From positions 1,728,001-1,792,000 of the forward strand of contig CBDCJH010000002.1 of assembly GCA_965217775.1 (NCBI GenBank): a DNA stretch of 64,000 nucleotides, in the 5' to 3' direction. The notes under the pieces were generated by a model. It ran no database searches, had not been told where the DNA came from, and saw only the letters and a list, made by a program, of their open reading frames with translations. Of this stretch, positions 1-64,000 are shown in pieces. The translations under genes and the position numbers were made by a program. The stretch's first letter is position 1, and each line of letters starts with the position of its first letter. This stretch comes from Acidobacteriota bacterium. GTDB taxonomy: Bacteria > Acidobacteriota > UBA6911 > RPQK01 > JAJDTT01.

Positions 1-103
1 GGAGCCACGGCGGTTCTGTTGTCCGGCCTTCACGTTTTCGGCCGGATCCGTATCCCGCAGTTTCCGTCCGGCGGCGGAACGGCCATTGCAAAAGGAGGAC
101 TTC

Positions 104-523
<420 letters not shown>

Positions 524-540
524 GCCGCCGTAGGAAATCG

Positions 541-1374
541 ATGCCGCAAAGCCGAATCCTGATCACCCACGTCAAGAGCGACCGCCTATCACGCCCGTTC
601 GTGTTTTCGGCGGTGGGGCACTTGGTCCTGTTTCTGGGCGCCACCTTCGTGACCGACCTCTTTCCACCCGTGGAGATCGTGAGCGGAAGCACCGGCGTGG
701 GGGGAGGCCAGGGAGGAAATCTGGTCTCTGTCGGCTTGGCGGCCGATTTGGGAGGCGGCGCCGGCATGTACAAGCCGGCTGTGACCCCCAGAGTCCAGGC
801 CGCGCCCCCTCCCGAAACCAAGAGGAAGAAGGAAGTGGCCCCGGAGGCCGCACCCGATAGGACCGAGTTTCAGCAAAAGTCTTCGCGCAAGCGCCGGCCC
901 CGCCAGAAGAAAAAAGCTGCCGTCTCTGCTCGCACCGGTTCCAAGGACTCGAAATCCGACGCCAAGGCCCAGATCCCCCGGAAAGCGGATGCCGGCAGCG
1001 GCGGTGCCGGTGGAGCCCCCTCGGGTTCCGGGGGTGGATTCGGCGGCGGACAGGGAGTCCGCGTCGGCGGCGGCACGGGGCAGGAGGGATTGCACTCCTG
1101 GTATGCTCGCCAAGTCGAGCAGCGCGTGGGGCAGAACTGGCTCCGGGCCTCGTTGGGTGCGCTGGCGAGACCCGTGGAGACGGTCGTCAGTTTCGAAGTG
1201 CTGCGAAACGGGCAGATCCATCGGATCAATCTGGAGCAGCCCAGTGGCGTCCGAGCCGTAGACCTGGCCGCACAACGCGCCATCCGCGCCAGCAGCCCGT
1301 TGCCGGCTCTTCCGCCGGAACTGCGAAACCGAAGAGTGCGATTTGTGACCTACTTCCAGTACCCCCCTCGGTGA
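541..1374 (+). CDS. tolA: TolA/TonB family energy transducer with C-terminal TonB-like domain
   Basis: N-terminal TM with S-x3-H motif, Gly/Lys/Pro-rich linker, C-terminal domain (VEQRVGQNW...DLAAQRAI...PLPALP); sits between tolR and tolB. Confidence 0.75.
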   Translation: MPQSRILITHVKSDRLSRPFVFSAVGHLVLFLGATFVTDLFPPVEIVSGSTGVGGGQGGNLVSVGLAADLGGGAGMYKPAVTPRVQAAPPPETKRKKEVAPEAAPDRTEFQQKSSRKRRPRQKKKAAVSARTGSKDSKSDAKAQIPRKADAGSGGAGGAPSGSGGGFGGGQGVRVGGGTGQEGLHSWYARQVEQRVGQNWLRASLGALARPVETVVSFEVLRNGQIHRINLEQPSGVRAVDLAAQRAIRASSPLPALPPELRNRRVRFVTYFQYPPR

Positions 1375-1389
1375 AAAAGGGATTGCACC

Positions 1390-2736
1390 ATGCTTCCAGC
1401 CATATCGACGTTGACACTGGCCACGGTCCTCATCCTCACGCTCGTCGCGCCAACGGGGATGGCGCAGCCGTCCGACGTCAAGATCTATCCCAAGTCGCGA
1501 GAGAGCACGCGCTTGGCCGTGGCCGACTTCGTGGCTCGGACGGCGGTCACGCCCCGGACCCGGACAGCCGCGAAAGTCTTCAATGACGTCCTCTGGCAGG
1601 ACCTCAAATTCTCGGCATTCTTCGAGCTGCCGTCCAAGAGTTTCTACCCCTTGAAACCACTGCGGTCGCCGCAGGACGTGGGTTTCGATCACTGGCAGGC
1701 GCCGACGCTGGATGTCGACTTTCTGGCCTTCGGCAACGTGCACGTGGATGCCGCGGGAGCCATGATCGAAGGCTACCTCTATGACGTGAAGACACGCCAG
1801 CAGGTCTTGGGGAAACGCTACTCCGTAGCCGACGCGACGCTGATTCGAAGGGTCGCCCACGAGTTCGCCGACCAGATCGTCTATCAGTTGTCGGCCGGCA
1901 CCAGCCAGGGTGTGGCCAGCACGCAGATCACCTACAGCTCTCTGAAATCCGGGAGCAAGGAAATCTATACCATGGACTATGACGGTTCCAACGTTCGGAC
2001 CGTCACCGCCAACCAGGGCATCAACAAGTTTCCCGACTGGTCCGGCGACAATTCAAGACTGGCTTTCGTCACCATCCTTCCCGGCAGCGCCCGCTGGCAG
2101 TTCTGGATCCAGAACCTTCAGGGCGGCCGGGATGTGATTCCAACGCCCACCTCGTACGTGTCGTCTCCGGCTTTCTCTCCCGATGGCCGGCAGATCGCTT
2201 TCTCCGCCCGGGGCAGGGGCCATTCCAACGCGGACATCTTCGTGGCGAACGCTGACGGATCCGGCAAGATCAACATCTCCCATCATCCTGCCATCGACAC
2301 CTCGCCGACCTGGAGTCCCTCGTCGCGGCAGGTCGCCTTTGTCTCGGACCGGACCGGACGGCCCCAGCTCTGGCTCATGGATGCCGACGGTTCCGACCTC
2401 CGGCAACTGGTGTCGGAAGGAGGACACTGCGACAGTCCCAGTTGGGCGCCGGACGGAAGGCACGTCATCTACTCCTGGCAGGCCCCAAAACGTTGGAAAC
2501 ATGACGTTTACATCGTGGAAGTGGCCAGCGGAAAGATCTTCCAGCTGACTTCGGGAACCGGAAGCAACGAACATCCCGACTGGTCTCCGGACGGCAGGCA
2601 CATTGTCTTCCAAAGTACGCGAACCGGCTCCAAACAACTGTTCATCATGAATGCCGACGGCAAGAGTAGAAGGCAAATTACGGCCTATGGTATAAACGAG
2701 AGTCCAGCTTGGTCAGGCTATCTGACCCGTCCCTGA
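1390..2736 (+). CDS. tolB: Tol-Pal system beta-propeller protein TolB
   Basis: Signal peptide, TolB N-domain (RRVAHEFADQI), repeated PD40 motifs (P.WSPDG). Confidence 0.95.
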   Translation: MLPAISTLTLATVLILTLVAPTGMAQPSDVKIYPKSRESTRLAVADFVARTAVTPRTRTAAKVFNDVLWQDLKFSAFFELPSKSFYPLKPLRSPQDVGFDHWQAPTLDVDFLAFGNVHVDAAGAMIEGYLYDVKTRQQVLGKRYSVADATLIRRVAHEFADQIVYQLSAGTSQGVASTQITYSSLKSGSKEIYTMDYDGSNVRTVTANQGINKFPDWSGDNSRLAFVTILPGSARWQFWIQNLQGGRDVIPTPTSYVSSPAFSPDGRQIAFSARGRGHSNADIFVANADGSGKINISHHPAIDTSPTWSPSSRQVAFVSDRTGRPQLWLMDADGSDLRQLVSEGGHCDSPSWAPDGRHVIYSWQAPKRWKHDVYIVEVASGKIFQLTSGTGSNEHPDWSPDGRHIVFQSTRTGSKQLFIMNADGKSRRQITAYGINESPAWSGYLTRP

Positions 2737-2764
2737 GTGTAATTTTTCCTTCCAAGGAGGTTCC

Positions 2765-3535
2765 ATGAACAGAGGCTTTCTGGTCACTGTGCGGTTCGTT
2801 CCCTGTGTGTTGTTGATGCTGATGGTGGGAAGCTGTAAGAAAAAGCCCCCCCCGGCGATTGCGGTCCCTGACGCTCCTGCGGTGGCGGCCCCCTCCAAAC
2901 CGGCGGCCGTCATGCCGACCATTGAAATCATGGCGGAGCCCGGCACCATCGAGCGGGGCAGCCAGACGACCTTGAGCTGGAAGAGCACCGACGCCACTTC
3001 CGTCCTCATCGACGGGGGTGTCGGAAACGTCGCCGAGACCGGTTCCCTGGTCCTCTCGCCAACGGAGTCCACCACCTATACGGCCATCGCCCGCGGCAGC
3101 GGCGGCAGCGCGCGCGACAGTACCCGTGTGACCGTGGTGCCCAAGAGGGCCGCGAAACTGTCGGTCACGGATATCGAAGGACTTCAGCGGGCGATCGACG
3201 ATGGGCGGGTCCGGCCGGTCTTCTTCGACTATGACAGGGCTCTGCTGAGCCCCAAGACGAAGCAGATCCTGGAGGAGAACGCCCGCTGGATCAAGAGGTT
3301 CCCGACGGCGACGGTCATCGTCGAGGGACACTGCGACGAACGGGGCAGCGAAGAGTACAACCTGGCTCTGGGCGATCGCCGGGCCCAGGCCACCCGCGAC
3401 TACCTGCTGGACGCCGGTGTCAGTGCGACTCAGTTGGAAGCTCTTTCATTTGGCGAGGAGCGTCCCTTCGAGAGCTGTCACGACGAGACCTGCTGGAGCC
3501 AGAACCGCCGCGGCCATTTCGTCGTCAAACGTTAG
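2765..3535 (+). CDS. pal: Peptidoglycan-associated lipoprotein Pal with extra Ig-like N-terminal domain
   Basis: Lipobox (VGSC), OmpA-like C-domain EGHCDERGSEEYNLALGDRRA...NRR. Confidence 0.93.
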   Translation: MNRGFLVTVRFVPCVLLMLMVGSCKKKPPPAIAVPDAPAVAAPSKPAAVMPTIEIMAEPGTIERGSQTTLSWKSTDATSVLIDGGVGNVAETGSLVLSPTESTTYTAIARGSGGSARDSTRVTVVPKRAAKLSVTDIEGLQRAIDDGRVRPVFFDYDRALLSPKTKQILEENARWIKRFPTATVIVEGHCDERGSEEYNLALGDRRAQATRDYLLDAGVSATQLEALSFGEERPFESCHDETCWSQNRRGHFVVKR

Positions 3536-3663
3536 AGGCTCGTGGTGAACTTCCCGTTCGGCTGTGAGACCGGGGCAATTCGCTCCCCGGTTTCACGGAT
3601 ACCGGCGGTCGCTTGTCCGAGATATCCGGTCCTTACCGTTAGAACTCAACCTAGGAGCAGGCC

Positions 3664-4458
3664 ATGAAACTGTCAGCATCTGTTCTCGCGCCGGTATCGC
3701 TGGGATTGTTCGTCTTCTCGATGGGAGGCACCAAAGAGGAGATCGTTCGTCTCCAGAGCGACGTTCTCCAGCTTTCGAACCAGATCCGGTTGCTCCAGAA
3801 GGGCACCGACGAGACCGGTTCCGTGTTCAAGTCCCTCCTGGAACAGTTGAATGATCAGGTGGCCCGGATGAATCTGGCGACGGACGAGTTGCACCGGACC
3901 ATGCAGGAACAGAAGACGGATGTCTTCAACCTGGTCACTTCGATCCGATCCGAAGTCCAGAATCTGAGCGTGAAACTGGATGACACCAACAACCGGCTGG
4001 CGGCCCTGAAGAAACAGCAGGAAGAGCAGCAACTCAGAATGCAGTCCCTGAGAACGGCACCGGCGACCGCCGAGGGCACGATCCAGCCTGATCAGGCCTA
4101 TGCTGCCGCCTACAACGACTTCATTATCGGAAACTACGACTTGGCCATCGCCGGTTTTCAGGACCTGTTGGACAGCCATCCGGACAGCGATTACAGCGAC
4201 AACGCCCTCTACTACAGCGGTATCTGCTCACTGGAGCAGAAACGCTACGAACAGGCCATCCAGGCCTTCGACCAAGTCATCAATCTGTATCCCAAGGGAG
4301 ACAAGACCGCGGAGGCCTACTTCAAAAAGGCCTTGACCTACCAGCACCTGCAGAAGAACACGGATGCCATCGACACCTTCCGGCAACTGATCGAGATCTA
4401 CCCCGAAACTCAGGAAGCGGTCCAAGCGCAACGGGAACTGGAGCGCATGGGGGTGTAG
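3664..4458 (+). CDS. cpoB: Tol-Pal associated TPR protein CpoB/YbgF
   Basis: N-terminal coiled coil plus TPR repeats; immediately after pal. Confidence 0.85.
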   Translation: MKLSASVLAPVSLGLFVFSMGGTKEEIVRLQSDVLQLSNQIRLLQKGTDETGSVFKSLLEQLNDQVARMNLATDELHRTMQEQKTDVFNLVTSIRSEVQNLSVKLDDTNNRLAALKKQQEEQQLRMQSLRTAPATAEGTIQPDQAYAAAYNDFIIGNYDLAIAGFQDLLDSHPDSDYSDNALYYSGICSLEQKRYEQAIQAFDQVINLYPKGDKTAEAYFKKALTYQHLQKNTDAIDTFRQLIEIYPETQEAVQAQRELERMGV

Positions 4459-4509
4459 TACGTGCCCGACAACAGATGTCCCAGCCGCCGATGAACCCGG
4501 GACGGGGAA

Positions 4510-4944
4510 TCAGAAAGGAATGTCGTCGTCGGTGATCTCCACTTCCTGCGAGGGTTGAGACACTTGTGAGGGCTTGGAGTCCTGCCGGTCCGAGGGTGGG
4601 CCGCCCCCCATTTCGTCTGTCCGTGAGCCCAACATCTGCATGTTTCGAGCCACTATTTCAGTGGTGCGCCTTCGATTCCCGTCCCGATCCTCCCACTCCC
4701 GGGTCTGGATCTGCCCCTCGATGAAAACGAGACGTCCCTTGCGCAGATACCTCTCGCAGATCTCCGCCAGCCTTCTCCAGACGACGATCTGGTGCCACTC
4801 GGTACGCCGCTGCCGCTCCCCATTCTTATCGGTCCAGGACTCGTCGGTCGCCAGCGAGAAGTTGGCCACCGGAGTACCCGACGTCGTGTATCGAACCTCC
4901 GGGTCCCGACCCAGCCTGCCCACCAGGATTGCCTTATTGACCAT
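4510..4944 (-). CDS. ssb: Single-stranded DNA-binding protein
   Basis: [20 protein letters not shown]-terminus; acidic DDDIPF tail. Confidence 0.97.
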
Positions 4945-5077
4945 TTTCAACCTCCTTCCTCATTCCTCCTCTTCACTATAACGTTCGACCCCGAAAAAAA
5001 CGCATCTCGACCTGGAACGGCATTGCCCCGCTTGATGTTCGACCGATTGTTCAGGGCTCGGCGGGCGGTGAGTCCGT

Positions 5078-6229
5078 TCAGATCCGACGCGCACCGAACT
5101 GTTCGTATCCCACCAGTTCGATGATCGTCTCCATCCTGCGGTCCCCTCGATAGAAGCTTGCGCTGACCCGATCTCCGGGCCGCTTGTCTCCCAGCAAACG
5201 GACAATGTCGTCGTGGGTCCGAACCGGCTCGCCCTCCAGGGAGATCAAGACGTCTCCCCCGATGATGAGGAAGAAGTTTCCCAGCAGGACCCTCCGGCGG
5301 CCGCCTCTCAGGCCGGCCAGATCCGAAGAACTTCCCTCCTCTACCCCCTCGATCAGGAATCCTTCCTGGACCGGGAGGTTCAGGGCAGACGCCAGCCGCG
5401 GCGTCAACCTGCGTCCCTGGACTCCGAACCAGGGGCGGCGCACGAACCCGTAGGACACGAGATCGGGAACGATACGCCGCAATATGTTCACCGGGACGGC
5501 GAACCCGATCCCGGCGCTTTCTCCGGTTCGAGAGTAGATGGCGGTATTGATTCCGATGAGCTCCCCTCGCGTGTTCAACAGTGGACCGCCGCTGTTCCCG
5601 GGATTGATGGCGGCGTCACTTTGGATGACATTCTCGATGACTCCGGATTCGGTCCGGAGGCTCCGGCCCAGCGAAGAGATGATGCCCGTCGTCAGCGTGT
5701 GCTCGAAGCCGAAGGGATTGCCGATGGCCAGGACTTTCTGCCCGACTTTCAGGTTGTCGCTGCTGCCCAGCTTGATGGGGTGAAGCTTTTCGGCCGGACA
5801 TTCGATCTCCAGGATCGTCAGATCGTTGAATCGATCGGTCCCCAGAACCTTGGCCTCGTAGCTGCTCTTGTCGTAGAGCGTGACCTCGATCCGGCTGGCC
5901 TCCTGGACGACATGGAAATTGGTCACGATGCGGCCCTTGCGGTCGATGACGACACCGCTGCCGACGCCCCGCCTGGGGATGACGTCGAACCAGAAATTCC
6001 GCTCCAGCGTGGTGCTGGTCACATTCACCACGCCGGGTCCCAGCTCGTCATAAATGCGGATATTGATGTCTTCGTCCTGGGTTCGGGCAGTGTCGAAGGT
6101 CTGGGTCCGGGTTTTCGAGAACTCGGCATGAGTCGGCTCGGGAACCGGCCACCGCGTCAGGAAGACCACCATCGCAGTGGAAAGCAGACTGCTGGCCAGA
6201 ACCAGCTTCCAGAATTCCGTCCGGTTCAT
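5078..6229 (-). CDS. HtrA/DegP-like trypsin serine protease with one PDZ domain
   Basis: TNFHVV, DAAINPGNSGGPL catalytic motif, C-terminal PDZ. Confidence 0.92.
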   Translation of the reverse strand: MNRTEFWKLVLASSLLSTAMVVFLTRWPVPEPTHAEFSKTRTQTFDTARTQDEDINIRIYDELGPGVVNVTSTTLERNFWFDVIPRRGVGSGVVIDRKGRIVTNFHVVQEASRIEVTLYDKSSYEAKVLGTDRFNDLTILEIECPAEKLHPIKLGSSDNLKVGQKVLAIGNPFGFEHTLTTGIISSLGRSLRTESGVIENVIQSDAAINPGNSGGPLLNTRGELIGINTAIYSRTGESAGIGFAVPVNILRRIVPDLVSYGFVRRPWFGVQGRRLTPRLASALNLPVQEGFLIEGVEEGSSSDLAGLRGGRRRVLLGNFFLIIGGDVLISLEGEPVRTHDDIVRLLGDKRPGDRVSASFYRGDRRMETIIELVGYEQFGARRI

Positions 6230-6235
6230 GGCCCG

Positions 6236-6241
6236 ATTATA
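6236..6241 (-). promoter_or_regulatory. Consensus -10 box (TATAAT) 6 nt upstream of the htrA-like ATG; probable leaderless promoter
   Basis: Minus strand reads TATAAT-CGGGCC-ATG; no Shine-Dalgarno sequence. Confidence 0.6.
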
Positions 6242-7417
6242 CTATTCGGCAGATCCTTGAGGTTCCTGAACACTAAGGAAGAAGAGGACGCCGGCAGCGA
6301 CCGAGAGCAGCGCCACCAGGAAAACCACGGCTCCGTAACCGGACCAGGAATAGCACCAGCCCGAAACCATGACCACGACGGCGATTCCCAGTTGCGAAAA
6401 GCAGTTTCGAAGGGCGAGGTACGAACCGCGCTCATCGATCCCCACCAGTTGCGTCTGCAGAGTCTGCAGAGCGATCTGGCGGAAACTCACGCACAGACTC
6501 ACGGCGAAGAAGAGGCCGATGAGCCCTGCCCCCCACGGAATCGACGTCAGACCCGAAATGGTGAGGACGAAGGCCAGGTTGGCCAATAGAAACACCTTTC
6601 GCTTGGTCCAACGATCCACCACCCAACCCGAGATCAGACTGCCCGTGACGGCGGCGATCCCCGCCACCACAAACAACCAGGAGATCTGGATGGGAGCCAC
6701 GCCGAAACGGTCGATGAGATAACCGGAGAGATACACCATCAGCGCCATGGTGCCGCCGGCGACGGCGAAGGAGACCAGCAGGGCGCTTCTCAGGGGACGA
6801 ACCGAGAAGAAACGCCGGTAGGCGAACTGAATTCTTGTACCTGTCGGGGCTCCGGAGCGAAAGTCCGCCAGTGGGCCCCAAAGGGAGGCCAGGACTGCCG
6901 AGGCCAAGAGGCACGAAGCCAGAAACACACTTCTCCACTGCCAGCGATCGGCGATCCAGGTGCCGGCCGGAACTCCCACGATCAAGGCCACGAAGTAGGC
7001 GCTCAGGACGATGCCCATGACCCTGCCCCGGCGACGGTAAGGAAAAGCGTCGCCCACCAGGCCGGCCGTGCAGGTCGAAATGAGTCCGGATGCCGCTCCG
7101 GTTCCGGCCCGCAGCCAGAGCAGTTGCAGATACCCTCCGGAGAAGTGGGTGACCAGAGCCAGCAGAGCGAAAACCGTCAGACCCGCCCGGAGAAAAGGAA
7201 GCCGTCCCCAGCGATCCGTGAAGGGGCCCACCAACAGGTTGAAGCCACCGGCCGTCAGGGCATAGACACTGAAAAGGCGCCCCATCCCCTCCGCCGAAGT
7301 CCCATAGTCCGCTTCCAGGCGCCCCAGAAGGGGGATCAGCATCTGGGCGTCGACGGCGGCCAGCAACAGCGCCCCAAACAGAGCGGCAATGGTCCAGCGG
7401 TCACGAAGCCGGCTCAT
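6242..7417 (-). CDS. MFS transporter
   Basis: About 12 hydrophobic segments; motif A-like GPFTDRWGR and GWVVDRWTKR; ATGA overlap with tsaB. Confidence 0.88.
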   Translation of the reverse strand: MSRLRDRWTIAALFGALLLAAVDAQMLIPLLGRLEADYGTSAEGMGRLFSVYALTAGGFNLLVGPFTDRWGRLPFLRAGLTVFALLALVTHFSGGYLQLLWLRAGTGAASGLISTCTAGLVGDAFPYRRRGRVMGIVLSAYFVALIVGVPAGTWIADRWQWRSVFLASCLLASAVLASLWGPLADFRSGAPTGTRIQFAYRRFFSVRPLRSALLVSFAVAGGTMALMVYLSGYLIDRFGVAPIQISWLFVVAGIAAVTGSLISGWVVDRWTKRKVFLLANLAFVLTISGLTSIPWGAGLIGLFFAVSLCVSFRQIALQTLQTQLVGIDERGSYLALRNCFSQLGIAVVVMVSGWCYSWSGYGAVVFLVALLSVAAGVLFFLSVQEPQGSAE

Positions 7418-8112
7418 GGATGGCGCAAATGCCGGGTACGAGAAGTGATCCTGGCATCCGAAGGGCGCAGATAGTTCGCCTTCAAGTGCCGTTCGCCACC
7501 GGTCTCACCCGCCATGTGCCTCCGATGGGCCAGAAGGCAGAGCTCCGGCAGGATGCAATTGTTTGAACTGGCGACTCGGGACCGGGGGTGAAGAGCCTGG
7601 ATGGTGGTGCGGTACTGCTGGGCGCCGTCACCGACGAAGAGATGATCTCCAGGAGGGACTTGCCTCAAGAACTCCGCCGGGGGCGCCACCTGTTCTTCAA
7701 CCTCAATGCGGATGCCCGATTCCGAGTCGGTTCGATAGGCGGCTCCATAGATCTGTTGCCTGCGGGCGTCGATCATGGGAACGATCCGGCTCCGGGTCCA
7801 GCGGAACCGGAAAGCGAGAGCTTCGAGGGTGGACAGCCCCACCGCCGGCCGATCCAGACTCTGGGCAAAGGCCTTGACCGTGGCCAGCCCGATTCGCAGT
7901 CCGGTGAATGAGCCCGGACCCGCGGCCACGGCAAAACACCCCAATTGGGTGCGTTTCACCCGGAGGCCGTCAAGCAGAAACTCCGCGCACGAGAGCACTT
8001 CTTCCGAATAGCGCAGTGGCGCCTTCAACATGACCTGACCGATCACTTCGGCGTTTCGGCTCAAGGCAATCCCGCCGCTGTTGGTGGCCGTATCGAGGGC
8101 CAGGATGTACAT
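7414..8112 (-). CDS. tsaB: tRNA threonylcarbamoyladenosine biosynthesis protein TsaB
   Basis: ILALDTAT, GPGSFTGLRIG, DARR motifs. Confidence 0.95.
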   Translation of the reverse strand: MYILALDTATNSGGIALSRNAEVIGQVMLKAPLRYSEEVLSCAEFLLDGLRVKRTQLGCFAVAAGPGSFTGLRIGLATVKAFAQSLDRPAVGLSTLEALAFRFRWTRSRIVPMIDARRQQIYGAAYRTDSESGIRIEVEEQVAPPAEFLRQVPPGDHLFVGDGAQQYRTTIQALHPRSRVASSNNCILPELCLLAHRRHMAGETGGERHLKANYLRPSDARITSRTRHLRHP

Positions 8113-8209
8113 GGCAAACACTCCCGGAACCGGGCCGCCGGCCTGCGTTCCGAAGCCCCGGACCTGGCGAAAATCCCGGAGTTTATTTCACACGTTGCTG
8201 CTAAAGTAA

Positions 8210-10714
8210 ATGGTTGTGGAACGTCTCACCCCGATGATGAAACAGTACCATGAGATCAAGCTCCGGCACCCGGGGATTCTCCTTTTTTTCCGCCTGGGCG
8301 ATTTCTACGAGATGTTCTACGAGGATGCCGTCGTCGCCAGCCGCGACCTGGAGATCACCCTCACCGCCCGGAACCACAACGCCAAGGGTCAACCCATTCC
8401 CATGTGCGGCGTCCCCCACCATGCCATCCAAACCTATCTGGGACGGCTGATCCGAAAAGGGCACAAGGTCGCATTGTGCGAGCAGGTCGAGAATCCTCGC
8501 CGGGCCAAGGGACTCGTGCGGCGCGAGGTTGTCCGTATCGTCACTCCCGGGACCGTGATCGAGGAGGGCGTTCTCGACTCCAAGGAGAACAACTACCTGG
8601 GCAGCCTCCTGCAGCATGATGACCGGGTCGGCCTCTCCTTTCTGGATCTCTCGACGGGGGAATTCTGGATCACCGAGTTCAGCGGCCGGGAGTCGTGGCA
8701 GCGAGCCCGGGAAGAGTTGGCGCTCTTTCGCCCCCGGGAACTGGTGTTGCCGGAGAGGGACGTTTCCCGGATCCGAGAACAGTTGTCCGCTGACGATCAC
8801 CGGCAGATCTCCCGCACCTTTCAGGAAGATTGGACTTTCGATTCCGACTACGCCCGGCGTCTGCTCCTGGAGCATTTTCAGGTGTCCACCTTGGAGGGTT
8901 TCGGCATCAATGGCCAGGGCGCGGCCGTAGCGGCCGGCGGTTCCCTGCTCCATTACGTCCGGCAGACCCAGAAAGCTCCCCTGGACCACATTACCGGGCT
9001 GCGTCTCCTGGAGACGCGAGACCACCTCAAGATCGACGAAACCAGCGTCCGAAATCTGGAACTGGTCCGGGAGCTGAACGGGGGTCGCCGCTGGACCCTC
9101 CTCTCGACTTTGGATTTTACCCGAACCGCCATGGGCGCCCGCCGGTTGCGGCATCGGATCCTGCGGCCTTCCCTGGACCTGGGGCAGATCCGAGCCAGAC
9201 AGGACGCCGTGGCAGAACTCCAATCTTCTCTTCTCCGGATGGAGCGGCTGGGCAAGCTCCTGGATTCGATCCAGGATCTGGAGCGGCTGCTGAGCCGCGT
9301 CACTCTGGGCACCGCCAACCCCAGAGATCTGGCGGCGCTCAAGACGTCAGTCCGGATACTGCCCCGGCTGGCGCCCTTGCTGGAGCAATATGACAGCCGG
9401 TTGCTGGAACCACTCCAGGACACGCTGCCGGACCTGGCCGAGGCATTGGAAACCTCCCTGGCCCAGAATCCCCCCGCCAGCTTGACCGACGGAGGGATCA
9501 TCGCGCCCGGATTCCATGCCGAGTTGGACCAGCTTCGCGAGATTTCCCATTCGGGCAAGTCCTTCCTGGCGAGTCTGGAAGCTCAGGAACGCAAGCGGAC
9601 GGGGATCCCGAGTCTCAAGGTCCGGTACAACAAGGTCTTCGGTTACTTCATCGAGGTCACCAAGACCCATTCCTCTTCCGTTCCCGAGACTTATGTCCGG
9701 CGTCAGACCCTGGTGGGTTCGGAGCGGTTCATCACTCCCGAACTCAAAGTCCACGAGGAAAAGGTTCTCCAAGCCGAAGAGCGGATCTTCGAGCTGGAAC
9801 GGGACCTCTTCCTGCAGATCCGCCGACAGGTCGCCGGCGAAGCCGCGCGGATTCAGACGGCGGCCCGGCGGGTGGCGGAACTCGACGTGTTGCTCTCCTT
9901 GGGACAGGCCTCCAGAAAGCACGGTTACTGCCGGCCAGAGGTCGACGACTCTTGCGAGCTGGACATCCAGGAGGGAAGACATCCCGTGCTGGAGGTTCAG
10001 GACGGAGGTGAGCCATTCGTTCCCAACCCGTTGTTCACGAACGACGAATCCGATCAGATGCTGATCCTGACCGGTCCCAATATGGGGGGCAAGTCCACCT
10101 ATCTGCGCCAGAATGCCCTCATTGTCATCCTGGCGCAGATGGGATCGTTCGTGCCGGCTCAGCAGGCGCGCATTGGCTTGGTGGATCGGATTTTCACTCG
10201 TGTCGGCGCCAGCGACGATCTGTCCCGCGGCCGCTCCACCTTCATGGTGGAAATGATCGAAACGGCCAACATCCTCAACAGCGCAACCCGAAGAAGCTTC
10301 ATTCTGCTGGACGAAGTCGGACGCGGCACGGCCACGTTCGACGGACTCTCCATTGCCTGGGCCGTCGCCGAGTTCCTCCTGACCGAACCGGACCGCCGGG
10401 CCCGAACCCTCTTCGCGACCCATTACCAGGAACTGACCCAACTGGAGAAGATCTACGAGGGCGTCAAGAACTACCGGGTCGCAGTCAAGGAGTCGGGAGA
10501 CAGAATTCTATTGTTCCACCGAGTTCTGCCCGGTGTGGCCAACAAGAGCTATGGAATTGAGGTGGCTCGTCTGGCAGGGCTACCGAGACGCGTGGTGGAA
10601 CGTGCACGGGAGATCCTCTCTCGATTGGAACGCAAGGAACTCAACCTCTCGGGCAACTCCCCGCAGCCTCACGTTTCCAAGTCCTTCGAACAGCCTCAGG
10701 GGAATCTCTTCTGA
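8210..10714 (+). CDS. mutS: DNA mismatch repair protein MutS
   Basis: TPMMKQY, FRLGDFYEMF, Walker A TGPNMGGKST, DEVGRGT. Confidence 0.98.
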   Translation: MVVERLTPMMKQYHEIKLRHPGILLFFRLGDFYEMFYEDAVVASRDLEITLTARNHNAKGQPIPMCGVPHHAIQTYLGRLIRKGHKVALCEQVENPRRAKGLVRREVVRIVTPGTVIEEGVLDSKENNYLGSLLQHDDRVGLSFLDLSTGEFWITEFSGRESWQRAREELALFRPRELVLPERDVSRIREQLSADDHRQISRTFQEDWTFDSDYARRLLLEHFQVSTLEGFGINGQGAAVAAGGSLLHYVRQTQKAPLDHITGLRLLETRDHLKIDETSVRNLELVRELNGGRRWTLLSTLDFTRTAMGARRLRHRILRPSLDLGQIRARQDAVAELQSSLLRMERLGKLLDSIQDLERLLSRVTLGTANPRDLAALKTSVRILPRLAPLLEQYDSRLLEPLQDTLPDLAEALETSLAQNPPASLTDGGIIAPGFHAELDQLREISHSGKSFLASLEAQERKRTGIPSLKVRYNKVFGYFIEVTKTHSSSVPETYVRRQTLVGSERFITPELKVHEEKVLQAEERIFELERDLFLQIRRQVAGEAARIQTAARRVAELDVLLSLGQASRKHGYCRPEVDDSCELDIQEGRHPVLEVQDGGEPFVPNPLFTNDESDQMLILTGPNMGGKSTYLRQNALIVILAQMGSFVPAQQARIGLVDRIFTRVGASDDLSRGRSTFMVEMIETANILNSATRRSFILLDEVGRGTATFDGLSIAWAVAEFLLTEPDRRARTLFATHYQELTQLEKIYEGVKNYRVAVKESGDRILLFHRVLPGVANKSYGIEVARLAGLPRRVVERAREILSRLERKELNLSGNSPQPHVSKSFEQPQGNLF

Positions 10715-10787
10715 TTCCGGCCTCGCAACCCCAGGTCTATCGCTATTCGACTGAGTCACCCCCGGCAGATTTGGTGGAGACCGCAAA

Positions 10788-12389
10788 TTGAAGCGATCCA
10801 CGCTCTTCGGAATGGCATTGCTGGCGCTCCCGCTGTTCGTGTCGCTGGGCACCTCCTCCATCTGGGACTCGAACGAAGCCTTTTACGTTCAGACCCCACG
10901 CGAAATGGTGGAGCACGGGGATTGGATCGTTCCCCGCTTCAACGGACAACCCCGGGTGAACAAACCCCCGCTCAGCTATTGGCTGGTCGCCGCAGCCTAC
11001 TCGGCATTCGGGGTCTCCGTCTTCTGGGAACGGCTGCTTCTGGCCCTCTTGGCCTACGCCTCCGTGTGGGCCGTCTTTCTCTCGGGACGGATTCTGATCT
11101 CGGAAAGGGCGGCTTTGCTGGCGTCCGTCCTGTTCGCCACCACCTTCCGCTTCCAGATCCTGGCTCGCAGGCTGCTCATCGACATCCTGCTCCTGTTCTG
11201 TATCCTTGCGGCGCTGACCGCTTTCCTCTACTGGTGGAAGCGGCGGCGTGATTCAAGCCTGATCCTGGCGGCTCTTTTTCTGGGTCTGGGAGTGTTGGCC
11301 AAAGGACCGGTCATCCTTTTGCCCGCGCTGATAATCGCCGCCTACGCACTTCTTTCGGTGCCGTCCGGCCAGCTTCGCCAAGCTCCCTGGGCCCGTTCTC
11401 TCCTGGTGTTCTGCCTGGTCTCGAGTTCCTGGTATCTGCTGCTGGGGTTCACCCAAGGCTGGGAGTCGGTGTTCGACTTCCTCTGGAAAGAGAATCTGGG
11501 CCGGTTCACCCACGTGGACTTCGGCCCCCAGCGGGGGCTTCAATACTATCCCCTGGTTTTCCTGGCTGATTATCTTCCCTGGTCGATCCTCCTTCTCGGC
11601 GCTCTGGCCGGCAGGTGGTCCGCTCGTCACTACCCCGACCGCAGTCTCTCCATCCTCCTCGCGCTCTGGCTGGGGATCTTTCTCGTCTTCTTCTCCCTTT
11701 CTCACAACAAGCAGGAGTACTATATCCTCCCCGTCTATCCGGTGGCTTCCCTGTGGCTGGCCGCGTATCTGGACCGGGAGACTTTGCCCGGCTGGAGCCG
11801 GTGGCTGATTTGTGGAGTCCTGATCGCCGCCACCGCGTCCCTGACCCTTCTGGCCTATTCCCTGTTCCGGGACGTGGCTGGGTGGTGGCTTCCCGTTCCT
11901 TTCCTGGCGGCGGTTGCATTGGCCGTGGCGGGATCACGAATTCGCCTGGCGGCCTGGACTTTGACCCTCTTCTACGCGTTGGCTTTCCACGTCTACCTTC
12001 AACCTCTGGAAGAGTACCGTCCGGTCCGTCACCTGGCGGAGATCATCCGCTCCAGAAGCCCGTCCGCAGATCCCGTGACCGCCGGCTACTATCGATTGTC
12101 GACTCCAAGCCTTGCCTACTATCTGAATTCGCCTGTTCTGGAGCTCGGAACGCCGCAACAGGCCCTGGAGGCGCTGCGATCCCCTCGGCCCGTCTACTTG
12201 ATCATGGCCGCGGAGGACTACACCGAGCTGAAGAGGGAAATGGGTCCAACCCTGAAAATTGAGGGAGTCCGACCCAAACTGTATACTACCGTTTCCACGC
12301 TGGTCGAAGGATGGAAACTTGGCCGACTCGACACTCGCCCCGAGGCTTGGACCCGCTCCGTCTACCTGGTCAGCAACCAGGGTGGATGA
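10788..12389 (+). CDS. ArnT-like GT-C (family 39) polyprenyl-phosphate sugar transferase
   Basis: WDSNEAFY...REM...GDWIVP...KPPLSYW, LAKGPV, K..YYILP; many TM helices. Confidence 0.85.
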   Translation: MKRSTLFGMALLALPLFVSLGTSSIWDSNEAFYVQTPREMVEHGDWIVPRFNGQPRVNKPPLSYWLVAAAYSAFGVSVFWERLLLALLAYASVWAVFLSGRILISERAALLASVLFATTFRFQILARRLLIDILLLFCILAALTAFLYWWKRRRDSSLILAALFLGLGVLAKGPVILLPALIIAAYALLSVPSGQLRQAPWARSLLVFCLVSSSWYLLLGFTQGWESVFDFLWKENLGRFTHVDFGPQRGLQYYPLVFLADYLPWSILLLGALAGRWSARHYPDRSLSILLALWLGIFLVFFSLSHNKQEYYILPVYPVASLWLAAYLDRETLPGWSRWLICGVLIAATASLTLLAYSLFRDVAGWWLPVPFLAAVALAVAGSRIRLAAWTLTLFYALAFHVYLQPLEEYRPVRHLAEIIRSRSPSADPVTAGYYRLSTPSLAYYLNSPVLELGTPQQALEALRSPRPVYLIMAAEDYTELKREMGPTLKIEGVRPKLYTTVSTLVEGWKLGRLDTRPEAWTRSVYLVSNQGG

Positions 12390-13380
12390 GCCCCCTCCAA
12401 GACTGTCCATCATCGTTCCCGTCTACAACGAGAGACCCAATCTGGAGATCCTGCACCAGGATTTGACGAGGGTTCTCCAAGGACTCGATCCCGAATACGA
12501 GATTCTCTTCATCGACGACGGAAGCAGCGACGGAGGAAGTCGAATCCTGGCCGATCTCGCCGCACGGGACCATCATGTCCTGGTGCTGCAATTCGCTCGC
12601 AACTTCGGACAGACGGCAGCCCTGTCGGCGGGTTTCGACCATGCCCGGGGCGAGATCATCATTCCCATGGATGCCGATCTCCAGAACGATCCCGCCGATA
12701 TTCCGCAGATCCTGGACAAACTCGACGAGGGGTACGATGTGGTCAGTTGCTGGAGAAAGGATCGGCAGGACCCGTGGCTGACCCGGATTCTCCCCTCTCG
12801 GGCCGCCAACCGAATCATCAGCTGGATCAGCGGCGTGCGTCTCCGCGACTACGGATGCACCCTCAAGGGTTACCGGAGCGAAATCCTGCAACATATCCGT
12901 CTCTATGGAGAAATGCACCGGTTCATTCCAGTCTATGCGAGCTGGACGGGAGCCAGAGTGACCGAGATCCCGGTCCGCCATCACCCCCGCCGGCACGGAC
13001 GATCCAAGTACGGCCTGCTGCGGACCCTCAAGGTTCCTCTGGATCTGATGACCGTCAAGTTTCTGGTCAGCTATTCCACCAAGCCCATGTATCTTTTTGG
13101 GGGATTGGGGCTGGTCTCGATCCTCTTCGGATGGCTGCTCAGCGCGCTCGCCCTCTACCAGAAGTTTCTCCAGGATGTGAAGGTCCACCGCAATCCCCTC
13201 CTCCTGCTTGCGGTGTTCCTCTGCATCGTGGGAATTCAATTCATTCTGTTCGGCTTGGTGGCGGAGCTCATCATCCGGACGTACCACGAGTCGCAGGGTA
13301 AGCCGACCTACATTCTCAGTCGGACGATCCGAAAGGAACAGGAGTCCCGATCGCACTCGGGCGGCTCGGTCCCGGAGTAA
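12382..13380 (+). CDS. GT2 glycosyltransferase, ArnC/Dpm1-like
   Basis: SIIVPVYNE, DDGSSD, RNFGQTAA, MDADLQNDP, two C-terminal TMs; overlaps the ArnT-like stop. Confidence 0.9.
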   Translation: MDEPPPRLSIIVPVYNERPNLEILHQDLTRVLQGLDPEYEILFIDDGSSDGGSRILADLAARDHHVLVLQFARNFGQTAALSAGFDHARGEIIIPMDADLQNDPADIPQILDKLDEGYDVVSCWRKDRQDPWLTRILPSRAANRIISWISGVRLRDYGCTLKGYRSEILQHIRLYGEMHRFIPVYASWTGARVTEIPVRHHPRRHGRSKYGLLRTLKVPLDLMTVKFLVSYSTKPMYLFGGLGLVSILFGWLLSALALYQKFLQDVKVHRNPLLLLAVFLCIVGIQFILFGLVAELIIRTYHESQGKPTYILSRTIRKEQESRSHSGGSVPE

Positions 13381-13384
13381 TCCC

Positions 13385-14842
13385 ATGCAGGTTCTGGATT
13401 GGCTGCTGACGAACACGACGACGGTCTCGGGTTGGATCTGGGGTCCACCCATGATCGTGCTGCTCTTTGGCACCGGGATCCTCCTGACCGGAATGACCCG
13501 TTTCGTTCAGATTCGTCATCTTGTCAGCTCTGTCCGGCAGATCTTGAAGGGACCCAAGGCGGAGACCCGCGACCACCGGCGTTCCCAAGGGGACATCACG
13601 CCGTTTCAGGCCCTGATGACCGCGTTGTCGGCGACCGTAGGCAACGGAAACATCGCCGGCGTCGCGACGGCCATTGCGGCCGGCGGTCCGGGAGCCGCCT
13701 TCTGGATGTGGATCACCGCCGTCTTCGGAATGGCAACCAAGTACTCGGAAGCGGTTCTGGCCATTCTCTTCCGCCGGCGCATGCGGGACGGAACCATGGC
13801 CGGCGGGCCCATGTACTACTGTCGAGACGGCGTCAGGGGGCAACTGGGTTTCGTCCTGGGGGGCATCTTTGCCGTGTGCGGTGCGGCGACCGCCCTTTTT
13901 GGAACGGGAAACATGTTCCAGTCCCAGTCCATGGCCACGGCGGTCCGGGAGCAGTTTGGAACTCCTCAATGGGTGACCGGCCTGATCATGAGCCTGCTGG
14001 TGGGACTGGTGATCATCGGCGGCATACGCCGGATCGGAGCTGTCGCCGAGCGCCTGGTTCCGGTCATGATCATTTTCTATTTTGCCGGCGCCCTGCTGGT
14101 GATCGTCAGCAACATCTCGCTGGTTCCGGACGCCTTCCGACTGATCGTCGTGTCCGCCTTCAGTCCTCAGGCCGTGTTTGGAGGAGGCGTGGGCATCGGA
14201 GTTCAGCAGGCGATGCGATTCGGAGTGGCTCGCGGCGTCCTCTCCAATGAGTCGGGCCTGGGAAGCGCGGCCATCGCCCATGGGGCTGCCCGGACTCGAT
14301 ACCCCGTGGTCCAGGGCGGGATCGCCATGATGGGCACCTTCATCGACACCATCATCGTCTGCACGCTCACGGCTCTGGCCATAACCGTCTCCGGCGCCTA
14401 CCGCAGTGCTGCCTTCCTGGTGGAGGACGGTCTCCTGGGGGCCGATCTCACGGTGCACGCGTTCAGCGTAGGCATGCCGGATTGGACCGGTGGTTGGGGA
14501 GGCCTGGTCGTCGCCTTCGCTTCCCTGGTCTTCGGTTTCACCACGCTGATCGGTTGGAGCTACTACGGTCAGATCTGCTGCGAGTATCTCTTCGGTCTGA
14601 AAGTCGTCAAACCGTACCGGATCCTCTTCGTGGTGCTCCTGTTCGCGGGAGCGCTGCTCACCGGGCGCTATTCCTCGATCATCACCAACGTGGGCGACAT
14701 CTGTAACGCCGCAATGGCGTTCCCCAATCTCATCGCGCTGATCTTCCTGAGCCGCCGGGTCGCGGACGTCACCCGGCAGACCTACGACGCGGGAGATCCA
14801 TACGCGGCTCGCGTGCCCCGGCTGCCCGATCCTATCGGTTAG
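13385..14842 (+). CDS. Alanine/glycine:cation symporter (AGCS family)
   Basis: ATVGNGNIAGVATAI..GGPGAAFWMW, ARGVLSNESGLGSA. Confidence 0.93.
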   Translation: MQVLDWLLTNTTTVSGWIWGPPMIVLLFGTGILLTGMTRFVQIRHLVSSVRQILKGPKAETRDHRRSQGDITPFQALMTALSATVGNGNIAGVATAIAAGGPGAAFWMWITAVFGMATKYSEAVLAILFRRRMRDGTMAGGPMYYCRDGVRGQLGFVLGGIFAVCGAATALFGTGNMFQSQSMATAVREQFGTPQWVTGLIMSLLVGLVIIGGIRRIGAVAERLVPVMIIFYFAGALLVIVSNISLVPDAFRLIVVSAFSPQAVFGGGVGIGVQQAMRFGVARGVLSNESGLGSAAIAHGAARTRYPVVQGGIAMMGTFIDTIIVCTLTALAITVSGAYRSAAFLVEDGLLGADLTVHAFSVGMPDWTGGWGGLVVAFASLVFGFTTLIGWSYYGQICCEYLFGLKVVKPYRILFVVLLFAGALLTGRYSSIITNVGDICNAAMAFPNLIALIFLSRRVADVTRQTYDAGDPYAARVPRLPDPIG

Positions 14843-14892
14843 TTTTCGGAAGGTGGATACACGGGGAGTATCCGGATTCGAGCGACGTCACG

Positions 14893-15831
14893 TCACGGGG
14901 AAACGGACCGGTCGGACGATCGGGGCGGGAGTCCCGCCGCCTCTACGATTTCGGCCACCAACTCTTCCTGCCGATAGGCCATGATGTGGACTCCGCTGAT
15001 TCCGGGAATCTCCCGCGCCTCGCGGATGATCTCGACGCAGATCTGCATGCCCTCGCGGCGCTGACGGTTGCCGGGAACTCCCCTGAGACGGCGGATCACC
15101 TCATCCGGGATCACCACGCCGGGAATGTTGTTCCGGATCCATTGCGCCGCCTTGGCCGAGCGGAGGGGTCCGACGCCCAGCAGAAAGAAGACCTTCTCGT
15201 GCAAACCCAACTCCCCGACGGACTTCATGAAACGCCGGAGTCTGGGCAGGTCGAAACAGTACTGGCTCTGGATGAAGTCCGCCCCCGCTTCGATCTTCTT
15301 CATCAGCCGGAACGGACGGTAATCGAAGGGAGGAACGAAAGGATTGCTGGCGGCCCCCAGAAAAATCCGGGGGTTGGATTCCAGCTTCCTGCCGCTCAGG
15401 AAGCGGCCACCGTCCCGGAGCAGGCGGGCCGTTCTCAACAGAGTCATGCAATCCAGATCGAAGACCGGCTTGGCGTCCGGATGGTCGCCCACGCCCACGC
15501 CGTCGCCCGTCAGGCACAACACGTTCCGGATCCCCAGGGCCGCAGCTCCCAGCAGGTCTCCCTGAATCGCGATCCGGTTCCGGTCCCGGCAGGCGACCTG
15601 AAGCACCGGCTCGTAGCCTGCCTTCACCAGCAGGGAACAGACGGCCACGCTGGACATGTGGACATGGGCCCCGGAAGCATCGGTGGCGTTGATGGCATCA
15701 CATACCGGAGCCAGGACCAGCGCCCTTTCGCAGACCGTATCGGGATCCGCGGTGTCGGGGGAATTGATCTCGGCGGTGACGGCGAATCCGCCCGCGCGAA
15801 GCACCCGCTCCAGCCTGGAGCCAGACTTCAT
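14893..15831 (-). CDS. metF: Methylenetetrahydrofolate reductase
   Basis: CRDRNRIAIQGDLLGA, LCLTGD, KKIEAGADFIQSQ; start taken at MKSGSRLE. Confidence 0.9.
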   Translation of the reverse strand: MKSGSRLERVLRAGGFAVTAEINSPDTADPDTVCERALVLAPVCDAINATDASGAHVHMSSVAVCSLLVKAGYEPVLQVACRDRNRIAIQGDLLGAAALGIRNVLCLTGDGVGVGDHPDAKPVFDLDCMTLLRTARLLRDGGRFLSGRKLESNPRIFLGAASNPFVPPFDYRPFRLMKKIEAGADFIQSQYCFDLPRLRRFMKSVGELGLHEKVFFLLGVGPLRSAKAAQWIRNNIPGVVIPDEVIRRLRGVPGNRQRREGMQICVEIIREAREIPGISGVHIMAYRQEELVAEIVEAAGLPPRSSDRSVSP

Positions 15832-15836
15832 GGGGG

Positions 15837-16289
15837 TCACTGCTTCCAATGGGACTTCGCCTTTCCGGCATCCGAGAAGTGGTTGACCCAGGCGGACGAT
15901 CCCTGGAGGTCGTGACTCAGCGGCGGAAGCACGTGCAGGATCTCGGATCCGAAGTGGGGCATCTTTCCGGATCGTTCCCAAGCCTGCACCCAGACGCACG
16001 GCATTTCGGGAACCACCTCGCAATGTCCGTTCGGCCGCACCCCTCCGCAGGGTCCGTTGCGGAGATTCTTGGGGCAGGTCATGGGACAGGTCATCCCGGT
16101 GCTGTGCAGGACGCACTGTCCGCACATGCGGCAGTCGAACACGGCGCCTTTGGTCAATCGCTCCGCCGGAATCAGGAGCCGTTCGATCCGGCTCCCGGGT
16201 TTGAGCGACGACCGGAACCAACCAAGAATCTTAAGACTGATCAGATAGATCGACTCTAATACTTGAGGATGGTTCTGAAGGAATCTCAC
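15837..16289 (-). CDS. metV: MetV-like Cys-rich (Fe-S) MTHFR partner subunit
   Basis: FDCRMCGQC...CPMTCPKNLRNGPCGG...CEV...CVW motif directly upstream of metF. Confidence 0.85.
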   Translation of the reverse strand: MRFLQNHPQVLESIYLISLKILGWFRSSLKPGSRIERLLIPAERLTKGAVFDCRMCGQCVLHSTGMTCPMTCPKNLRNGPCGGVRPNGHCEVVPEMPCVWVQAWERSGKMPHFGSEILHVLPPLSHDLQGSSAWVNHFSDAGKAKSHWKQ

Positions 16290-16308
16290 GGTTTTCCCCT
16301 GCGCTCGT

Positions 16309-17946
16309 TCAACCTGTAGGACCCGAATCCAACACCGCCGGCATGGCCTGGAACAGACATCCTTCCACAAAAATATCGAAGAAATCTTCGGTCGTCTCCA
16401 ACTCGACGTGTTCAATACGCCTGACCATCTCTTCCAGGCGGCGCCTGAGGGTCCGGCTGGTCAACATGAGCGTGGCTCCCTCAAGCGCGCTGTTTCCCAC
16501 CTTGGCGACGCGGTCTTGGGGAAGCGGCGGGATAAACCCGATGGACATGGCGTTGTCCACGTTGACGTAGTTGGCGAAGCCTCCCGCCAGATAGAGCCGC
16601 TTGAGCTTGACCGGCGAGATCCCGTACTTCCTGAGAACGATCCACTGACCCGAGTAATTGGCCGCCTTCGCCTGTGCCAGGGCGCTGATGTCGGCTCGGG
16701 ACAAGAAAATCCCGCGTTCGCCCGGAATGCTGAACCGGTCCAGCCCTCCCGCAAGAACGCCGAGATAGTTCATGTCGTCTACCCGGAGCAACTCTGCCAG
16801 GAGGTCGATCAAGCCCGAACCGCAGATCCCCTCCGGCGTGGCTCCACCGATGGTCCTCCAGATCACCTCTCCGTTCCGGAGTTCGACCGACTCGATGGCG
16901 CCGTCGTAACCGGGCATGCCGAAGGTGATCTCACCACCCTCGAATGCGGGTCCTGCCGGGCAGGAGGCGGCCATCATGCCATGGCGGTTGCCGACCACCA
17001 CTTCCGTGTTGGTTCCCACATCGACCAACATGACCGCATCTTCTTCCTCATCCATGCCGACGGCCAAAAGGTCGGCAGCCACGTCGGCGCCGACGTGACA
17101 ACCGATCAAAGGCCCGCCGTAGACATTGGCGTCGGGATGGACTCTCAGTCCCAGATCCCGAGCCGGGAAATTCAGGAGGGTGTCGGCTCTGTCACCCCGT
17201 TCCATTTCCAGTTGGGTGATGGACTGGTACGGTCTTTCGCCGATGGTCTGGATGTCGAGGCCGAAAAACAGATCTCGCATGGCGGCGTTGCCCACGATGA
17301 CGACTTCGTAGATCTGGCGCCGCGGCACCCCTGTCATCCGGCTCAACTCACGGATCTCGTAGTTGAGTCCGGCAATCACCGAGTTCCGGAGCTCCCCCCG
17401 ATAGGGTCCGCCGTCATAGGAAATCCGGCGCATGATGTCGCTGCCGCCGAATCTCTGCGGGTTTTCGAACGAACCGGTGTGCAGGACCGCTCCGCTTCCG
17501 AGATCCACCAGATTCAGGGCGACGGTCGTCGTCCCCAGGTCTACGGCAAGGCCGTAGATCCCGCCCCGATGGGAGTCGATGATATTGCCATCATAGACGA
17601 CGTTGCCTCCCTGAAGCCGTGTCATGGGCTCGATGGGAGCCTGGCGCCGAACGGTTTGGGTCAGGATCTTGGGACGGCGATGCAGCAGGGCAAATTCGAT
17701 GGTTGCGTCGGCATCCAGGACCCGAGCTTGACAGGCAAGCCGATAGTCGTTGCGGAGGAACTCTTCGGCTTTCGAGGCGGAGGTCAGGGCTTCCCCACCC
17801 CGGACGATCCGGACGATGCACTCGTGACACTCTCCGCTACGGCGACAGGAGGTCGGGACCCGCACCTGAAGGTCGTCGGCATAGTCGAAAATGGTCCTGT
17901 CTGGAACCAGGTCCAGCTTGCGATTACCGTAGTGGAGGGGGGACAT
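16309..17946 (-). CDS. ASKHA-family reductive activator of corrinoid proteins (RACo/AcsV-like) with N-terminal 2Fe-2S domain
   Basis: C-x4-C-x2-C...RLACQA ferredoxin, DLGTTT, DVGTNTE, AGPAFEG, GICGSGLID, LAGGFA. Confidence 0.92.
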   Translation of the reverse strand: MSPLHYGNRKLDLVPDRTIFDYADDLQVRVPTSCRRSGECHECIVRIVRGGEALTSASKAEEFLRNDYRLACQARVLDADATIEFALLHRRPKILTQTVRRQAPIEPMTRLQGGNVVYDGNIIDSHRGGIYGLAVDLGTTTVALNLVDLGSGAVLHTGSFENPQRFGGSDIMRRISYDGGPYRGELRNSVIAGLNYEIRELSRMTGVPRRQIYEVVIVGNAAMRDLFFGLDIQTIGERPYQSITQLEMERGDRADTLLNFPARDLGLRVHPDANVYGGPLIGCHVGADVAADLLAVGMDEEEDAVMLVDVGTNTEVVVGNRHGMMAASCPAGPAFEGGEITFGMPGYDGAIESVELRNGEVIWRTIGGATPEGICGSGLIDLLAELLRVDDMNYLGVLAGGLDRFSIPGERGIFLSRADISALAQAKAANYSGQWIVLRKYGISPVKLKRLYLAGGFANYVNVDNAMSIGFIPPLPQDRVAKVGNSALEGATLMLTSRTLRRRLEEMVRRIEHVELETTEDFFDIFVEGCLFQAMPAVLDSGPTG

Positions 17947-18034
17947 GACAGCGCAACACCCTGTTCCAGCGCTCCGCGGGCGCGATTGCCGGTTCCTCTA
18001 ACGAAAGGGGCCGCAGGATCCGGTCAGCCGACAG

Positions 18035-18050
18035 CCTACGGCGCAGACTC
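18035..18050 (-). mobile_element. Left-end remnant of MITE family B abutting CTAG, which contains the stop codon of the 88-aa gene
   Basis: Minus strand CTAG-GAGTCTGCGCCGTAGG versus CTAG-GAGTCTGCGCGGTAGG at 22432. Confidence 0.6.
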
Positions 18051-18317
18051 CTAGACTTCCCAGGCATCCCGATAATTCAGATCGTCACTTCCGGTACAGA
18101 GAGGCAACCCTTCGGAACCGGAACGCCTGGACTGGTTTCGGCACCCGAAACGGGCGGTGCAGCAATCCCGGGCATTCTTGTAGGGACACCGCCACTTGGA
18201 TACGAGATTGGCAGTCTCGCCGATCTGTTGGTAGATCTCCCAGAGGCGATCCATGCTGGCCTTGAGTTTCGCCTTGTCGACAGGTTGGAAATTCCCAGGG
18301 ACGTCTGTTCGTGGCAC
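18051..18317 (-). CDS. Small Cys-rich hypothetical protein in the methyltransferase cluster
   Basis: Co-oriented and fills the gap between corrinoid protein and RACo; RCPYKNARDCCTARFGCRNQ...CTG. Confidence 0.7.
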   Translation of the reverse strand: MPRTDVPGNFQPVDKAKLKASMDRLWEIYQQIGETANLVSKWRCPYKNARDCCTARFGCRNQSRRSGSEGLPLCTGSDDLNYRDAWEV

Positions 18318-18340
18318 TGCAAGTCCGTCGAGGATCGGTC

Positions 18341-19108
18341 CTAGGAGGATTCGGAGACAGCCTCCTGAGGTATTTCCTGCCCGATACCCAGGAGTTCCTT
18401 GGCCTTGTCCACACAGTCAATGGCGTCCTTGCCATAGCGGTCGGCCCCCATGTCGTCCGCGAATTCCTGAGTCACCGGAGCTCCGCCCACCATGGTGCTG
18501 ACCACATCTCTCAGACCGGCATCCTCCAAGGCCTGGATGGTTCGTCCCATGTTGGGCATGGTCGTCGTCAGCAGGGCCGACATTCCGATGATCTGGGGTT
18601 CGTATTCGAACACCGAATCGACAAACTCGTCCGGCTTGGTATCGACACCCAGATCGTGCACGACGAAACCGGCTCCCCGGAGCATCATGATGCACAGGTT
18701 TTTCCCGATATCGTGGAGGTCACCCTTGACCGTTCCCATGACCACGGTGCCCATGGGTGGAATATCGGAAGCGGATAGTATGGGTTCGATGTGCGCCATC
18801 CCCGCTTTCATGGCGCGGGCTGAAATCAGAACCTCGGGAACGAAAATGATGTTGTCCCGGAATTTGATCCCCACCAGCGCCATGCCGGCAATCAGTCCGT
18901 CATCCAACACCGTATTGGCGGCGTAATCGGAGTCCAGGGCCTCCCTCGTGAGGCGGTCGACCTCGTGCTGGTTGCCTATGATCAAGGCATAGCTGATGTC
19001 TTGCATCAAAGGATCGGCGTTTCGGAAGAGCGACTTGATGTGCTCTCGCTCGTGCCGCCGCGCCACGTGGCGGAGTTCCCTGGTCAGGCCCTCATTGATA
19101 TTCGACAT
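18341..19108 (-). CDS. Cobalamin-binding corrinoid protein (MtaC/MetH cap + B12-binding domains)
   Basis: FVPEVLISARAMKAG cap, GTVKGDLHDIGKN (DxHxxG), SALLTTT, MVGGAPV. Confidence 0.93.
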   Translation of the reverse strand: MSNINEGLTRELRHVARRHEREHIKSLFRNADPLMQDISYALIIGNQHEVDRLTREALDSDYAANTVLDDGLIAGMALVGIKFRDNIIFVPEVLISARAMKAGMAHIEPILSASDIPPMGTVVMGTVKGDLHDIGKNLCIMMLRGAGFVVHDLGVDTKPDEFVDSVFEYEPQIIGMSALLTTTMPNMGRTIQALEDAGLRDVVSTMVGGAPVTQEFADDMGADRYGKDAIDCVDKAKELLGIGQEIPQEAVSESS

Positions 19109-19224
19109 ACTGGAAAGACCACCTGGATCACCGAATTTCAAAGACGCGTAGACGAACTAAGGGAGAAATTAAACCTTTTCGGGTCGAGGTTTGTCAAACC
19201 AGCCGGCGTGCGGTACAGGGCCCT

Positions 19225-20271
19225 TCAGACCCCGGTCAACCGGCCATCCCGCCAAGCCTGAATGTAGTTCATGCAGAAATCGTCCCGGCCCAAAAGCATG
19301 TCCCGGGCCAAGCCGACTCGTTCCGAATCCAGGTCCAGGGCGAATACGTCCCGCACGCGATTCTGGACGGGATCCATGATGGCGGCGTCGATGCCGGATT
19401 CCAGGCTCAGGTGAATGAAGGTCGCGTTGATGAGCTTCCGATTGGGAAGGCCGAAGGAAACGTTGCTCAACCCGCCGGTGACGTGCACGTCATTGCCGAA
19501 GATTCGCCGGACCTCCTCGACGGCATCCAGAAAATGACGCCCGAATTCGGGCGAAACCGATATCGGGAAGACGAGACAGTCGATGTACACGTCGTCCAGA
19601 GGAAATCCCCGTCTCACGACCGCCTCCATGACCTGTTCCACGTTGGAGACGCGGTCGTCCGAGCTCTCCGGCATTCCCTCCTTTCCGGCGGCCGTCACAA
19701 TCATGCGGGCATCGTTTTCCTGGACCAGGTCCAGGGTTTCCAGTCGCTCCAGAGCGACGGAATTGACCAGAGGACGGTCCGATCTGCGGGTGTGGGCAAC
19801 CAACCCCGCGGCGATGATCTCCGCGTTGGAAGAATCGATGCTGAGAGGCAGCACCGTCATTTCCTGGACTCTCTCCACCAGCCAGGTCATGGCTCGCTTC
19901 TGAATCTTGATGTCGTAGGAGATCTCGTCGACGTTCAGATCGAGGAAATGGGCGCCGGCGGCTTCCTGGCGGCGGACCTCGAATTCGATGTAGGCGGTCC
20001 CCTCCGCCTCCTCCACGGGATCTCCGCTGATCCCCTTCCGGACAGCAATCATGAAATGCTTGATCTGACCTTGCTCGTAGGGCTGCGTCTTCTTGAAACT
20101 CTCGGGCACCCGAAGGTACCGGCGCTCACCGGGACTGGGATCGAAGAAGACGGCCTCTGCTCCGTCGGGCGCCGTCTCAGTCCGCTTGCCATTGCGCAAG
20201 ACGATGCGAGTCGTATGAATGTTCTCGCCGATGATGATCAGACCGCTGGGGTCATGGACGAGCTTTGACAT
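19225..20271 (-). CDS. Methyltetrahydrofolate:corrinoid methyltransferase (AcsE-like pterin-binding domain)
   Basis: IIIGENIH, LDLNVD, LSIDSS, GGLSNVSFGLP, AAIMDP; start taken at MSKLVHD. Confidence 0.88.
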   Translation of the reverse strand: MSKLVHDPSGLIIIGENIHTTRIVLRNGKRTETAPDGAEAVFFDPSPGERRYLRVPESFKKTQPYEQGQIKHFMIAVRKGISGDPVEEAEGTAYIEFEVRRQEAAGAHFLDLNVDEISYDIKIQKRAMTWLVERVQEMTVLPLSIDSSNAEIIAAGLVAHTRRSDRPLVNSVALERLETLDLVQENDARMIVTAAGKEGMPESSDDRVSNVEQVMEAVVRRGFPLDDVYIDCLVFPISVSPEFGRHFLDAVEEVRRIFGNDVHVTGGLSNVSFGLPNRKLINATFIHLSLESGIDAAIMDPVQNRVRDVFALDLDSERVGLARDMLLGRDDFCMNYIQAWRDGRLTGV

Positions 20272-20291
20272 GGAACACCCGGTTGACCGCT

Positions 20292-21329
20292 TCAGGCGTA
20301 ATGATCCCGGCACCAGTCCTTGACCGCCCGCGGAATCTCGATGAGGTTTTCCAGTTTGGTCGCCAGGGGAATGGCACACTCTGGGGAAATCATATCGACG
20401 CCCGCCGCCATGCATTCGTTGACGGCCGCTCGGACCTCCTCCGGCCCTCGGCTATAGAGGAGTTCCGGGTTGTTCAGATTCCCCACCAGGCGGATCCGCC
20501 CGGAAGCGATCTTCATGGCTTCGGCAGGGTTGTTCTTGGAATCGAAGTGGAAGCAGGCCATCCCGGACTGCGCGATGTAGTCGAGGCGGTCCAGCGTCTG
20601 GCCGCAGATATGGAGAATGAGGGGACACGGGATTCGCTCCCGCATCTCCTTGTGGATCTCCAACAGGAACCTGCGGTAGTACTCACCGCTCACCAGATCG
20701 CCGGTGGCATGGTCCGGAAAGGTGAGGGCGTCGGCGCCCGCTTCGATCTGGGCGAGGGAAAACGCAACCGAGATTTCCTTGAGCCGATCCAGGCAGAGCT
20801 TGGTCATCCCCGGATCATCGATGCTCATGAGCAGAAACTTCTCCACGCCGAAGACGTGATAGGCCAGCGTCCAAGGCCCCATGGCTTTGCCGATGACGGC
20901 GACCTCGTCTCCATATTCCTTTTTCAGGATACGCAGCGCGTCCAGGACGCAGACGTTGTCCGGATGGGTCAGAAAATCCTTCGGCATATGGATGTCGTCC
21001 GGCCCCGACCAGATCGGGTTGTTCATCCGTACCGTGGGCCAGTTGTCCTTGATCTCCCACTGCATGTCACATCCCAGGGCGGAAGACTCCTGGATGATGG
21101 TGAAGACCGGCATGATGCAGTCGAAGCCCAACTGGGTGTATCCCGTTGCCGCCAAGCGCGCGTTGAGCTCGGCGTCACGGCACGCGTCCGGAAACGGAGC
21201 GTCCACCATGTCCATGAGTTCCACGGTGGCGATATTGGTCGGATTGCAGACCGGGGGCCGATCCACCGGCTTGCCGGCCAGCGCGTTCATCACTCGCTCT
21301 CTGGGGGTCATGGTCTCCACGAATGGCAT
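20292..21329 (-). CDS. MtaA/CmuA-family (URO-D fold) Zn-dependent methylcobamide:thiol methyltransferase
   Basis: MTPRERVMNALAGKPVDRPPV N-terminus, GPWTLA, Zn motif LHICG...PECAIP. Confidence 0.88.
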   Translation of the reverse strand: MPFVETMTPRERVMNALAGKPVDRPPVCNPTNIATVELMDMVDAPFPDACRDAELNARLAATGYTQLGFDCIMPVFTIIQESSALGCDMQWEIKDNWPTVRMNNPIWSGPDDIHMPKDFLTHPDNVCVLDALRILKKEYGDEVAVIGKAMGPWTLAYHVFGVEKFLLMSIDDPGMTKLCLDRLKEISVAFSLAQIEAGADALTFPDHATGDLVSGEYYRRFLLEIHKEMRERIPCPLILHICGQTLDRLDYIAQSGMACFHFDSKNNPAEAMKIASGRIRLVGNLNNPELLYSRGPEEVRAAVNECMAAGVDMISPECAIPLATKLENLIEIPRAVKDWCRDHYA

Positions 21330-21347
21330 TCCATCTGCTCCTTGGGA

Positions 21348-22022
21348 TCAGAGAGGGCTGAAGCCCGCGGTTCCGGTGGTGAGCTGACCTCTTTGGGCCG
21401 AACTCTCCAACATGTTCTCCACGGCGCTGATGTTGCGGGAGAATGGGAACAGGAGCCGGACCAACGGCTCGTGACGGTGTCCACAGTTGAAGGAGACACC
21501 GAGGTTTCCCGCCTGCTCCATCTCGCCGTACTTTCGAAAGCCCATGGTAATGGCACGCAGGCGAAAAGGAGCGTTACGCGCCTCGCCCTGAGCCGAGACC
21601 TGGTAGACCCAACGATTCTCGGAGTGGTGAGGCGTGAGCTTCAAAGTCAATGGACTGCGCGTATCCCGAAGCACCATCTCTCCCGTGGGATGAGAAAAAT
21701 TCGGATCCTTTTCCACCGCCTGCGGCATCAGAAACTTGAGCGGTCTCGAATGAAGTACTCCACAGGGAAATCGAACCTGGTTCCTGCTACCCTCCACCGC
21801 AACCAAGCCACCCAAATTGCAAAGTTGGTCTCGGATTCTCTCGATCCGGTCCTCGACCCCCGCCTTCTTGCTGTAGGTCCAGACGGTCAAAAGGCCGTCT
21901 TTCTCGTAGAGACCGATAGTGATGTCGTGGAAATGCGGGTCCATGGAAACCAGTTCGACGCAGCGCCCGTAGCGCTCGATCATCTCCTCCACCTGGGAAA
22001 GCTGACCTTCCCTACCCTTCAT
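21348..22022 (-). CDS. Hypothetical protein with duplicated FxCGxxH motif
   Basis: ATGA overlap with upstream gene, co-oriented in the cluster; motifs FPCGVLH and FNCGHRH. Confidence 0.75.
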   Translation of the reverse strand: MKGREGQLSQVEEMIERYGRCVELVSMDPHFHDITIGLYEKDGLLTVWTYSKKAGVEDRIERIRDQLCNLGGLVAVEGSRNQVRFPCGVLHSRPLKFLMPQAVEKDPNFSHPTGEMVLRDTRSPLTLKLTPHHSENRWVYQVSAQGEARNAPFRLRAITMGFRKYGEMEQAGNLGVSFNCGHRHEPLVRLLFPFSRNISAVENMLESSAQRGQLTTGTAGFSPL

Positions 22023-22396
22023 GGCGAATTGCTCCCGGATGTTGAAGGGACCGGATCGTCACCGATCCAGCGCTCAAGCGCGCCGGGCCGCTCATCCCGC
22101 TGACCGGCACGATGGAGCCGGCAAATTCGGGCCGCCAAGTCTTCAGGGAGTCCATGATTGAATCGTCCCGCCCAAGCTTGGGCGAGCTGGCGTGGATCTC
22201 CCGAGTCCCGACCCTGATCCACCCACTCCCAACCCTCCAAATAAGCATCGCTCCCCATGCTCCCTTCGAACATGGCGACGGCGTCCACCGCTTCCTGGAA
22301 CCGGTGGTCCAGCGGTTCCGAAACTCGATCGCCACCGGATTCGACCTGGACCTGGACGGGGATCTCTTTCCAGTAGAGGACTCTGATATTGGCCAC
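22019..22396 (-). CDS. 'Virulence factor' (Virulence_fact-type) family small protein associated with B12 methyltransferase loci
   Basis: LYWKEIPVQV...RFQEAVDAVAM...DAYLEGW pattern; GTG start at 22396. Confidence 0.75.
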   Translation of the reverse strand: MANIRVLYWKEIPVQVQVESGGDRVSEPLDHRFQEAVDAVAMFEGSMGSDAYLEGWEWVDQGRDSGDPRQLAQAWAGRFNHGLPEDLAARICRLHRAGQRDERPGALERWIGDDPVPSTSGSNSP

Positions 22397-22435
22397 GATT
22401 TGGGCTCCCACAAGAGGCAATCCAGCCTGGACTAG

Positions 22436-22594
22436 GAGTCTGCGCGGTAGGAATGATCGTAGCGAGAAAGCGGGGAATCGAGGCCAGATTTTCTCGATTT
22501 TGAGGCGCATAGTCGTTCTATTCGCCGAGAAATCGGGGAAATATGGACCGATTCTACCGCTTTCGCAGTAGATCAATTTCTGCCGCGCAGGCTC
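22436..22594. mobile_element. MITE family B, full-length (159 bp), CTAG target duplication
   Basis: Imperfect TIRs GAGTCTGCGCGGTAGGAA / TTTCTGCCGCGCAGGCTC (15/18), CTAG at 22432-22435 and 22595-22598, nested internal palindrome, no transposase. Confidence 0.85.
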
Positions 22595-22800
22595 CTAGCG
22601 TCAGAACCGGATCTACGGGACGTCTCCCCTGCCAAGTCGGTCTCGGCGGCCATTTCTCGGGGGCGGAGGTGACCTTCTCCGTCCCACGGACAAGTCAGGC
22701 TACACCAGCGTGGACACCCTGTAAAGCCCGCCGGCCCCGGGTACTCCCGGCCCTGTGGCTGGCGCCGGCCGGGCTTTTCACCGGCTCCGATACACCTTTC

Positions 22801-22830
22801 TTGACTTGGTCCGAGCCACTTCCGCAAAAT
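22801..22830 (+). promoter_or_regulatory. Putative sigma70 promoter TTGACT-N18-CAAAAT giving a leaderless xdhC transcript
   Basis: -10 ends 6 nt before ATG 22837; no SD. Confidence 0.5.
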
Positions 22831-22836
22831 GTGGTC

Positions 22837-23694
22837 ATGGATGTCTACGAGGAGATTGTCCGGCTCCGGCGCGAAGGACGTTCGGGCGCAGTGGCCACCA
22901 TCGTCCGGCGAATTGGGAGCACTCCCCGGAAAGACCACGCCAAGATGCTGGTCCGCCAGGATGGAAGCTTTGTGGGCACCGTCGGCGGCGGCTGTGTCGA
23001 AGCCGAAGTCTGGCGCCATGCGAACCAGGTCATGGAATCGGGCCGGGCCGCACTGGTCAAATACAAATTGACCCAGGAAGATACGGAAAACGAGGGCCTG
23101 GTCTGCGGCGGTACCGTGGAGATCTTCATCGAGCCCGTGATTCCCGAGCCCACGTTGATTCTGATGGGAGCCGGACACTTGGGACAGGCCATCGCCGCGG
23201 CTGCCGACAAGGTCGATTTTCAGGTCGTCGTCCTGGATGACCGGGAGGCCTTCGCCAATCGCCAGCGATTTCCCCGCGCCCGGGAAGTGATCGTAGACTC
23301 CTTCCGGACGGGTCTCTCCCAGACATCGGTGACGGTCAACACCTTCATCCTGGTCATCACTCGGGGTCACAGCCATGACCACGCCGCACTGGAAAAGGCG
23401 ATTCAGACCGAGGCCCGATACGTGGGACTGGTGGGCAGTCGCCGAAAGATCCAGTTGATCGTCGACAACCTTCTGCAACAGGGATATCCGCCCGACCTGT
23501 TCGAGAACCTCTACGCTCCCATTGGACTGGCCATCGGATCCGAGACTCCGGAAGAGATCGCCATCAGCGTCGTCGGTGAACTGATCGCCATCCGCAAGGG
23601 CGTGCATGAGCGGAACCGCAAACAACTTTTCGTTCGGAAAATCCTGGAGCGGGCAAGAACAAAGCAAGCTCCAGCCCAGGTTGCCGCCGGCTAA
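22837..23694 (+). CDS. xdhC: XdhC/CoxI family molybdenum cofactor chaperone
   Basis: GSTPR, GTVGGGCVEAE, GLVCGG, GAGHLG, YVGLVGSRRK, APIGLAIGSETPEEIAIS. Confidence 0.9.
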   Translation: MDVYEEIVRLRREGRSGAVATIVRRIGSTPRKDHAKMLVRQDGSFVGTVGGGCVEAEVWRHANQVMESGRAALVKYKLTQEDTENEGLVCGGTVEIFIEPVIPEPTLILMGAGHLGQAIAAAADKVDFQVVVLDDREAFANRQRFPRAREVIVDSFRTGLSQTSVTVNTFILVITRGHSHDHAALEKAIQTEARYVGLVGSRRKIQLIVDNLLQQGYPPDLFENLYAPIGLAIGSETPEEIAISVVGELIAIRKGVHERNRKQLFVRKILERARTKQAPAQVAAG

Positions 23695-23743
23695 CCGGAA
23701 AAATCCGACCGATCCCCAATCCGGATTCGGATCGAAGTACCGG

Positions 23744-24427
23744 CTACGCTGAATCGAGTTCCCCTGCCAGTAAGCGGAGGATCTCTTCGTCCATCGCGCC
23801 CTTCCTGACGATCCGGGGCGGCTTCCCGCACAGATCCAAGACGGTGGAAGGCACCGATCCGGGAAGCGGTCCCGCGTCCAAGAAAAGGTCGACTTTCCGG
23901 CCGAAGAGGTCTTCCATCCGTGACCTGGATTCCGGAGCCGGCTGCCCCGCCAGATTGGCGCTGGTGGAGACGATGGGAGCGGCGAAGCGTTCCAGCCAGA
24001 GTCGGAGGAAAGGCAGGCTGGGGTACCGCAACCCGACCTTGCCCTGGTTTCCGGTGATGGCCGCCGGGAGCGAAGGCGCCGCCGGAACCAGGAAGGTGAC
24101 GGGCCCAGGCCAGAGCCGGGCCGCCAGCCGGTGGAACTGCCGAGGTAACCGCTGGGACAGTTTTCCGGCTGATTTCAGATCCGGAATCAGGAGCAACAGA
24201 CCCTTGTCCGCGGCCCGCCGCTTCAGTTGCAGAATCCTCTCGAGGGCGGGCTCGCAAAAGCCATGGCACCCGAATCCGTATACGGTATCCGTGGGATAGA
24301 GGATGACTTCCCCTCGATCGAGCGCCCGGGACGCCGCCTCGAGGACGCCCGGGTCGGGCCGATCCGGATCGACAGCCAGCCTTCGTCTCCAACCTCTCTC
24401 AGCGTTCTCCATCTGCTCCCGTTCCAT
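23744..24427 (-). CDS. tsaC: L-threonylcarbamoyladenylate synthase (TsaC/SUA5 YrdC domain)
   Basis: YPTDTVYG, WPGPVT, STSANLAG, PSTVLD. Confidence 0.92.
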   Translation of the reverse strand: MEREQMENAERGWRRRLAVDPDRPDPGVLEAASRALDRGEVILYPTDTVYGFGCHGFCEPALERILQLKRRAADKGLLLLIPDLKSAGKLSQRLPRQFHRLAARLWPGPVTFLVPAAPSLPAAITGNQGKVGLRYPSLPFLRLWLERFAAPIVSTSANLAGQPAPESRSRMEDLFGRKVDLFLDAGPLPGSVPSTVLDLCGKPPRIVRKGAMDEEILRLLAGELDSA

Positions 24428-24482
24428 TCCGGCTCGTCGGGGCGGGGACGGCCTTCATCGCGGGCTGGTAGAATATCATCAG

Positions 24483-25256
24483 GTGTCCGCTTCTCCGGAG
24501 GTGATCCGAAGCCGGTCGAACAAACGCTTTCAACGGCTGCGTCTGCTGGTGGCCGGTTGCGCCTCTTCCGATTGTCCCTGGGTCATGGTTGAGGGTTGGA
24601 AACAGGTTTCGGATCTTTCCAGGACTCTCGAAATAGAAGTTCTTCTCTACTCTCAGGACGGCGATGCCCGACTCTCCCAGTTGAGGCGACGGAGCCGCCA
24701 ATATCTCCAGCTTTCCAAGCCTTTGTTCAAATCGCTCTCCAGTGTGGAGAATCCCCAGGGAGTTGCCGCATTCTTTCCGAAGCGGAAATGGAATTGGTCC
24801 GATCTGGGTCCTTATATCCTCTACGCCCACGAGATCCAGGACCCGGGCAACCTGGGAACGCTGTTGAGAACGGCAGAGTCGACAGGTCAGTTCACCCTGG
24901 TGACTTCTCCGGGTTGCGCCTCCTGCTACGGTTCCAAGACGGTTCGGGCGTCGGTGGGAGCGGCCTTGCGCCTACCGCTGCTGGAGAGGATACCGTGGAC
25001 GTCTCTCAGATCGAGAGGCTACCAGTTGTGGGCCACAACGCATCTGGGCGGAACCTCCCTGTTCCAGGCCAGATTCCGTCCTCCTCTGGCGGTGCTGGTC
25101 GGGAACGAGGGCAAGGGACTTCCGAGCCGAATCCTGGAAGAAGCGGACCATCAGTTGCACATCCCCATGGGAATCGGTGAGGGGAGCCTCAACGCGGCCG
25201 TCGCCGGCTCGCTCGCCCTCTACGAGGTCTTTCGGAGGGAACCTGGACATGAGTAG
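24483..25256 (+). CDS. TrmH/SpoU family RNA methyltransferase
   Basis: IQDPGNLGTLLRTA, GNEGKG, SLNAAVA; start approximate. Confidence 0.9.
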   Translation: MSASPEVIRSRSNKRFQRLRLLVAGCASSDCPWVMVEGWKQVSDLSRTLEIEVLLYSQDGDARLSQLRRRSRQYLQLSKPLFKSLSSVENPQGVAAFFPKRKWNWSDLGPYILYAHEIQDPGNLGTLLRTAESTGQFTLVTSPGCASCYGSKTVRASVGAALRLPLLERIPWTSLRSRGYQLWATTHLGGTSLFQARFRPPLAVLVGNEGKGLPSRILEEADHQLHIPMGIGEGSLNAAVAGSLALYEVFRREPGHE

Positions 25257-26595
25257 GAGCCTGTTCCCCGGCATGTCCTCCGTAACGGAAGAGCAGGGCC
25301 CGCAGGCACCCCTTGCCGATCGAATGCGTCCCCTTACCCTGGAACAGGTCGTCGGCCAGGAACATCTTCTGGGTCCTGGAAAAATCCTTCAGGAAATAGC
25401 GGCTTCCGGTGAGATTCCTTCCCTGTTGCTCTGGGGCCCCCCGGGAGTGGGCAAAACGACCTTGGCGCACCTGATGGCTCACAAGGGGAGCTGCCATTTC
25501 ATCTCCATCAGCGCGGTGCTGGCGGGGGTCAAGGAAGTCAAACGGATAGTGCAGGAAGCACGCACCGAGTGGCGCCTCCGGCAACGCCGCACCGTTCTGT
25601 TCGTAGACGAGATTCATCGCTTCAACAAGGCTCAACAAGATGCTTTCCTTCCCCATGTCGAGAATGGAACTCTGATTCTGGTGGGCGCCACCACTGAGAA
25701 TCCTTCCTTCGAGGTCATCCCTCCGCTGCTCTCCCGCAGCCGGGTCCTGGTGCTCAAGACTCTGGATGAATCGCATTTGCTGACGTTGCTCCGGCGAGCG
25801 CTCAAGGAGGACAAAGGACTGGGCCGCTGGAAGCTGCGGGTGGAGGAGGGTTGCCTTGAGACGATCGCCGGGTTCGCCGATGGAGATGCGCGGATCGCGC
25901 TCAATTCGCTGGAACTGGCAGCTCAACTGGTACGCCGGTCCCAACCGGGAGATGCGGTCATCACCCGTGAGATTGTGAGGGAAGCACTGCAGACCCGGAC
26001 TCTCCGTTACGACAAGTCAGGCGAGGAGCACTACAACCTGATTTCGGCTCTTCACAAGTCCCTGCGCAACAGCGACCCCGACGCGTCCCTCTACTGGATG
26101 GGAAGGATGTTGGAAGCGGGGGAAGATCCCCTCTATATCGCCCGGCGGATGGTCCGTTTTGCCTCCGAGGACATCGGCTTGGCCGACCCGGACGCGCTCG
26201 GGCGCGCCATCGACGCCATGCAGGCCGTTCATTTCATCGGCCTTCCCGAGGGAAAGCTGGCATTGGCCCAGTTGGCCGTCTATCTGGCGCAGGCTCCCAA
26301 GTCGAACCGGATCTACGAGGCCTACTCGCGGGTCGAGAAGGACGTTACCAGCACCCGCAACCAACCCGTCCCCCTGCACTTGAGGAACGCTCCCACCAGC
26401 CTGATGAAGGAACTCGGTTACGGCCGGAACTATCGTTACGCCCACAACGAACCGGACCGAGTGGCCGATATGGATTGCCTGCCTTCCAATCTGGCCGGGC
26501 GAAGCTACTATGAGCCGAGCGGCGAGGGATTCGAGCGCGAGCTTCAGGCCCGGCTGGATTTCGTCAAGCAGGTGAAGAAACGCAGTCGCAAATAG
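25249..26595 (+). CDS. rarA: Replication-associated recombination protein A (RarA/MgsA)
   Basis: PLADRMRP, WGPPGVGKTT, DEIHRFNKAQQD, SALHKS.R.SDPDA. Confidence 0.96.
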   Translation: MSRSLFPGMSSVTEEQGPQAPLADRMRPLTLEQVVGQEHLLGPGKILQEIAASGEIPSLLLWGPPGVGKTTLAHLMAHKGSCHFISISAVLAGVKEVKRIVQEARTEWRLRQRRTVLFVDEIHRFNKAQQDAFLPHVENGTLILVGATTENPSFEVIPPLLSRSRVLVLKTLDESHLLTLLRRALKEDKGLGRWKLRVEEGCLETIAGFADGDARIALNSLELAAQLVRRSQPGDAVITREIVREALQTRTLRYDKSGEEHYNLISALHKSLRNSDPDASLYWMGRMLEAGEDPLYIARRMVRFASEDIGLADPDALGRAIDAMQAVHFIGLPEGKLALAQLAVYLAQAPKSNRIYEAYSRVEKDVTSTRNQPVPLHLRNAPTSLMKELGYGRNYRYAHNEPDRVADMDCLPSNLAGRSYYEPSGEGFERELQARLDFVKQVKKRSRK

Positions 26596-26650
26596 GGAAC
26601 ACGCTGCTGAGTGTCCGATTTCCCGGCCGCCGATTTCGATCGACCGTTAC

Positions 26651-26808
26651 CAGCCCGTGGCAAAAGTCGTCACGGCATTCGACCGTCCCTGCATCCCGGC
26701 GGACTGCGTTGCTATCGGCTCACATACTCCCGGTATGCTCCCGAATCGCGCCTTGTCCGGCGGGCGCAGGAACGGTCTCGGTGCTCGCGAGACTTTCACC
26801 ACGGACTG
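26651..26808. mobile_element. MITE family A copy 1 (158 bp), TTAC target duplication
   Basis: TIRs CAGCCCGTGGCAAAAGTC / GACTTTCACCACGGACTG (15/18); TTAC at 26647-26650 and 26809-26812; 154/158 identical to 57532-57689. Confidence 0.9.
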
Positions 26809-26829
26809 TTACGGCATCTTTCGGCCGAA

Positions 26830-28485
26830 TCACTGGGGAGACGAAGGAGACGGACCGGTCCTGGGCGCGGCGGCCAACACCTGGAGAAACTCTTCCTGGA
26901 GTGATTCCAGTTCCGCCTCGTCACCCCTGAGATGATTGGCCAACATGACAAAGGCCAGAGTTTCGCCATGAACCGTCTCCAGAAACCCCGATAACCCCCG
27001 GACTCCCTCCATGGACCCGGTCTTGGCCTGGACCCGGCCCTTCAGACCGGGGGCCTTCATACGCCGGCGGAGAGTGCCGTCGACTCCCGCCGCCGGCAGC
27101 CATTGCCGAAAGGCCGGCCCATAGGATTGCCGGTGCACATGTTCCAGGAGTTTCACCAGGGCGGCGGCTGAGATCAAGTTGTGACGAGAGAGGCCGGAAC
27201 CGTCCGCCAGCAGGAAGCTGTCCGCCTCCAGACCGACGCGATGGGTGAGGACCGACTCCATCCGGGTGAGGCCCTCCTGGACTCGCTTTCCTCTCGGGGC
27301 CGGGTCCAACATCCGCAGGAGCGTTTCTCCATAGAGATTTTGGCTGATTTTAAGGAAGACACGCAGAACTTGGGCAAGGGGCGGAGAGTCGTGAGAAAAG
27401 AGCTCCGTCCTGGATTCGCCCGGAACCGCGTGGCCATTCCCGCCCTCCCGGACGCCCATCAGTTCCAGGTCGCTGGAGCTCAGGAACTCGGCGAAGGCGC
27501 TGATGAAGTATGCGGTTGGGTCCCGGACCGCGACGCCGAGCCAGACCGGCTTCTGCGAGGGTTCCACGGCGCCCGCCAAGATGACTTCCGCTTCCAGACT
27601 GGGCCATTTCAACTCCAGTTCTTGATACGGACCGGTCCGGATCTGGTTTCTCCAGCGGATCAGTGGCGTTCTCGGCCGCCACAGGAGGTGGGCAAGAGCC
27701 CCCAGGTGAGTCGGCGAAACCTGGACCAGGGCGACGCCCTCGTTGAACTGCAGGCCGCTGGGGGAGGCTCCGTAGCCGTAGACCAGATCGTCCCAAGCCC
27801 ACCCCCGGCCGGGGCCTTCCGTCTCCAGCAGGCTGTCGTCCGCCAACAGCCTTCCCCGGATTCGTTGAATTTCCAACGTCTGAAGATTCGCTCTCCACTG
27901 CCGGAACACGGCCAGGGGATCCCCCTCCTCCATCTTCTCCGGATCGGGGCTGTTGAAGCGTGCGCCAAGGGTCGGGTCTCCGCCTCCCTGGATGATGAGG
28001 TTTCCCTCCAAGGTCCCGTCCTCGATACGGCCATCGGTCAGGACCCGAGTCGTGAACCGGAAGTCCAGCCCCAGGTCTTCGATGGCCGCGACGGCGGTCA
28101 GCAGCTTCAGATTCGAGGCGGGTACCAGACGCTTGTGGGGATTCTCGGCAAACAGAATCTTCCCGGTGTCCATGGACTGGACCTGGATTCCCCAAGAGGA
28201 CCGAACCAGGACGGGAGCCGCCAGAACCTGTCCAAGTCGATCCTCCAGGCGCGGATTCTCAGGTCCTTCAGTGGCGGGAGAACCGATCTGCGAGGCCGAA
28301 GTCGCGCCGCCATAGGCCTGCGGACAACTGAGGAAGAGCAATCCACAGAGCGTGCGCACCAGGCTGATAAACCGGTCCTTGGGCACAGGGCAGAGAGTAC
28401 GTCCGTCATAGTCTTCGTGGCAACCCGCGGCAGTCTGGCGGCTCCCCGCTCCTGGCCCGCATTTTTCGTCCGAATCGCCGGCCAT
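26830..28485 (-). CDS. dacB: D-alanyl-D-alanine carboxypeptidase/endopeptidase (PBP4, S13)
   Basis: PASNLK (SxxK), SQN (SxN), DGSGLSR, AKTGS (KTG); true start may be downstream. Confidence 0.92.
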   Translation of the reverse strand: MAGDSDEKCGPGAGSRQTAAGCHEDYDGRTLCPVPKDRFISLVRTLCGLLFLSCPQAYGGATSASQIGSPATEGPENPRLEDRLGQVLAAPVLVRSSWGIQVQSMDTGKILFAENPHKRLVPASNLKLLTAVAAIEDLGLDFRFTTRVLTDGRIEDGTLEGNLIIQGGGDPTLGARFNSPDPEKMEEGDPLAVFRQWRANLQTLEIQRIRGRLLADDSLLETEGPGRGWAWDDLVYGYGASPSGLQFNEGVALVQVSPTHLGALAHLLWRPRTPLIRWRNQIRTGPYQELELKWPSLEAEVILAGAVEPSQKPVWLGVAVRDPTAYFISAFAEFLSSSDLELMGVREGGNGHAVPGESRTELFSHDSPPLAQVLRVFLKISQNLYGETLLRMLDPAPRGKRVQEGLTRMESVLTHRVGLEADSFLLADGSGLSRHNLISAAALVKLLEHVHRQSYGPAFRQWLPAAGVDGTLRRRMKAPGLKGRVQAKTGSMEGVRGLSGFLETVHGETLAFVMLANHLRGDEAELESLQEEFLQVLAAAPRTGPSPSSPQ

Positions 28486-28567
28486 ATGGCGAAAAAGAAG
28501 TCATCCTCAGAGGCTTCGGGGTTTATTATGGAAGCCTCTCGGGTCCAGACTCTGACGGAATGAATCG

Positions 28568-30028
28568 ATGCGATATTTGTCGGTGGACGAGACCTCCGAA
28601 ACGCGATTGGAGTTCATCCCCTCTCCCGAGGTTTCCCCCTGGACCTATTCCGGCCTCCAATTGACACGGTGGACCGAGCGCTATGCCGCCACCCTCCACC
28701 GGAGAGGGCTTCGGGCCGGCGATCGGGTCGCCCTGCATCTGCCGAACTCTCCGGAGCTGGTCGTGGCGCTTCTGGGCAACCACCTGCTGGGCGTGGTGAC
28801 GGTCCCGGTGACTTCCGCGGCCACGTTGCAGGAATTGGAGTACGTGGCGGGCCGGGCCGAGATTTCAGGGCTCGTCGGGTCCGATCCCTACCCCGGCCGG
28901 GTGGGAATGCAACTCTTGAAGGAAGAGTTCTGGGACACTCTGCAGGAACAAGATGGCGGCTTCCCGGAAGCGGAAGATCCGGAGGCCCCGGCCCTGCTCT
29001 GCTTCACCTCCGGGACCACCGCGCGCCCCAAGGGAGTCCTCCTGACCCACCGAAACATCCGGAGCAACCTGGAGGATCTGATTCAGGTCTGGCAATGGTC
29101 CCGGGCGGACCGCCTCTTGTTGACCCTGCCGCTGTTCCATGTTCACGGACTGGTCGTGGCCCTTCATGGATGGGCCATGACGGGGTGCCAAGCGATCCTC
29201 ACCCGGAAGTTTAATCCGGCTCAGGTCCTGGATCTGTTGACCCGGAAGGGCTGCACGCTGTTCATGGGTGTGCCCACCATGTACCACCGAATGGTGTCCG
29301 CCTTCGATCCGCGGGTCCACAACTTCGACACTCTACGCCTGGCCATCAGCGGGTCCGCTCCCATGTCGGTGGAACTGCACCGGATGTGCCGCGAAATGAC
29401 CGGTCAGACCATCCTGGAACGATACGGGATGACGGAGACCATCATGAACACGTCCAACCCCTTCCATGGGCGTCTCCCCGGATCGGTCGGATTTCCCCTG
29501 CCCTCGGTTCAACTCCGCCTGATCGACGACCAGATGAGGGAGATCCGGGAAGACAAGCGGATCGGGGAAGTCTGCGTGCGCGGCCCCAACGTGTTTGGCG
29601 GCTACTGGAAAGATCCGGAGGCGACATCCAAGGCCTTTCTGGGGGATTGGCTGCGCACTGGAGACGCCGGGTACCGTGACGAAAACGGTTACTACCACCT
29701 GGTGGGCCGCCTGAGCGTCGACCTGATCAAATCGGGTGGCTATCGCATCGGCTCCCGGGAGGTGGAGGACGTCCTGGAGCGTCACCCGGGAGTCCGCGAA
29801 GTGGCGGTGGTCGGACTGCCCGACCCGGACCTGGGAGAGAAGGTGGCGGCGTTCGTGGTGACCGATGGGACGGCCGGCCAGGAGGACCTGGCGGCTCATT
29901 GCCGATCCGCGCTGGCTCTCTTCAAGTGTCCCCGATTGTTCCTCATCGTCGATTCCCTGCCTCGAAACGCCATGGGAAAGGTCACCAAGTCAGTCCTCAA
30001 GACCACGCCGCACGATGGATCGGCGTAG
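28568..30028 (+). CDS. Acyl-CoA synthetase, malonyl-CoA synthetase (MatB)-like
   Basis: FTSGTTARPKG, LPLFHVHGL, ERYGMTE, LPRNAMGKV. Confidence 0.88.
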   Translation: MRYLSVDETSETRLEFIPSPEVSPWTYSGLQLTRWTERYAATLHRRGLRAGDRVALHLPNSPELVVALLGNHLLGVVTVPVTSAATLQELEYVAGRAEISGLVGSDPYPGRVGMQLLKEEFWDTLQEQDGGFPEAEDPEAPALLCFTSGTTARPKGVLLTHRNIRSNLEDLIQVWQWSRADRLLLTLPLFHVHGLVVALHGWAMTGCQAILTRKFNPAQVLDLLTRKGCTLFMGVPTMYHRMVSAFDPRVHNFDTLRLAISGSAPMSVELHRMCREMTGQTILERYGMTETIMNTSNPFHGRLPGSVGFPLPSVQLRLIDDQMREIREDKRIGEVCVRGPNVFGGYWKDPEATSKAFLGDWLRTGDAGYRDENGYYHLVGRLSVDLIKSGGYRIGSREVEDVLERHPGVREVAVVGLPDPDLGEKVAAFVVTDGTAGQEDLAAHCRSALALFKCPRLFLIVDSLPRNAMGKVTKSVLKTTPHDGSA

Positions 30029-30051
30029 GGGCACCCCTTGTGTGGTCGCCC
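30025..30051 (+). repeat. Single GTAG-type REP-like imperfect palindrome overlapping the acyl-CoA synthetase stop
   Basis: GTAGGGGCACCCCTTGTGTGGTCGCCC; only one copy seen in the window. Confidence 0.45.
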
Positions 30052-30127
30052 TCTTTCCACTCTTCTCCATCCTCGCAACGTAGTAGACTGACGGACGCCG
30101 AACCCGAGACGCAGAAAGGATTACGCC

Positions 30128-30769
30128 ATGTTTAAACGTATTTCCGTTCTCACGGCACTGATCTTGTGTGCTTCCCCGGCCCAGAGCGCTCCACAGTTGG
30201 GAGGCAAGCCGGCAAAGGAATGGATCAAGTCGCTGGAACGGCCCGAACGCCTCGCCAAGCTCAAGGCCGACGAGGTCATGGCCCAACTGAACCTGAAACC
30301 GGGTGACCTGGTGGCGGATATCGGCGCCGGCAGCGGTGTCTACAGTTGGCCCCTGGCTCGGGCCGTGGCCCCCGGAGGTACGTTGTTCGCAGTCGAGGTG
30401 GATCAGGGTTTTGTCGATTTCATCCGAGAGGGCGCGCAGAAGAGAGGCTTGGACAACGTCTTCCCCGTGTTGGGAGAGTTCACCGATCCCAGGTTACCGG
30501 TTCGGAACCTGGACCTGGCCTTCTTTCACAACGTGCTGCACCACATCGAGGGGCGCCAAGCCTATCTTGAAACGCTCTCCGGGTATCTGAAGCCGAGTGC
30601 ACGTATCGTCATCATCGACCTGATCGAGGGACACAAAGAGCCCGAAATGAAGATGACCCTGGATCAGGTCAAGGATTGGATGGCCGCCATCGGCTTCCGA
30701 ATGACCGGAGAATACCCCGTCTTCGAGGATCGCTTCTTCGCCGTCTTTTCCCGGGGACCGGCCTCCTGA
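30128..30769 (+). CDS. Class I SAM-dependent methyltransferase with predicted signal peptide
   Basis: VADIGAGSG motif I; N-terminal MFKRISVLTALILCASPAQS. Confidence 0.85.
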   Translation: MFKRISVLTALILCASPAQSAPQLGGKPAKEWIKSLERPERLAKLKADEVMAQLNLKPGDLVADIGAGSGVYSWPLARAVAPGGTLFAVEVDQGFVDFIREGAQKRGLDNVFPVLGEFTDPRLPVRNLDLAFFHNVLHHIEGRQAYLETLSGYLKPSARIVIIDLIEGHKEPEMKMTLDQVKDWMAAIGFRMTGEYPVFEDRFFAVFSRGPAS

Positions 30770-30800
30770 TGCCTGCGGGCAGGTTCAAGCTGCCGGAGTT

Positions 30801-31889
30801 TCAAGCGAAGGTGGACTTGTTGAACACGTAGGGCATCTTGGACGGATCCCCTCCGTAATTCCCTTCCAGGACGTCGATGATTCCCTGGGCGGTTCGACCC
30901 GCCATGCCCAGGTCCGGATCACCCGAGAGCCGAGTTCGCCGTCCGGCGCTGGCAAAGTGGTGAAAAATGCGCAACCGGTCTTCCAGGTCCGCGTCTTGCA
31001 TCGGCGAGTCGATCGGAAGCGGCTCCTGCTCGAAGACATCCAAGGCGGCGCCGGCGATCTGACCCTGGCGGAGGGCCCGGACCAACGCATCGGGGTCCAC
31101 GACAGGACCCCGGGAGGTGTTGATGAGATAAGCCGTCGGTTTCATTATTTCCAACGCCTCGTCATCGATGAGATGGTGGGTTTCGGGCGTGAGAGGGACG
31201 TGCAGGCTGATGTAGTCTGCCTGGCGGAAAGCCTCCTCGAATGAGGTCCAACGGATGGTGGCCCGGCGATTCGACAAGCCCTGCTCGTACTTGAAGTCGA
31301 AGAGTGCCTGCACCGAATTCACGAATGACCGATCCTCCGGCAAGAGGTCACAACAAAGGATGTCGGCGTCCAGCCCGGTGCACTTGAGCAGAAAGGCCCG
31401 CCCGATGCGCCCGGTCCCGATCACGGCGACCGTCTTGCCCGTGACCTCGTCTCCCAGGAAAGGGAGATAGGGATGCCAGGTCTCCCAGCGGCCTTCCCGG
31501 ACCAGCCGCTCACTCGGGTACAGCTTTCGCGAAACGCAACCCATGATGAAGAAAGCGAATTCGGCCGTGGCATCGGTCAGCACCACGGCCGTATGAGTGT
31601 AGGGCACCCGGTACTTGCGGGCCGCCGCTTCGTCGATATTGTCGACACCCACGGCAATCTGGGAAACCACCTTCAAGGTGCCCTCACCCGCCTGGAACAC
31701 CTCCTCATCGATGGGGTCGCGCAGCGTGGTGATGAGCCCGTCGATTCCCGACGCGACCTTTTCCACGATCAGCGCCTTCGGCGGAGGCTCGACTTCGGGA
31801 TAAACTTCGACCTGGTAGCCCCGATCCGTCAGGCGCTTGATCCCTTCTTCTCCAATGTCACAGGTTGCGTAGATGCGATAACTCTTCAT
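30801..31889 (-). CDS. D-isomer-specific 2-hydroxyacid dehydrogenase (glyoxylate/hydroxypyruvate reductase-like)
   Basis: VGVDNID, GTGRIG, SLHVPLTPET, INTSRGPVVD, AALDVFEQEP. Confidence 0.9.
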   Translation of the reverse strand: MKSYRIYATCDIGEEGIKRLTDRGYQVEVYPEVEPPPKALIVEKVASGIDGLITTLRDPIDEEVFQAGEGTLKVVSQIAVGVDNIDEAAARKYRVPYTHTAVVLTDATAEFAFFIMGCVSRKLYPSERLVREGRWETWHPYLPFLGDEVTGKTVAVIGTGRIGRAFLLKCTGLDADILCCDLLPEDRSFVNSVQALFDFKYEQGLSNRRATIRWTSFEEAFRQADYISLHVPLTPETHHLIDDEALEIMKPTAYLINTSRGPVVDPDALVRALRQGQIAGAALDVFEQEPLPIDSPMQDADLEDRLRIFHHFASAGRRTRLSGDPDLGMAGRTAQGIIDVLEGNYGGDPSKMPYVFNKSTFA

Positions 31890-31938
31890 CTGGCATTCGA
31901 CTCCCGTTTCTAGCTTCTCTCCGAATCGAGGCCTGGTG

Positions 31939-33123
31939 TCAGACCATAGCCGGCCACTTCGCCAATGCCGTCTGCATTCTCCGGACACCCTTTTCCAGCA
32001 GTTCCAGGGAGGTGGCATAGGAAAGACGCAGGTAGCCCTGTCCCATGGTTCCAAAGGAGGTCCCGGAAAGGAGCGCGACGCCCCCTTTCTGCAGCAGGAA
32101 ATCAGCCAGCTTTGGAGAATCGCCGGATAGCGCTCTGGTGTTGGGAAAAACGTAAAAGGCGCCTTTTGGCAGCCGGCAGGAGACCCCCTCGACGCTGTTC
32201 AGAAGATCGACGATTCGATCTCTCCGAGTCTGGAAGATCTTCACCATCTCGTGGACCGGCTTCGGATCCTGCTGGAGCGCCTGGATTCCGGCCATCTGGG
32301 TGAAGGCAGCCGTACAGGAATTGGAGTTGACCATGAGCTTGGTCACGTGCCCGGCCAGCTCCTTGGGCATGATGCCGTAACCCAACCGCCAGCCGGTCAT
32401 GGCGTAGGTCTTGGAGAACCCGTCGAGCAGAACGGTCCGCTCCTTCATGCCGGGGAACGAAGCGATACTCACATGGGGTTCGTCGTAAACGATGCGGTTG
32501 TAGACCTCGTCGGAGAGAAAGAGAACGTCCGTATCCGCGAACGCGTCGACGATGGCGGCGAGATCTCCCCGGTTCAGCACCGAACCGGTGGGGTTGTTGG
32601 GAGAGTTGAGAATGATGAGACGGGTGCGCGGACTGGACAAGTCGACCAGTTCCTGGATATCGATCCGAAAATCCAGCTCCTCGCGCAAGGGAACGGGCAC
32701 CGGACGCGCCCCCACATACCGGATCATCGACTCGTAGATGGGGAACCCCGGATCGGGATAGATCACCTCGTCCCCCTTCTGGGCCAGGGCCAGCAGGGAA
32801 AAGAATATGATCGGCTTGGCGCCGGGCGTCACCACGACCTCATCCGGATCGACTGCGATCTGCCTGGTCTGCGAGATCTCTCGGGCGATGGCCTGGCGCA
32901 AAGGAAGGATGCCCGCCGACGGAGTGTAGTGGTGATGGCCGTCTCTCAAGGCCTTGACAGCCGCCTCGACGATGTCTTCATGGGTATTGAAGTCGGGCTC
33001 CCCGATCTCCAGGTGGACGATGTCCCGGCCTTGCGCTTCCAGGCCCTTGGCCCGGGCCAGCACCTCAAATGCCGTTTCGGTGCCCAAATTGGACATTCGA
33101 TTCGCCAGCCGCATTCCGGTCAT
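31939..33123 (-). CDS. PLP-dependent class I/II aminotransferase (aspartate aminotransferase-like)
   Basis: IGEPDF, NSPNNPTG, SDEVY, GFSKTYAMTGWRLG. Confidence 0.93.
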   Translation of the reverse strand: MTGMRLANRMSNLGTETAFEVLARAKGLEAQGRDIVHLEIGEPDFNTHEDIVEAAVKALRDGHHHYTPSAGILPLRQAIAREISQTRQIAVDPDEVVVTPGAKPIIFFSLLALAQKGDEVIYPDPGFPIYESMIRYVGARPVPVPLREELDFRIDIQELVDLSSPRTRLIILNSPNNPTGSVLNRGDLAAIVDAFADTDVLFLSDEVYNRIVYDEPHVSIASFPGMKERTVLLDGFSKTYAMTGWRLGYGIMPKELAGHVTKLMVNSNSCTAAFTQMAGIQALQQDPKPVHEMVKIFQTRRDRIVDLLNSVEGVSCRLPKGAFYVFPNTRALSGDSPKLADFLLQKGGVALLSGTSFGTMGQGYLRLSYATSLELLEKGVRRMQTALAKWPAMV

Positions 33124-33186
33124 TCTCGGGGTGCGAACCTCGTTTCGTCAAGTAGTCAACAGTGGAGCGGGTCTTCGCACCGGAAC

Positions 33187-33195
33187 TGCTATAAT
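33187..33195 (+). promoter_or_regulatory. Extended -10 promoter (TGcTATAAT) upstream of the GNAT gene
   Basis: Perfect TGnTATAAT about 30 nt before ATG 33225. Confidence 0.6.
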
Positions 33196-33224
33196 CCGGC
33201 GGCGCACCCGGACGGGAGCCGACC

Positions 33225-34139
33225 ATGGCTGATCTCCTACCTGAACGGACGGTTCAGACCGGCATTCAAACCATTCGCCTCAGAGCCCTCACCGCAATCG
33301 GAGAAATGGATCGGGTCGTCGACCTGGAGGAACAGATCTGGGGGTACGGCACACCCGGCTCCGATTCCCCCTACCCGGCCCGAGCCCTGTTCGCCGTGGC
33401 CGAGAGTGGCGGGCTAGTGGCCGGAGCCTTTGCCGGCAGCGATCTGGTCGGGTTCGCTCTCGCCTGGCTGGGGTCGGAAAACGGGACGCGAGTCCCCTAC
33501 CTCCACAGCCAACTCATGGGCGTCCTCCCAGCTTTCCGTTCCCACGGCATCGGGTACCACTTGAAGCTGTTCCAGAGGGACTACGCATTGGGTTCGGGGC
33601 TGGATCTGATCAAGTGGACCTTTGATCCGCTCCTTGCGGCGAACGCCCACCTGAACCTGAAGAAGCTGGGAGCCGTGATTCGGTCGTACCTCCCCAACTA
33701 CTATGGGAACCTGCAGAGTCACTTCACCAGGGGGATCGCTTCCGACCGGGTGTGGGTCTCCTGGTTCGTCAAGTCGCAACGCGTCCGGCAAAGGATCGAC
33801 CGGTCGTCCTCATCCACGTCAACGGGTGCCGGCCGGCCCTGGGCCACCCGGGTGAAACCTGATCCGATCAGCGGTCTTGCACGTCTGTCCGGGTTCCGGA
33901 TCGACCTGGATTCGAAACGGCTGTTGGTCGAGGTGCCCGGCGACTTCAACACGCTTCGGAGAACGGAGCCGAAGCTGGCTCGAGAGTGGCAGCGGAAGAT
34001 CCGCGAGATCTTCGTCCACTACCTGAACCGGAGCTATTGCGCCTCGGATTTCTTCTTCATGGATGGACAAAGCGCCTACCTGCTGGATCGCTCACCCCTG
34101 CCTCGGATCCTGAATTCGGAACAGGAGTCTGCGCGGTAG
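33225..34139 (+). CDS. GNAT-family N-acyltransferase (COG3375-like)
   Basis: LHSQLMGV, GIGYHLKLFQR, WTFDPL...NAHLNL.KLG, SDR; last 4 codons and stop come from a MITE. Confidence 0.85.
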   Translation: MADLLPERTVQTGIQTIRLRALTAIGEMDRVVDLEEQIWGYGTPGSDSPYPARALFAVAESGGLVAGAFAGSDLVGFALAWLGSENGTRVPYLHSQLMGVLPAFRSHGIGYHLKLFQRDYALGSGLDLIKWTFDPLLAANAHLNLKKLGAVIRSYLPNYYGNLQSHFTRGIASDRVWVSWFVKSQRVRQRIDRSSSSTSTGAGRPWATRVKPDPISGLARLSGFRIDLDSKRLLVEVPGDFNTLRRTEPKLAREWQRKIREIFVHYLNRSYCASDFFFMDGQSAYLLDRSPLPRILNSEQESAR

Positions 34140-34188
34140 AAATGATCGTAGCGAGAAAGCAGTAGATCAATTTCTGCGACGCAGCCTC
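34125..34188. mobile_element. MITE family B, internally deleted copy (64 bp)
   Basis: GAGTCTGCGCGGTAGAAATGATCGTAGCGAGAAAGC joined to AGTAGATCAATTTCTGCGACGCAGCCTC; both ends match 22436-22594. Confidence 0.85.
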
Positions 34189-34234
34189 CCAGCCCGATTG
34201 ACCCCGGTCCGGGAACATAGGACCATAAGCCGCC

Positions 34235-35680
34235 GTGGGCTTTTCGCTCCTGGACTACACCATCCTGGTGCTCTATCTCCTGGCTACGGCCCTCCTGGGC
34301 ATCCTGCTGGGCCGAGGCCGCAAGGACCTGGGGCAGTACTTCCTGGCCGGCCGCAACCTTTCCTGGTGGGTCGTCTGCCTCTCCATCGTCGCTACCGAGA
34401 CCAGCACCCTCACCTTCATCGGGGTCCCGGCCCTCTCCTACACCGGAAATTTCACTTTCCTCCAGTTGGTCCTGGGATACGTGGTGGGCCGTGTACTGGT
34501 CAGTTTTCTGCTGGTCCCCGCCTACTTCAAACAGCGGCTGCAGACCGCCTACGAGCTCTTGGCCTACCGGCTGGGGAAAGGGGTGAGAAGCTTCTCTGCT
34601 CTCCTTTTTCTCGGCACCCGTTCCCTGGCGGACGGGGTCCGTCTGTTTTCCACCGGGCTGGTCCTTTCGGTGGTCACGGGACTCTCCGATTTTTGGGCCG
34701 TGCTCCTGATCGGCGCCGTCACCGTCGCCTACACGTTCTACGGGGGCATGCTCTCGGTCATCTTCAATGACGTCGTTCAACTCGTCGTCTATCTGTCGGG
34801 AGCCGCCATCGCCCTCTACGTCCTGCTGGAAAAGATTCCCGGAGGATGGTCCCAGGCCATCAGTGAGGCGCAGCTCCACGGCAAGCTGCAGGTCTTCGAC
34901 TTCGATCTGGCTCTGGCCACCCCCTACACCTTTTGGGCGGGTCTGTTGGGCGGCGCCTTTCTGACACTGGCGACCCACGGCACGGACCAGATGATGGTCC
35001 AGCGCTATCTCTCGAGCGGCACTCCCCGACGCAGCCAGATCGCTCTGATCGCCAGCGGCGTGGTGATCCTGGCACAGTTCGGACTCTTCCTGCTGCTGGG
35101 AGCTCTGCTCTTCGTCTTCTACCGGAATTTCCCTCTGGAGCAGGAACTGGTCCAGACCGACCGGATATTTCCCATCTTCATCGTCCAGGAGTTGCCCTCG
35201 GGAATCTCGGGGCTGATCATCGCAGCCATCTTCGCCGCTGCCATGTCGACCCTCAGCAGCTCTCTGAACTCCCTGTCCGCCTCCTCCATCCACGACTTCT
35301 ACCGCCGGTGGCGGCGGCGCGGAACCGAAGCCCACTACCTGCGGGTGTCCCGGCTGTTGACCCTGGGATGGTGCGGGATTCTGGTGGTCATCGCTCTTTT
35401 GGCCAGGAACTGGGGATCCGTCCTGGAAGCGGGCCTGACCATACCCAGCCTGACCATGGGAAGCGTGCTGGGTGTCTTTCTGCTGGCCCTGCGCCGTCGC
35501 GGCATCACCCAGAGAGGGGCCCTGACGGGAATGGCGGCGGGCCTCGCCACCATGCTCGTGATTCACTGGACGGGAGAAGTGGCGTGGCCCTGGTACGTTC
35601 TGGTGGGTACCGCCGTGACCTTTGCGACGGGACGGATTGTCTCACAAATGGGAAGTGGCAACCCGGCCGCGGGTCAATGA
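34235..35680 (+). CDS. Sodium:solute symporter (SSS family)
   Basis: YFLAGRNL, SIVATETS, GTDQMMVQRYL, AAAMSTLSSSLNS. Confidence 0.92.
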   Translation: MGFSLLDYTILVLYLLATALLGILLGRGRKDLGQYFLAGRNLSWWVVCLSIVATETSTLTFIGVPALSYTGNFTFLQLVLGYVVGRVLVSFLLVPAYFKQRLQTAYELLAYRLGKGVRSFSALLFLGTRSLADGVRLFSTGLVLSVVTGLSDFWAVLLIGAVTVAYTFYGGMLSVIFNDVVQLVVYLSGAAIALYVLLEKIPGGWSQAISEAQLHGKLQVFDFDLALATPYTFWAGLLGGAFLTLATHGTDQMMVQRYLSSGTPRRSQIALIASGVVILAQFGLFLLLGALLFVFYRNFPLEQELVQTDRIFPIFIVQELPSGISGLIIAAIFAAAMSTLSSSLNSLSASSIHDFYRRWRRRGTEAHYLRVSRLLTLGWCGILVVIALLARNWGSVLEAGLTIPSLTMGSVLGVFLLALRRRGITQRGALTGMAAGLATMLVIHWTGEVAWPWYVLVGTAVTFATGRIVSQMGSGNPAAGQ

Positions 35681-35698
35681 GAAACCGGAATTTCCGGG

Positions 35699-36391
35699 CT
35701 ATTCGATCTCACCGTGGCCGAGCATCACCAGGCCCATCGTCAGAGAACCGGACTGGACGACCAGAGTCCACTGGTCCATATCGTTCTTCATGAGCTTGGG
35801 GCCGGTGACCTCGTCGTAGATCGGGAAGAGGCTGAGAGTGGCGGGATGCCTGCCGACGGCGGCTTCGGCGCTGGCTTTCACCAACTCGTCCGGTCCGTAT
35901 TCCAGATCCGGATCTCCATCCATCTTGGCAGGGATCAGTAGGAGGAAATCCCGGTACATGGCCACCCCCATGTGGGCGCCGTCCTGCGGCTGGATGGCAT
36001 AGCGGAGGGTATAGACGCCAGGTACAATCGGCAGATCCTTGTAGTCGGACCACTTCGCCGGAAAGCGGACGGCGCCGACCAGGGTTCCGACCTTCCACTG
36101 GCCGAAACTGACTCCCAACTCGGTGGACGGCGACGATGCCTCCGGCACGTCCGCTCTCAGCCAGAACTCGGCAAATGGTTGTCCGCCCTGCATGACGCGC
36201 AGAGCTTCCGGCTGGAGAGTGTTCCGAACCTCCTGGGAAAGTTCCGGCGGCGGGTCGACCTTGGCCGCCTCCACGGTCAAGGGCCCGTCCGCACCGAGGG
36301 CCGGCGTCAAACCGGCACCGAACAGGACGATCCCCAGCAGCCGACGGGACAAGAACCAAGTTCTTTCGCGAACTCGCCGTCCGATCCGCAC
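35699..36391 (-). CDS. Hypothetical exported protein
   Basis: GAGGAG then GTG at 36391; signal peptide with SRRLL; GVYTLRY..QPQDGAHMG. Confidence 0.7.
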   Translation of the reverse strand: MRIGRRVRERTWFLSRRLLGIVLFGAGLTPALGADGPLTVEAAKVDPPPELSQEVRNTLQPEALRVMQGGQPFAEFWLRADVPEASSPSTELGVSFGQWKVGTLVGAVRFPAKWSDYKDLPIVPGVYTLRYAIQPQDGAHMGVAMYRDFLLLIPAKMDGDPDLEYGPDELVKASAEAAVGRHPATLSLFPIYDEVTGPKLMKNDMDQWTLVVQSGSLTMGLVMLGHGEIE

Positions 36392-36399
36392 CGAGCTCC

Positions 36400-37062
36400 T
36401 CAGCGGGTGAAGCTCCCGACGAACGCCCCGCGGGTTCCGTAGGTTGCCCAACTGCTTCCCAGCCCCTCTCCCTGGAATCTATGGGAGAGAGTGAAGGCGG
36501 GACGGGCATCGGCCACCTCGGTCAACGGCGGATAATAGACCGTCTCGTTGCCGCAGATATGGTCGTGGTGATTCAGGGCCCGGGTCCGGAGGGAGGCGAT
36601 GTCTCCAGCCTGCAGGCGCGCAAACGCCTTGGAAGCGCCGAATTCAAGAGCGATGGGCGCACGTTGGACCTGGACCAGATCCTCCGTCAGGTGGGGAGCT
36701 TCCGCCCGGACGAAAGCCAACAGGGCCTCCTCCTGATCGGCGTCCGCCCGCTCATCCACGATGATCAGGGACCGGGAAGAACGGTCCACGGCATGAGGAT
36801 CACCCAAGGTGGACGCGGACTTCACGATGGCAATCACGCTGAGTCCATGCAGCGAAACGCCGTTCCAACTCCCCTGGCGGACCCGCCAGGCGAGCATGGC
36901 CTCTTTTCCCGTCAGATTGACTTCCGCGTTGGCGAAACAGGGCCCGGTGTAAACGTCCGTCGTCCTCACCTCCAGATAATCTCCGGCGATGGTGGCATCG
37001 GCGGCAACCAGAGGCATCATGACCACGGCCAAGGTCAAGCAAGCAACGATTCCTGTTCTCAT
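36400..37062 (-). CDS. Exported DUF1326-like protein
   Basis: Signal peptide; GDYLEVRT.DVYTGPCFAN.E, AWRVRQG.WNGV.L.GL, IIVDERA...Q..AL. Confidence 0.65.
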   Translation of the reverse strand: MRTGIVACLTLAVVMMPLVAADATIAGDYLEVRTTDVYTGPCFANAEVNLTGKEAMLAWRVRQGSWNGVSLHGLSVIAIVKSASTLGDPHAVDRSSRSLIIVDERADADQEEALLAFVRAEAPHLTEDLVQVQRAPIALEFGASKAFARLQAGDIASLRTRALNHHDHICGNETVYYPPLTEVADARPAFTLSHRFQGEGLGSSWATYGTRGAFVGSFTR

Positions 37063-37213
37063 AACTGACCCCCTATGTGATTGAGTCCTTATCCTATCAG
37101 ATGTACCCGTCGGACCAACTTGACCGCTCCAATCCGAACCGGAAGCCACGGTCGGTGTGCAACTCACCGATTCCGGATCGAGCCCAGCCGGGATCTTTCG
37201 CCCTGAGCAACGA

Positions 37214-37429
37214 CTACAAGGGCTCGTGGCAGCCCCGGTCCGACTGGCACCTCTCCTCGTTCGCCAAGTCCCCGTCGGGTCCCAGGCAGGTCATGGTCTC
37301 GTTGCACCAGAAGTAAGCGTCATTGCTTGGAGGCACCGTGAGGTCCGGCTCCGCCTCGACGTACATTCCCTTCCACCGCAAACGTCGGCAAAGTTGAAAC
37401 TTGATCTGCTCCACGTCCAACATGATCAA
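37214..37429 (-). CDS. Small 5-Cys protein coupled to the Mo-hydroxylase FAD subunit
   Basis: ATGA overlap with FAD subunit stop; CRRLRWKGMY...FWC..TMTCLGPDG...C...RGC. Confidence 0.75.
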   Translation of the reverse strand: MIMLDVEQIKFQLCRRLRWKGMYVEAEPDLTVPPSNDAYFWCNETMTCLGPDGDLANEERCQSDRGCHEPL

Positions 37430-38415
37430 CTCCCCTCCATCCCGGCTGCCCGGAGCACGGCACGTTTGACGGCCACTCGAGCCAACTGGATCTTGTATTT
37501 GTTCCGGCTCAGAGCCCGGGCCCCTTCGACGGCCGCGTCACCGGCACTCTCCGCCGCTTCCCGGCTGACGGCTTTGCCTTGCAGAGCCATGGCGGCCTTC
37601 TCGGAAACCCAGGGCACAGGAGCCACGTGTCCCAAGACGACACGGGCTTGACCGACACCCCCTCCATTCCGGGTCAGAGAGACGGCCGCCGCCGCCAGCG
37701 GCCAGTCCAGTGCCTCCTTCTCCCGAACTTCGTAGGTTGCGTTCTGGGCCCCTGAAGCCGCCGGAACCATGATCCGGGTCAGAATCTCGTTGGGAGCCAG
37801 GACGTTTTCCCGCTCACCTTGGGACCCGGGAGTTTGGAAAAAATTCTTGAGGTCGACTTCCCGGGAACCGGAGGCTCCTTGGATCGCGACCTTGGCCCCG
37901 AGTGCAATCAAAGCGGGGGCCAGACTCGAGGCATTGACGAATTGCGCCGCGCCGTCATTGCCCAGAATGGCGTGGTAGCGGTTGTCTCCAGCCGCGACCA
38001 TGGACTTGCCGTCCATCTGCGCCAACAGTCCGAAGCCGCGGCGAAAATACCAGCAGCGAGGCCGCTGACAGAGGTCTCCCCCGACGGTTCCGGCAGCCTG
38101 GATCTGCGGACTGCGAATGCCGTCAAGCGCCTGCGCCAGCGCCGGATAGTGGGTCTGCACGAAAGTCTGGGCGGCCAATTCGTCCAAGGTCACAACGGCG
38201 CCGATGCTGAGCCCGTTCCCGGAGTCGTAACTCACCCCCTGCAGCTCTTCGATGGACTTGATGTTCACGAGACGGCCGGGAGTCACCACATAGTCCTTCA
38301 TCAGACTCAGGAGATCGGTTCCGCCGGCCAGCACCGCCGACTCTCCATCGTTACTTCCCAGGAGCCGTACAGCCTCCTGGATCGAGGTTGGGTTGGCATA
38401 TTCGAAGGCTCGCAT
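37426..38415 (-). CDS. Xanthine dehydrogenase family FAD-binding subunit (PaoB/YagS-like)
   Basis: AGGTDLL, SPQI...TVGGDLCQRPRCWYFR, LGHVAPVPW. Confidence 0.92.
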   Translation of the reverse strand: MRAFEYANPTSIQEAVRLLGSNDGESAVLAGGTDLLSLMKDYVVTPGRLVNIKSIEELQGVSYDSGNGLSIGAVVTLDELAAQTFVQTHYPALAQALDGIRSPQIQAAGTVGGDLCQRPRCWYFRRGFGLLAQMDGKSMVAAGDNRYHAILGNDGAAQFVNASSLAPALIALGAKVAIQGASGSREVDLKNFFQTPGSQGERENVLAPNEILTRIMVPAASGAQNATYEVREKEALDWPLAAAAVSLTRNGGGVGQARVVLGHVAPVPWVSEKAAMALQGKAVSREAAESAGDAAVEGARALSRNKYKIQLARVAVKRAVLRAAGMEGS

Positions 38416-40547
38416 CAGGCAGTTCCTCCCTTCTCAAGGGCTTCCAACACGCGATTGGGGGTAACGGGCATATACGGAACGCGTACACCGATGGCGTTGG
38501 CCACGGCATTGGCCACAGCCGCGCCGGTGGAGATCACCGGAGGCTCACCCAATCCGATCACGCCCCGCTTTTCGTATTCGGGGCCCGTCATCATGTGCAC
38601 GACCAACTCGCCGATGTCCCCGATCCCGGGCAGCTTGTAGAACTCCATGTCCGGGTTCAACATCTTGCCGCTCACCGGATCCAGGACCTTCTCCTCGATC
38701 AAGGCGTAGGCGATTCCCATGATCAGGGAACCATAGACTTGGCTCTCGGCAAGTTTCATGTCGATGATCAGGCCGCAGTCCTGAACCGCCACCACCTTGT
38801 TGATCTTGACGATCCCCGTCTCCACGTCCACGGAAACGTCCGCCATCTGAACACCGCCCACGCCGCTGTCGCTGAGCTTGCCGGGACCGGGGTTCTTGCC
38901 CGACGCACTCAGGGGGCTGGGACCGATACGGGCAGCGGCCTGTCGCCAGGAAAGACTGCGGGCCGGGTTCCCCTTGACCTGAATCCTCCCGCCGACGGCT
39001 TCCAGTTCATCGGCAGCCGCTCCCAGTGACGGAGCCACCCGTTCCAGTAGCTGTTCCAGCGCGTTGACCGCCGCCCGGCGGGTCGAAGAGGTCACGCCAC
39101 CGACGGTGGTGCTTCCTCCGGAACCTCCCGACGCGGGAAACCGGCTGTCGCCGATCCGCACGTTCACGGCGTCGAGGGGAAGGCTCAAGGTCTCGCCCAG
39201 GATCATGGCGATGACCGTAATGGTGCCGGTGCCCAGGTCCTGACTCCCCAACCGTGCTTCCACGTTTCCGTCGGGAAAGACCACGACTTCGCAGTTGCTC
39301 TGATGCGCTCTCCCGCCCCAGGTATGAATGCCCAACCCGAGACCCCGCTTGACGGGGCCGCGTCCACTGTCTCCCCGGGGGTGCCAGTTGCGTTTCCAAT
39401 CGATGAGCGCGGCCCCGACTTCCAATTCCTCGGCATAGGTGTCGGCTCGGGGTCCGGTAATGGAGACGTTCTTGAGAAACAGATCCAGGGGATCCATCTT
39501 CAACTCGGCGGCCAGGTCCTCCAGGGCGCTCATGGTCAGGAAGCAGGCCTGAGGATGGTTGGGCGCCCGCCAGGCTCGTGCCGTGGCCTTGTTGATGACG
39601 ATCGAATGGTGTGTCTGCTTCCGGTTGGGAACCTGGAAAATGTAGGGGACGGGCGGACTGCCGCGCGAACCTGAGATCCCGCCGGAGCCCCACGTTTCCG
39701 AAGACCAGGCCACGATGGTTCCGTCGGATTTGGCGCCGACCTCGATTTTGGCGTAAGCCGAGGGGCGGTCTCCCGCAACGGCCAACTCCGCGTCCCGCTC
39801 CAGGAACAGTTTGACGGCGGCGTTTTCCTGACGGGCCAGCTCGGCACATTCGATGCCCCAGCGATCGGCGCTGAACTTGCTTCCGAATCCACCGCCCATG
39901 TAGGGAGTGATCACCCGCACGTTGGCGGTCGGCAGGCCCAGCTTGTCGGCGAACTGACCGGGCAGACCCGAAACCGCCTGGGTGGAGCACCAGGCGTTGA
40001 GCTTGTCTTCGCCTTCCCACTCGCAGACCTGACCATGAGACTCCATGCAGCAATGGGTGATGGCGGCAATGCCATAAAAGCCCTTGCTCCGGACGTCCGC
40101 CGAGGCCATGGCCCCCGCCGGCTCTCCTTCGGTCTCCTCCCTTGCAATCTCCTGGTCCGGAGCGTTGGCCCGATCCTCTTCCGTGACGAAGTGGGAAAGC
40201 ACCTCGTAATCGATCCGGATTGCCCGGACTCCATCCTCAGCCGCCTCTTCCGTCTCGGCGGCGACGGTCAACACCTCGTCCAGCTCCCACTTGATCTCGG
40301 AGCCGACCCCCTGAATCACGCGGACCGCCTTGACACCGGGTACGGCTTCCGCCGCCGAAGTGTCCAGGCTAGTGATCCGAGCGTGGGCATGAGGACAGCG
40401 AAGGATCTTGGCGAACAGCATCCCGGAGCGGTTGACGTCGTAGGAATACTTGGCGACTCCCGTAACCTTGAGAGGCCCATCCAGACGAGAGACACGTTTG
40501 CCGATGTATTTCCTCTTGGAAGCTTCCGGCCATGAGTAATCAGCCAT
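38415..40547 (-). CDS. Xanthine dehydrogenase family molybdopterin-binding subunit (PaoC/YagR-like)
   Basis: KVTGVAKY, MGGGFGSK, AWRAP, QDLGTG, GSGGSTT, SQVYG, GLGEP. Confidence 0.95.
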   Translation of the reverse strand: MADYSWPEASKRKYIGKRVSRLDGPLKVTGVAKYSYDVNRSGMLFAKILRCPHAHARITSLDTSAAEAVPGVKAVRVIQGVGSEIKWELDEVLTVAAETEEAAEDGVRAIRIDYEVLSHFVTEEDRANAPDQEIAREETEGEPAGAMASADVRSKGFYGIAAITHCCMESHGQVCEWEGEDKLNAWCSTQAVSGLPGQFADKLGLPTANVRVITPYMGGGFGSKFSADRWGIECAELARQENAAVKLFLERDAELAVAGDRPSAYAKIEVGAKSDGTIVAWSSETWGSGGISGSRGSPPVPYIFQVPNRKQTHHSIVINKATARAWRAPNHPQACFLTMSALEDLAAELKMDPLDLFLKNVSITGPRADTYAEELEVGAALIDWKRNWHPRGDSGRGPVKRGLGLGIHTWGGRAHQSNCEVVVFPDGNVEARLGSQDLGTGTITVIAMILGETLSLPLDAVNVRIGDSRFPASGGSGGSTTVGGVTSSTRRAAVNALEQLLERVAPSLGAAADELEAVGGRIQVKGNPARSLSWRQAAARIGPSPLSASGKNPGPGKLSDSGVGGVQMADVSVDVETGIVKINKVVAVQDCGLIIDMKLAESQVYGSLIMGIAYALIEEKVLDPVSGKMLNPDMEFYKLPGIGDIGELVVHMMTGPEYEKRGVIGLGEPPVISTGAAVANAVANAIGVRVPYMPVTPNRVLEALEKGGTA

Positions 40548-41175
40548 TGGTCCCTCCTTTCAGGACCCCTGCCGCCTGCATCACGGCCGGGCGAATTCCG
40601 ACGTAGGTTCCACAGCGACAGAGATTGCCCCCCAGACCCGTATTGATCTGTTCCAGCGTGGGATTGGGATGGCGGTCGAGGAATGCCTTGCAGGCAACGA
40701 CGAACCCTGGCGTACAGAAGCCGCACTGCTGGGCATCGTTGTCGACGAACGCTTCCTGAACCGGATGCATTCGCTCCGGAGTCCCCAGTCCCTCCACGGT
40801 GGTGACGTCCTTGCCTTGGGCCTCGATGGCCAGGGTCGAGCAGGAGTAGACCGGCTTTCCATCCACCAGGACCGTACAGGAACCGCAGGTTCCCCGATCG
40901 CAGACCTTTTTTGCTCCGGTCAGATCCAGATGGTTCCGGAGCGCATCCAGCAGGGTCGTTCTCGGTTCCAATTCCACCCGATGTTTGCGTCCGTTCACCT
41001 GGAGCTTCATGCTCAAGGCTCCCGGACCCTCGACCCCATGGCCCGACATCGCGGACGGAGCGCCGCTGATACGCTGCAGCAGTCCCGTGGTTACGGCGCC
41101 GGCGGCGCCTCCTCTCAAGAAGTCACGCCGCGAAACGTTCGCGGTCACGTGTTCTTCTTCCCTCTCTTTGCTCAT
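40540..41175 (-). CDS. 2Fe-2S subunit with Tat signal (PaoA/YagT-like)
   Basis: SRRDFL twin-arginine motif; CDRGTCGSC, QCGFCTPG, NLCRCG. Confidence 0.94.
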   Translation of the reverse strand: MSKEREEEHVTANVSRRDFLRGGAAGAVTTGLLQRISGAPSAMSGHGVEGPGALSMKLQVNGRKHRVELEPRTTLLDALRNHLDLTGAKKVCDRGTCGSCTVLVDGKPVYSCSTLAIEAQGKDVTTVEGLGTPERMHPVQEAFVDNDAQQCGFCTPGFVVACKAFLDRHPNPTLEQINTGLGGNLCRCGTYVGIRPAVMQAAGVLKGGTNG

Positions 41176-41337
41176 GTAGCCTCCTTCACCACTTTGTCGC
41201 TGTCGGCAGGAACTTCGCTCACACTATAGAACCTGTTTCCGTCCCCATGCAAGCCTTTGGAGCCTCAATTCCGGGCATCGCCGGTCCGAGGCGCACTGAG
41301 GCTCCCGGTGCGAAGCGGAGACAGGTCAGAGCAGGAC

Positions 41338-41366
41338 AAAACGCTTCGTCAGCGGGCGGACGAAGC
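41338..41366 (-). terminator. Probable intrinsic terminator downstream of the small basic protein gene
   Basis: 8-bp stem GCTTCGTC/GACGAAGC followed by GTTTT on the minus strand. Confidence 0.55.
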
Positions 41367-41425
41367 CTGCTTACTGCGAGGAGTCAAGTTTCCCGAAACC
41401 TCAAAGCGGAAGTCGAAGACCGCGC

Positions 41426-41518
41426 TTACTTGGAGTGGGAGTTCTTGCGGATCTGGTGACGGCGCTTCCGGCGAAGCTTGCCGCGCCGTTTTTTCTTCTT
41501 CTTGAGTACGCTACCCAT
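41426..41518 (-). CDS. 30-aa basic protein, AURKAIP1/COX24 domain (ribosomal protein bS22/mS38-like)
   Basis: Translated by hand: MGSVLKKKKKRRGKLRRKRRHQIRKNSHSK; MGSV-KK start resembles bS22; below the ORF-track cutoff. Confidence 0.75.
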   Translation of the reverse strand: MGSVLKKKKKRRGKLRRKRRHQIRKNSHSK

Positions 41519-41779
41519 AATGGAATCTAAGGCCGCGATAATAGCAGATGACGGCGTTTCTCCACAAGTCGGAGCGTTTGAACGGATTCCAGACTGTTCC
41601 CACCCCGAGGGATTTTTGGGAACGCTGCTCGTTCCATCCGGGAGGGGATCTCCATACGTCTGCTATGATGAGCTTTCCTACCACCTTCTCCGATGCCACG
41701 TCGATCCGCATAGCTGCGACGGCGCAGTCGGGACGTCGCCCGGAAGGTAAACCGGAGGTCGAGCGCGGGGAGCAGATCA

Positions 41780-42277
41780 ATGACAAGGGGTGCAGCATCC
41801 CAGGCTGTTTCGGGCGATGTGGAGGTCGTTGTGTATACCGACGGTGCCTGCAGCGGCAATCCCGGCCCAGGCGGTTGGGCATTCATCCTGGAACACCGGT
41901 CGTCGGGCAGGACGCTGGAGGACAGCGGTGCCCAATGGCAGACGACCAACAATCGAATGGAGCTTCAAGCGGTCATTCAGGGTCTCTCCCGGGTGAGCCG
42001 CCCCGCTCGTGTCCACGTGGTGACGGACAGTTCCTACGTCCAGCAGGGAGCCACGGATTGGATCTACAAATGGAAGGCCCGGGGATGGAAGAGGAAAACC
42101 TCCTCCGGAAAGAAGCCGGTCAAGAACCAGGATCTCTGGGAGCGACTGGACCGGATTCGGAACCGGCATGAGGTGAGCTTCGAGCGCGTTCGCGGCCATG
42201 CCGGACACCCCATGAACGAACGTTGCGACCAACTGGCGGTGGCGGCATACCAACGGCTCAAGGCGGGCCGGCTGTGA
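41780..42277 (+). CDS. rnhA: Ribonuclease HI
   Basis: YTDGACSGNPGPGGW, TTNNRMEL, TDSSYV, VKNQDLW, GHAGHPMNERCDQLA. Confidence 0.96.
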   Translation: MTRGAASQAVSGDVEVVVYTDGACSGNPGPGGWAFILEHRSSGRTLEDSGAQWQTTNNRMELQAVIQGLSRVSRPARVHVVTDSSYVQQGATDWIYKWKARGWKRKTSSGKKPVKNQDLWERLDRIRNRHEVSFERVRGHAGHPMNERCDQLAVAAYQRLKAGRL

Positions 42278-42355
42278 ATGGGAACGGCGCCGTCCGCGTT
42301 TGGGTACGTGCGTACGCAGGCCTGTTTGAGCTGGGAGACCGGCCAAACCACCTCT

Positions 42356-43561
42356 TCAGAGAGACCGGAGGAAGGCCAGCAGCGCCTCGCGTTCCTCCGT
42401 GGTCAGGGCTTCGAACAGGGTTCGGCTGCCTTCGGCCTCGACGCGGTGTCTCAGAATCGCCGCCTCGATGGTTGCCGCGGAACCGTCGTGCAAATATGGG
42501 GCCCGAGCCGCGACGCCCCACAAGGGTGCCGTCCGGATCTCCGTTGGGCCGGCGTCTCCGTCCCGAATCCCGTCTCCGGTTCCGATGTCATGGAGCAGGA
42601 AATCCCCAAACGGACTGAAGGTCTTGTGGCTGAGGGCTTCGAACGGACTGGCCCCGGTCTGTAGAGTCGGCACGTGACAGGCGGAACATTGAACCTCCTC
42701 GAAGAGTTCTTCCCCGCTTCGCGTCCGGTCGTTTTCCGCACCTCTCGGCGGCGGGCCCAGCAGGCGCATGAAATTGGCGAAGTTGTCGATCCCCCGCAGG
42801 CCCGTGGACGGTTCAGGCCCATCCTCAGGATCGGCGACGGCGTCGATGAGTTCCAACGGCTCGCAGTCTCCGGCAGGACACATCTCGTTGGGGAACAGGT
42901 CGCTGGTGATCCCCATTTCGTTGCGGTAGGCCTCTGCTCCGAAGGTGAACAGGGATGATTGCTGCGCCTTCCAACCGAAGCGCCCGGCGCGGGTCTCCCC
43001 GGAGTCCCGATCCACGACCCAATGGACACGCCCGCTGACCCCGTCCCCGTCCTGGTCTTCCGGATCCTCCAAAGCCGCCAGGACTTCATCCGGAACCGAT
43101 TCCACCAGACCGTCTCCGAACAGGGGGATCGGCTGCCGCTTGGCCACCACGTTGGCGCCCGCGGGGATCGCCGCCTGGATCGCATGGTTGGGGATGGAGA
43201 AGAGATGGATCAGGGACCCTCCCGGCGGGTCCTGAAAGGTTCCGTCAGCGTGCAGAGTCCCGGCCCGGACCTCGGTGATGGTGCTGGTCCCCCCGATGGC
43301 GGGAATGACGTGGCATTCGGCGCAGGAGCGGCCGTTGTACAGGGGCCCCAGTCCTTCGTCCGCGTCCTCCACTTCCAGGAAGTCCTCGAGTCCCAGGCGG
43401 AAGAGTTCGAACTCCACGCCTCCTATTCCCTGGATGGGTTCGCCGAACTCGGTCCCCTGCACGTCGGTTCCCTGTCCGGCCCCCGGACCGGCCATGGCCG
43501 CAAGGACCAGCATCATCGCCAGGATGGTCCCCCCTTTCACCACCCCGGGTCGTTTCCACAT
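42356..43561 (-). CDS. Exported di-heme c protein (DUF1111 / di-heme oxidoreductase family)
   Basis: Signal peptide; GLGPLYNGRSCAECH, GRFGWKA, EMGITS, CSACH, RTAPLWG, YLHDG. Confidence 0.88.
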   Translation of the reverse strand: MWKRPGVVKGGTILAMMLVLAAMAGPGAGQGTDVQGTEFGEPIQGIGGVEFELFRLGLEDFLEVEDADEGLGPLYNGRSCAECHVIPAIGGTSTITEVRAGTLHADGTFQDPPGGSLIHLFSIPNHAIQAAIPAGANVVAKRQPIPLFGDGLVESVPDEVLAALEDPEDQDGDGVSGRVHWVVDRDSGETRAGRFGWKAQQSSLFTFGAEAYRNEMGITSDLFPNEMCPAGDCEPLELIDAVADPEDGPEPSTGLRGIDNFANFMRLLGPPPRGAENDRTRSGEELFEEVQCSACHVPTLQTGASPFEALSHKTFSPFGDFLLHDIGTGDGIRDGDAGPTEIRTAPLWGVAARAPYLHDGSAATIEAAILRHRVEAEGSRTLFEALTTEEREALLAFLRSL

Positions 43562-43580
43562 GGCATTCCCTCCGCAGGCC

Positions 43581-43964
43581 TTATTCGACAATGATGGTTC
43601 CCCGCATCATGGTGTGGCCGGCGCCGCAAGGACGGGAGCATTCGAACGGAAAGCTCCCCGCCTTGCGAGATCGGAATCGGATCTTGACCGTTCCCTGACC
43701 CCGCGCCGGAATCGTGACGTCGACGTCGGCCTTGGGTATGCGAAATCCGTGGAAGGTGTCCTGGCTGCTCAACTCGATCTCCAGCAGCGTGCCCCTCTTG
43801 ACCCGAATCCTGGAGGGAATGAAATGAAATCTCTCCGCGGAGATTCGGACCTTCTGCACCTTCGGCTCGCCATTTTTCTTCGCTTTGGGAAGGGCCGGAA
43901 CCAGAGCCGCTCCCAGCCCGATCAGGAGCAATCCGAGGCCCCATGGGATCATCCGGTAATTCAC
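43581..43964 (-). CDS. Exported cupredoxin with CuA-type motif
   Basis: Signal peptide; SQDTFHGF and CSRPCGAGHTMM; no CoxII TM hairpin. Confidence 0.85.
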   Translation of the reverse strand: MNYRMIPWGLGLLLIGLGAALVPALPKAKKNGEPKVQKVRISAERFHFIPSRIRVKRGTLLEIELSSQDTFHGFRIPKADVDVTIPARGQGTVKIRFRSRKAGSFPFECSRPCGAGHTMMRGTIIVE

Positions 43965-43975
43965 GGCCGTTCCTC

Positions 43976-45403
43976 CTAAAACCACCAGCCGATGCCCAGG
44001 TTCCACCGGTTGCGGGCCCGGACGACCCGGCTGGCGTTCCTCATGATGTTGTAGTCAACTTTCAGCACCACGTCCGGGTGGGGAAAGTAGGAAAGACCCA
44101 GAACCTGGGCCGAACGGTCGAACTGGCTCAGGGGGAAGAACCCTTCAGCCATTCTGTGCTGGGTGTCGAAGTTCTCGTAGCGATAGAAGCCGACCAGGTC
44201 ATGGCTGGAACCGGACGGCACCAGGCTGCTGGAGCCTTCCAGATAGAATCCTCGCATTCCCCGGGCAATGTTGGGGTTGATTCCGGCGCTGCGTCGAATC
44301 GAAGCGTTGACCTCAGCCGCCTGGTCCAGATGGGTCAGGGCAAATTGTCCCCGTGCCTCGAAGCGATCGAACCGATACCGGCCGTCGAACTCGAAGACCC
44401 GCAATCGGGCGTCCAGATCCCTGAACTGGAATCCGGTCTCTCCGGTCCAGAAGCTGGTGCCCAGATTCAGTCCCGGAAGCGGCCCGTATTCGACTCGCCC
44501 GACCCAGGCCAGATTGCGAGCGTTCTCCAGAAAGGATTTCTGCCTTCCCTCCCGGAAACCCTCCTCCGCCGAAAAGAGGGAGCCGTCCACCGAACTCATG
44601 ACATAGGTCTTGTAGGAGAAACCTCCGCCCAAGTCTCCCACCAGGCCTCCGCCGCCGGCAAACCAGGTCGTGGGCAGGATCACCTCATCCACGAAGGGAC
44701 GCTCCACCCCGTGAAACGCCGTCGGCTCATGCCTTTCGTTGATGATTCCCACCGGCGTCAACAAGATCCCGGCCCGAAAGTTGAATCTCGGGTCGATGAG
44801 GAAGTCCAGGTAGGCCTGTTCCAACTCCAACTCACCGGTGGGGGCGCCCCCCTCGATCAGGCCGTGCTCCAATTCCAGCTCCGACCAGAAGCGGACTCGA
44901 TCCCCGAACATGTGGCCCAGGTTCAGAACGAAGCGGTGGAAGTCGAGAGTCGTCGGGTTCAAGCCGTCGTGGTTGACATGCATCTCCATGTACCCGGACA
45001 TGGGCATGCTGCCGCCGAACATTCCCGCCGTCGCGCCGGGAGCGTCAGGCGCCGCGACTACCTCGGCGACCACCATCGCTTCCACCTCCGGGACCGCCTC
45101 GTGTTTCGGAGCCGGCTCCTCGACCCGGGACGCTTGCCGGCGAATCGTCTTCAATTCAGCGGCCAGAGACTGCAGTTCACCTTTCACATCCTCGCCGAGA
45201 GTGCCTCCCAGCGCGTCGGCCAAGAGTCCGATCAACCGCTCCAGGTTGGACTCCACCCGGTCGAGACGGTCTCCAAGGGACTCCTCGGGGGGGTTGGCCA
45301 CCGCCGGCACGGTCCCGATCCCGATCAGGACGATCGCCAGGAGCAGCATGGGGAAGTTAGGGCCAAGGCGCGCGGCCGTGGCGGCGGGGGGGGAATATTT
45401 CAT
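43976..45403 (-). CDS. Outer-membrane beta-barrel porin with N-terminal coiled coil
   Basis: Signal peptide, coiled coil, LDFHRFVL...SELELEH...LEQAYLD, C-terminal LGIGWWF. Confidence 0.8.
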   Translation of the reverse strand: MKYSPPAATAARLGPNFPMLLLAIVLIGIGTVPAVANPPEESLGDRLDRVESNLERLIGLLADALGGTLGEDVKGELQSLAAELKTIRRQASRVEEPAPKHEAVPEVEAMVVAEVVAAPDAPGATAGMFGGSMPMSGYMEMHVNHDGLNPTTLDFHRFVLNLGHMFGDRVRFWSELELEHGLIEGGAPTGELELEQAYLDFLIDPRFNFRAGILLTPVGIINERHEPTAFHGVERPFVDEVILPTTWFAGGGGLVGDLGGGFSYKTYVMSSVDGSLFSAEEGFREGRQKSFLENARNLAWVGRVEYGPLPGLNLGTSFWTGETGFQFRDLDARLRVFEFDGRYRFDRFEARGQFALTHLDQAAEVNASIRRSAGINPNIARGMRGFYLEGSSSLVPSGSSHDLVGFYRYENFDTQHRMAEGFFPLSQFDRSAQVLGLSYFPHPDVVLKVDYNIMRNASRVVRARNRWNLGIGWWF

Positions 45404-45416
45404 GGCGCTAAGTTGA

Positions 45417-45445
45417 AGTTTAGTCCAGACTAAATCCAAGGTCAA
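45417..45445 (-). promoter_or_regulatory. sigma70 promoter (TTGACC-N17-TAAACT) overlapped by palindromic operator TTTAGTC-CA-GACTAAA (DtxR/MntR-like)
   Basis: Perfect 7-2-7 inverted repeat at 45419-45434 in an AT-rich island covering the spacer and part of the -10. Confidence 0.7.
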
Positions 45446-45530
45446 CGCGCAGAGAGCCGATTTCTGACCCGAGAGGTGGACAAAAAGCCCTCGGTCTCAA
45501 GAGGGACGGAAATTAAGCCCTGGTATGGGG

Positions 45531-47957
45531 TCAGGTGCCGGGTGCGGTTTCGGAAACGATTAGATCGTAGACGCGGCGGGCATGATCGTAAGCCCTGCGG
45601 GCCGCGTCTTGCTCCGAGTCGCGGATCCTGGCGTGCTTCATCTTCCAGCATTGATCCACGGCCTGGCGACACCATTCGGCGCTTCTGCGTGAAGCCCGGA
45701 CCGGCTTGTCTCCCACCAGGACGAAGATGGGATTGGTGTGGGAACTGCCAAGAACCCGCAGGGCGACCCAACTGGACCGGGTGAGCTCATGGTCGAACTC
45801 GATCTCGTTCCAGTCGCCGTCAGCCGTCACGACCCGGGTTGACACGGACTGGCCATTGACCACCAGGTCCACGGGAACGTTTCGGCTGGTCCCCTTTCGG
45901 GCCCGCTCCAGATGCCAATAGGGAGGCTGAGTCATGCCGCGGGAGGCGATCAGCGCGCCCACGTCATCCTGCCGTTCCGTAAGATAGGCGGCGACTCGGG
46001 CTCGGACCTTCACCTTGCCGGGAGCGGCCAGCCGGAGCTCGCTTCCCTCGGCACCCAGTTCCCGGTCCTGCACCTGAAACCCGATAAGGTGGGATCTGCC
46101 GTCGGAGACGTAGCTCCTACCGGCGCGGATCTGCTCCATGTAGCGGTCGAAGTCCAACTCCCCTTCCAGCTTCGCGTAGCTGCGGGCCATCCCGATGCGG
46201 TCATCGTAGATACAGGGGAAATCCGTCTCTCCACTGATGCGGGTCCGGAACCCGGAATTCAGGGTGTGGTACCAGATGTTGAGCTCCCAGGGCAGCGGCG
46301 TGTCTCCGGCGGAGATGAAGTCCACCGCGTCGTGGGTCACCGACACGATGTATTCATTGGCGCCGATCCCGTCGAATTTGGCCATCACGTAGTTGGGCAG
46401 CTCGGTGGTGAATTCCTTCGGCTCCAGGCCCCATCCCGAGTGGGAGTAGCCGACGACGGCTCCCTGCCCCTGACCCCACTGGAGGACGGGGAGGGTCCAA
46501 CTGGGCCATTGCTGGACCCGGGTCGTCCCGGGGTAGTCGTCTTCCCGGAGCCGCAGAAGACAGAGATGGCCCGCGTGCGAGGAGGGAAAGCCGGAGACCT
46601 CCACGTCATAACGCATCAGGTTGTTCCGGGTGGAGAGGGAGTGCACCCGACCCTCGAAGTTCTGTTTCTGGTGATACCAGCACGGTCCCCAGGTCAGGAC
46701 GCAGGCGATGTTCAAATCTTCACCCAGCGCCTGGCGCCACATGTGAGACGGCTGGACGCCCTCGTCGGGACTCTCGTAATGGCTGCATCCGGCGGCGTGG
46801 ACATGATGGTCGGCGCTGTACCAGCCCAGAGCCGCCAAATGCGTCCAGCGCTCGAGCCGGAAACCGATCTCCTGCTCTTCGACACCGGGACGAACGCGGA
46901 CTCTCCGGTTCCGGACCAGATATTCCGGACCGCGGCTGACCTGAATTTCGTATTCGCCAGCCGGCAGGAAGACATGCTCGCCGTCAGCACGGTAGACCTG
47001 CGGATGGAAGTAGAAATCGGGATATTCTCCGCGGGAGAGCCGCCGCGACGGCAGCGGATAGACGCCTACCAGACGGCCGGCGCGGGCGGGAGTATCGCCG
47101 ATGCCCCGGGTCCGGTCCCACGGACGCCTCAGCGCCCGCGCCAACCGGTAGTCGGACGGCAAACGATTCAACTCCGGATCTTCGATCACCCGTTCGATGC
47201 CGTCGGTGATGACGAACGAGGCCATGGTGGGAGTACCGTCGTGATCCTTGACCCGGAGCCGGACCCGGACCGCAGGACGGCAGTCGAAGAGGACGTCCAC
47301 GCTGTTGCGAAAGCCCAAATCCTGGGTCCCCTGCCCCACGTGGAATCCGATCTTGGCTTCGCGCAACCCTTGTTCCCGGGTGTAGATCTGGATGATGGCG
47401 TACTCCAGCTTCAGACCCGAAAGCTGGCTCCGCAGGGGGCGGCGGCCATAGACGGCCAGTTCCAGGAAACGATTGGCCACGTCTCCGTCCGAGAGCACGT
47501 TCTCCGGTTTGACCCGTTTCGCCCCCGTCGACTTGTGAAACAGCGGCAGCGCGTTGGGGCTTTCGGCGTGGAGCTGGGCGTTGACGGCGGCGTCGTTTTC
47601 TATCTTGACCATAAAGCTGGTCCACCCGCCCTGGACCAGAAGCGGAGCCGCCGGGCCACGCAACACTTTGACCCGAGCCTCCGGGTTGATCGACACCATG
47701 GCCAGGCAATACGGATCCAACAGGGTCTGGATCTCACGAACCACCGAGTCGGAAGGAGACTGATCCCTCAAGGCCTGGATCCGCTCCCAGTCCCGGCTGT
47801 CCAAACGGCTGCCCAGGAACGAGAGGGCTTCCCCCAAGCGGACGACCTGCGCCACCAGAGGCTGGGGCTCGACGTCCTGAACCAGTGGAAGCGCCTGTCC
47901 CGGGAGAAATGACGGAAACGATGCAAAGAGGACGATCAACGCCAGGGCCGGTTTCAC
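45531..47957 (-). CDS. Exported CehA/McbA-family (PHP-like) metallohydrolase
   Basis: Signal peptide; RGPEY, GWYSADHHVH, SSHAGH, YSHSGWG, GETDFPC, HTNPIFV. Confidence 0.8.
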   Translation of the reverse strand: MKPALALIVLFASFPSFLPGQALPLVQDVEPQPLVAQVVRLGEALSFLGSRLDSRDWERIQALRDQSPSDSVVREIQTLLDPYCLAMVSINPEARVKVLRGPAAPLLVQGGWTSFMVKIENDAAVNAQLHAESPNALPLFHKSTGAKRVKPENVLSDGDVANRFLELAVYGRRPLRSQLSGLKLEYAIIQIYTREQGLREAKIGFHVGQGTQDLGFRNSVDVLFDCRPAVRVRLRVKDHDGTPTMASFVITDGIERVIEDPELNRLPSDYRLARALRRPWDRTRGIGDTPARAGRLVGVYPLPSRRLSRGEYPDFYFHPQVYRADGEHVFLPAGEYEIQVSRGPEYLVRNRRVRVRPGVEEQEIGFRLERWTHLAALGWYSADHHVHAAGCSHYESPDEGVQPSHMWRQALGEDLNIACVLTWGPCWYHQKQNFEGRVHSLSTRNNLMRYDVEVSGFPSSHAGHLCLLRLREDDYPGTTRVQQWPSWTLPVLQWGQGQGAVVGYSHSGWGLEPKEFTTELPNYVMAKFDGIGANEYIVSVTHDAVDFISAGDTPLPWELNIWYHTLNSGFRTRISGETDFPCIYDDRIGMARSYAKLEGELDFDRYMEQIRAGRSYVSDGRSHLIGFQVQDRELGAEGSELRLAAPGKVKVRARVAAYLTERQDDVGALIASRGMTQPPYWHLERARKGTSRNVPVDLVVNGQSVSTRVVTADGDWNEIEFDHELTRSSWVALRVLGSSHTNPIFVLVGDKPVRASRRSAEWCRQAVDQCWKMKHARIRDSEQDAARRAYDHARRVYDLIVSETAPGT

Positions 47958-48151
47958 GGTGGGCCTCCTTTCAGGGTAAGAATTGCGGTTTCAGGCTACC
48001 ACAGGGGAAAGGGACGACTCCTCCGATTCCTTGAAATGCCCCTCAGGGGCCGATATTCTTCTGGCGGAACGGTCGGCGGCGCCACGCCGCCGGACACGGC
48101 GGCAACCGCCGTCCGGGATCCGTCCAACGCCAGTGAAAGGAGCAACGAGTC

Positions 48152-49045
48152 ATGCCCGACGCAGACCGGCCAGGCGAGGCCAAGCAATTCTATACAGACA
48201 TCCCCGCAACCAGTGAACCCTTCTTTCTGAAGGGATCCAACTCTCTGGATTGGGGAATGCAGAACCGCCTCTCGCGGATCTTCAATCCGGCCTCGGGGCG
48301 CACCGTCATGCTGGCCGTCGACCATGGCTACTTCATGGGACCGACCACCGGCCTGGAGCGGATCGACGTTCGCATCGTCCCCCTCCTGGACTATTGCGAC
48401 GCCCTGATGCTGACCCGGGGGATCCTCCGCACCACCATCCCCTCCAGTTTCGGACGGGGCACGGTGCTCCGCGCCAGCGGAGGCCCCAGCATCCTCAAGG
48501 AGCTTTCCGACGAACAGCTCGCCCTGGGCATCGAGGACGGTCTCAGAGCCAACGCCGCGGCCCTGGCGGTCCAGGTCTTCATCGGAGGCGAATACGAGAG
48601 CCAATCGGTCCTGAACATGACCCGGCTGGTGGATCTGGGCAATCGCTACGGAATGCCGGTGCTGGCGGTGACCGCGGTGGGCAGAGAGATGGAGCGGAAC
48701 GCCAAGTACTTTCGTCTTGCTTGCAGGATGTGCGCCGAGCTGGGGGCCCATATCGTCAAGAGTTACTATATTCCCGACGGTTTCGAGACCGTGACCGCCT
48801 CGTGTCCCGTCCCCATGGTCATGGCCGGCGGAAAGAAGCTCCCCGAGCTGGATGCCCTCACCATGGCGTACAACGCGATCCAACAGGGGGCTTCAGGCGT
48901 GGACATGGGCCGAAACATCTTCCAGAGCGACACTCCACGAGCGATGATCAAGGCGATCCGCCAAGTGGTCCACAACCAACTGAAACCCAGCCACGCCTAC
49001 GAGCTCTACCAGGATCTGAGAGCGGAGAGTCTGGCCTCGACCTGA
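48152..49045 (+). CDS. lsrF: LsrF-type class I aldolase/thiolase
   Basis: [56 protein letters not shown]. Confidence 0.88.
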
Positions 49046-49047
49046 TG

Positions 49048-49064
49048 TTCTGCCGCGCAGGCTC
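49048..49064. mobile_element. Right-end remnant of MITE family B followed by CTAG
   Basis: TTCTGCCGCGCAGGCTC-CTAG identical to 22578-22598. Confidence 0.7.
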
Positions 49065-49143
49065 CTAGGCTCGGCTTCGACGATCCGATTCCGTCCGGCG
49101 GCCGCTGGGGCCGGGACGGTCCGGAAACCACGGAACACGGAAC

Positions 49144-51252
49144 ATGAAAAGCCGTTGGTCCGACCAGGAGGCCGAGCGGTTCGTCGCCCGGTACGCTCGC
49201 CGCTGGGGCCGGGACCTGGCGCTGAGAACGTATGCTTCTCGCCTCTTGGGAGGGGAATCCGCGCTCGTCCTTCACGGGGGCGGCAACACCTCGGTCAAAA
49301 CGGAAATCACGAATCTGCTGCAAGACCGGATCTCCGCCCTCATGGTGAAGGCCTCCGGACACGACCTCGCTCGGATCGAGCCCGAGGGACATACGGGACT
49401 GGACCTGAGCCACCTGGTCCGCCTCGAAAGTCTGGAGCAGCTCGACGACCGCCGGATGGTGGACGAGTTCATGACCCACCGGCTGGATCCCAGGTCTCAG
49501 GTCCCTTCCATCGAAACCCTGGTGCATGCCTTCCTTCCTCCCAAATTCATCGATCATTGTCACGCCGACGCCATTCTGGCTCTGACCAATCAACCTAACG
49601 GAGATGCACTGGTCCGGGAAGCTCTCGGCGACGGTGTTCTGGTCCTGGACTACTTCGAACCGGGCTTCACCCTGGCCAAGGCGTCGGCCGAGGCGTTTCG
49701 CCAAGATCGACGCGGGACGGGCATGGTCTGGATGCGGCACGGTCTGGTCACTTGGGGTGAGACGGCCCGGGAGTCGTACGAAGCCACCATCGATCTGGTG
49801 AATCGAGCCGAAGCCTTTCTGGCCAGGAAGGAGTCGCGATCCCTTTCGCCGCCAGTCCGAACCTCGCCGGAAACGGTTCTCTCCCGATGGAACCGGGTGG
49901 CGCCTATCCTGAGAGGACTTCTGGCCCGGGCGACGGGTCACCCCGACCGGCCCTGGGAGCGCGTGATCCTGATTCCTCTCCTTTCCCGGGACACGTTGGA
50001 TCTTCTGGACTCCCATGAAGGCCGGTCGCTGGCCATCACTCCGCCACTGACCGCGGACCACTTGATCCGAGTCCGAAACCTTCCGCTCTGGATCGAACCG
50101 CCGGAGAGCGGCGACTCCTGCGCGTGGAGAACCCGTATCCGGAAGGCATTGAGCGATTACGCCGATGAATACGAGTCATTCGTCCGGCGCCACCGGGAAC
50201 CGGGCCCGGAGGCCGAGTCCGCCGCCGACCTCGCACCTCGCCTCATCCTGATTCCCGGAATTGGAGCCGCCTGTGCCGGACGTGACGTCAAGGCAGCCGG
50301 AATCGCACGGGACATTGCCCGGCAGACCTTCATGGTCAAGGCCCGAATAGCCCGCATGGAGGGAACTTACCAGGGACTTGACGAGTCTCACCTGTTCCTG
50401 ATGGAGCACCGCGGCATCCAACAGGCCAAGCTGGCCCGCGATGAGAAACCCTTGCGCAGCCATGTCGCCGTCGTGACCGGCGCCGCGGGAGCCATCGGTT
50501 CGGGCGTCAGCCGCGGACTGCTGGAGGAAGGTTGCCACGTGGCCGTGACGGATCTCCCCGGCGATCGGCTGGATGGTCTGGCCGCGGAGTTGAACCGCCG
50601 GTTCCCCAACCGGGTGACGGCCGTGCCCTTGGACGTCACCAGCACCCGATCCGTGGCCGAAGCCTTCGACTCGATCGTTCTCGAATGGGGAGGCGTCGAT
50701 CTCGTCGTCATCAATGCCGGCATCGCCCTGACCGGTTCACTCGCCGAGATGGACAGCGGGGAGTTTCGGAAATCGGAGAGAGTCAACGTCGAGGGGACGC
50801 TTCACCTGCTGTCGCGGGCCGCTCGCCATTTTCGCCTCCAGGGCACCGGCGGAGACGTGGTCCTGGTCTCCACCAAGAACGTCTTCGCTCCCGGCGCCGG
50901 CTTCGGCGCCTACAGCGCCACCAAGGCGGCCTCCCATCAGTTGGCCCGCATCGCCAGCCTGGAGTTGGCCGAGATGGGCGTCCGCGTCAACATGGTGGCT
51001 CCGGACGCCGTTTTCTCCCATGGGGACCGAAGATCAGGCCTGTGGGAGCAGGTGGGTCCCGACCGCATGCGCGCCCGGGGACTGGACCAGGAAGGCTTGG
51101 AGGAATACTACCGGAAGCGAAACCTCCTCCAGGCCCGGGTCACCGCGGAACACGTGGCCCGCGCGGTCCTCTTCTTCGCTTCCCGCCAGACGCCCACCAC
51201 CGGGGCGACCCTTCCGGTGGACGGGGGATTGCCCGACGCCACCCCGAGGTGA
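49144..51252 (+). CDS. Bifunctional class II aldolase / short-chain dehydrogenase (RhaD-like)
   Basis: LVLHGGGNTSVK, PSIETLVHA, DHCHAD; SDR part TGAAGAIG, NAG, YSATK. Confidence 0.9.
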   Translation: MKSRWSDQEAERFVARYARRWGRDLALRTYASRLLGGESALVLHGGGNTSVKTEITNLLQDRISALMVKASGHDLARIEPEGHTGLDLSHLVRLESLEQLDDRRMVDEFMTHRLDPRSQVPSIETLVHAFLPPKFIDHCHADAILALTNQPNGDALVREALGDGVLVLDYFEPGFTLAKASAEAFRQDRRGTGMVWMRHGLVTWGETARESYEATIDLVNRAEAFLARKESRSLSPPVRTSPETVLSRWNRVAPILRGLLARATGHPDRPWERVILIPLLSRDTLDLLDSHEGRSLAITPPLTADHLIRVRNLPLWIEPPESGDSCAWRTRIRKALSDYADEYESFVRRHREPGPEAESAADLAPRLILIPGIGAACAGRDVKAAGIARDIARQTFMVKARIARMEGTYQGLDESHLFLMEHRGIQQAKLARDEKPLRSHVAVVTGAAGAIGSGVSRGLLEEGCHVAVTDLPGDRLDGLAAELNRRFPNRVTAVPLDVTSTRSVAEAFDSIVLEWGGVDLVVINAGIALTGSLAEMDSGEFRKSERVNVEGTLHLLSRAARHFRLQGTGGDVVLVSTKNVFAPGAGFGAYSATKAASHQLARIASLELAEMGVRVNMVAPDAVFSHGDRRSGLWEQVGPDRMRARGLDQEGLEEYYRKRNLLQARVTAEHVARAVLFFASRQTPTTGATLPVDGGLPDATPR

Positions 51253-51260
51253 TCGCCGGA

Positions 51261-53093
51261 TCACGGATCGAGTTCGGAAAAATCCGGAACCGGAGAGGCC
51301 TCCACGGCTCGAGGCTCCAGAGACAATGCGGTCCGGGAACGGCTCAAACGGTCCCGCAATTCGCTGCTGGCTTCAAGATCCAGATCCCCACCAGCGGATC
51401 GGAGCACCACCCCATACGCGGAACGCGCCTTTTCGACGCTCACCTTTCCTTGCCGGACGTCTTCCCGGACGGCCTCGGGGTCCCGGCAAAGGGGATCGCC
51501 GTAGCCTCCGCCTCCGGCCTGGACCAGATGGTAGACGTCCCCCTCCTTCATGCGAAGCAGGAATTTGGAAGGCAGCGATCTGGCTTCGGTAGCGGGGTTG
51601 AGGGTGTTGCGGGTGGGAGTCCCCGGGCTCCCTCCCTGGCTGCCCCAGGGGAGGAAACGCGTCCGGTCCGACCGGACTTGCAGCGTCGCCTCAGGAGCCA
51701 GCAGCTGAAACTCCCGGACCATCCCCAACCCACCTCGATACCGGCCAGCCCCCCCGGAATCGGTCACGAATCCATAGCGCCGGATCAGGAGCGGCTGATC
51801 GGCCTCGACGGTCTCCACCGGAGTGTTGGCCATGTTGGTGATGGGGGCGGTGACCCCGTCTGCCCCGTCGGCCGCAGGACCGCCGCCTCGAGGTCCGTCA
51901 TTGTTGAACTCCAGATAGACAAAAGGTTTCCCGTCCGGATAGTAGCCCCCGACACTGATGCCGACGTCTCCTCCACCCCAGGCCGCCGGCACCCGATGGG
52001 GCAGCGCCTTCGCGAAGGCGCCGAAAACGGCATGGCCGACCCGGAACCCGCCCAGACCTCGAGCCGCCACCGCCCCGGGATGCCGCGGATTGACGAAACA
52101 GCCCTCCGGCGCCACCACGTGAATGGGCCGGAAGAAACCCGCGTTGGCGTTGATGCCAGGGTCGGTCAAGCACTTGAAGACCGCGTAGACCGTGGACTGG
52201 GTGAAGGCGAAATTGGGGTTGATGGAGCCGCGAGCCTGCGGCGAGGTGCCGGTGAAATCCACCACCATCTCATCGCCTTCGACGGTGATTCGAACTCGGA
52301 TGGCGATGGGATCGGGGTCCAGGCCGTCGGTGTCGATGTAGTCCTGAAATTCCCAGGAACCGTCGGGCAACTCCCGGATCTCGGCTCGAGTCAGACGCTC
52401 CGTGTGATCTACAATGCCGCGCATGTGCTCCTGGAGCCGATCGAAGCCGTACTCCCGGGACAGCCGCAGCAGTTCCTTCTCTCCCTGAGCCAGGGCGGAG
52501 ATCTGAGAACGGAGATCCCCCAATACTTTGTCCGGCACCCGAACGTTGCGTTCCACGATGCGCCAGACGGACCTGTTCAGAGAACCGGCCTCGAACAGCT
52601 TAAGGGGAGGAAGCCTCAATCCCTCCTGATAGATCTCGGTGTTGTCACAGGCATTCCCTCCGGCCACCCGCCCCCCGATGTCGGTGTGGTGAGCGATCAC
52701 ACAGGTCCAGGCCAGGAGCCGGCTCTCCTCGAAGACCGGCTTGAACAGGAAGATGTCGGGGAGATGGCTGGCTCCGTCGTAGGGATCGTTGTTGGCGAAG
52801 ATGTCTGCGGGTTGAACGTCGTTCCCGAATTGGCGGCGAACCGCATCCAGGGCCGGTTGCATGGCGCCCATATGGAAGGGGAGCGTCAATCCCTGGGCCA
52901 CTTGTTGCCCCTCCGGGTCGAAGATGGCAGTGGAGAAGTCCATCCCGTCCTTGACCACGGACGACGACGCCGTTCGCACCACCGTGACGGCCATGGTGTC
53001 CGCGGCGCTGTAGAGATAGTTCTTGACGATCTCCCGGGTCCACGGATCCGGGGACGACTTCTGCTTCGCTTTCTCGCCCCTGCTGCTCATCAC
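51261..53093 (-). CDS. Hydantoinase B / 5-oxoprolinase family subunit
   Basis: DFSTAIFD, NDPYDGASHLPD, HHTDIGG, DSGGAGRYRGG, AGGGGYGDP. Confidence 0.92.
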   Translation of the reverse strand: MMSSRGEKAKQKSSPDPWTREIVKNYLYSAADTMAVTVVRTASSSVVKDGMDFSTAIFDPEGQQVAQGLTLPFHMGAMQPALDAVRRQFGNDVQPADIFANNDPYDGASHLPDIFLFKPVFEESRLLAWTCVIAHHTDIGGRVAGGNACDNTEIYQEGLRLPPLKLFEAGSLNRSVWRIVERNVRVPDKVLGDLRSQISALAQGEKELLRLSREYGFDRLQEHMRGIVDHTERLTRAEIRELPDGSWEFQDYIDTDGLDPDPIAIRVRITVEGDEMVVDFTGTSPQARGSINPNFAFTQSTVYAVFKCLTDPGINANAGFFRPIHVVAPEGCFVNPRHPGAVAARGLGGFRVGHAVFGAFAKALPHRVPAAWGGGDVGISVGGYYPDGKPFVYLEFNNDGPRGGGPAADGADGVTAPITNMANTPVETVEADQPLLIRRYGFVTDSGGAGRYRGGLGMVREFQLLAPEATLQVRSDRTRFLPWGSQGGSPGTPTRNTLNPATEARSLPSKFLLRMKEGDVYHLVQAGGGGYGDPLCRDPEAVREDVRQGKVSVEKARSAYGVVLRSAGGDLDLEASSELRDRLSRSRTALSLEPRAVEASPVPDFSELDP

Positions 53094-53099
53094 GACAGT

Positions 53100-55220
53100 T
53101 CAAGCCTCCCGTTCCAGGATGATGTTCAACCGCCGGTCGAGGCGGGCGCTCCAGCCGCTCGGGACCAGGGTCGTGGAGTCGTATTCTTCGATCAGTGCTG
53201 GACCGGGGAGGGCCTTCCCTTCCAAGTCCAACCGGCCCCGGACGGGAGCTTCGATCCACTCCGATTGCGACGGCCCTTGATAGATCCGCCGGGACCGCAC
53301 CTGGGGCCGAAAACCGTCGCTGGACAGCGAGAGGGTCTCGGGAACTCGGGCCACCTGGTCCAGGCCGCGCGCCCGGACCCGGAGATTGACCAGTTCCAGC
53401 TCGGAATCGAGACGATATCCGTAGTTGGCCTCATGCTCCCGGTGGAATGCAGCCTCCAGCGCCTCCAGTCCGTCCCGATCCAGGTTCGGACCGTTGAAAC
53501 GCACTCTCAAATGTGAGGTCTGCCCCTGGTACTTCAAGTCCGCTTCGGTGACCAACTGCCGGCGGCCGGCCGCAAACCCTTCCTGATGCAGGAGATTGTG
53601 GGCCTGCTCCCTCAGGCGGTCCAGCGTCCGGTTCATGGACGCGATCCCCAATTGGGAGAGGGACTTCACCTGAGCCTGAACCAGGTGGTGCTCCACGTCC
53701 GAGAAGAGGAGGCCGAAGCAGCTGAACACCCCCGGAGATGGAGGGATGATGATCCGGGTCATTTGCAACAGCCGGGCCAGGCCCGCGGCGTGGAGAGGAC
53801 CGCCGCCGCCGAAGGCCATGAGGGTGAAACGGCGCGGGTCGCGGCCCCGTTCGCTGGAGACGGCGGCGACGGCCCGGGCCATGTTGGAATTGGCCAGTTG
53901 ATGGACACCCCAGGCCGCTTCGACGGCGGAGACACCGAGCGGGCCCGCCAGCCGGCGATCGATGACCGCCCGCGCCTGGTCGGCGAAGACGGGAAAGTCT
54001 CCGCCCAGCAGGTATCGGCTGTTGAGAAACCCCAGGACCAGGTTGGCATCGGTGACCGTGGGAAGGTCGCCTCCCTGGCCGTAGCAGGCCGGACCCGGGA
54101 CCGCGCCCGCGCTGTCGGGCCCGCAGACGAGCGAGCCACCCTTGTCCACTCGAGCCACACTGCCGCCGCCGGCACTCACTTCCGCCAGGTCGATGGAGGG
54201 AACCCTCAAGATATAGCCGGCGCCTTTCATCAATCGATGTCCCGAGCTCATTCCCCCGCCCACTTCGTACTCGCGGGCGAGCAGGAGCTCCCCCTCCTCG
54301 ATGATGGAGGATTTCGCGGTGGTGCCCCCCATGTCCAGGGTCAGAACGTCGGGCAGATTCAACCGTGCCGCCAGATGATGAGCCCCGACCACGCCGGCGG
54401 CGGGCCCCGACTCGACACAATGGATCGGCTCCTCGGCCGCCAGCCGGACCGACGCCCTTCCCCCGTTGGATTGCATCACGGTCAAGGGGACACCGACTCC
54501 CAGGTCTCGAAGCCCCTGATCGAGGCGTCCCAGGTAGCGAGCGACGATGGGACGGATGTAGGAGTTGATCACCGTGGTGCTGGTTCGCTCGTACTCTCCG
54601 GTCTCGGCCAGAAGCCGGCTGGAGAGCGACAGGCTCAGGCCGGGGATCTTCTCCTCCAGGATTTCGCCAATCCGGGTCTCGTGACGAGGATTGGCGTAGG
54701 AGTGAAGGAGGCAGACCGCCACCGAGCGAATCCCCTCATCCAGCAGCACTTCGGCCGCCTTCTCCACGTCGGATTCCACCAGAGGCGCCAATATCTCGCC
54801 CCGGTAGTCCATGCGCTCCCGCACTTCCAGCCGCAGACGGCGTTCCACCAGCGGGGGCGGCTTGCGATAGTAGAGATCGTAGAGACGCGGCATACGGAGA
54901 CGCGAGATCTCCAGAACGTCCCGGAACCCTTCGGTCGTGATCAGCGCCGTCCTCACCCCCCGGCCCTCCAGGATGGCGTTGGTGGCCAAGGTAAAGGCGT
55001 GGCTGACCTCCGAGAGACGGCCGGCCGTCAATTCCAACTCCCGCAAGCCCGCGTCAAGAGCTTCCAGTACAGCTCGACTGTAGTCGTCGGGCGTACTCAC
55101 CAGCTTCTTGACGTGGACGCCTCCCCGCTCCGAAAGGAAGACGACGTCGGTGAAGGTCCCCCCGATATCCACTCCCACCCGGTAACCGGGCGTGTCGGAC
55201 CCGACGTTCTTCTCCTGCAT
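53100..55220 (-). CDS. Hydantoinase A / 5-oxoprolinase family ATP-binding subunit
   Basis: DIGGTFTD, ESGPAAG, DMGGTT, AGGGS, GPDSAGAVPGPACYG, FGGGGPLH. Confidence 0.93.
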   Translation of the reverse strand: MQEKNVGSDTPGYRVGVDIGGTFTDVVFLSERGGVHVKKLVSTPDDYSRAVLEALDAGLRELELTAGRLSEVSHAFTLATNAILEGRGVRTALITTEGFRDVLEISRLRMPRLYDLYYRKPPPLVERRLRLEVRERMDYRGEILAPLVESDVEKAAEVLLDEGIRSVAVCLLHSYANPRHETRIGEILEEKIPGLSLSLSSRLLAETGEYERTSTTVINSYIRPIVARYLGRLDQGLRDLGVGVPLTVMQSNGGRASVRLAAEEPIHCVESGPAAGVVGAHHLAARLNLPDVLTLDMGGTTAKSSIIEEGELLLAREYEVGGGMSSGHRLMKGAGYILRVPSIDLAEVSAGGGSVARVDKGGSLVCGPDSAGAVPGPACYGQGGDLPTVTDANLVLGFLNSRYLLGGDFPVFADQARAVIDRRLAGPLGVSAVEAAWGVHQLANSNMARAVAAVSSERGRDPRRFTLMAFGGGGPLHAAGLARLLQMTRIIIPPSPGVFSCFGLLFSDVEHHLVQAQVKSLSQLGIASMNRTLDRLREQAHNLLHQEGFAAGRRQLVTEADLKYQGQTSHLRVRFNGPNLDRDGLEALEAAFHREHEANYGYRLDSELELVNLRVRARGLDQVARVPETLSLSSDGFRPQVRSRRIYQGPSQSEWIEAPVRGRLDLEGKALPGPALIEEYDSTTLVPSGWSARLDRRLNIILEREA

Positions 55221-55226
55221 TCTTTT

Positions 55227-56753
55227 TTAGCGTCTCCAAGCGAACCAGCGGGACAGGACTCGCCGCGCCCGGGGAGTGAGCCGGGTTCGGTTGTACGCAT
55301 CGCCGACCTGTTTGATGGCCTCGGCCTGCGTCGGATACGGGTGGATCACCTGGGAGAGGGTCCCGAGGCCCAGCCCGGCGACCATGGCCAGCGTGATCTC
55401 GTTGATCATCTCACCGGCGTGCCGGGCGACCACGGTGGCGCCGAGAATCTTGTCGGTCCCCTTCTCCACCAGGACGCTGACCATACCCTCTTCCTCACCA
55501 TCGGTGATCGCCCGGTCCACTTCCGCGAATTCCCGTAGGTAGAGATCGTATTCGATCCCCTGGCGAGAAGCCTCCCTGGAGTTCAGGCCCACATGGGCCA
55601 CTTCCGGGTCGGTGTAGGTGCACCAGGGGATGGTGAGGGTGCTGGCCTTCTTCCGTCCCATGAAGAGAGCGTTCTGGATGACGATTCGAGCCAGGGCATC
55701 GGCGGCGTGGGTGAACTTGTACCGGGAGCAGACGTCCCCGGCAGCGTAGATCCGTTTGTTGCTGGTCTGGAGCTGATCGTTCACCAGGACGCCGCGGCGC
55801 CGGTCGTAATCGACGCCGGCCGCATCCAGGCCCAGTCCCTCCACGTTGGGAGCCCGCCCGGCGGCCACCAGGACCGCGTCGACGGAGACCTGCCGAGTCT
55901 GCCCGTTGCACTTGAGATGAACCTGTTTCTCACCTGCCCGGCTCTCCACTCGAAACACTCTCGAATCGAGGAAGAGTTCGATCCCTTCCCGGCGAAACGC
56001 GTCCTGGACCCTGCGGCCGGCTTCCGCGTCTTCCCGGTCCAGGATCTGCGGATGGCACTGGAAAACGGAAACCCGGGATCCGAAGCGCCCAAACGCCTGG
56101 GCCATTTCGCACCCGATGGGACCGCCGCCGATGACTCCCAACCGCGGGGGCAGCTCAGTCAAGGAGAACAACGTCTCGTTGGTGAGATAGCCGGCTTCCG
56201 CCAGACCCTCGATGGGTGGCGCCGCCGCCCGGCCGCCGGTGGCGATCACCGCCCGCGCGAAGCGCAATGTCTGCCCTCCCACCTGAACCGTATCCCGGCT
56301 CACGAAACGAGCTGCTCCCAGAAAAACGTCCACGCCGAGCTTCCGGAAACGCTCGGCCGAGTCGTGTTCGGCGATCCCGGTGCGCAGCCGGCGCATGCGC
56401 TCCATGACGGATCCGAAGTCCACTTCCTTGGCAACGGAAACGTCGACGCCGAAAGCGCCCGCATCGCGGGCATCGGCGACGGCCCGCGAGGACCGGATCA
56501 GAGCCTTGGAGGGAACGCACCCCACGTTGAGGCAGTCGCCTCCCAACAGGTGCTTCTCGATCAGGGCACAGCGGGCTCCGAGCCCGGTGGCTCCAGCCGC
56601 CGAAACCAGCCCCGCGGTTCCGCCTCCGATGGCCACCAGGTTGTAGCGGCCCGCCGGCTCGGGGTTGGTCCAATCCCCCGGATGGACCCGGGAGACCAGG
56701 AGCCGGTTATGAGAATCCATGGGTAGAACTTCAACGGATTTCGATTCAGGCAT
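55227..56753 (-). CDS. Class I pyridine nucleotide-disulfide oxidoreductase (MerA-like / dihydrolipoamide dehydrogenase-like)
   Basis: GGGTAG, GGDCLNVGCVPSK, GGGPIG, HPYPTQAE; no C-terminal CC pair. Confidence 0.9.
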   Translation of the reverse strand: MPESKSVEVLPMDSHNRLLVSRVHPGDWTNPEPAGRYNLVAIGGGTAGLVSAAGATGLGARCALIEKHLLGGDCLNVGCVPSKALIRSSRAVADARDAGAFGVDVSVAKEVDFGSVMERMRRLRTGIAEHDSAERFRKLGVDVFLGAARFVSRDTVQVGGQTLRFARAVIATGGRAAAPPIEGLAEAGYLTNETLFSLTELPPRLGVIGGGPIGCEMAQAFGRFGSRVSVFQCHPQILDREDAEAGRRVQDAFRREGIELFLDSRVFRVESRAGEKQVHLKCNGQTRQVSVDAVLVAAGRAPNVEGLGLDAAGVDYDRRRGVLVNDQLQTSNKRIYAAGDVCSRYKFTHAADALARIVIQNALFMGRKKASTLTIPWCTYTDPEVAHVGLNSREASRQGIEYDLYLREFAEVDRAITDGEEEGMVSVLVEKGTDKILGATVVARHAGEMINEITLAMVAGLGLGTLSQVIHPYPTQAEAIKQVGDAYNRTRLTPRARRVLSRWFAWRR

Positions 56754-56804
56754 GACACGGTTCCATTGTTCGGATACGGATTGCTTAAGGTTCACCGCGA
56801 ACGG

Positions 56805-57518
56805 CTACGATACTCTCTTGTCCAGGGCCCGGCGGGCCAAGCGGGTCACGTAGACGGTCACTGCCACCGCCGCCAGAAGACCAACGATATAGAAAGCGAA
56901 TTCCTCCGGCGTCCGGGCTCGTCCCTCCTCTCCCAGCGTCGCGAGATCACCCGCCAGGGAACCGATATATACATAAAGTATTGTCCCGGGAAGCATGCCC
57001 AGCCAGGACGCCAACACGTAATGCCGAACCTTGACCTGAGTGATTCCAAACGCGTAGTTGAGCAGATTGAAGGGAAATACAGGCGACAGACGGGTCAATC
57101 CCACGATCTTCCAGCCTTCGCCTGCGACCGCTTCGTCGACGGCGGCGAATCGGGGGTAGGCCTGCATCTTTTCGGCTACCCAGTCGCGTGCCAGGTGGCG
57201 GCCGATCAGGAAGGACGCCGTCGCTCCCAAAGTCGACGAAACGGAGACCAGAACCGTCCCCCAGCCGAGGCCGAAGACGAAACCGGCCCCGAGAGTGAGT
57301 ATGAAACCCGGCAGAAAAAGGACCGTGGCCGCCACGTAGACCAAGAGAAAGGCCACCGGTCCCCAAGGACCCAGTTCGGAAACGGTGTGCAGAACCTCTC
57401 TGAGAAACGGTCCGATATCGTTCCGGATCACCAGCAGCCCGGCGACGACCAGCGCGGCCAACAGCAATTTCCACCACTGATTTCGTTTACCCGGCGGCGA
57501 GTCGTGTCGAGCCATCAC
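56805..57518 (-). CDS. TVP38/TMEM64 (DedA/VTT domain) membrane protein
   Basis: LPG.ILTLGAG..FG, STLGATASFLIGR, RLSPVFPFNLLNY. Confidence 0.9.
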   Translation of the reverse strand: MMARHDSPPGKRNQWWKLLLAALVVAGLLVIRNDIGPFLREVLHTVSELGPWGPVAFLLVYVAATVLFLPGFILTLGAGFVFGLGWGTVLVSVSSTLGATASFLIGRHLARDWVAEKMQAYPRFAAVDEAVAGEGWKIVGLTRLSPVFPFNLLNYAFGITQVKVRHYVLASWLGMLPGTILYVYIGSLAGDLATLGEEGRARTPEEFAFYIVGLLAAVAVTVYVTRLARRALDKRVS

Positions 57519-57531
57519 TTCCTTTCCTTAA

Positions 57532-57689
57532 CAGCCCGTGGCAAAAGTCATCACGGCATTCGACCGTCCCTGCATCCCGGCGGACGGCGTTGCTATCGGC
57601 TCACATACTCCCGGTATGCACCCGAATCGCGCCTTGTCCGGCGGGCGCAGGAACGGTCTCGGTGCTCGCGGGACTTTCACCACGGACTG
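57532..57689. mobile_element. MITE family A copy 2 (158 bp), TTAA target duplication; supplies the fdhD stop
   Basis: Same TIRs as copy 1; TTAA at 57528-57531 and 57690-57693. Confidence 0.9.
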
Positions 57690-58606
57690 TTAACTGCTTG
57701 AGCGGATTCCCAACTGATCCGCTCGCCGTGTGCGTAGACGTTATATCGGCCCGGACGCACGAAGCCCACCAGCGTCATCCCGAAGTCGCGGGCGAGTGCG
57801 ACGGCCAGGCTCGAGGGAGCACTCACCGCCACCACCATGGCGATTCCGGCCATCACCGCCTTCTGAAGGATCTCGAAGCTGGTCCGGCCGCTGACCATCA
57901 TCAGGCGGTCTTCCAACGGCAGCCGGCCTCCCAGAACCTCCCGGCCGATCAGCTTGTCGACAGCGTTGTGCCGGCCCACGTCCTCCCGCAGCGAGAGAAG
58001 ATTCCCGCCCGAATCGAACAAGCCGGCCGCGTGCAGGCCTCCCGTCTGCCGGAACACCTTCTGTCCGGCCCTCAACGTCGGACCCAGCCCTTCGATCACC
58101 CGGCTGTCCACCCGGGGCCGATCCGCCAGGATCTTCCGGGACGGATGGACCCGCAGAGTCTGGAGCGAAGCCTTTCCGCAGACACCGCAACTGGAGGTGG
58201 TGTAGAAGTGCCGGTCGAGTTGCGTGTCGTCGAATTCGACTCCAGGCCGCAGGTCGACCCGGATCCCGTTGTGAAGATCGCCCTCCGAATTCCTGGAAGG
58301 AAAGACTCCCTCGATGTCCTGCTGTTTGAGAATGATTCCCTCGGTGTAGAGGAATCCGCACGCCAACTCCCGGTCGTGACCTGGCGTGCGCATGGTGATG
58401 GAAAGGGTCTTCTCCAAGCGTCTCCCCTGAGAGTAGACTCCCAGGAGAATCTCCAGGGGCTCCTCGACCGCCACCAGATCCGACTCGAGCCGGGCCGATC
58501 CCTTCGCTACCTTTTGGACCTGAACGAACCGGACTCGGGCAGGAAGGGTCTTGGGGCTGTCCGCAAGCTGTAAGTCGGGGCCTCGGTTCGGGTCATCCAG
58601 ATGCAT
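57677..58606 (-). CDS. fdhD: Formate dehydrogenase accessory sulfurtransferase FdhD
   Basis: AVEEPL, TMRTPG.D.EL..GF, SSCGVCG, TGGLHAA, EDVGRHNAVDK, SAPSSLA. Confidence 0.94.
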   Translation of the reverse strand: MHLDDPNRGPDLQLADSPKTLPARVRFVQVQKVAKGSARLESDLVAVEEPLEILLGVYSQGRRLEKTLSITMRTPGHDRELACGFLYTEGIILKQQDIEGVFPSRNSEGDLHNGIRVDLRPGVEFDDTQLDRHFYTTSSCGVCGKASLQTLRVHPSRKILADRPRVDSRVIEGLGPTLRAGQKVFRQTGGLHAAGLFDSGGNLLSLREDVGRHNAVDKLIGREVLGGRLPLEDRLMMVSGRTSFEILQKAVMAGIAMVVAVSAPSSLAVALARDFGMTLVGFVRPGRYNVYAHGERISWESAQAVNSPW

Positions 58607-58760
58607 ATTTCGCTCACCAGCGCAATGCGCCTGTCACGCAATGGCAATTATCATAACAACCCTCGGCTTCATAGACTGTCCGAACGCCGCAGGATCGGCT
58701 GCGTTCGGCGGTCCGGCCCGCTCCAAACTCGAGTATCCATCAGACTGATAGACTCGGTGG

Positions 58761-59138
58761 ATGGTGGTGCGCTTGGACAAGTGGCTCCAAGTGGCCCGCG
58801 TCTTCAAGACTCGGAGCCAAGCCACCCGGGCCTGTGTTCGGGGAAGGGTCCGAGTGGGAGGTGTCGCGGCCAAGGCTCACCGGAAGGTTTCGGTGGACGA
58901 TCGCATCGAGGTCCGGCTCAAAGCCCGGACCCGGGTCTTGCTGGTCAAGGAACTCCGGAACAAGCCGGTCCCCAAAGCCCAGGCCCGCACCCTTTATGAA
59001 GATCTGAGCGTTGAGCCGCCCCGCCCCGCATTCGACCCGTACTCGGCAATACTGCCGCCCGAACGAATCGTCAAGGGTCGTCCCTCCAAGCGGGATCGAA
59101 GGCGCATCGACCGCTGGCGCCGAGACTCTTCTTCGTGA
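58761..59138 (+). CDS. hslR: Ribosome-associated heat shock protein Hsp15 (S4 domain)
   Basis: VRLDKWL..AR.FKTRSQA, GRPSKRDRR. Confidence 0.92.
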   Translation: MVVRLDKWLQVARVFKTRSQATRACVRGRVRVGGVAAKAHRKVSVDDRIEVRLKARTRVLLVKELRNKPVPKAQARTLYEDLSVEPPRPAFDPYSAILPPERIVKGRPSKRDRRRIDRWRRDSSS

Positions 59139-59140
59139 GT

Positions 59141-59770
59141 TCAGCCGGCCTGATAGACGAGGAGGTCTTTCCGTTCCGGTTCGTCCGGCTGCGGAATCCT
59201 GACCCGGGCGGCGTCCAGGTCCATGCTGGCGATATACGGCAGATTGCGGTATCGGTCCCGGTAGTCCAGACCGTATCCGATCAGGAATTCCGCACTGGCC
59301 TGAAACCCGGCGTACCGGATGGGAACCTCCACCAGTCGAAGATCTCGCCGGTCCAGCAGAGTGCATACCGTGATGGAGGCCGGTTTCCGCCGGGAGAGCA
59401 GCCCGAAAAGGGAATGGACCGTCAGCCCCGTGTCGATGATGTCCTCGACCAGCAGCAGGTGCCTTCCGGCGATCTCTCCCTGCAGGTCCTTGAGAATTCT
59501 GACCCGGTCTTGATCCCGCCCGGGGTGGTAACGGCTCACGGAAATAAAATCGAGACCGACGGGCGAGGGGATGCTCCGGATCAGGTCGCAGGTAAAGACG
59601 AAGGCGCCCTTCAGTATTCCAACGACCAACAGGTCCCTTCCCCGGTAGTCCGAATCGATTCGGCGCCCCAGTTCGCCCACCCGTCTCAGAATCGTAGCTT
59701 GGTCATAGACGATCTCCCTCACGACGGACAGGAACGACTCCTTTACCGTGGGCACGAGAGTCTTGCTCAT
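59141..59770 (-). CDS. hpt: Hypoxanthine phosphoribosyltransferase
   Basis: GILKGAFVF..DL, LLVEDIIDTGLT, FLIGYGLDY...RNLPYI. Confidence 0.94.
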   Translation of the reverse strand: MSKTLVPTVKESFLSVVREIVYDQATILRRVGELGRRIDSDYRGRDLLVVGILKGAFVFTCDLIRSIPSPVGLDFISVSRYHPGRDQDRVRILKDLQGEIAGRHLLLVEDIIDTGLTVHSLFGLLSRRKPASITVCTLLDRRDLRLVEVPIRYAGFQASAEFLIGYGLDYRDRYRNLPYIASMDLDAARVRIPQPDEPERKDLLVYQAG

Positions 59771-60120
59771 GCCAGGATTCCGAACTTGAAGAGGAGCTTC
59801 CGATAGTCCCGGCCGTAGAGAATCTTCAGCTTCACGTCGGGATACAACGCGCGCATCTGGCGTATTTTTCGGTTCTTCGGCGTGACCAGACTCTGTTTCA
59901 TGGTGGTCAGTTCCACATAGAGCTCGAACTGCGGAAGGTAGAAATCCGGCGTAAAACTCCGGATGACCCGGCCTTGGGCATCGCGGTGCAAAGGGAAACT
60001 GACCGGTTCGTAGCGCCACTCGATCCGGTAGAAGTCCAGAAAACGGGCGAAGTTGACCTCACTCTCGTGAGCAAAGTGAAGCTGTCGTACGGGGCGGCCT
60101 GCCTTGACCATGCTGGCCAC
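59767..60120 (-). CDS. Small PD-(D/E)xK nuclease-fold-like protein coupled to hpt
   Basis: HESEVNFARFLD..RIEWRYEP...FTPDFYLP..ELYVELTT; ATGA overlap with hpt. Confidence 0.75.
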   Translation of the reverse strand: MASMVKAGRPVRQLHFAHESEVNFARFLDFYRIEWRYEPVSFPLHRDAQGRVIRSFTPDFYLPQFELYVELTTMKQSLVTPKNRKIRQMRALYPDVKLKILYGRDYRKLLFKFGILA

Positions 60121-60157
60121 TTGTTTTTACCAGAATGCTCTGACGGGTCTTGGGATC

Positions 60158-63100
60158 TCAGTGTCCGGAAGAGGGCGGAACCGACGAAAGGAACGTCCGG
60201 CCGTTTCCGAACAGCTCCTGGGCGACCACTCGGCCCGGAGTCGACTCCAGGACCACGAATCCGCCCAGGAGACCTCGGGATTGAGGAACCAGGTTCTGGA
60301 TCAGGTCGGAGAATCTGGCTTTCGGCTCCAGCATTTTCCTGGCGGCCTCACCCTGCAGGGTTCCCTGCGAGTCGAATACCTTGAGGTTCACTTCCGTGGT
60401 GACGTCGCCCGGATTGAAGACCGCGATCCCCGTAAAGATAGGTGGCAACGTATCTCCGGGCTGGCGCTCACCGTTGGCCACCTGGCTGAAGACGGCCCGT
60501 CTGAGAGGCTCGGTCTGCAGCGTCAGGGCAGCCGCGTACTCTCCGCCGACGGGGTCTCCGAAAATGACGTCGCCGATCAATCCGGGTTGGGTGCTGTCGA
60601 CTTCGACGGAACCGACGAGTATGGATTGCGGCGGCACCTCGAGGGCGAAGATCTCCGACGCGTTCCCCCGAAAGCTCTCCTGGGGTGCGAGCCGAAGCCG
60701 GTAGGATCGGCCCAATCTGTTCCCGTCCGAGAGAAACGCAGCCAGCCGGACCTCCGTCTCCTCCTCCCCCGAGTTGATCAGCTTGATGCTGGTGAAATAC
60801 CCCCCGGCGTCTCCGGTCCCTTCCCCGCTCGCCAATTGGGCCGAGTAGAGCCTGCGTGCCTCGCCGGTTTCGGTTGCGTTGAGTCCCAGGACCGTATCTC
60901 CCAGCTCGATCAATTGGAACCCGACCACACCGGAACCCTGTGTGACCTCAACTTGGACGTGACCGTGGGAAACGCCCCCCAGGGAACCGAACAGGTCCGT
61001 AATCGACCCCGCCAGCCGGCTGTAGCCTGCGAGGGTGAAGGTTATCGGTCCCCCCATCGGAGCGCCGTCCGCTCCGTACAGGGTCAGGCGTACTTCAGTC
61101 GTTTGATCCGTGGTATTCGCCAGGGCCAGGGTCGTCCTCGCGGTCTGGTCGCTGCTTCCGGAAGGGAACGCCCCCGGACCTTCGAAGATCCGCGTGAAAT
61201 AGAGCAGCCGGGACCCGGAGGAGAACGCCACCGCTCCGTCCATCTTGGTGGAGGGTCCCGTGAGGCCGTTGCCGTAGAGGAAGAAGCCGGCCAGCTCGGG
61301 CGTCGAGGATCGTATCCGCATCCAGCCCTCACGACGTGCGTTCAGTTGGGCCTCGAAGAACTCCCGGCCCAGCCGCGCCAACTGTTGACCGGCCCCGACC
61401 TGACGGACGCTGGGGCTCAAGGGAAAGAGTGGATCACCGTCGTCCGAGAACACCTCCAGCGCCATGACGGCGTCGGTCTTGGAATCGTTGGTCACGGCGA
61501 AACCGCTGAAATCGTTCAGGTCCCCGCGATAGAACGGAAAGAGCAGCTCCCGGCCGGGAGCAGTGAAGAGGACCTGCCGCCCCGACAGATCAAAATCGAA
61601 TTCCGAGAAAACCTGGAAAAGACCTGACGGCCCGAACTCGTAAGCTACGGGGTCCTCGCTGAAGTCGACAGCCCGTGCCGAGGCACCGGAGCCGGGAGTG
61701 ATGCCCACGATGGCCTGGATATCCTCCGGGTCCGGCGTCACGTCCACCTCCCCGTAATCCAGGAGGATGTCGCCGTTGGAGAACAGGGTCACGGAAAAAT
61801 CATTTCCGGGACGGGTCCCCGCCAAGGTGAACTCCGGAACACCGTCCCAGATGAAGGTCAAAGACCCTGCGCCGGCCTCGGCCCGGACCTCGCCGCCGGC
61901 CTCCGGGTCCAGATCGCTGAAGAAAAGGGCGATACGTGGAGGCCCGGAGAGGAAGCGCCTTCGGCTTCGACTGACTCCGGGCTGACCGTCCCCGATCCCG
62001 AACGTCAGGTTCCCATCGCTGTTGACCACAACCTGGGTATAGGTGGTGCCAAAGAACGGGAAGGAGAATCCCTCCGGGAACTCGTAAATCATCTCGTCGT
62101 CGTCCTCGAGGAGCGAGAGCTGGTTGACTTCTTCGTTGGTCTGCAGATCGATTCCGGAGACCACCTCGCCCGCGGCGACCTCCACGACCACCTTCTCCGT
62201 CGGATCGTCCTCCGACGTTCCCGACTCACCGTCGCCGTTGTAGTAATCCTTGGGAAAATCGGAGAAACGGACATCGTAAGGACCCACGGAGCTGCCCTCC
62301 GTGAAATCCGGGTCCAGCGGTTCGATGAAGACCACGTAGGTCCCGGGCGGCAGACCCGGCAGTTGGTAGGCACCGTCGTCGGTGACCAGAAAATCGGAGA
62401 CCACACCAACCTGTTCACCCGGGACTTCCGTCAGGTTGCCTTCCGCGTCACGTTCTACTGCCGCGGCCACGACGTTGGCGCCAAGGACGGGGGCTCCGGT
62501 CCGCCTCAGCACCCGGCCCCGGATGGTTCCGGTCTCCGCGGCAAAGGACTCCTCCGGATAAAGCCAGGAGATCCAGATCGCATCGTCCCGCAACGGTTCA
62601 TCGGTGCCAAAGAACGTGCCCACGGGGTACATGACCGGAACCAAGGCGACATCCCCGAGATCGTCGCTTTCGAACCATTCCCTGCCCGCTTGGGTATGGT
62701 CCAGTCCCAAGAGGTGGCCGACCTCGTGCATGGTCGCACGGTAGAAAAAGTCCGGCTGGGATGCCGGACTCTTGCCGATCACGGTGTACCCAAACGAATA
62801 CTCCAGAGCTTCTTCGTCGACAAACCTGATAGCGGCAAACCCCAGAATGTTATCGGCGGCCCCCTCTCCCAGAATGCTGTTCGCGATCTCGCCGTCCTGA
62901 TCGAAGATGACGAGGTTCTCGCGGCGCTCACTCTGGAAATATTCGGAGAAGTTGGAGCCATCGACGTTCTCGTCCAAAAACCGGGGCTCGGGATTTTGAA
63001 CCTGGAGCGAGGAGGTCTCCACGTCCACCCAGGCCTGGAGCGCCTCGTGGACCCGCCTCCCCAGGTGGGCCCAGCGAGTTTCGGAAAACTCCTGATCGAT

Positions 63101-63268
63101 CAGGTACAGGACCGGCCTGTCGGTGTTCCACTTGAAAACCCGGCCTCCCGGGAGAACGTCTCGGGGACCGCCGCCGAAGAGGGATGATCCCAGCGCAATA
63201 ATCAGGCCAGTGACCAGGACGGCACCGAAAGCTGGAGCCGGGCGGGCATCGACGTCCCGGCTGTTCAT
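60158..63268 (-). CDS. Large exported matrixin-like (metzincin) metalloprotease with multiple beta-rich accessory domains
   Basis: HEVGHLLGLDH zinc motif and Met-turn PVMYP; carboxypeptidase-regulatory-like domain; NIDO-like segment (F.FPFFG..Y..V.VNSDGNLTF...IALFFSDLDP); repeated C-terminal modules. Confidence 0.85.
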   Translation of the reverse strand: MNSRDVDARPAPAFGAVLVTGLIIALGSSLFGGGPRDVLPGGRVFKWNTDRPVLYLIDQEFSETRWAHLGRRVHEALQAWVDVETSSLQVQNPEPRFLDENVDGSNFSEYFQSERRENLVIFDQDGEIANSILGEGAADNILGFAAIRFVDEEALEYSFGYTVIGKSPASQPDFFYRATMHEVGHLLGLDHTQAGREWFESDDLGDVALVPVMYPVGTFFGTDEPLRDDAIWISWLYPEESFAAETGTIRGRVLRRTGAPVLGANVVAAAVERDAEGNLTEVPGEQVGVVSDFLVTDDGAYQLPGLPPGTYVVFIEPLDPDFTEGSSVGPYDVRFSDFPKDYYNGDGESGTSEDDPTEKVVVEVAAGEVVSGIDLQTNEEVNQLSLLEDDDEMIYEFPEGFSFPFFGTTYTQVVVNSDGNLTFGIGDGQPGVSRSRRRFLSGPPRIALFFSDLDPEAGGEVRAEAGAGSLTFIWDGVPEFTLAGTRPGNDFSVTLFSNGDILLDYGEVDVTPDPEDIQAIVGITPGSGASARAVDFSEDPVAYEFGPSGLFQVFSEFDFDLSGRQVLFTAPGRELLFPFYRGDLNDFSGFAVTNDSKTDAVMALEVFSDDGDPLFPLSPSVRQVGAGQQLARLGREFFEAQLNARREGWMRIRSSTPELAGFFLYGNGLTGPSTKMDGAVAFSSGSRLLYFTRIFEGPGAFPSGSSDQTARTTLALANTTDQTTEVRLTLYGADGAPMGGPITFTLAGYSRLAGSITDLFGSLGGVSHGHVQVEVTQGSGVVGFQLIELGDTVLGLNATETGEARRLYSAQLASGEGTGDAGGYFTSIKLINSGEEETEVRLAAFLSDGNRLGRSYRLRLAPQESFRGNASEIFALEVPPQSILVGSVEVDSTQPGLIGDVIFGDPVGGEYAAALTLQTEPLRRAVFSQVANGERQPGDTLPPIFTGIAVFNPGDVTTEVNLKVFDSQGTLQGEAARKMLEPKARFSDLIQNLVPQSRGLLGGFVVLESTPGRVVAQELFGNGRTFLSSVPPSSGH

Positions 63269-63957
63269 CTTGAGGTGGGCTCCTGCTTCGTCCAATAGCG
63301 GTCGATTCTACGAACCACCGACTCGAACCGATCCAACGAGATCGGCGCTCCAGGCCGCAATGCCGCCTGTTCTTGGGAGTTGAGAGTCGAACCGCGAATC
63401 TGCAGTGGACTCGCACGATGCAGGAGATTGGCGTTTCCCACCCGATTCAGTACGGTCCGGCCCTCTCGGCCACCCTTTCCGACCCGGAACATGCCCTGGG
63501 CCAAGCCTACGGGACTGGTGAGACCCAACCGGCTGTCAGGATAGAGGAACAGGAGGATTTCCTGGCCCTGGGAAAACTCGGGCAGACCCCGGATGGCTCC
63601 GGTCGCACCGCCGCTCAATTGCCGAAACCGGATAGACTCCCCGGTGTGCGCTCCCTTGATCCCACGAAGGACTTCGAAGGTGTAGGCCGTGACCGGTAGA
63701 CCGGTGGAGGGTTCCCGTCCCGGCTCGGTCTGGAGACACCTGCCCCAGAAGATGCGGTCTGCGGCGCGGACCATTTCGAAAAGATTGATGCGATCGACGC
63801 TCGCGGCTCCAAGCCCGGAAAACCAAAGCAGGAGAATGGCGGTGATCCAGCAGACCGACAGAACCAGAGTTCGAGCCCGCCTGACGCGAACCGACCCTCG
63901 AATCGGACCTGCCGCCACTATCTTGTTTCGGACGTTTCCATTTCCTATGCTGACCAT
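63265..63957 (-). CDS. Hypothetical exported protein, possible TIMP/NTR-like OB fold
   Basis: Signal/TM segment, ADRIFWGRC...TAYTFEVLRGIKG...F..GQEILLFL; ATGA overlap with the protease. Confidence 0.7.
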   Translation of the reverse strand: MVSIGNGNVRNKIVAAGPIRGSVRVRRARTLVLSVCWITAILLLWFSGLGAASVDRINLFEMVRAADRIFWGRCLQTEPGREPSTGLPVTAYTFEVLRGIKGAHTGESIRFRQLSGGATGAIRGLPEFSQGQEILLFLYPDSRLGLTSPVGLAQGMFRVGKGGREGRTVLNRVGNANLLHRASPLQIRGSTLNSQEQAALRPGAPISLDRFESVVRRIDRYWTKQEPTSR

Positions 63958-64000
63958 GTCGCTTGTCCTGATTCCGTCCCGCTTCGCCCAATTCCATACC

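Follow-up and report, generated by a model that had tools for sequence, protein, structure and literature searches.

What does a nine-gene corrinoid cluster in a marine Acidobacteriota bacterium do, and between which compounds would it carry methyl groups? The cluster lies in the window, the whole 64,000-nt stretch of DNA analysed here (positions 1,728,001 to 1,792,000 of contig CBDCJH010000002.1, assembly GCA_965217775.1). An initial annotation had described it as an undescribed, self-contained route between THF and a thiol or thioether. All nine co-oriented genes that it listed are present, on the minus strand throughout, and were assigned domains with Pfam and NCBIfam profiles; a repeat lies upstream:

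22019..22396, minus strand: PF13769 Virulence_fact protein, 125 aa, gene 1 of the operon (Pfam E 5.6e-16)
21348..22022, minus strand: unk224, a protein of 224 aa with no Pfam or NCBIfam family
20292..21329, minus strand: MtaA/CmuA-family (URO-D superfamily) corrinoid methyltransferase (Pfam URO-D E 1.3e-67)
19225..20271, minus strand: MeTr, methyl-THF:corrinoid methyltransferase, MtgD/AcsE-like (Pterin_bind E 5.6e-21)
18341..19141, minus strand: corrinoid protein (CP) with B12 cap and B12-binding domain, MtgC/MtbC-like (PF02607, B12-binding_2, E 5.9e-20; PF02310, B12-binding, E 5e-25)
18051..18317, minus strand: 4-Cys protein of 88 aa with no Pfam or NCBIfam family
16309..17946, minus strand: RACo/RamA-type ATP-dependent reductive activase (Fer2 E 8e-9; Raco_middle E 1.7e-38; RACo_C_ter E 3e-66)
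15837..16415, minus strand: MetV, small Cys-rich MetVF subunit (PF12225/DUF5981 E 1.1e-26)
14893..15828, minus strand: MetF, methylene-THF reductase (MTHFR E 3.4e-30)
22432..22599, unstranded: dispersed repeat of ~167 nt (blastn copies across the genome)

The operon looks to be a vitamin-B12 methyl relay that resembles methionine synthase but is split into separate proteins. Intergenic distances range from -4 to 104 nt, and RNA-library contigs span all nine genes, although contigs of this kind are no proof of transcription. A tblastn search of the genome found a second copy of none of the nine proteins. The cluster holds the genome's only pterin methyltransferase (MeTr), its only methyltransferase-type corrinoid protein and its only RACo, the last with an N-terminal [2Fe-2S] ferredoxin domain, and the cluster MetF is the single match to PF02219 and thus the sole MTHFR. 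MeTr scored 203 bits against PRK07535, under the NCBIfam cut-off of 259, and the top NCBIfam profile for the corrinoid protein was MtgC_2 (196 bits, under the cut-off of 370). The corrinoid protein probably starts at ATG 19108. MetV probably starts at GTG 16289, which is preceded by a GGGGA motif, rather than at 16415; alignments of its homologues begin at residues 31–42 of the ORF. The ~167-nt repeat is an insertion in the upstream intergenic/promoter region of the operon, outside the enzyme system: it has 82 blastn matches in the genome (93–100% identity for those listed) and no match in Rfam, and contigs of runs X1, X2 and X5 join across it, omitting 163–165 nt.

The methyltransferase at 20292..21329 was confirmed as the MtaA-like enzyme with a Zn-thiol site that the initial annotation had proposed. 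It scored above the curated NCBIfam cut-offs of two URO-D-family methyltransferase profiles, TIGR01463 mtaA_cmuA (269.5 bits, cut-off 235.4) and PRK06252 (262.3 bits, cut-off 244), and missed the equivalog cut-offs of MtaA_Meth (227 versus 400 bits) and MtbA (199.7 versus 600). Among PDB sequences, the nearest solved structure is MtaA 4ay7 (E 1.4e-48), whose H-x-C...C motif aligns with that of the cluster enzyme, and all 33 aligned homologues share the zinc ligands H240, C242 and C318 (mean column identity, 83%). A His-Cys-Cys zinc site is described as thiolate-activating and typical of S/Se methyltransferases, while in O-demethylase MT1s one or both Cys ligands are replaced (PMC10418091), and CdmB is reported to bind no zinc (PMC13222342). 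Both Cys ligands are present here, in contrast to the carboxylate or missing Cys of an O-demethylase-type site, and the 10 PDB sequences that matched at E ≤ 1e-3 include neither an O-demethylase nor CdmB. In a plasmid search with the methyltransferase, the 25 of 38 records listed were all HemE-like or unnamed members of the URO-D family, with no more than 29% identity.

A comparison of synteny across genomes, which had been suggested as a check, found the gene set in 80 related loci from Acidobacteriota and Dehalococcoidia/SAR202. The 224-aa protein is present in 79 of these, the corrinoid protein in 74, the 88-aa protein in 73 and the PF13769 protein in 65. Within the 64 loci with full 10-kb flanks, the 224-aa gene is retained in 63, the corrinoid protein and the 88-aa gene in 61 each, RACo in 45 and MeTr in 41; given these retention counts, the gene arrangement is not due to chance. 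MeTr is absent from 32 of the 80 loci within the stretch of sequence covered, and 59 of the 80 carry a PF02574 homocysteine methyltransferase as part of the cluster. Median identity across loci is 76% for the MtaA/CmuA-family methyltransferase versus 58% for the PF02574 enzyme. The genes conserved next to the cluster include none for thiol biosynthesis or export.

The 224-aa protein is predicted to be an obligate partner of the zinc methyltransferase. It has 909 homologues, the best 120 of which carry no Pfam domain and, where named, are all called 'hypothetical protein'. Its AF2 model is confident (pLDDT 87.4, pTM 0.83), and the sequence has an internal F-x-C-G-x-x-H repeat and an invariant C-terminal R-G-Q; its Cys and His residues vary among the aligned homologues. 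A complex model with the methyltransferase scored 0.90, compared to 0.01 for the best of three controls, and three runs gave 0.90, 0.89 and 0.90 with at least 75% of contacts in common and a partner pLDDT of at least 87. Of 80 solved complexes, 58 attain the mark applied to this score, as do 2 of 110 mismatched pairs; these counts are only rough because the analysis's own alignments were used. Residues at the modelled interface include C318, one of the zinc ligands, and, on the partner, the invariant G19, L24, S51 and R211–Q213. We infer physical pairing from this score, which expresses model confidence and not binding. The 88-aa protein, encoded between the corrinoid protein and RACo, is probably a small metal-binding accessory: all 27 sequences compared keep C44, C53, C59 and C74, spaced as C-x8-C-x5-C-x14-C. 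The PF13769 protein (AF2 pLDDT 87.9; best structural match only Z 3.3) appears to be an accessory of corrinoid/MetVF hubs.

Domain searches agreed with the initial annotation that the cluster lacks MttB and a homocysteine domain, and neither MttB (PF06253) nor CdhD was found genome-wide. The claim that the system is self-contained did not hold, because a stand-alone homocysteine methyltransferase is encoded 173 kb away, among unrelated neighbours, and its orthologues are in-cluster in 59 of 80 loci. This MtgE-like protein, one of three stand-alone PF02574 proteins in the genome, shares 59% identity with the enzyme encoded in SAR202 clusters; among NCBIfam profiles it matches best PRK08645 and the Bhmt-type PRK07534. 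A homocysteine module elsewhere in the genome acting as the partner had been named as an observation that would speak against the original reading; the remote enzyme matches this in part. The MetH activation domain PF02965 was found neither in the genome nor in any other genome of the same family (0 of 10). Since the genome has no MetH marker and no other MTHFR, the cluster and the remote PF02574 enzyme are likely its B12-dependent methionine synthase. Five PF01717 ORFs, all short, core-MetE-like and below NCBIfam cut-offs, could provide methionine without the hub.

Methionine synthesis is not the universal role of the hub, because hub and MetH coexist in a sister family. There, PF02965 occurs in 9 of 10 genomes and the zinc methyltransferase in 7 of 7. 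In the nine genomes of one genus, the sole PF02574 match falls in a ~1240-aa frame, which is MetH itself, or, in one genome, is a weak 38% match; the tenth genome, from another genus, has a stand-alone PF02574 match (42%). The zinc methyltransferase would thus appear to function independently of the homocysteine enzyme.

The direction in which the zinc enzyme works was addressed with five complete SAR202 genomes in which the cluster has no MeTr. A MeTr orthologue, MtrH and MttB (PF06253) were each found in 0 of 5; three have MetH, and the remaining two have only a FolP-like Pterin_bind protein. Since a further methyltransferase of the pterin, MtrH or MttB type was not found in these two genomes, the zinc enzyme itself may load the corrinoid from a methylated sulfur-type donor, a suggestion based on two of five genomes and on non-detection of other methyltransferase families; an unrecognised donor enzyme may do so instead. 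The statement that the cluster has no MT1 is not supported either: the URO-D-family enzyme may be the donor-side MT1.

On balance, we favour by a little a modular corrinoid methyl-transfer hub with ports for folate, homocysteine and a donor-side zinc methyltransferase. At its core, the corrinoid protein would be held as Co(I) by the RACo-type activase, probably aided by the small 4-Cys protein. At the folate port, MeTr would exchange methyl groups between CH3-THF and CP, and MetVF with the PF13769 protein would interconvert CH3-THF and CH2-THF. At the homocysteine port, the MtgE-like PF02574 enzyme, remote here and in-cluster in SAR202, would transfer the methyl group of CH3-Co(III)-CP to give methionine. 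At the third port, the zinc methyltransferase and its 224-aa partner would act mainly on the donor side: Co(I)-CP would receive a methyl group from a compound methylated at a soft heteroatom, and the group could pass on to homocysteine or, through MeTr and MetVF, to C1 metabolism. The donor might be methanethiol, DMS, methylmercaptopropionate, a sulfonium compound, a methyl selenide or a methyl halide; both the direction of this port and its substrate class are inferred. Methyl-sulfur exchange, as originally proposed, remains the leading idea because of the His-Cys-Cys site and the corrinoid protein shared with MeTr and MetVF, even though its self-contained form fails. By analogy with the Mtr and MetH reactions, transfer of a thioether or thiol methyl to THF is uphill by ~30 kJ/mol, and so the methylthio-to-folate route is unfavourable unless strongly pulled.

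The third port could instead serve an acceptor, with MetVF supplying CH3-THF from CH2-THF, MeTr loading CP, and the zinc methyltransferase and partner methylating a small thiol or selenol as MtaA does (sulfide, methanethiol, 3-mercaptopropionate or selenide) for detoxification or as a volatile product. MtaA, the closest solved relative, is a methylcobamide:thiol methyltransferase working in the acceptor direction, methyl-THF-to-thiol transfer is thermodynamically downhill, and MetVF and MeTr share one operon in the window. The thiolate-activating type of zinc site and the in vitro methylation of selenide from methylcobalamin by ClMlp2 are also consistent with it (PMC10418091). We nevertheless consider an acceptor-side port unlikely, since two of the five SAR202 genomes would have no CP-loading enzyme found if both zinc enzymes were acceptors, thiol biosynthesis and export genes are not conserved nearby, and the Proteobacterial hub with a matching accessory set is reported to run catabolically (PMC12478193).

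Catabolism could also be the whole function, in which case the zinc methyltransferase and partner (MT1), CP, MeTr (MT2) and RACo would form a four-component demethylase feeding CH3-THF oxidation by MetVF, the core-MetE-like enzymes would make methionine, and the remote PF02574 protein would have no link to the cluster, being perhaps an S-methylmethionine- or betaine-dependent enzyme. MT1-CP-MT2-AE is described as the canonical bacterial layout (PMC13222342, PMC10418091), and MetF2, next to MtgD, as the protein most induced on methylated osmolytes in Ruegeria (PMC12478193); the five core-MetE-like ORFs and the sister family, which keeps the cluster beside MetH and mostly lacks a stand-alone PF02574 gene, point the same way. 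We judge this quite improbable in view of the in-cluster PF02574 orthologues (59 of 80 loci), the lack of MetH in this genome and its family, the loci without MeTr, and the cluster MetF, which as the only MTHFR has to supply biosynthesis too if CH3-THF is required. Very improbable, in our estimate, is that the zinc methyltransferase and 224-aa protein form a homocysteine or amino-acid-thiol methyltransferase, that is, a second, non-homologous methionine-synthase module, or that the 224-aa protein is a regulator or protein substrate gating the active site. The common Pfam clan of the URO-D and MetE families, the modelled interface over the zinc-site face, including C318, and the higher conservation of the methyltransferase than of the PF02574 enzyme would fit; such a module would duplicate the PF02574 enzyme that 59 of 80 loci already carry in the cluster and leave CP donorless in genomes without a pterin enzyme, and the Cys and His residues of the partner vary.

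The favoured hub with a donor-side zinc port can be set against several known systems. With the methanogen CoM methyltransferases MtaA, MtbA and MtsA (PDB 4ay7/4ay8), the cluster enzyme shares the URO-D TIM barrel, TIGR01463, the zinc motif and a cognate corrinoid protein. In contrast, it occurs in bacteria of two phyla, many of them SAR202 or marine/sponge-type MAGs by name, has no methanogenesis context, and is tied to a folate methyltransferase, a homocysteine methyltransferase and a constant partner protein. CmuA is a methyltransferase–corrinoid fusion, unlike the separate genes found here. Bacterial MT1-CP-MT2-AE demethylases (the O-demethylases Odm/Vdm/Mto; the chloromethane systems Cdm and Cmu) share the four-component logic, with an MT1 of the URO-D superfamily and an MT2 that binds pterin (PMC13222342, PMC10418091). 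Type 1 mlp clusters, with a proposed methyl-sulfur or methyl-selenium role, are described in the preprint by Kountz and Balskus as having two or three distinct Mlps (Mlp2 and Mlp3 among them) and no THF methyltransferase, and as found in obligate anaerobes, mostly Firmicutes (PMC10418091). The present system instead has one MtaA-like methyltransferase (two in some SAR202 loci) together with its 224-aa partner, MeTr, MetVF and a homocysteine methyltransferase, and the main text of the preprint makes no mention of Chloroflexi or Acidobacteria.

The closest parallel in gene content is the split methionine synthase or MtgBCDE hub known from marine and rhizobial Proteobacteria (Phaeobacter inhibens, Ruegeria pomeroyi, Sinorhizobium meliloti). 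There too, the corrinoid protein, the pterin methyltransferase and the PF02574 enzyme are described as stand-alone, alongside a RamA/RACo activase, a MetVF-type MetF2 and loss of MetH in carriers (PMC5764234, PMC12478193). [quoted passage not shown] In annotated records, S. meliloti pSymB and Azoarcus pAZKH have the order corrinoid protein, DUF1638, 'virulence factor', MetV, MetF, MeTr, ASKHA; the S. meliloti hub adjoins an MttB-family gene and that of Azoarcus adjoins glycine-betaine transporter genes. DUF1638, reported as required in Phaeobacter, had no match in our genome at E ≤ 1 (PF07796), and the 88-aa 4-Cys protein is found instead. The host phyla also differ, and the main text of the MtgBCDE-hub paper does not mention SAR202, Chloroflexi, Acidobacteria or MtaA. 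The donor enzyme of that hub is the MttB-family MtgB acting on glycine betaine, a family not detected in this genome, and its place is taken here by the MtaA/CmuA-family zinc enzyme and its partner. Of the undescribed system originally claimed, the hub is already described (PMC5764234, PMC12478193) and belongs to a known kind of system; the MtaA/CmuA-family port and its 224-aa partner are the undescribed part.

The initial annotation had described nine co-oriented genes at 14893–22396, and this cluster was confirmed by both open reading frames (ORFs) and Pfam families: all nine ORFs share the minus strand, and seven of the nine have clear Pfam families.

Genes of the cluster, with families assigned by Pfam
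22019–22396, minus strand, PF13769 (Virulence_fact) protein
21348–22022, minus strand, 224-aa ORF, family-less
20292–21329, minus strand, URO-D protein (the MtaA-like zinc methyltransferase)
19225–20271, minus strand, Pterin_bind protein (MeTr, a methyl-THF:corrinoid methyltransferase)
18341–19141, minus strand, B12-binding_2 and B12-binding protein (CP, the corrinoid protein)
18051–18317, minus strand, 88-aa ORF, family-less
16309–17946, minus strand, Fer2, Raco_middle and RACo_C_ter protein (RACo, the activase of CP)
15837–16415, minus strand, MetV-type DUF5981 protein
14893–15828, minus strand, MTHFR (MetF)

The 224-aa and 88-aa ORFs matched no Pfam or NCBIfam family, and Pfam searches at E ≤ 10 returned chance-level rows only. 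MetV probably starts at the GTG at 16289, 20 nt past the RACo stop, and CP probably at the ATG at 19108. Housekeeping genes flank the cluster, with MutS, glycosyltransferases and a Na:alanine symporter on one side and XdhC, Sua5 and a SpoU methylase on the other. An Rfam search of 14000–24000 (E ≤ 1) gave no match and thus no riboswitch clue. All nine genes are covered by RNA-library contigs from two studies, some labelled sponge metagenome, which record presence in an RNA library rather than transcription, transcript ends or expression level. Single contigs of 6.7 kb and 8.0 kb (runs X5 and X6) span nearly the entire cluster with ~8% differing letters, indicating related strains. The operon start and the divergent XdhC gene are separated by a region holding a dispersed repeat of ~167 nt (22432–22599), with 82 blastn matches on both strands of the source genome (93–100% identity among the matches listed) and no Rfam match; contigs from runs X1, X2 and X5 bridge it, omitting 163–165 nt, and summed contig depth there is 200–8700 versus about 10–50 elsewhere. 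A MITE-like element is one possibility for this repeat, a multi-copy small RNA another.

The URO-D protein scores 269.5 bits against the NCBIfam MtaA/CmuA subfamily, above the curated cut-off of 235.4, and falls well under the cut-offs of the MtaA and MtbA equivalogs. Its closest solved structure is Methanosarcina MtaA (4ay7, E = 1.4e-48), followed by uroporphyrinogen decarboxylase (E = 3.5e-13). Its H-x-C...C motif aligns with that of MtaA, and H240, C242 and C318 are the same in all 33 rows of an alignment whose mean column identity is 83%. According to the main text of PMC10418091, His-Cys-Cys zinc ligands in this superfamily belong to S- and Se-methyltransferases, the cysteines being replaced in O-demethylases; the chloromethane MT1 CdmB is described as having no zinc (PMC13222342). 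When plasmids were searched by tblastn with the methyltransferase, the 25 matches listed were all HemE-like or unnamed URO-D proteins, none above 29% identity.

Relatives of the methyltransferase were found in 237 stretches (one genome per species), and the best 80 of these loci were kept, 21 titled Acidobacteriota and 59 Dehalococcoidia, Chloroflexota or SAR202. The recurrence of the gene set across genomes held when checked within these stretches at E ≤ 1e-8 and ≥35% identity, with 16 of the 80 loci shortened by contig ends: the 224-aa gene is present in 79 of these best 80 loci, CP in 74, the 88-aa gene in 73, the PF13769 gene in 65, RACo in 55, MeTr in 48, MetV in 28 and MetF in 24. Judged from this gene content, the arrangement is not a product of chance. 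Outside the source genus, conservation is highest for the methyltransferase (median identity 76%), followed by CP (71%), RACo (64%), MeTr (57%) and the 224-aa and 88-aa proteins (56% each); the 88-aa protein has four invariant cysteines. The Chloroflexota loci carry a ~1-kb PF02574 homocysteine S-methyltransferase gene between the PF13769 and 224-aa genes, which occurs in 59 of the best 80 loci (58 of 59 Chloroflexota and one Vicinamibacterales).

Several of these loci depart from the common layout. Seven SAR202 loci (L082–L094 group) hold two tandem methyltransferase copies at ~70% identity (for example, L082:8919–9920 and 10001–11002); the aligned copies from L082 and L083 keep His-Cys-Cys and differ in the segment opposite residues 70–79 of the window enzyme, which may reflect substrate diversification. 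Restriction-modification, AbiJ, GmrSD, Uma2 and DUF433 genes lie between the 224-aa and methyltransferase genes in several SAR202 loci, and defence or toxin-antitoxin-type genes occupy this gap and the one after the methyltransferase gene in SAR202 loci (L043:6827–9962; L060:5789–9890 and 11314–12541), among them AbiJ, GmrSD, Uma2, DUF433, DUF4268 and a DNA methylase carrying an Mrr domain; insertions seem to have entered the operon repeatedly. In two related Acidobacteriota loci (L029:16357–18356 and L081:16045–18036), a second module of a divergent URO-D protein (72–75 bits) and a second corrinoid protein lies 1–2 kb downstream of RACo, and L033 also has a second corrinoid gene. This module suggests that the same corrinoid hub accepts further donor enzymes.

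Scoring 8000 candidates against the 224-aa protein gave 909 homologues at E ≤ 1e-5; the best 120 contain no Pfam domains, and the few of them with a name are annotated as hypothetical, from SAR202, Chloroflexi or Dehalococcoidia. In the alignment of the 224-aa protein, F-x-C-G-x-x-H occurs twice as an internal repeat (85–91 and 178–184), and R211-G212-Q213, close to the C-terminus, is invariant. AlphaFold2 gave a confident model (pLDDT 87.4, pTM 0.83), which had no Foldseek match in the PDB at E ≤ 1e-3, the best VIA hit (Z 6.3) covering residues 114–199 only; for the PF13769 protein the best structural Z was 3.3, and these results are uninformative and no proof of new folds. Protein Atlas gave no usable match for the 224-aa protein and PF13769 clusters only for the first operon gene. 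Modelled as a complex with the methyltransferase, the 224-aa protein scored 0.90 (runs of 0.90, 0.89 and 0.90) versus 0.01 for the best of three controls; the mark used for such scores is one that 58 of 80 solved complexes attain, as do 2 of 110 mismatched pairs, and these counts are approximate because our own alignments were used. The runs share at least 75% of contacts, with a partner pLDDT of at least 87. The predicted interface comprises methyltransferase residues 36–45, 65–68, 93–99, 287–296 and 318–330, including the zinc ligand C318, and 224-aa residues 9–27, 33–37, 49–53 and 209–215, including the invariant G19, L24, S51 and R211–Q213. This model lends support to a predicted binding of the 224-aa protein to the methyltransferase. 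Separately, a Rosetta-stone search of longer proteins with the 224-aa profile gave one 471-aa match with URO-D on a single contig, which we rejected as most likely a sequencing artefact rather than a fusion, its junction and C-terminus reading as frameshifted translation.

The source genome (6.43 Mb, two contigs, 97.9% completeness, 7.5% contamination) has no second copy of any of the nine proteins (tblastn, E ≤ 1e-3), the cluster MetF is its sole MTHFR, and neither a MetH activation domain nor MttB, DUF1638 or CdhD was found in it. With these genes single-copy and MetH, MttB and CdhD missing, all recognisable methyl-THF metabolism is encoded in the operon. The initial annotation had gone further, interpreting the cluster as a self-contained route between a zinc-thiol methyltransferase and THF, with no homocysteine-binding domain in the cluster. 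The zinc-site MtaA-like enzyme stands; self-containment does not, since a search elsewhere in the genome found a candidate homocysteine methyltransferase partner. The window cluster has no PF02574 gene, and the genome has three stand-alone ones, of which one, 173 kb from the cluster among unrelated neighbours, encodes a protein with 59% identity to the SAR202 in-cluster enzyme and best NCBIfam matches to a YitJ-type model and the Bhmt-type model PRK07534. Five short, paralogous, core-MetE-like PF01717 ORFs (loci L007–L011 on G000:C2, a contig of the source genome; 75–127 bits, all under the NCBIfam methionine-synthase cut-offs) may act as methionine synthases that need no folate or as other zinc-thiol methyltransferases, and might draw methyl groups from CP. 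A third, divergent URO-D-family ORF of 476 aa (G000:C2:2658323–2659753, L003:850–2280; 93 bits in Pfam and just 51 bits for TIGR01463) lacks an adjoining corrinoid gene; an SMP-30/gluconolactonase gene comes next, and the ORF may encode an orphan MT1 using the window's CP.

Of 401 genomes sampled across the phylum, 15 carry the methyltransferase: the source genome, all seven others of its family f1 and all seven of family f5 in the same order. This confinement to two Acidobacteriota families, together with 72–85% identity between the two phyla, suggests horizontal transfer among marine and sponge-associated lineages. In the order sample (61 genomes), the MetH marker is present in 9 of 10 f5 genomes and in none of 10 f1 genomes, nor in the source genome; the order and phylum tallies include G049, a genome marked unpublished that has the MetH marker and no methyltransferase, and omitting it alters no conclusion. 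In f5 genus g6 the sole PF02574 match lies in a ~1240-aa frame, that is, MetH itself, in eight of nine genomes; the exceptions in the family are G076, with a weak 38% match, and the tenth genome, G425 (genus g239), with a 42% stand-alone match. The source genus has an orthologue of the split-type PF02574 enzyme at 90–95%, and G136 has one at 81% with neither the zinc methyltransferase nor the MetH marker. From these patterns, the homocysteine port and the MtaA-like port (ports being enzymes that exchange methyl groups with CP) are separable modules on one corrinoid hub, and the MtaA-like port serves a separate function that does not hinge on methionine synthesis.

The direction of this port was approached with five complete SAR202 genomes whose cluster is without MeTr. 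None of the five has a MeTr orthologue (E ≤ 1e-10), MtrH or MttB, and three have a one-piece MetH. In the two without MetH (G435 and G436), the sole Pterin_bind protein, of ~300 aa and 260–270 bits, is one we read as FolP, and the MtaA-like enzyme is the only recognisable one that could methylate CP for the homocysteine methyltransferase. Mainly on this ground the MtaA-like enzyme may be placed tentatively on the donor side, a placement that leans on the absence of other families from two genomes. Methyl transfer from one thioether or thiol to another, as from donor to homocysteine, is roughly neutral, and moving a methyl group from a thioether onto THF costs ~30 kJ/mol; a methylthio donor would thus most plausibly supply methionine, and sulfonium or halide donors could also feed THF.

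A further reading, to which we would give a low chance of being right, is that the zinc methyltransferase and its 224-aa partner form the methylthio methyltransferase long sought in aerobic marine bacteria, cobalamin-dependent and with dimethylsulfide (DMS), methanethiol or methylmercaptopropionate as its substrate. It would load CP for direct transfer to homocysteine, a folate-independent methionine synthesis from methyl-sulfur compounds, and with MeTr and MetVF would also pass methyl groups to THF, where they could be oxidised. According to PMC6548844, the cobalamin-dependent 'DMS methyltransferase' put forward in 1993 for aerobic bacteria had yet to be identified in 2019. If the MtaA-like port does take methyl groups from DMS, methanethiol or related compounds, an enzyme class postulated and never found in sulfur-cycle microbiology would be identified, and the abundant, deep-ocean SAR202 and sponge-associated Acidobacteriota would couple methyl-sulfur turnover to methionine synthesis through vitamin B12. 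Whatever the substrate, the cluster extends the B12 demand known for these lineages and singles out three conserved, uncharacterised proteins (224 aa, 88 aa and PF13769) as hub components open to testing.

A full-text literature search found no paper describing the cluster; the main texts of PMC12478193 and PMC10418091 do not mention the host phyla, and their supplements may list such clusters. Related systems are described in Proteobacteria. Phaeobacter has a MetH split into three parts, together with a RamA-like activase and DUF1638, as described in the text of Price et al. (PMC5764234). For Ruegeria, the main text of Mausz et al. (PMC12478193) gives the corrinoid protein MtgC and the pterin enzyme MtgD two functions, methionine synthesis with MtgE, which they relate to the predicted Bhmt of Sinorhizobium meliloti, and glycine betaine demethylation with the MttB-family MtgB, MetF2 being strongly induced. 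Annotated records of S. meliloti pSymB and Azoarcus pAZKH, reached by tblastn with the PF13769 protein, give the order corrinoid protein, DUF1638, 'virulence factor', MetV, MetF, MeTr and ASKHA activase, next to an MttB-family gene in S. meliloti and glycine-betaine transporter genes in Azoarcus. By this gene order, PF13769, MetVF, MeTr, RACo and CP in the window are the accessory set of the Proteobacterial hub. The 88-aa protein has no similarity to the 112-aa hypothetical protein encoded between MeTr and ASKHA in S. meliloti. The two systems differ in that the Proteobacterial hub has DUF1638, whereas the window lacks it and has the 88-aa protein, either as a replacement or merely present, and in that the Proteobacterial hub has MttB, whereas the window instead has the MtaA-like enzyme and the 224-aa protein. 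The split methionine-synthase hub is in this sense a modular platform with exchangeable donor enzymes; the substrate of the zinc methyltransferase and its 224-aa partner is the question worth an experiment, and the rest of the cluster is a known type of system.
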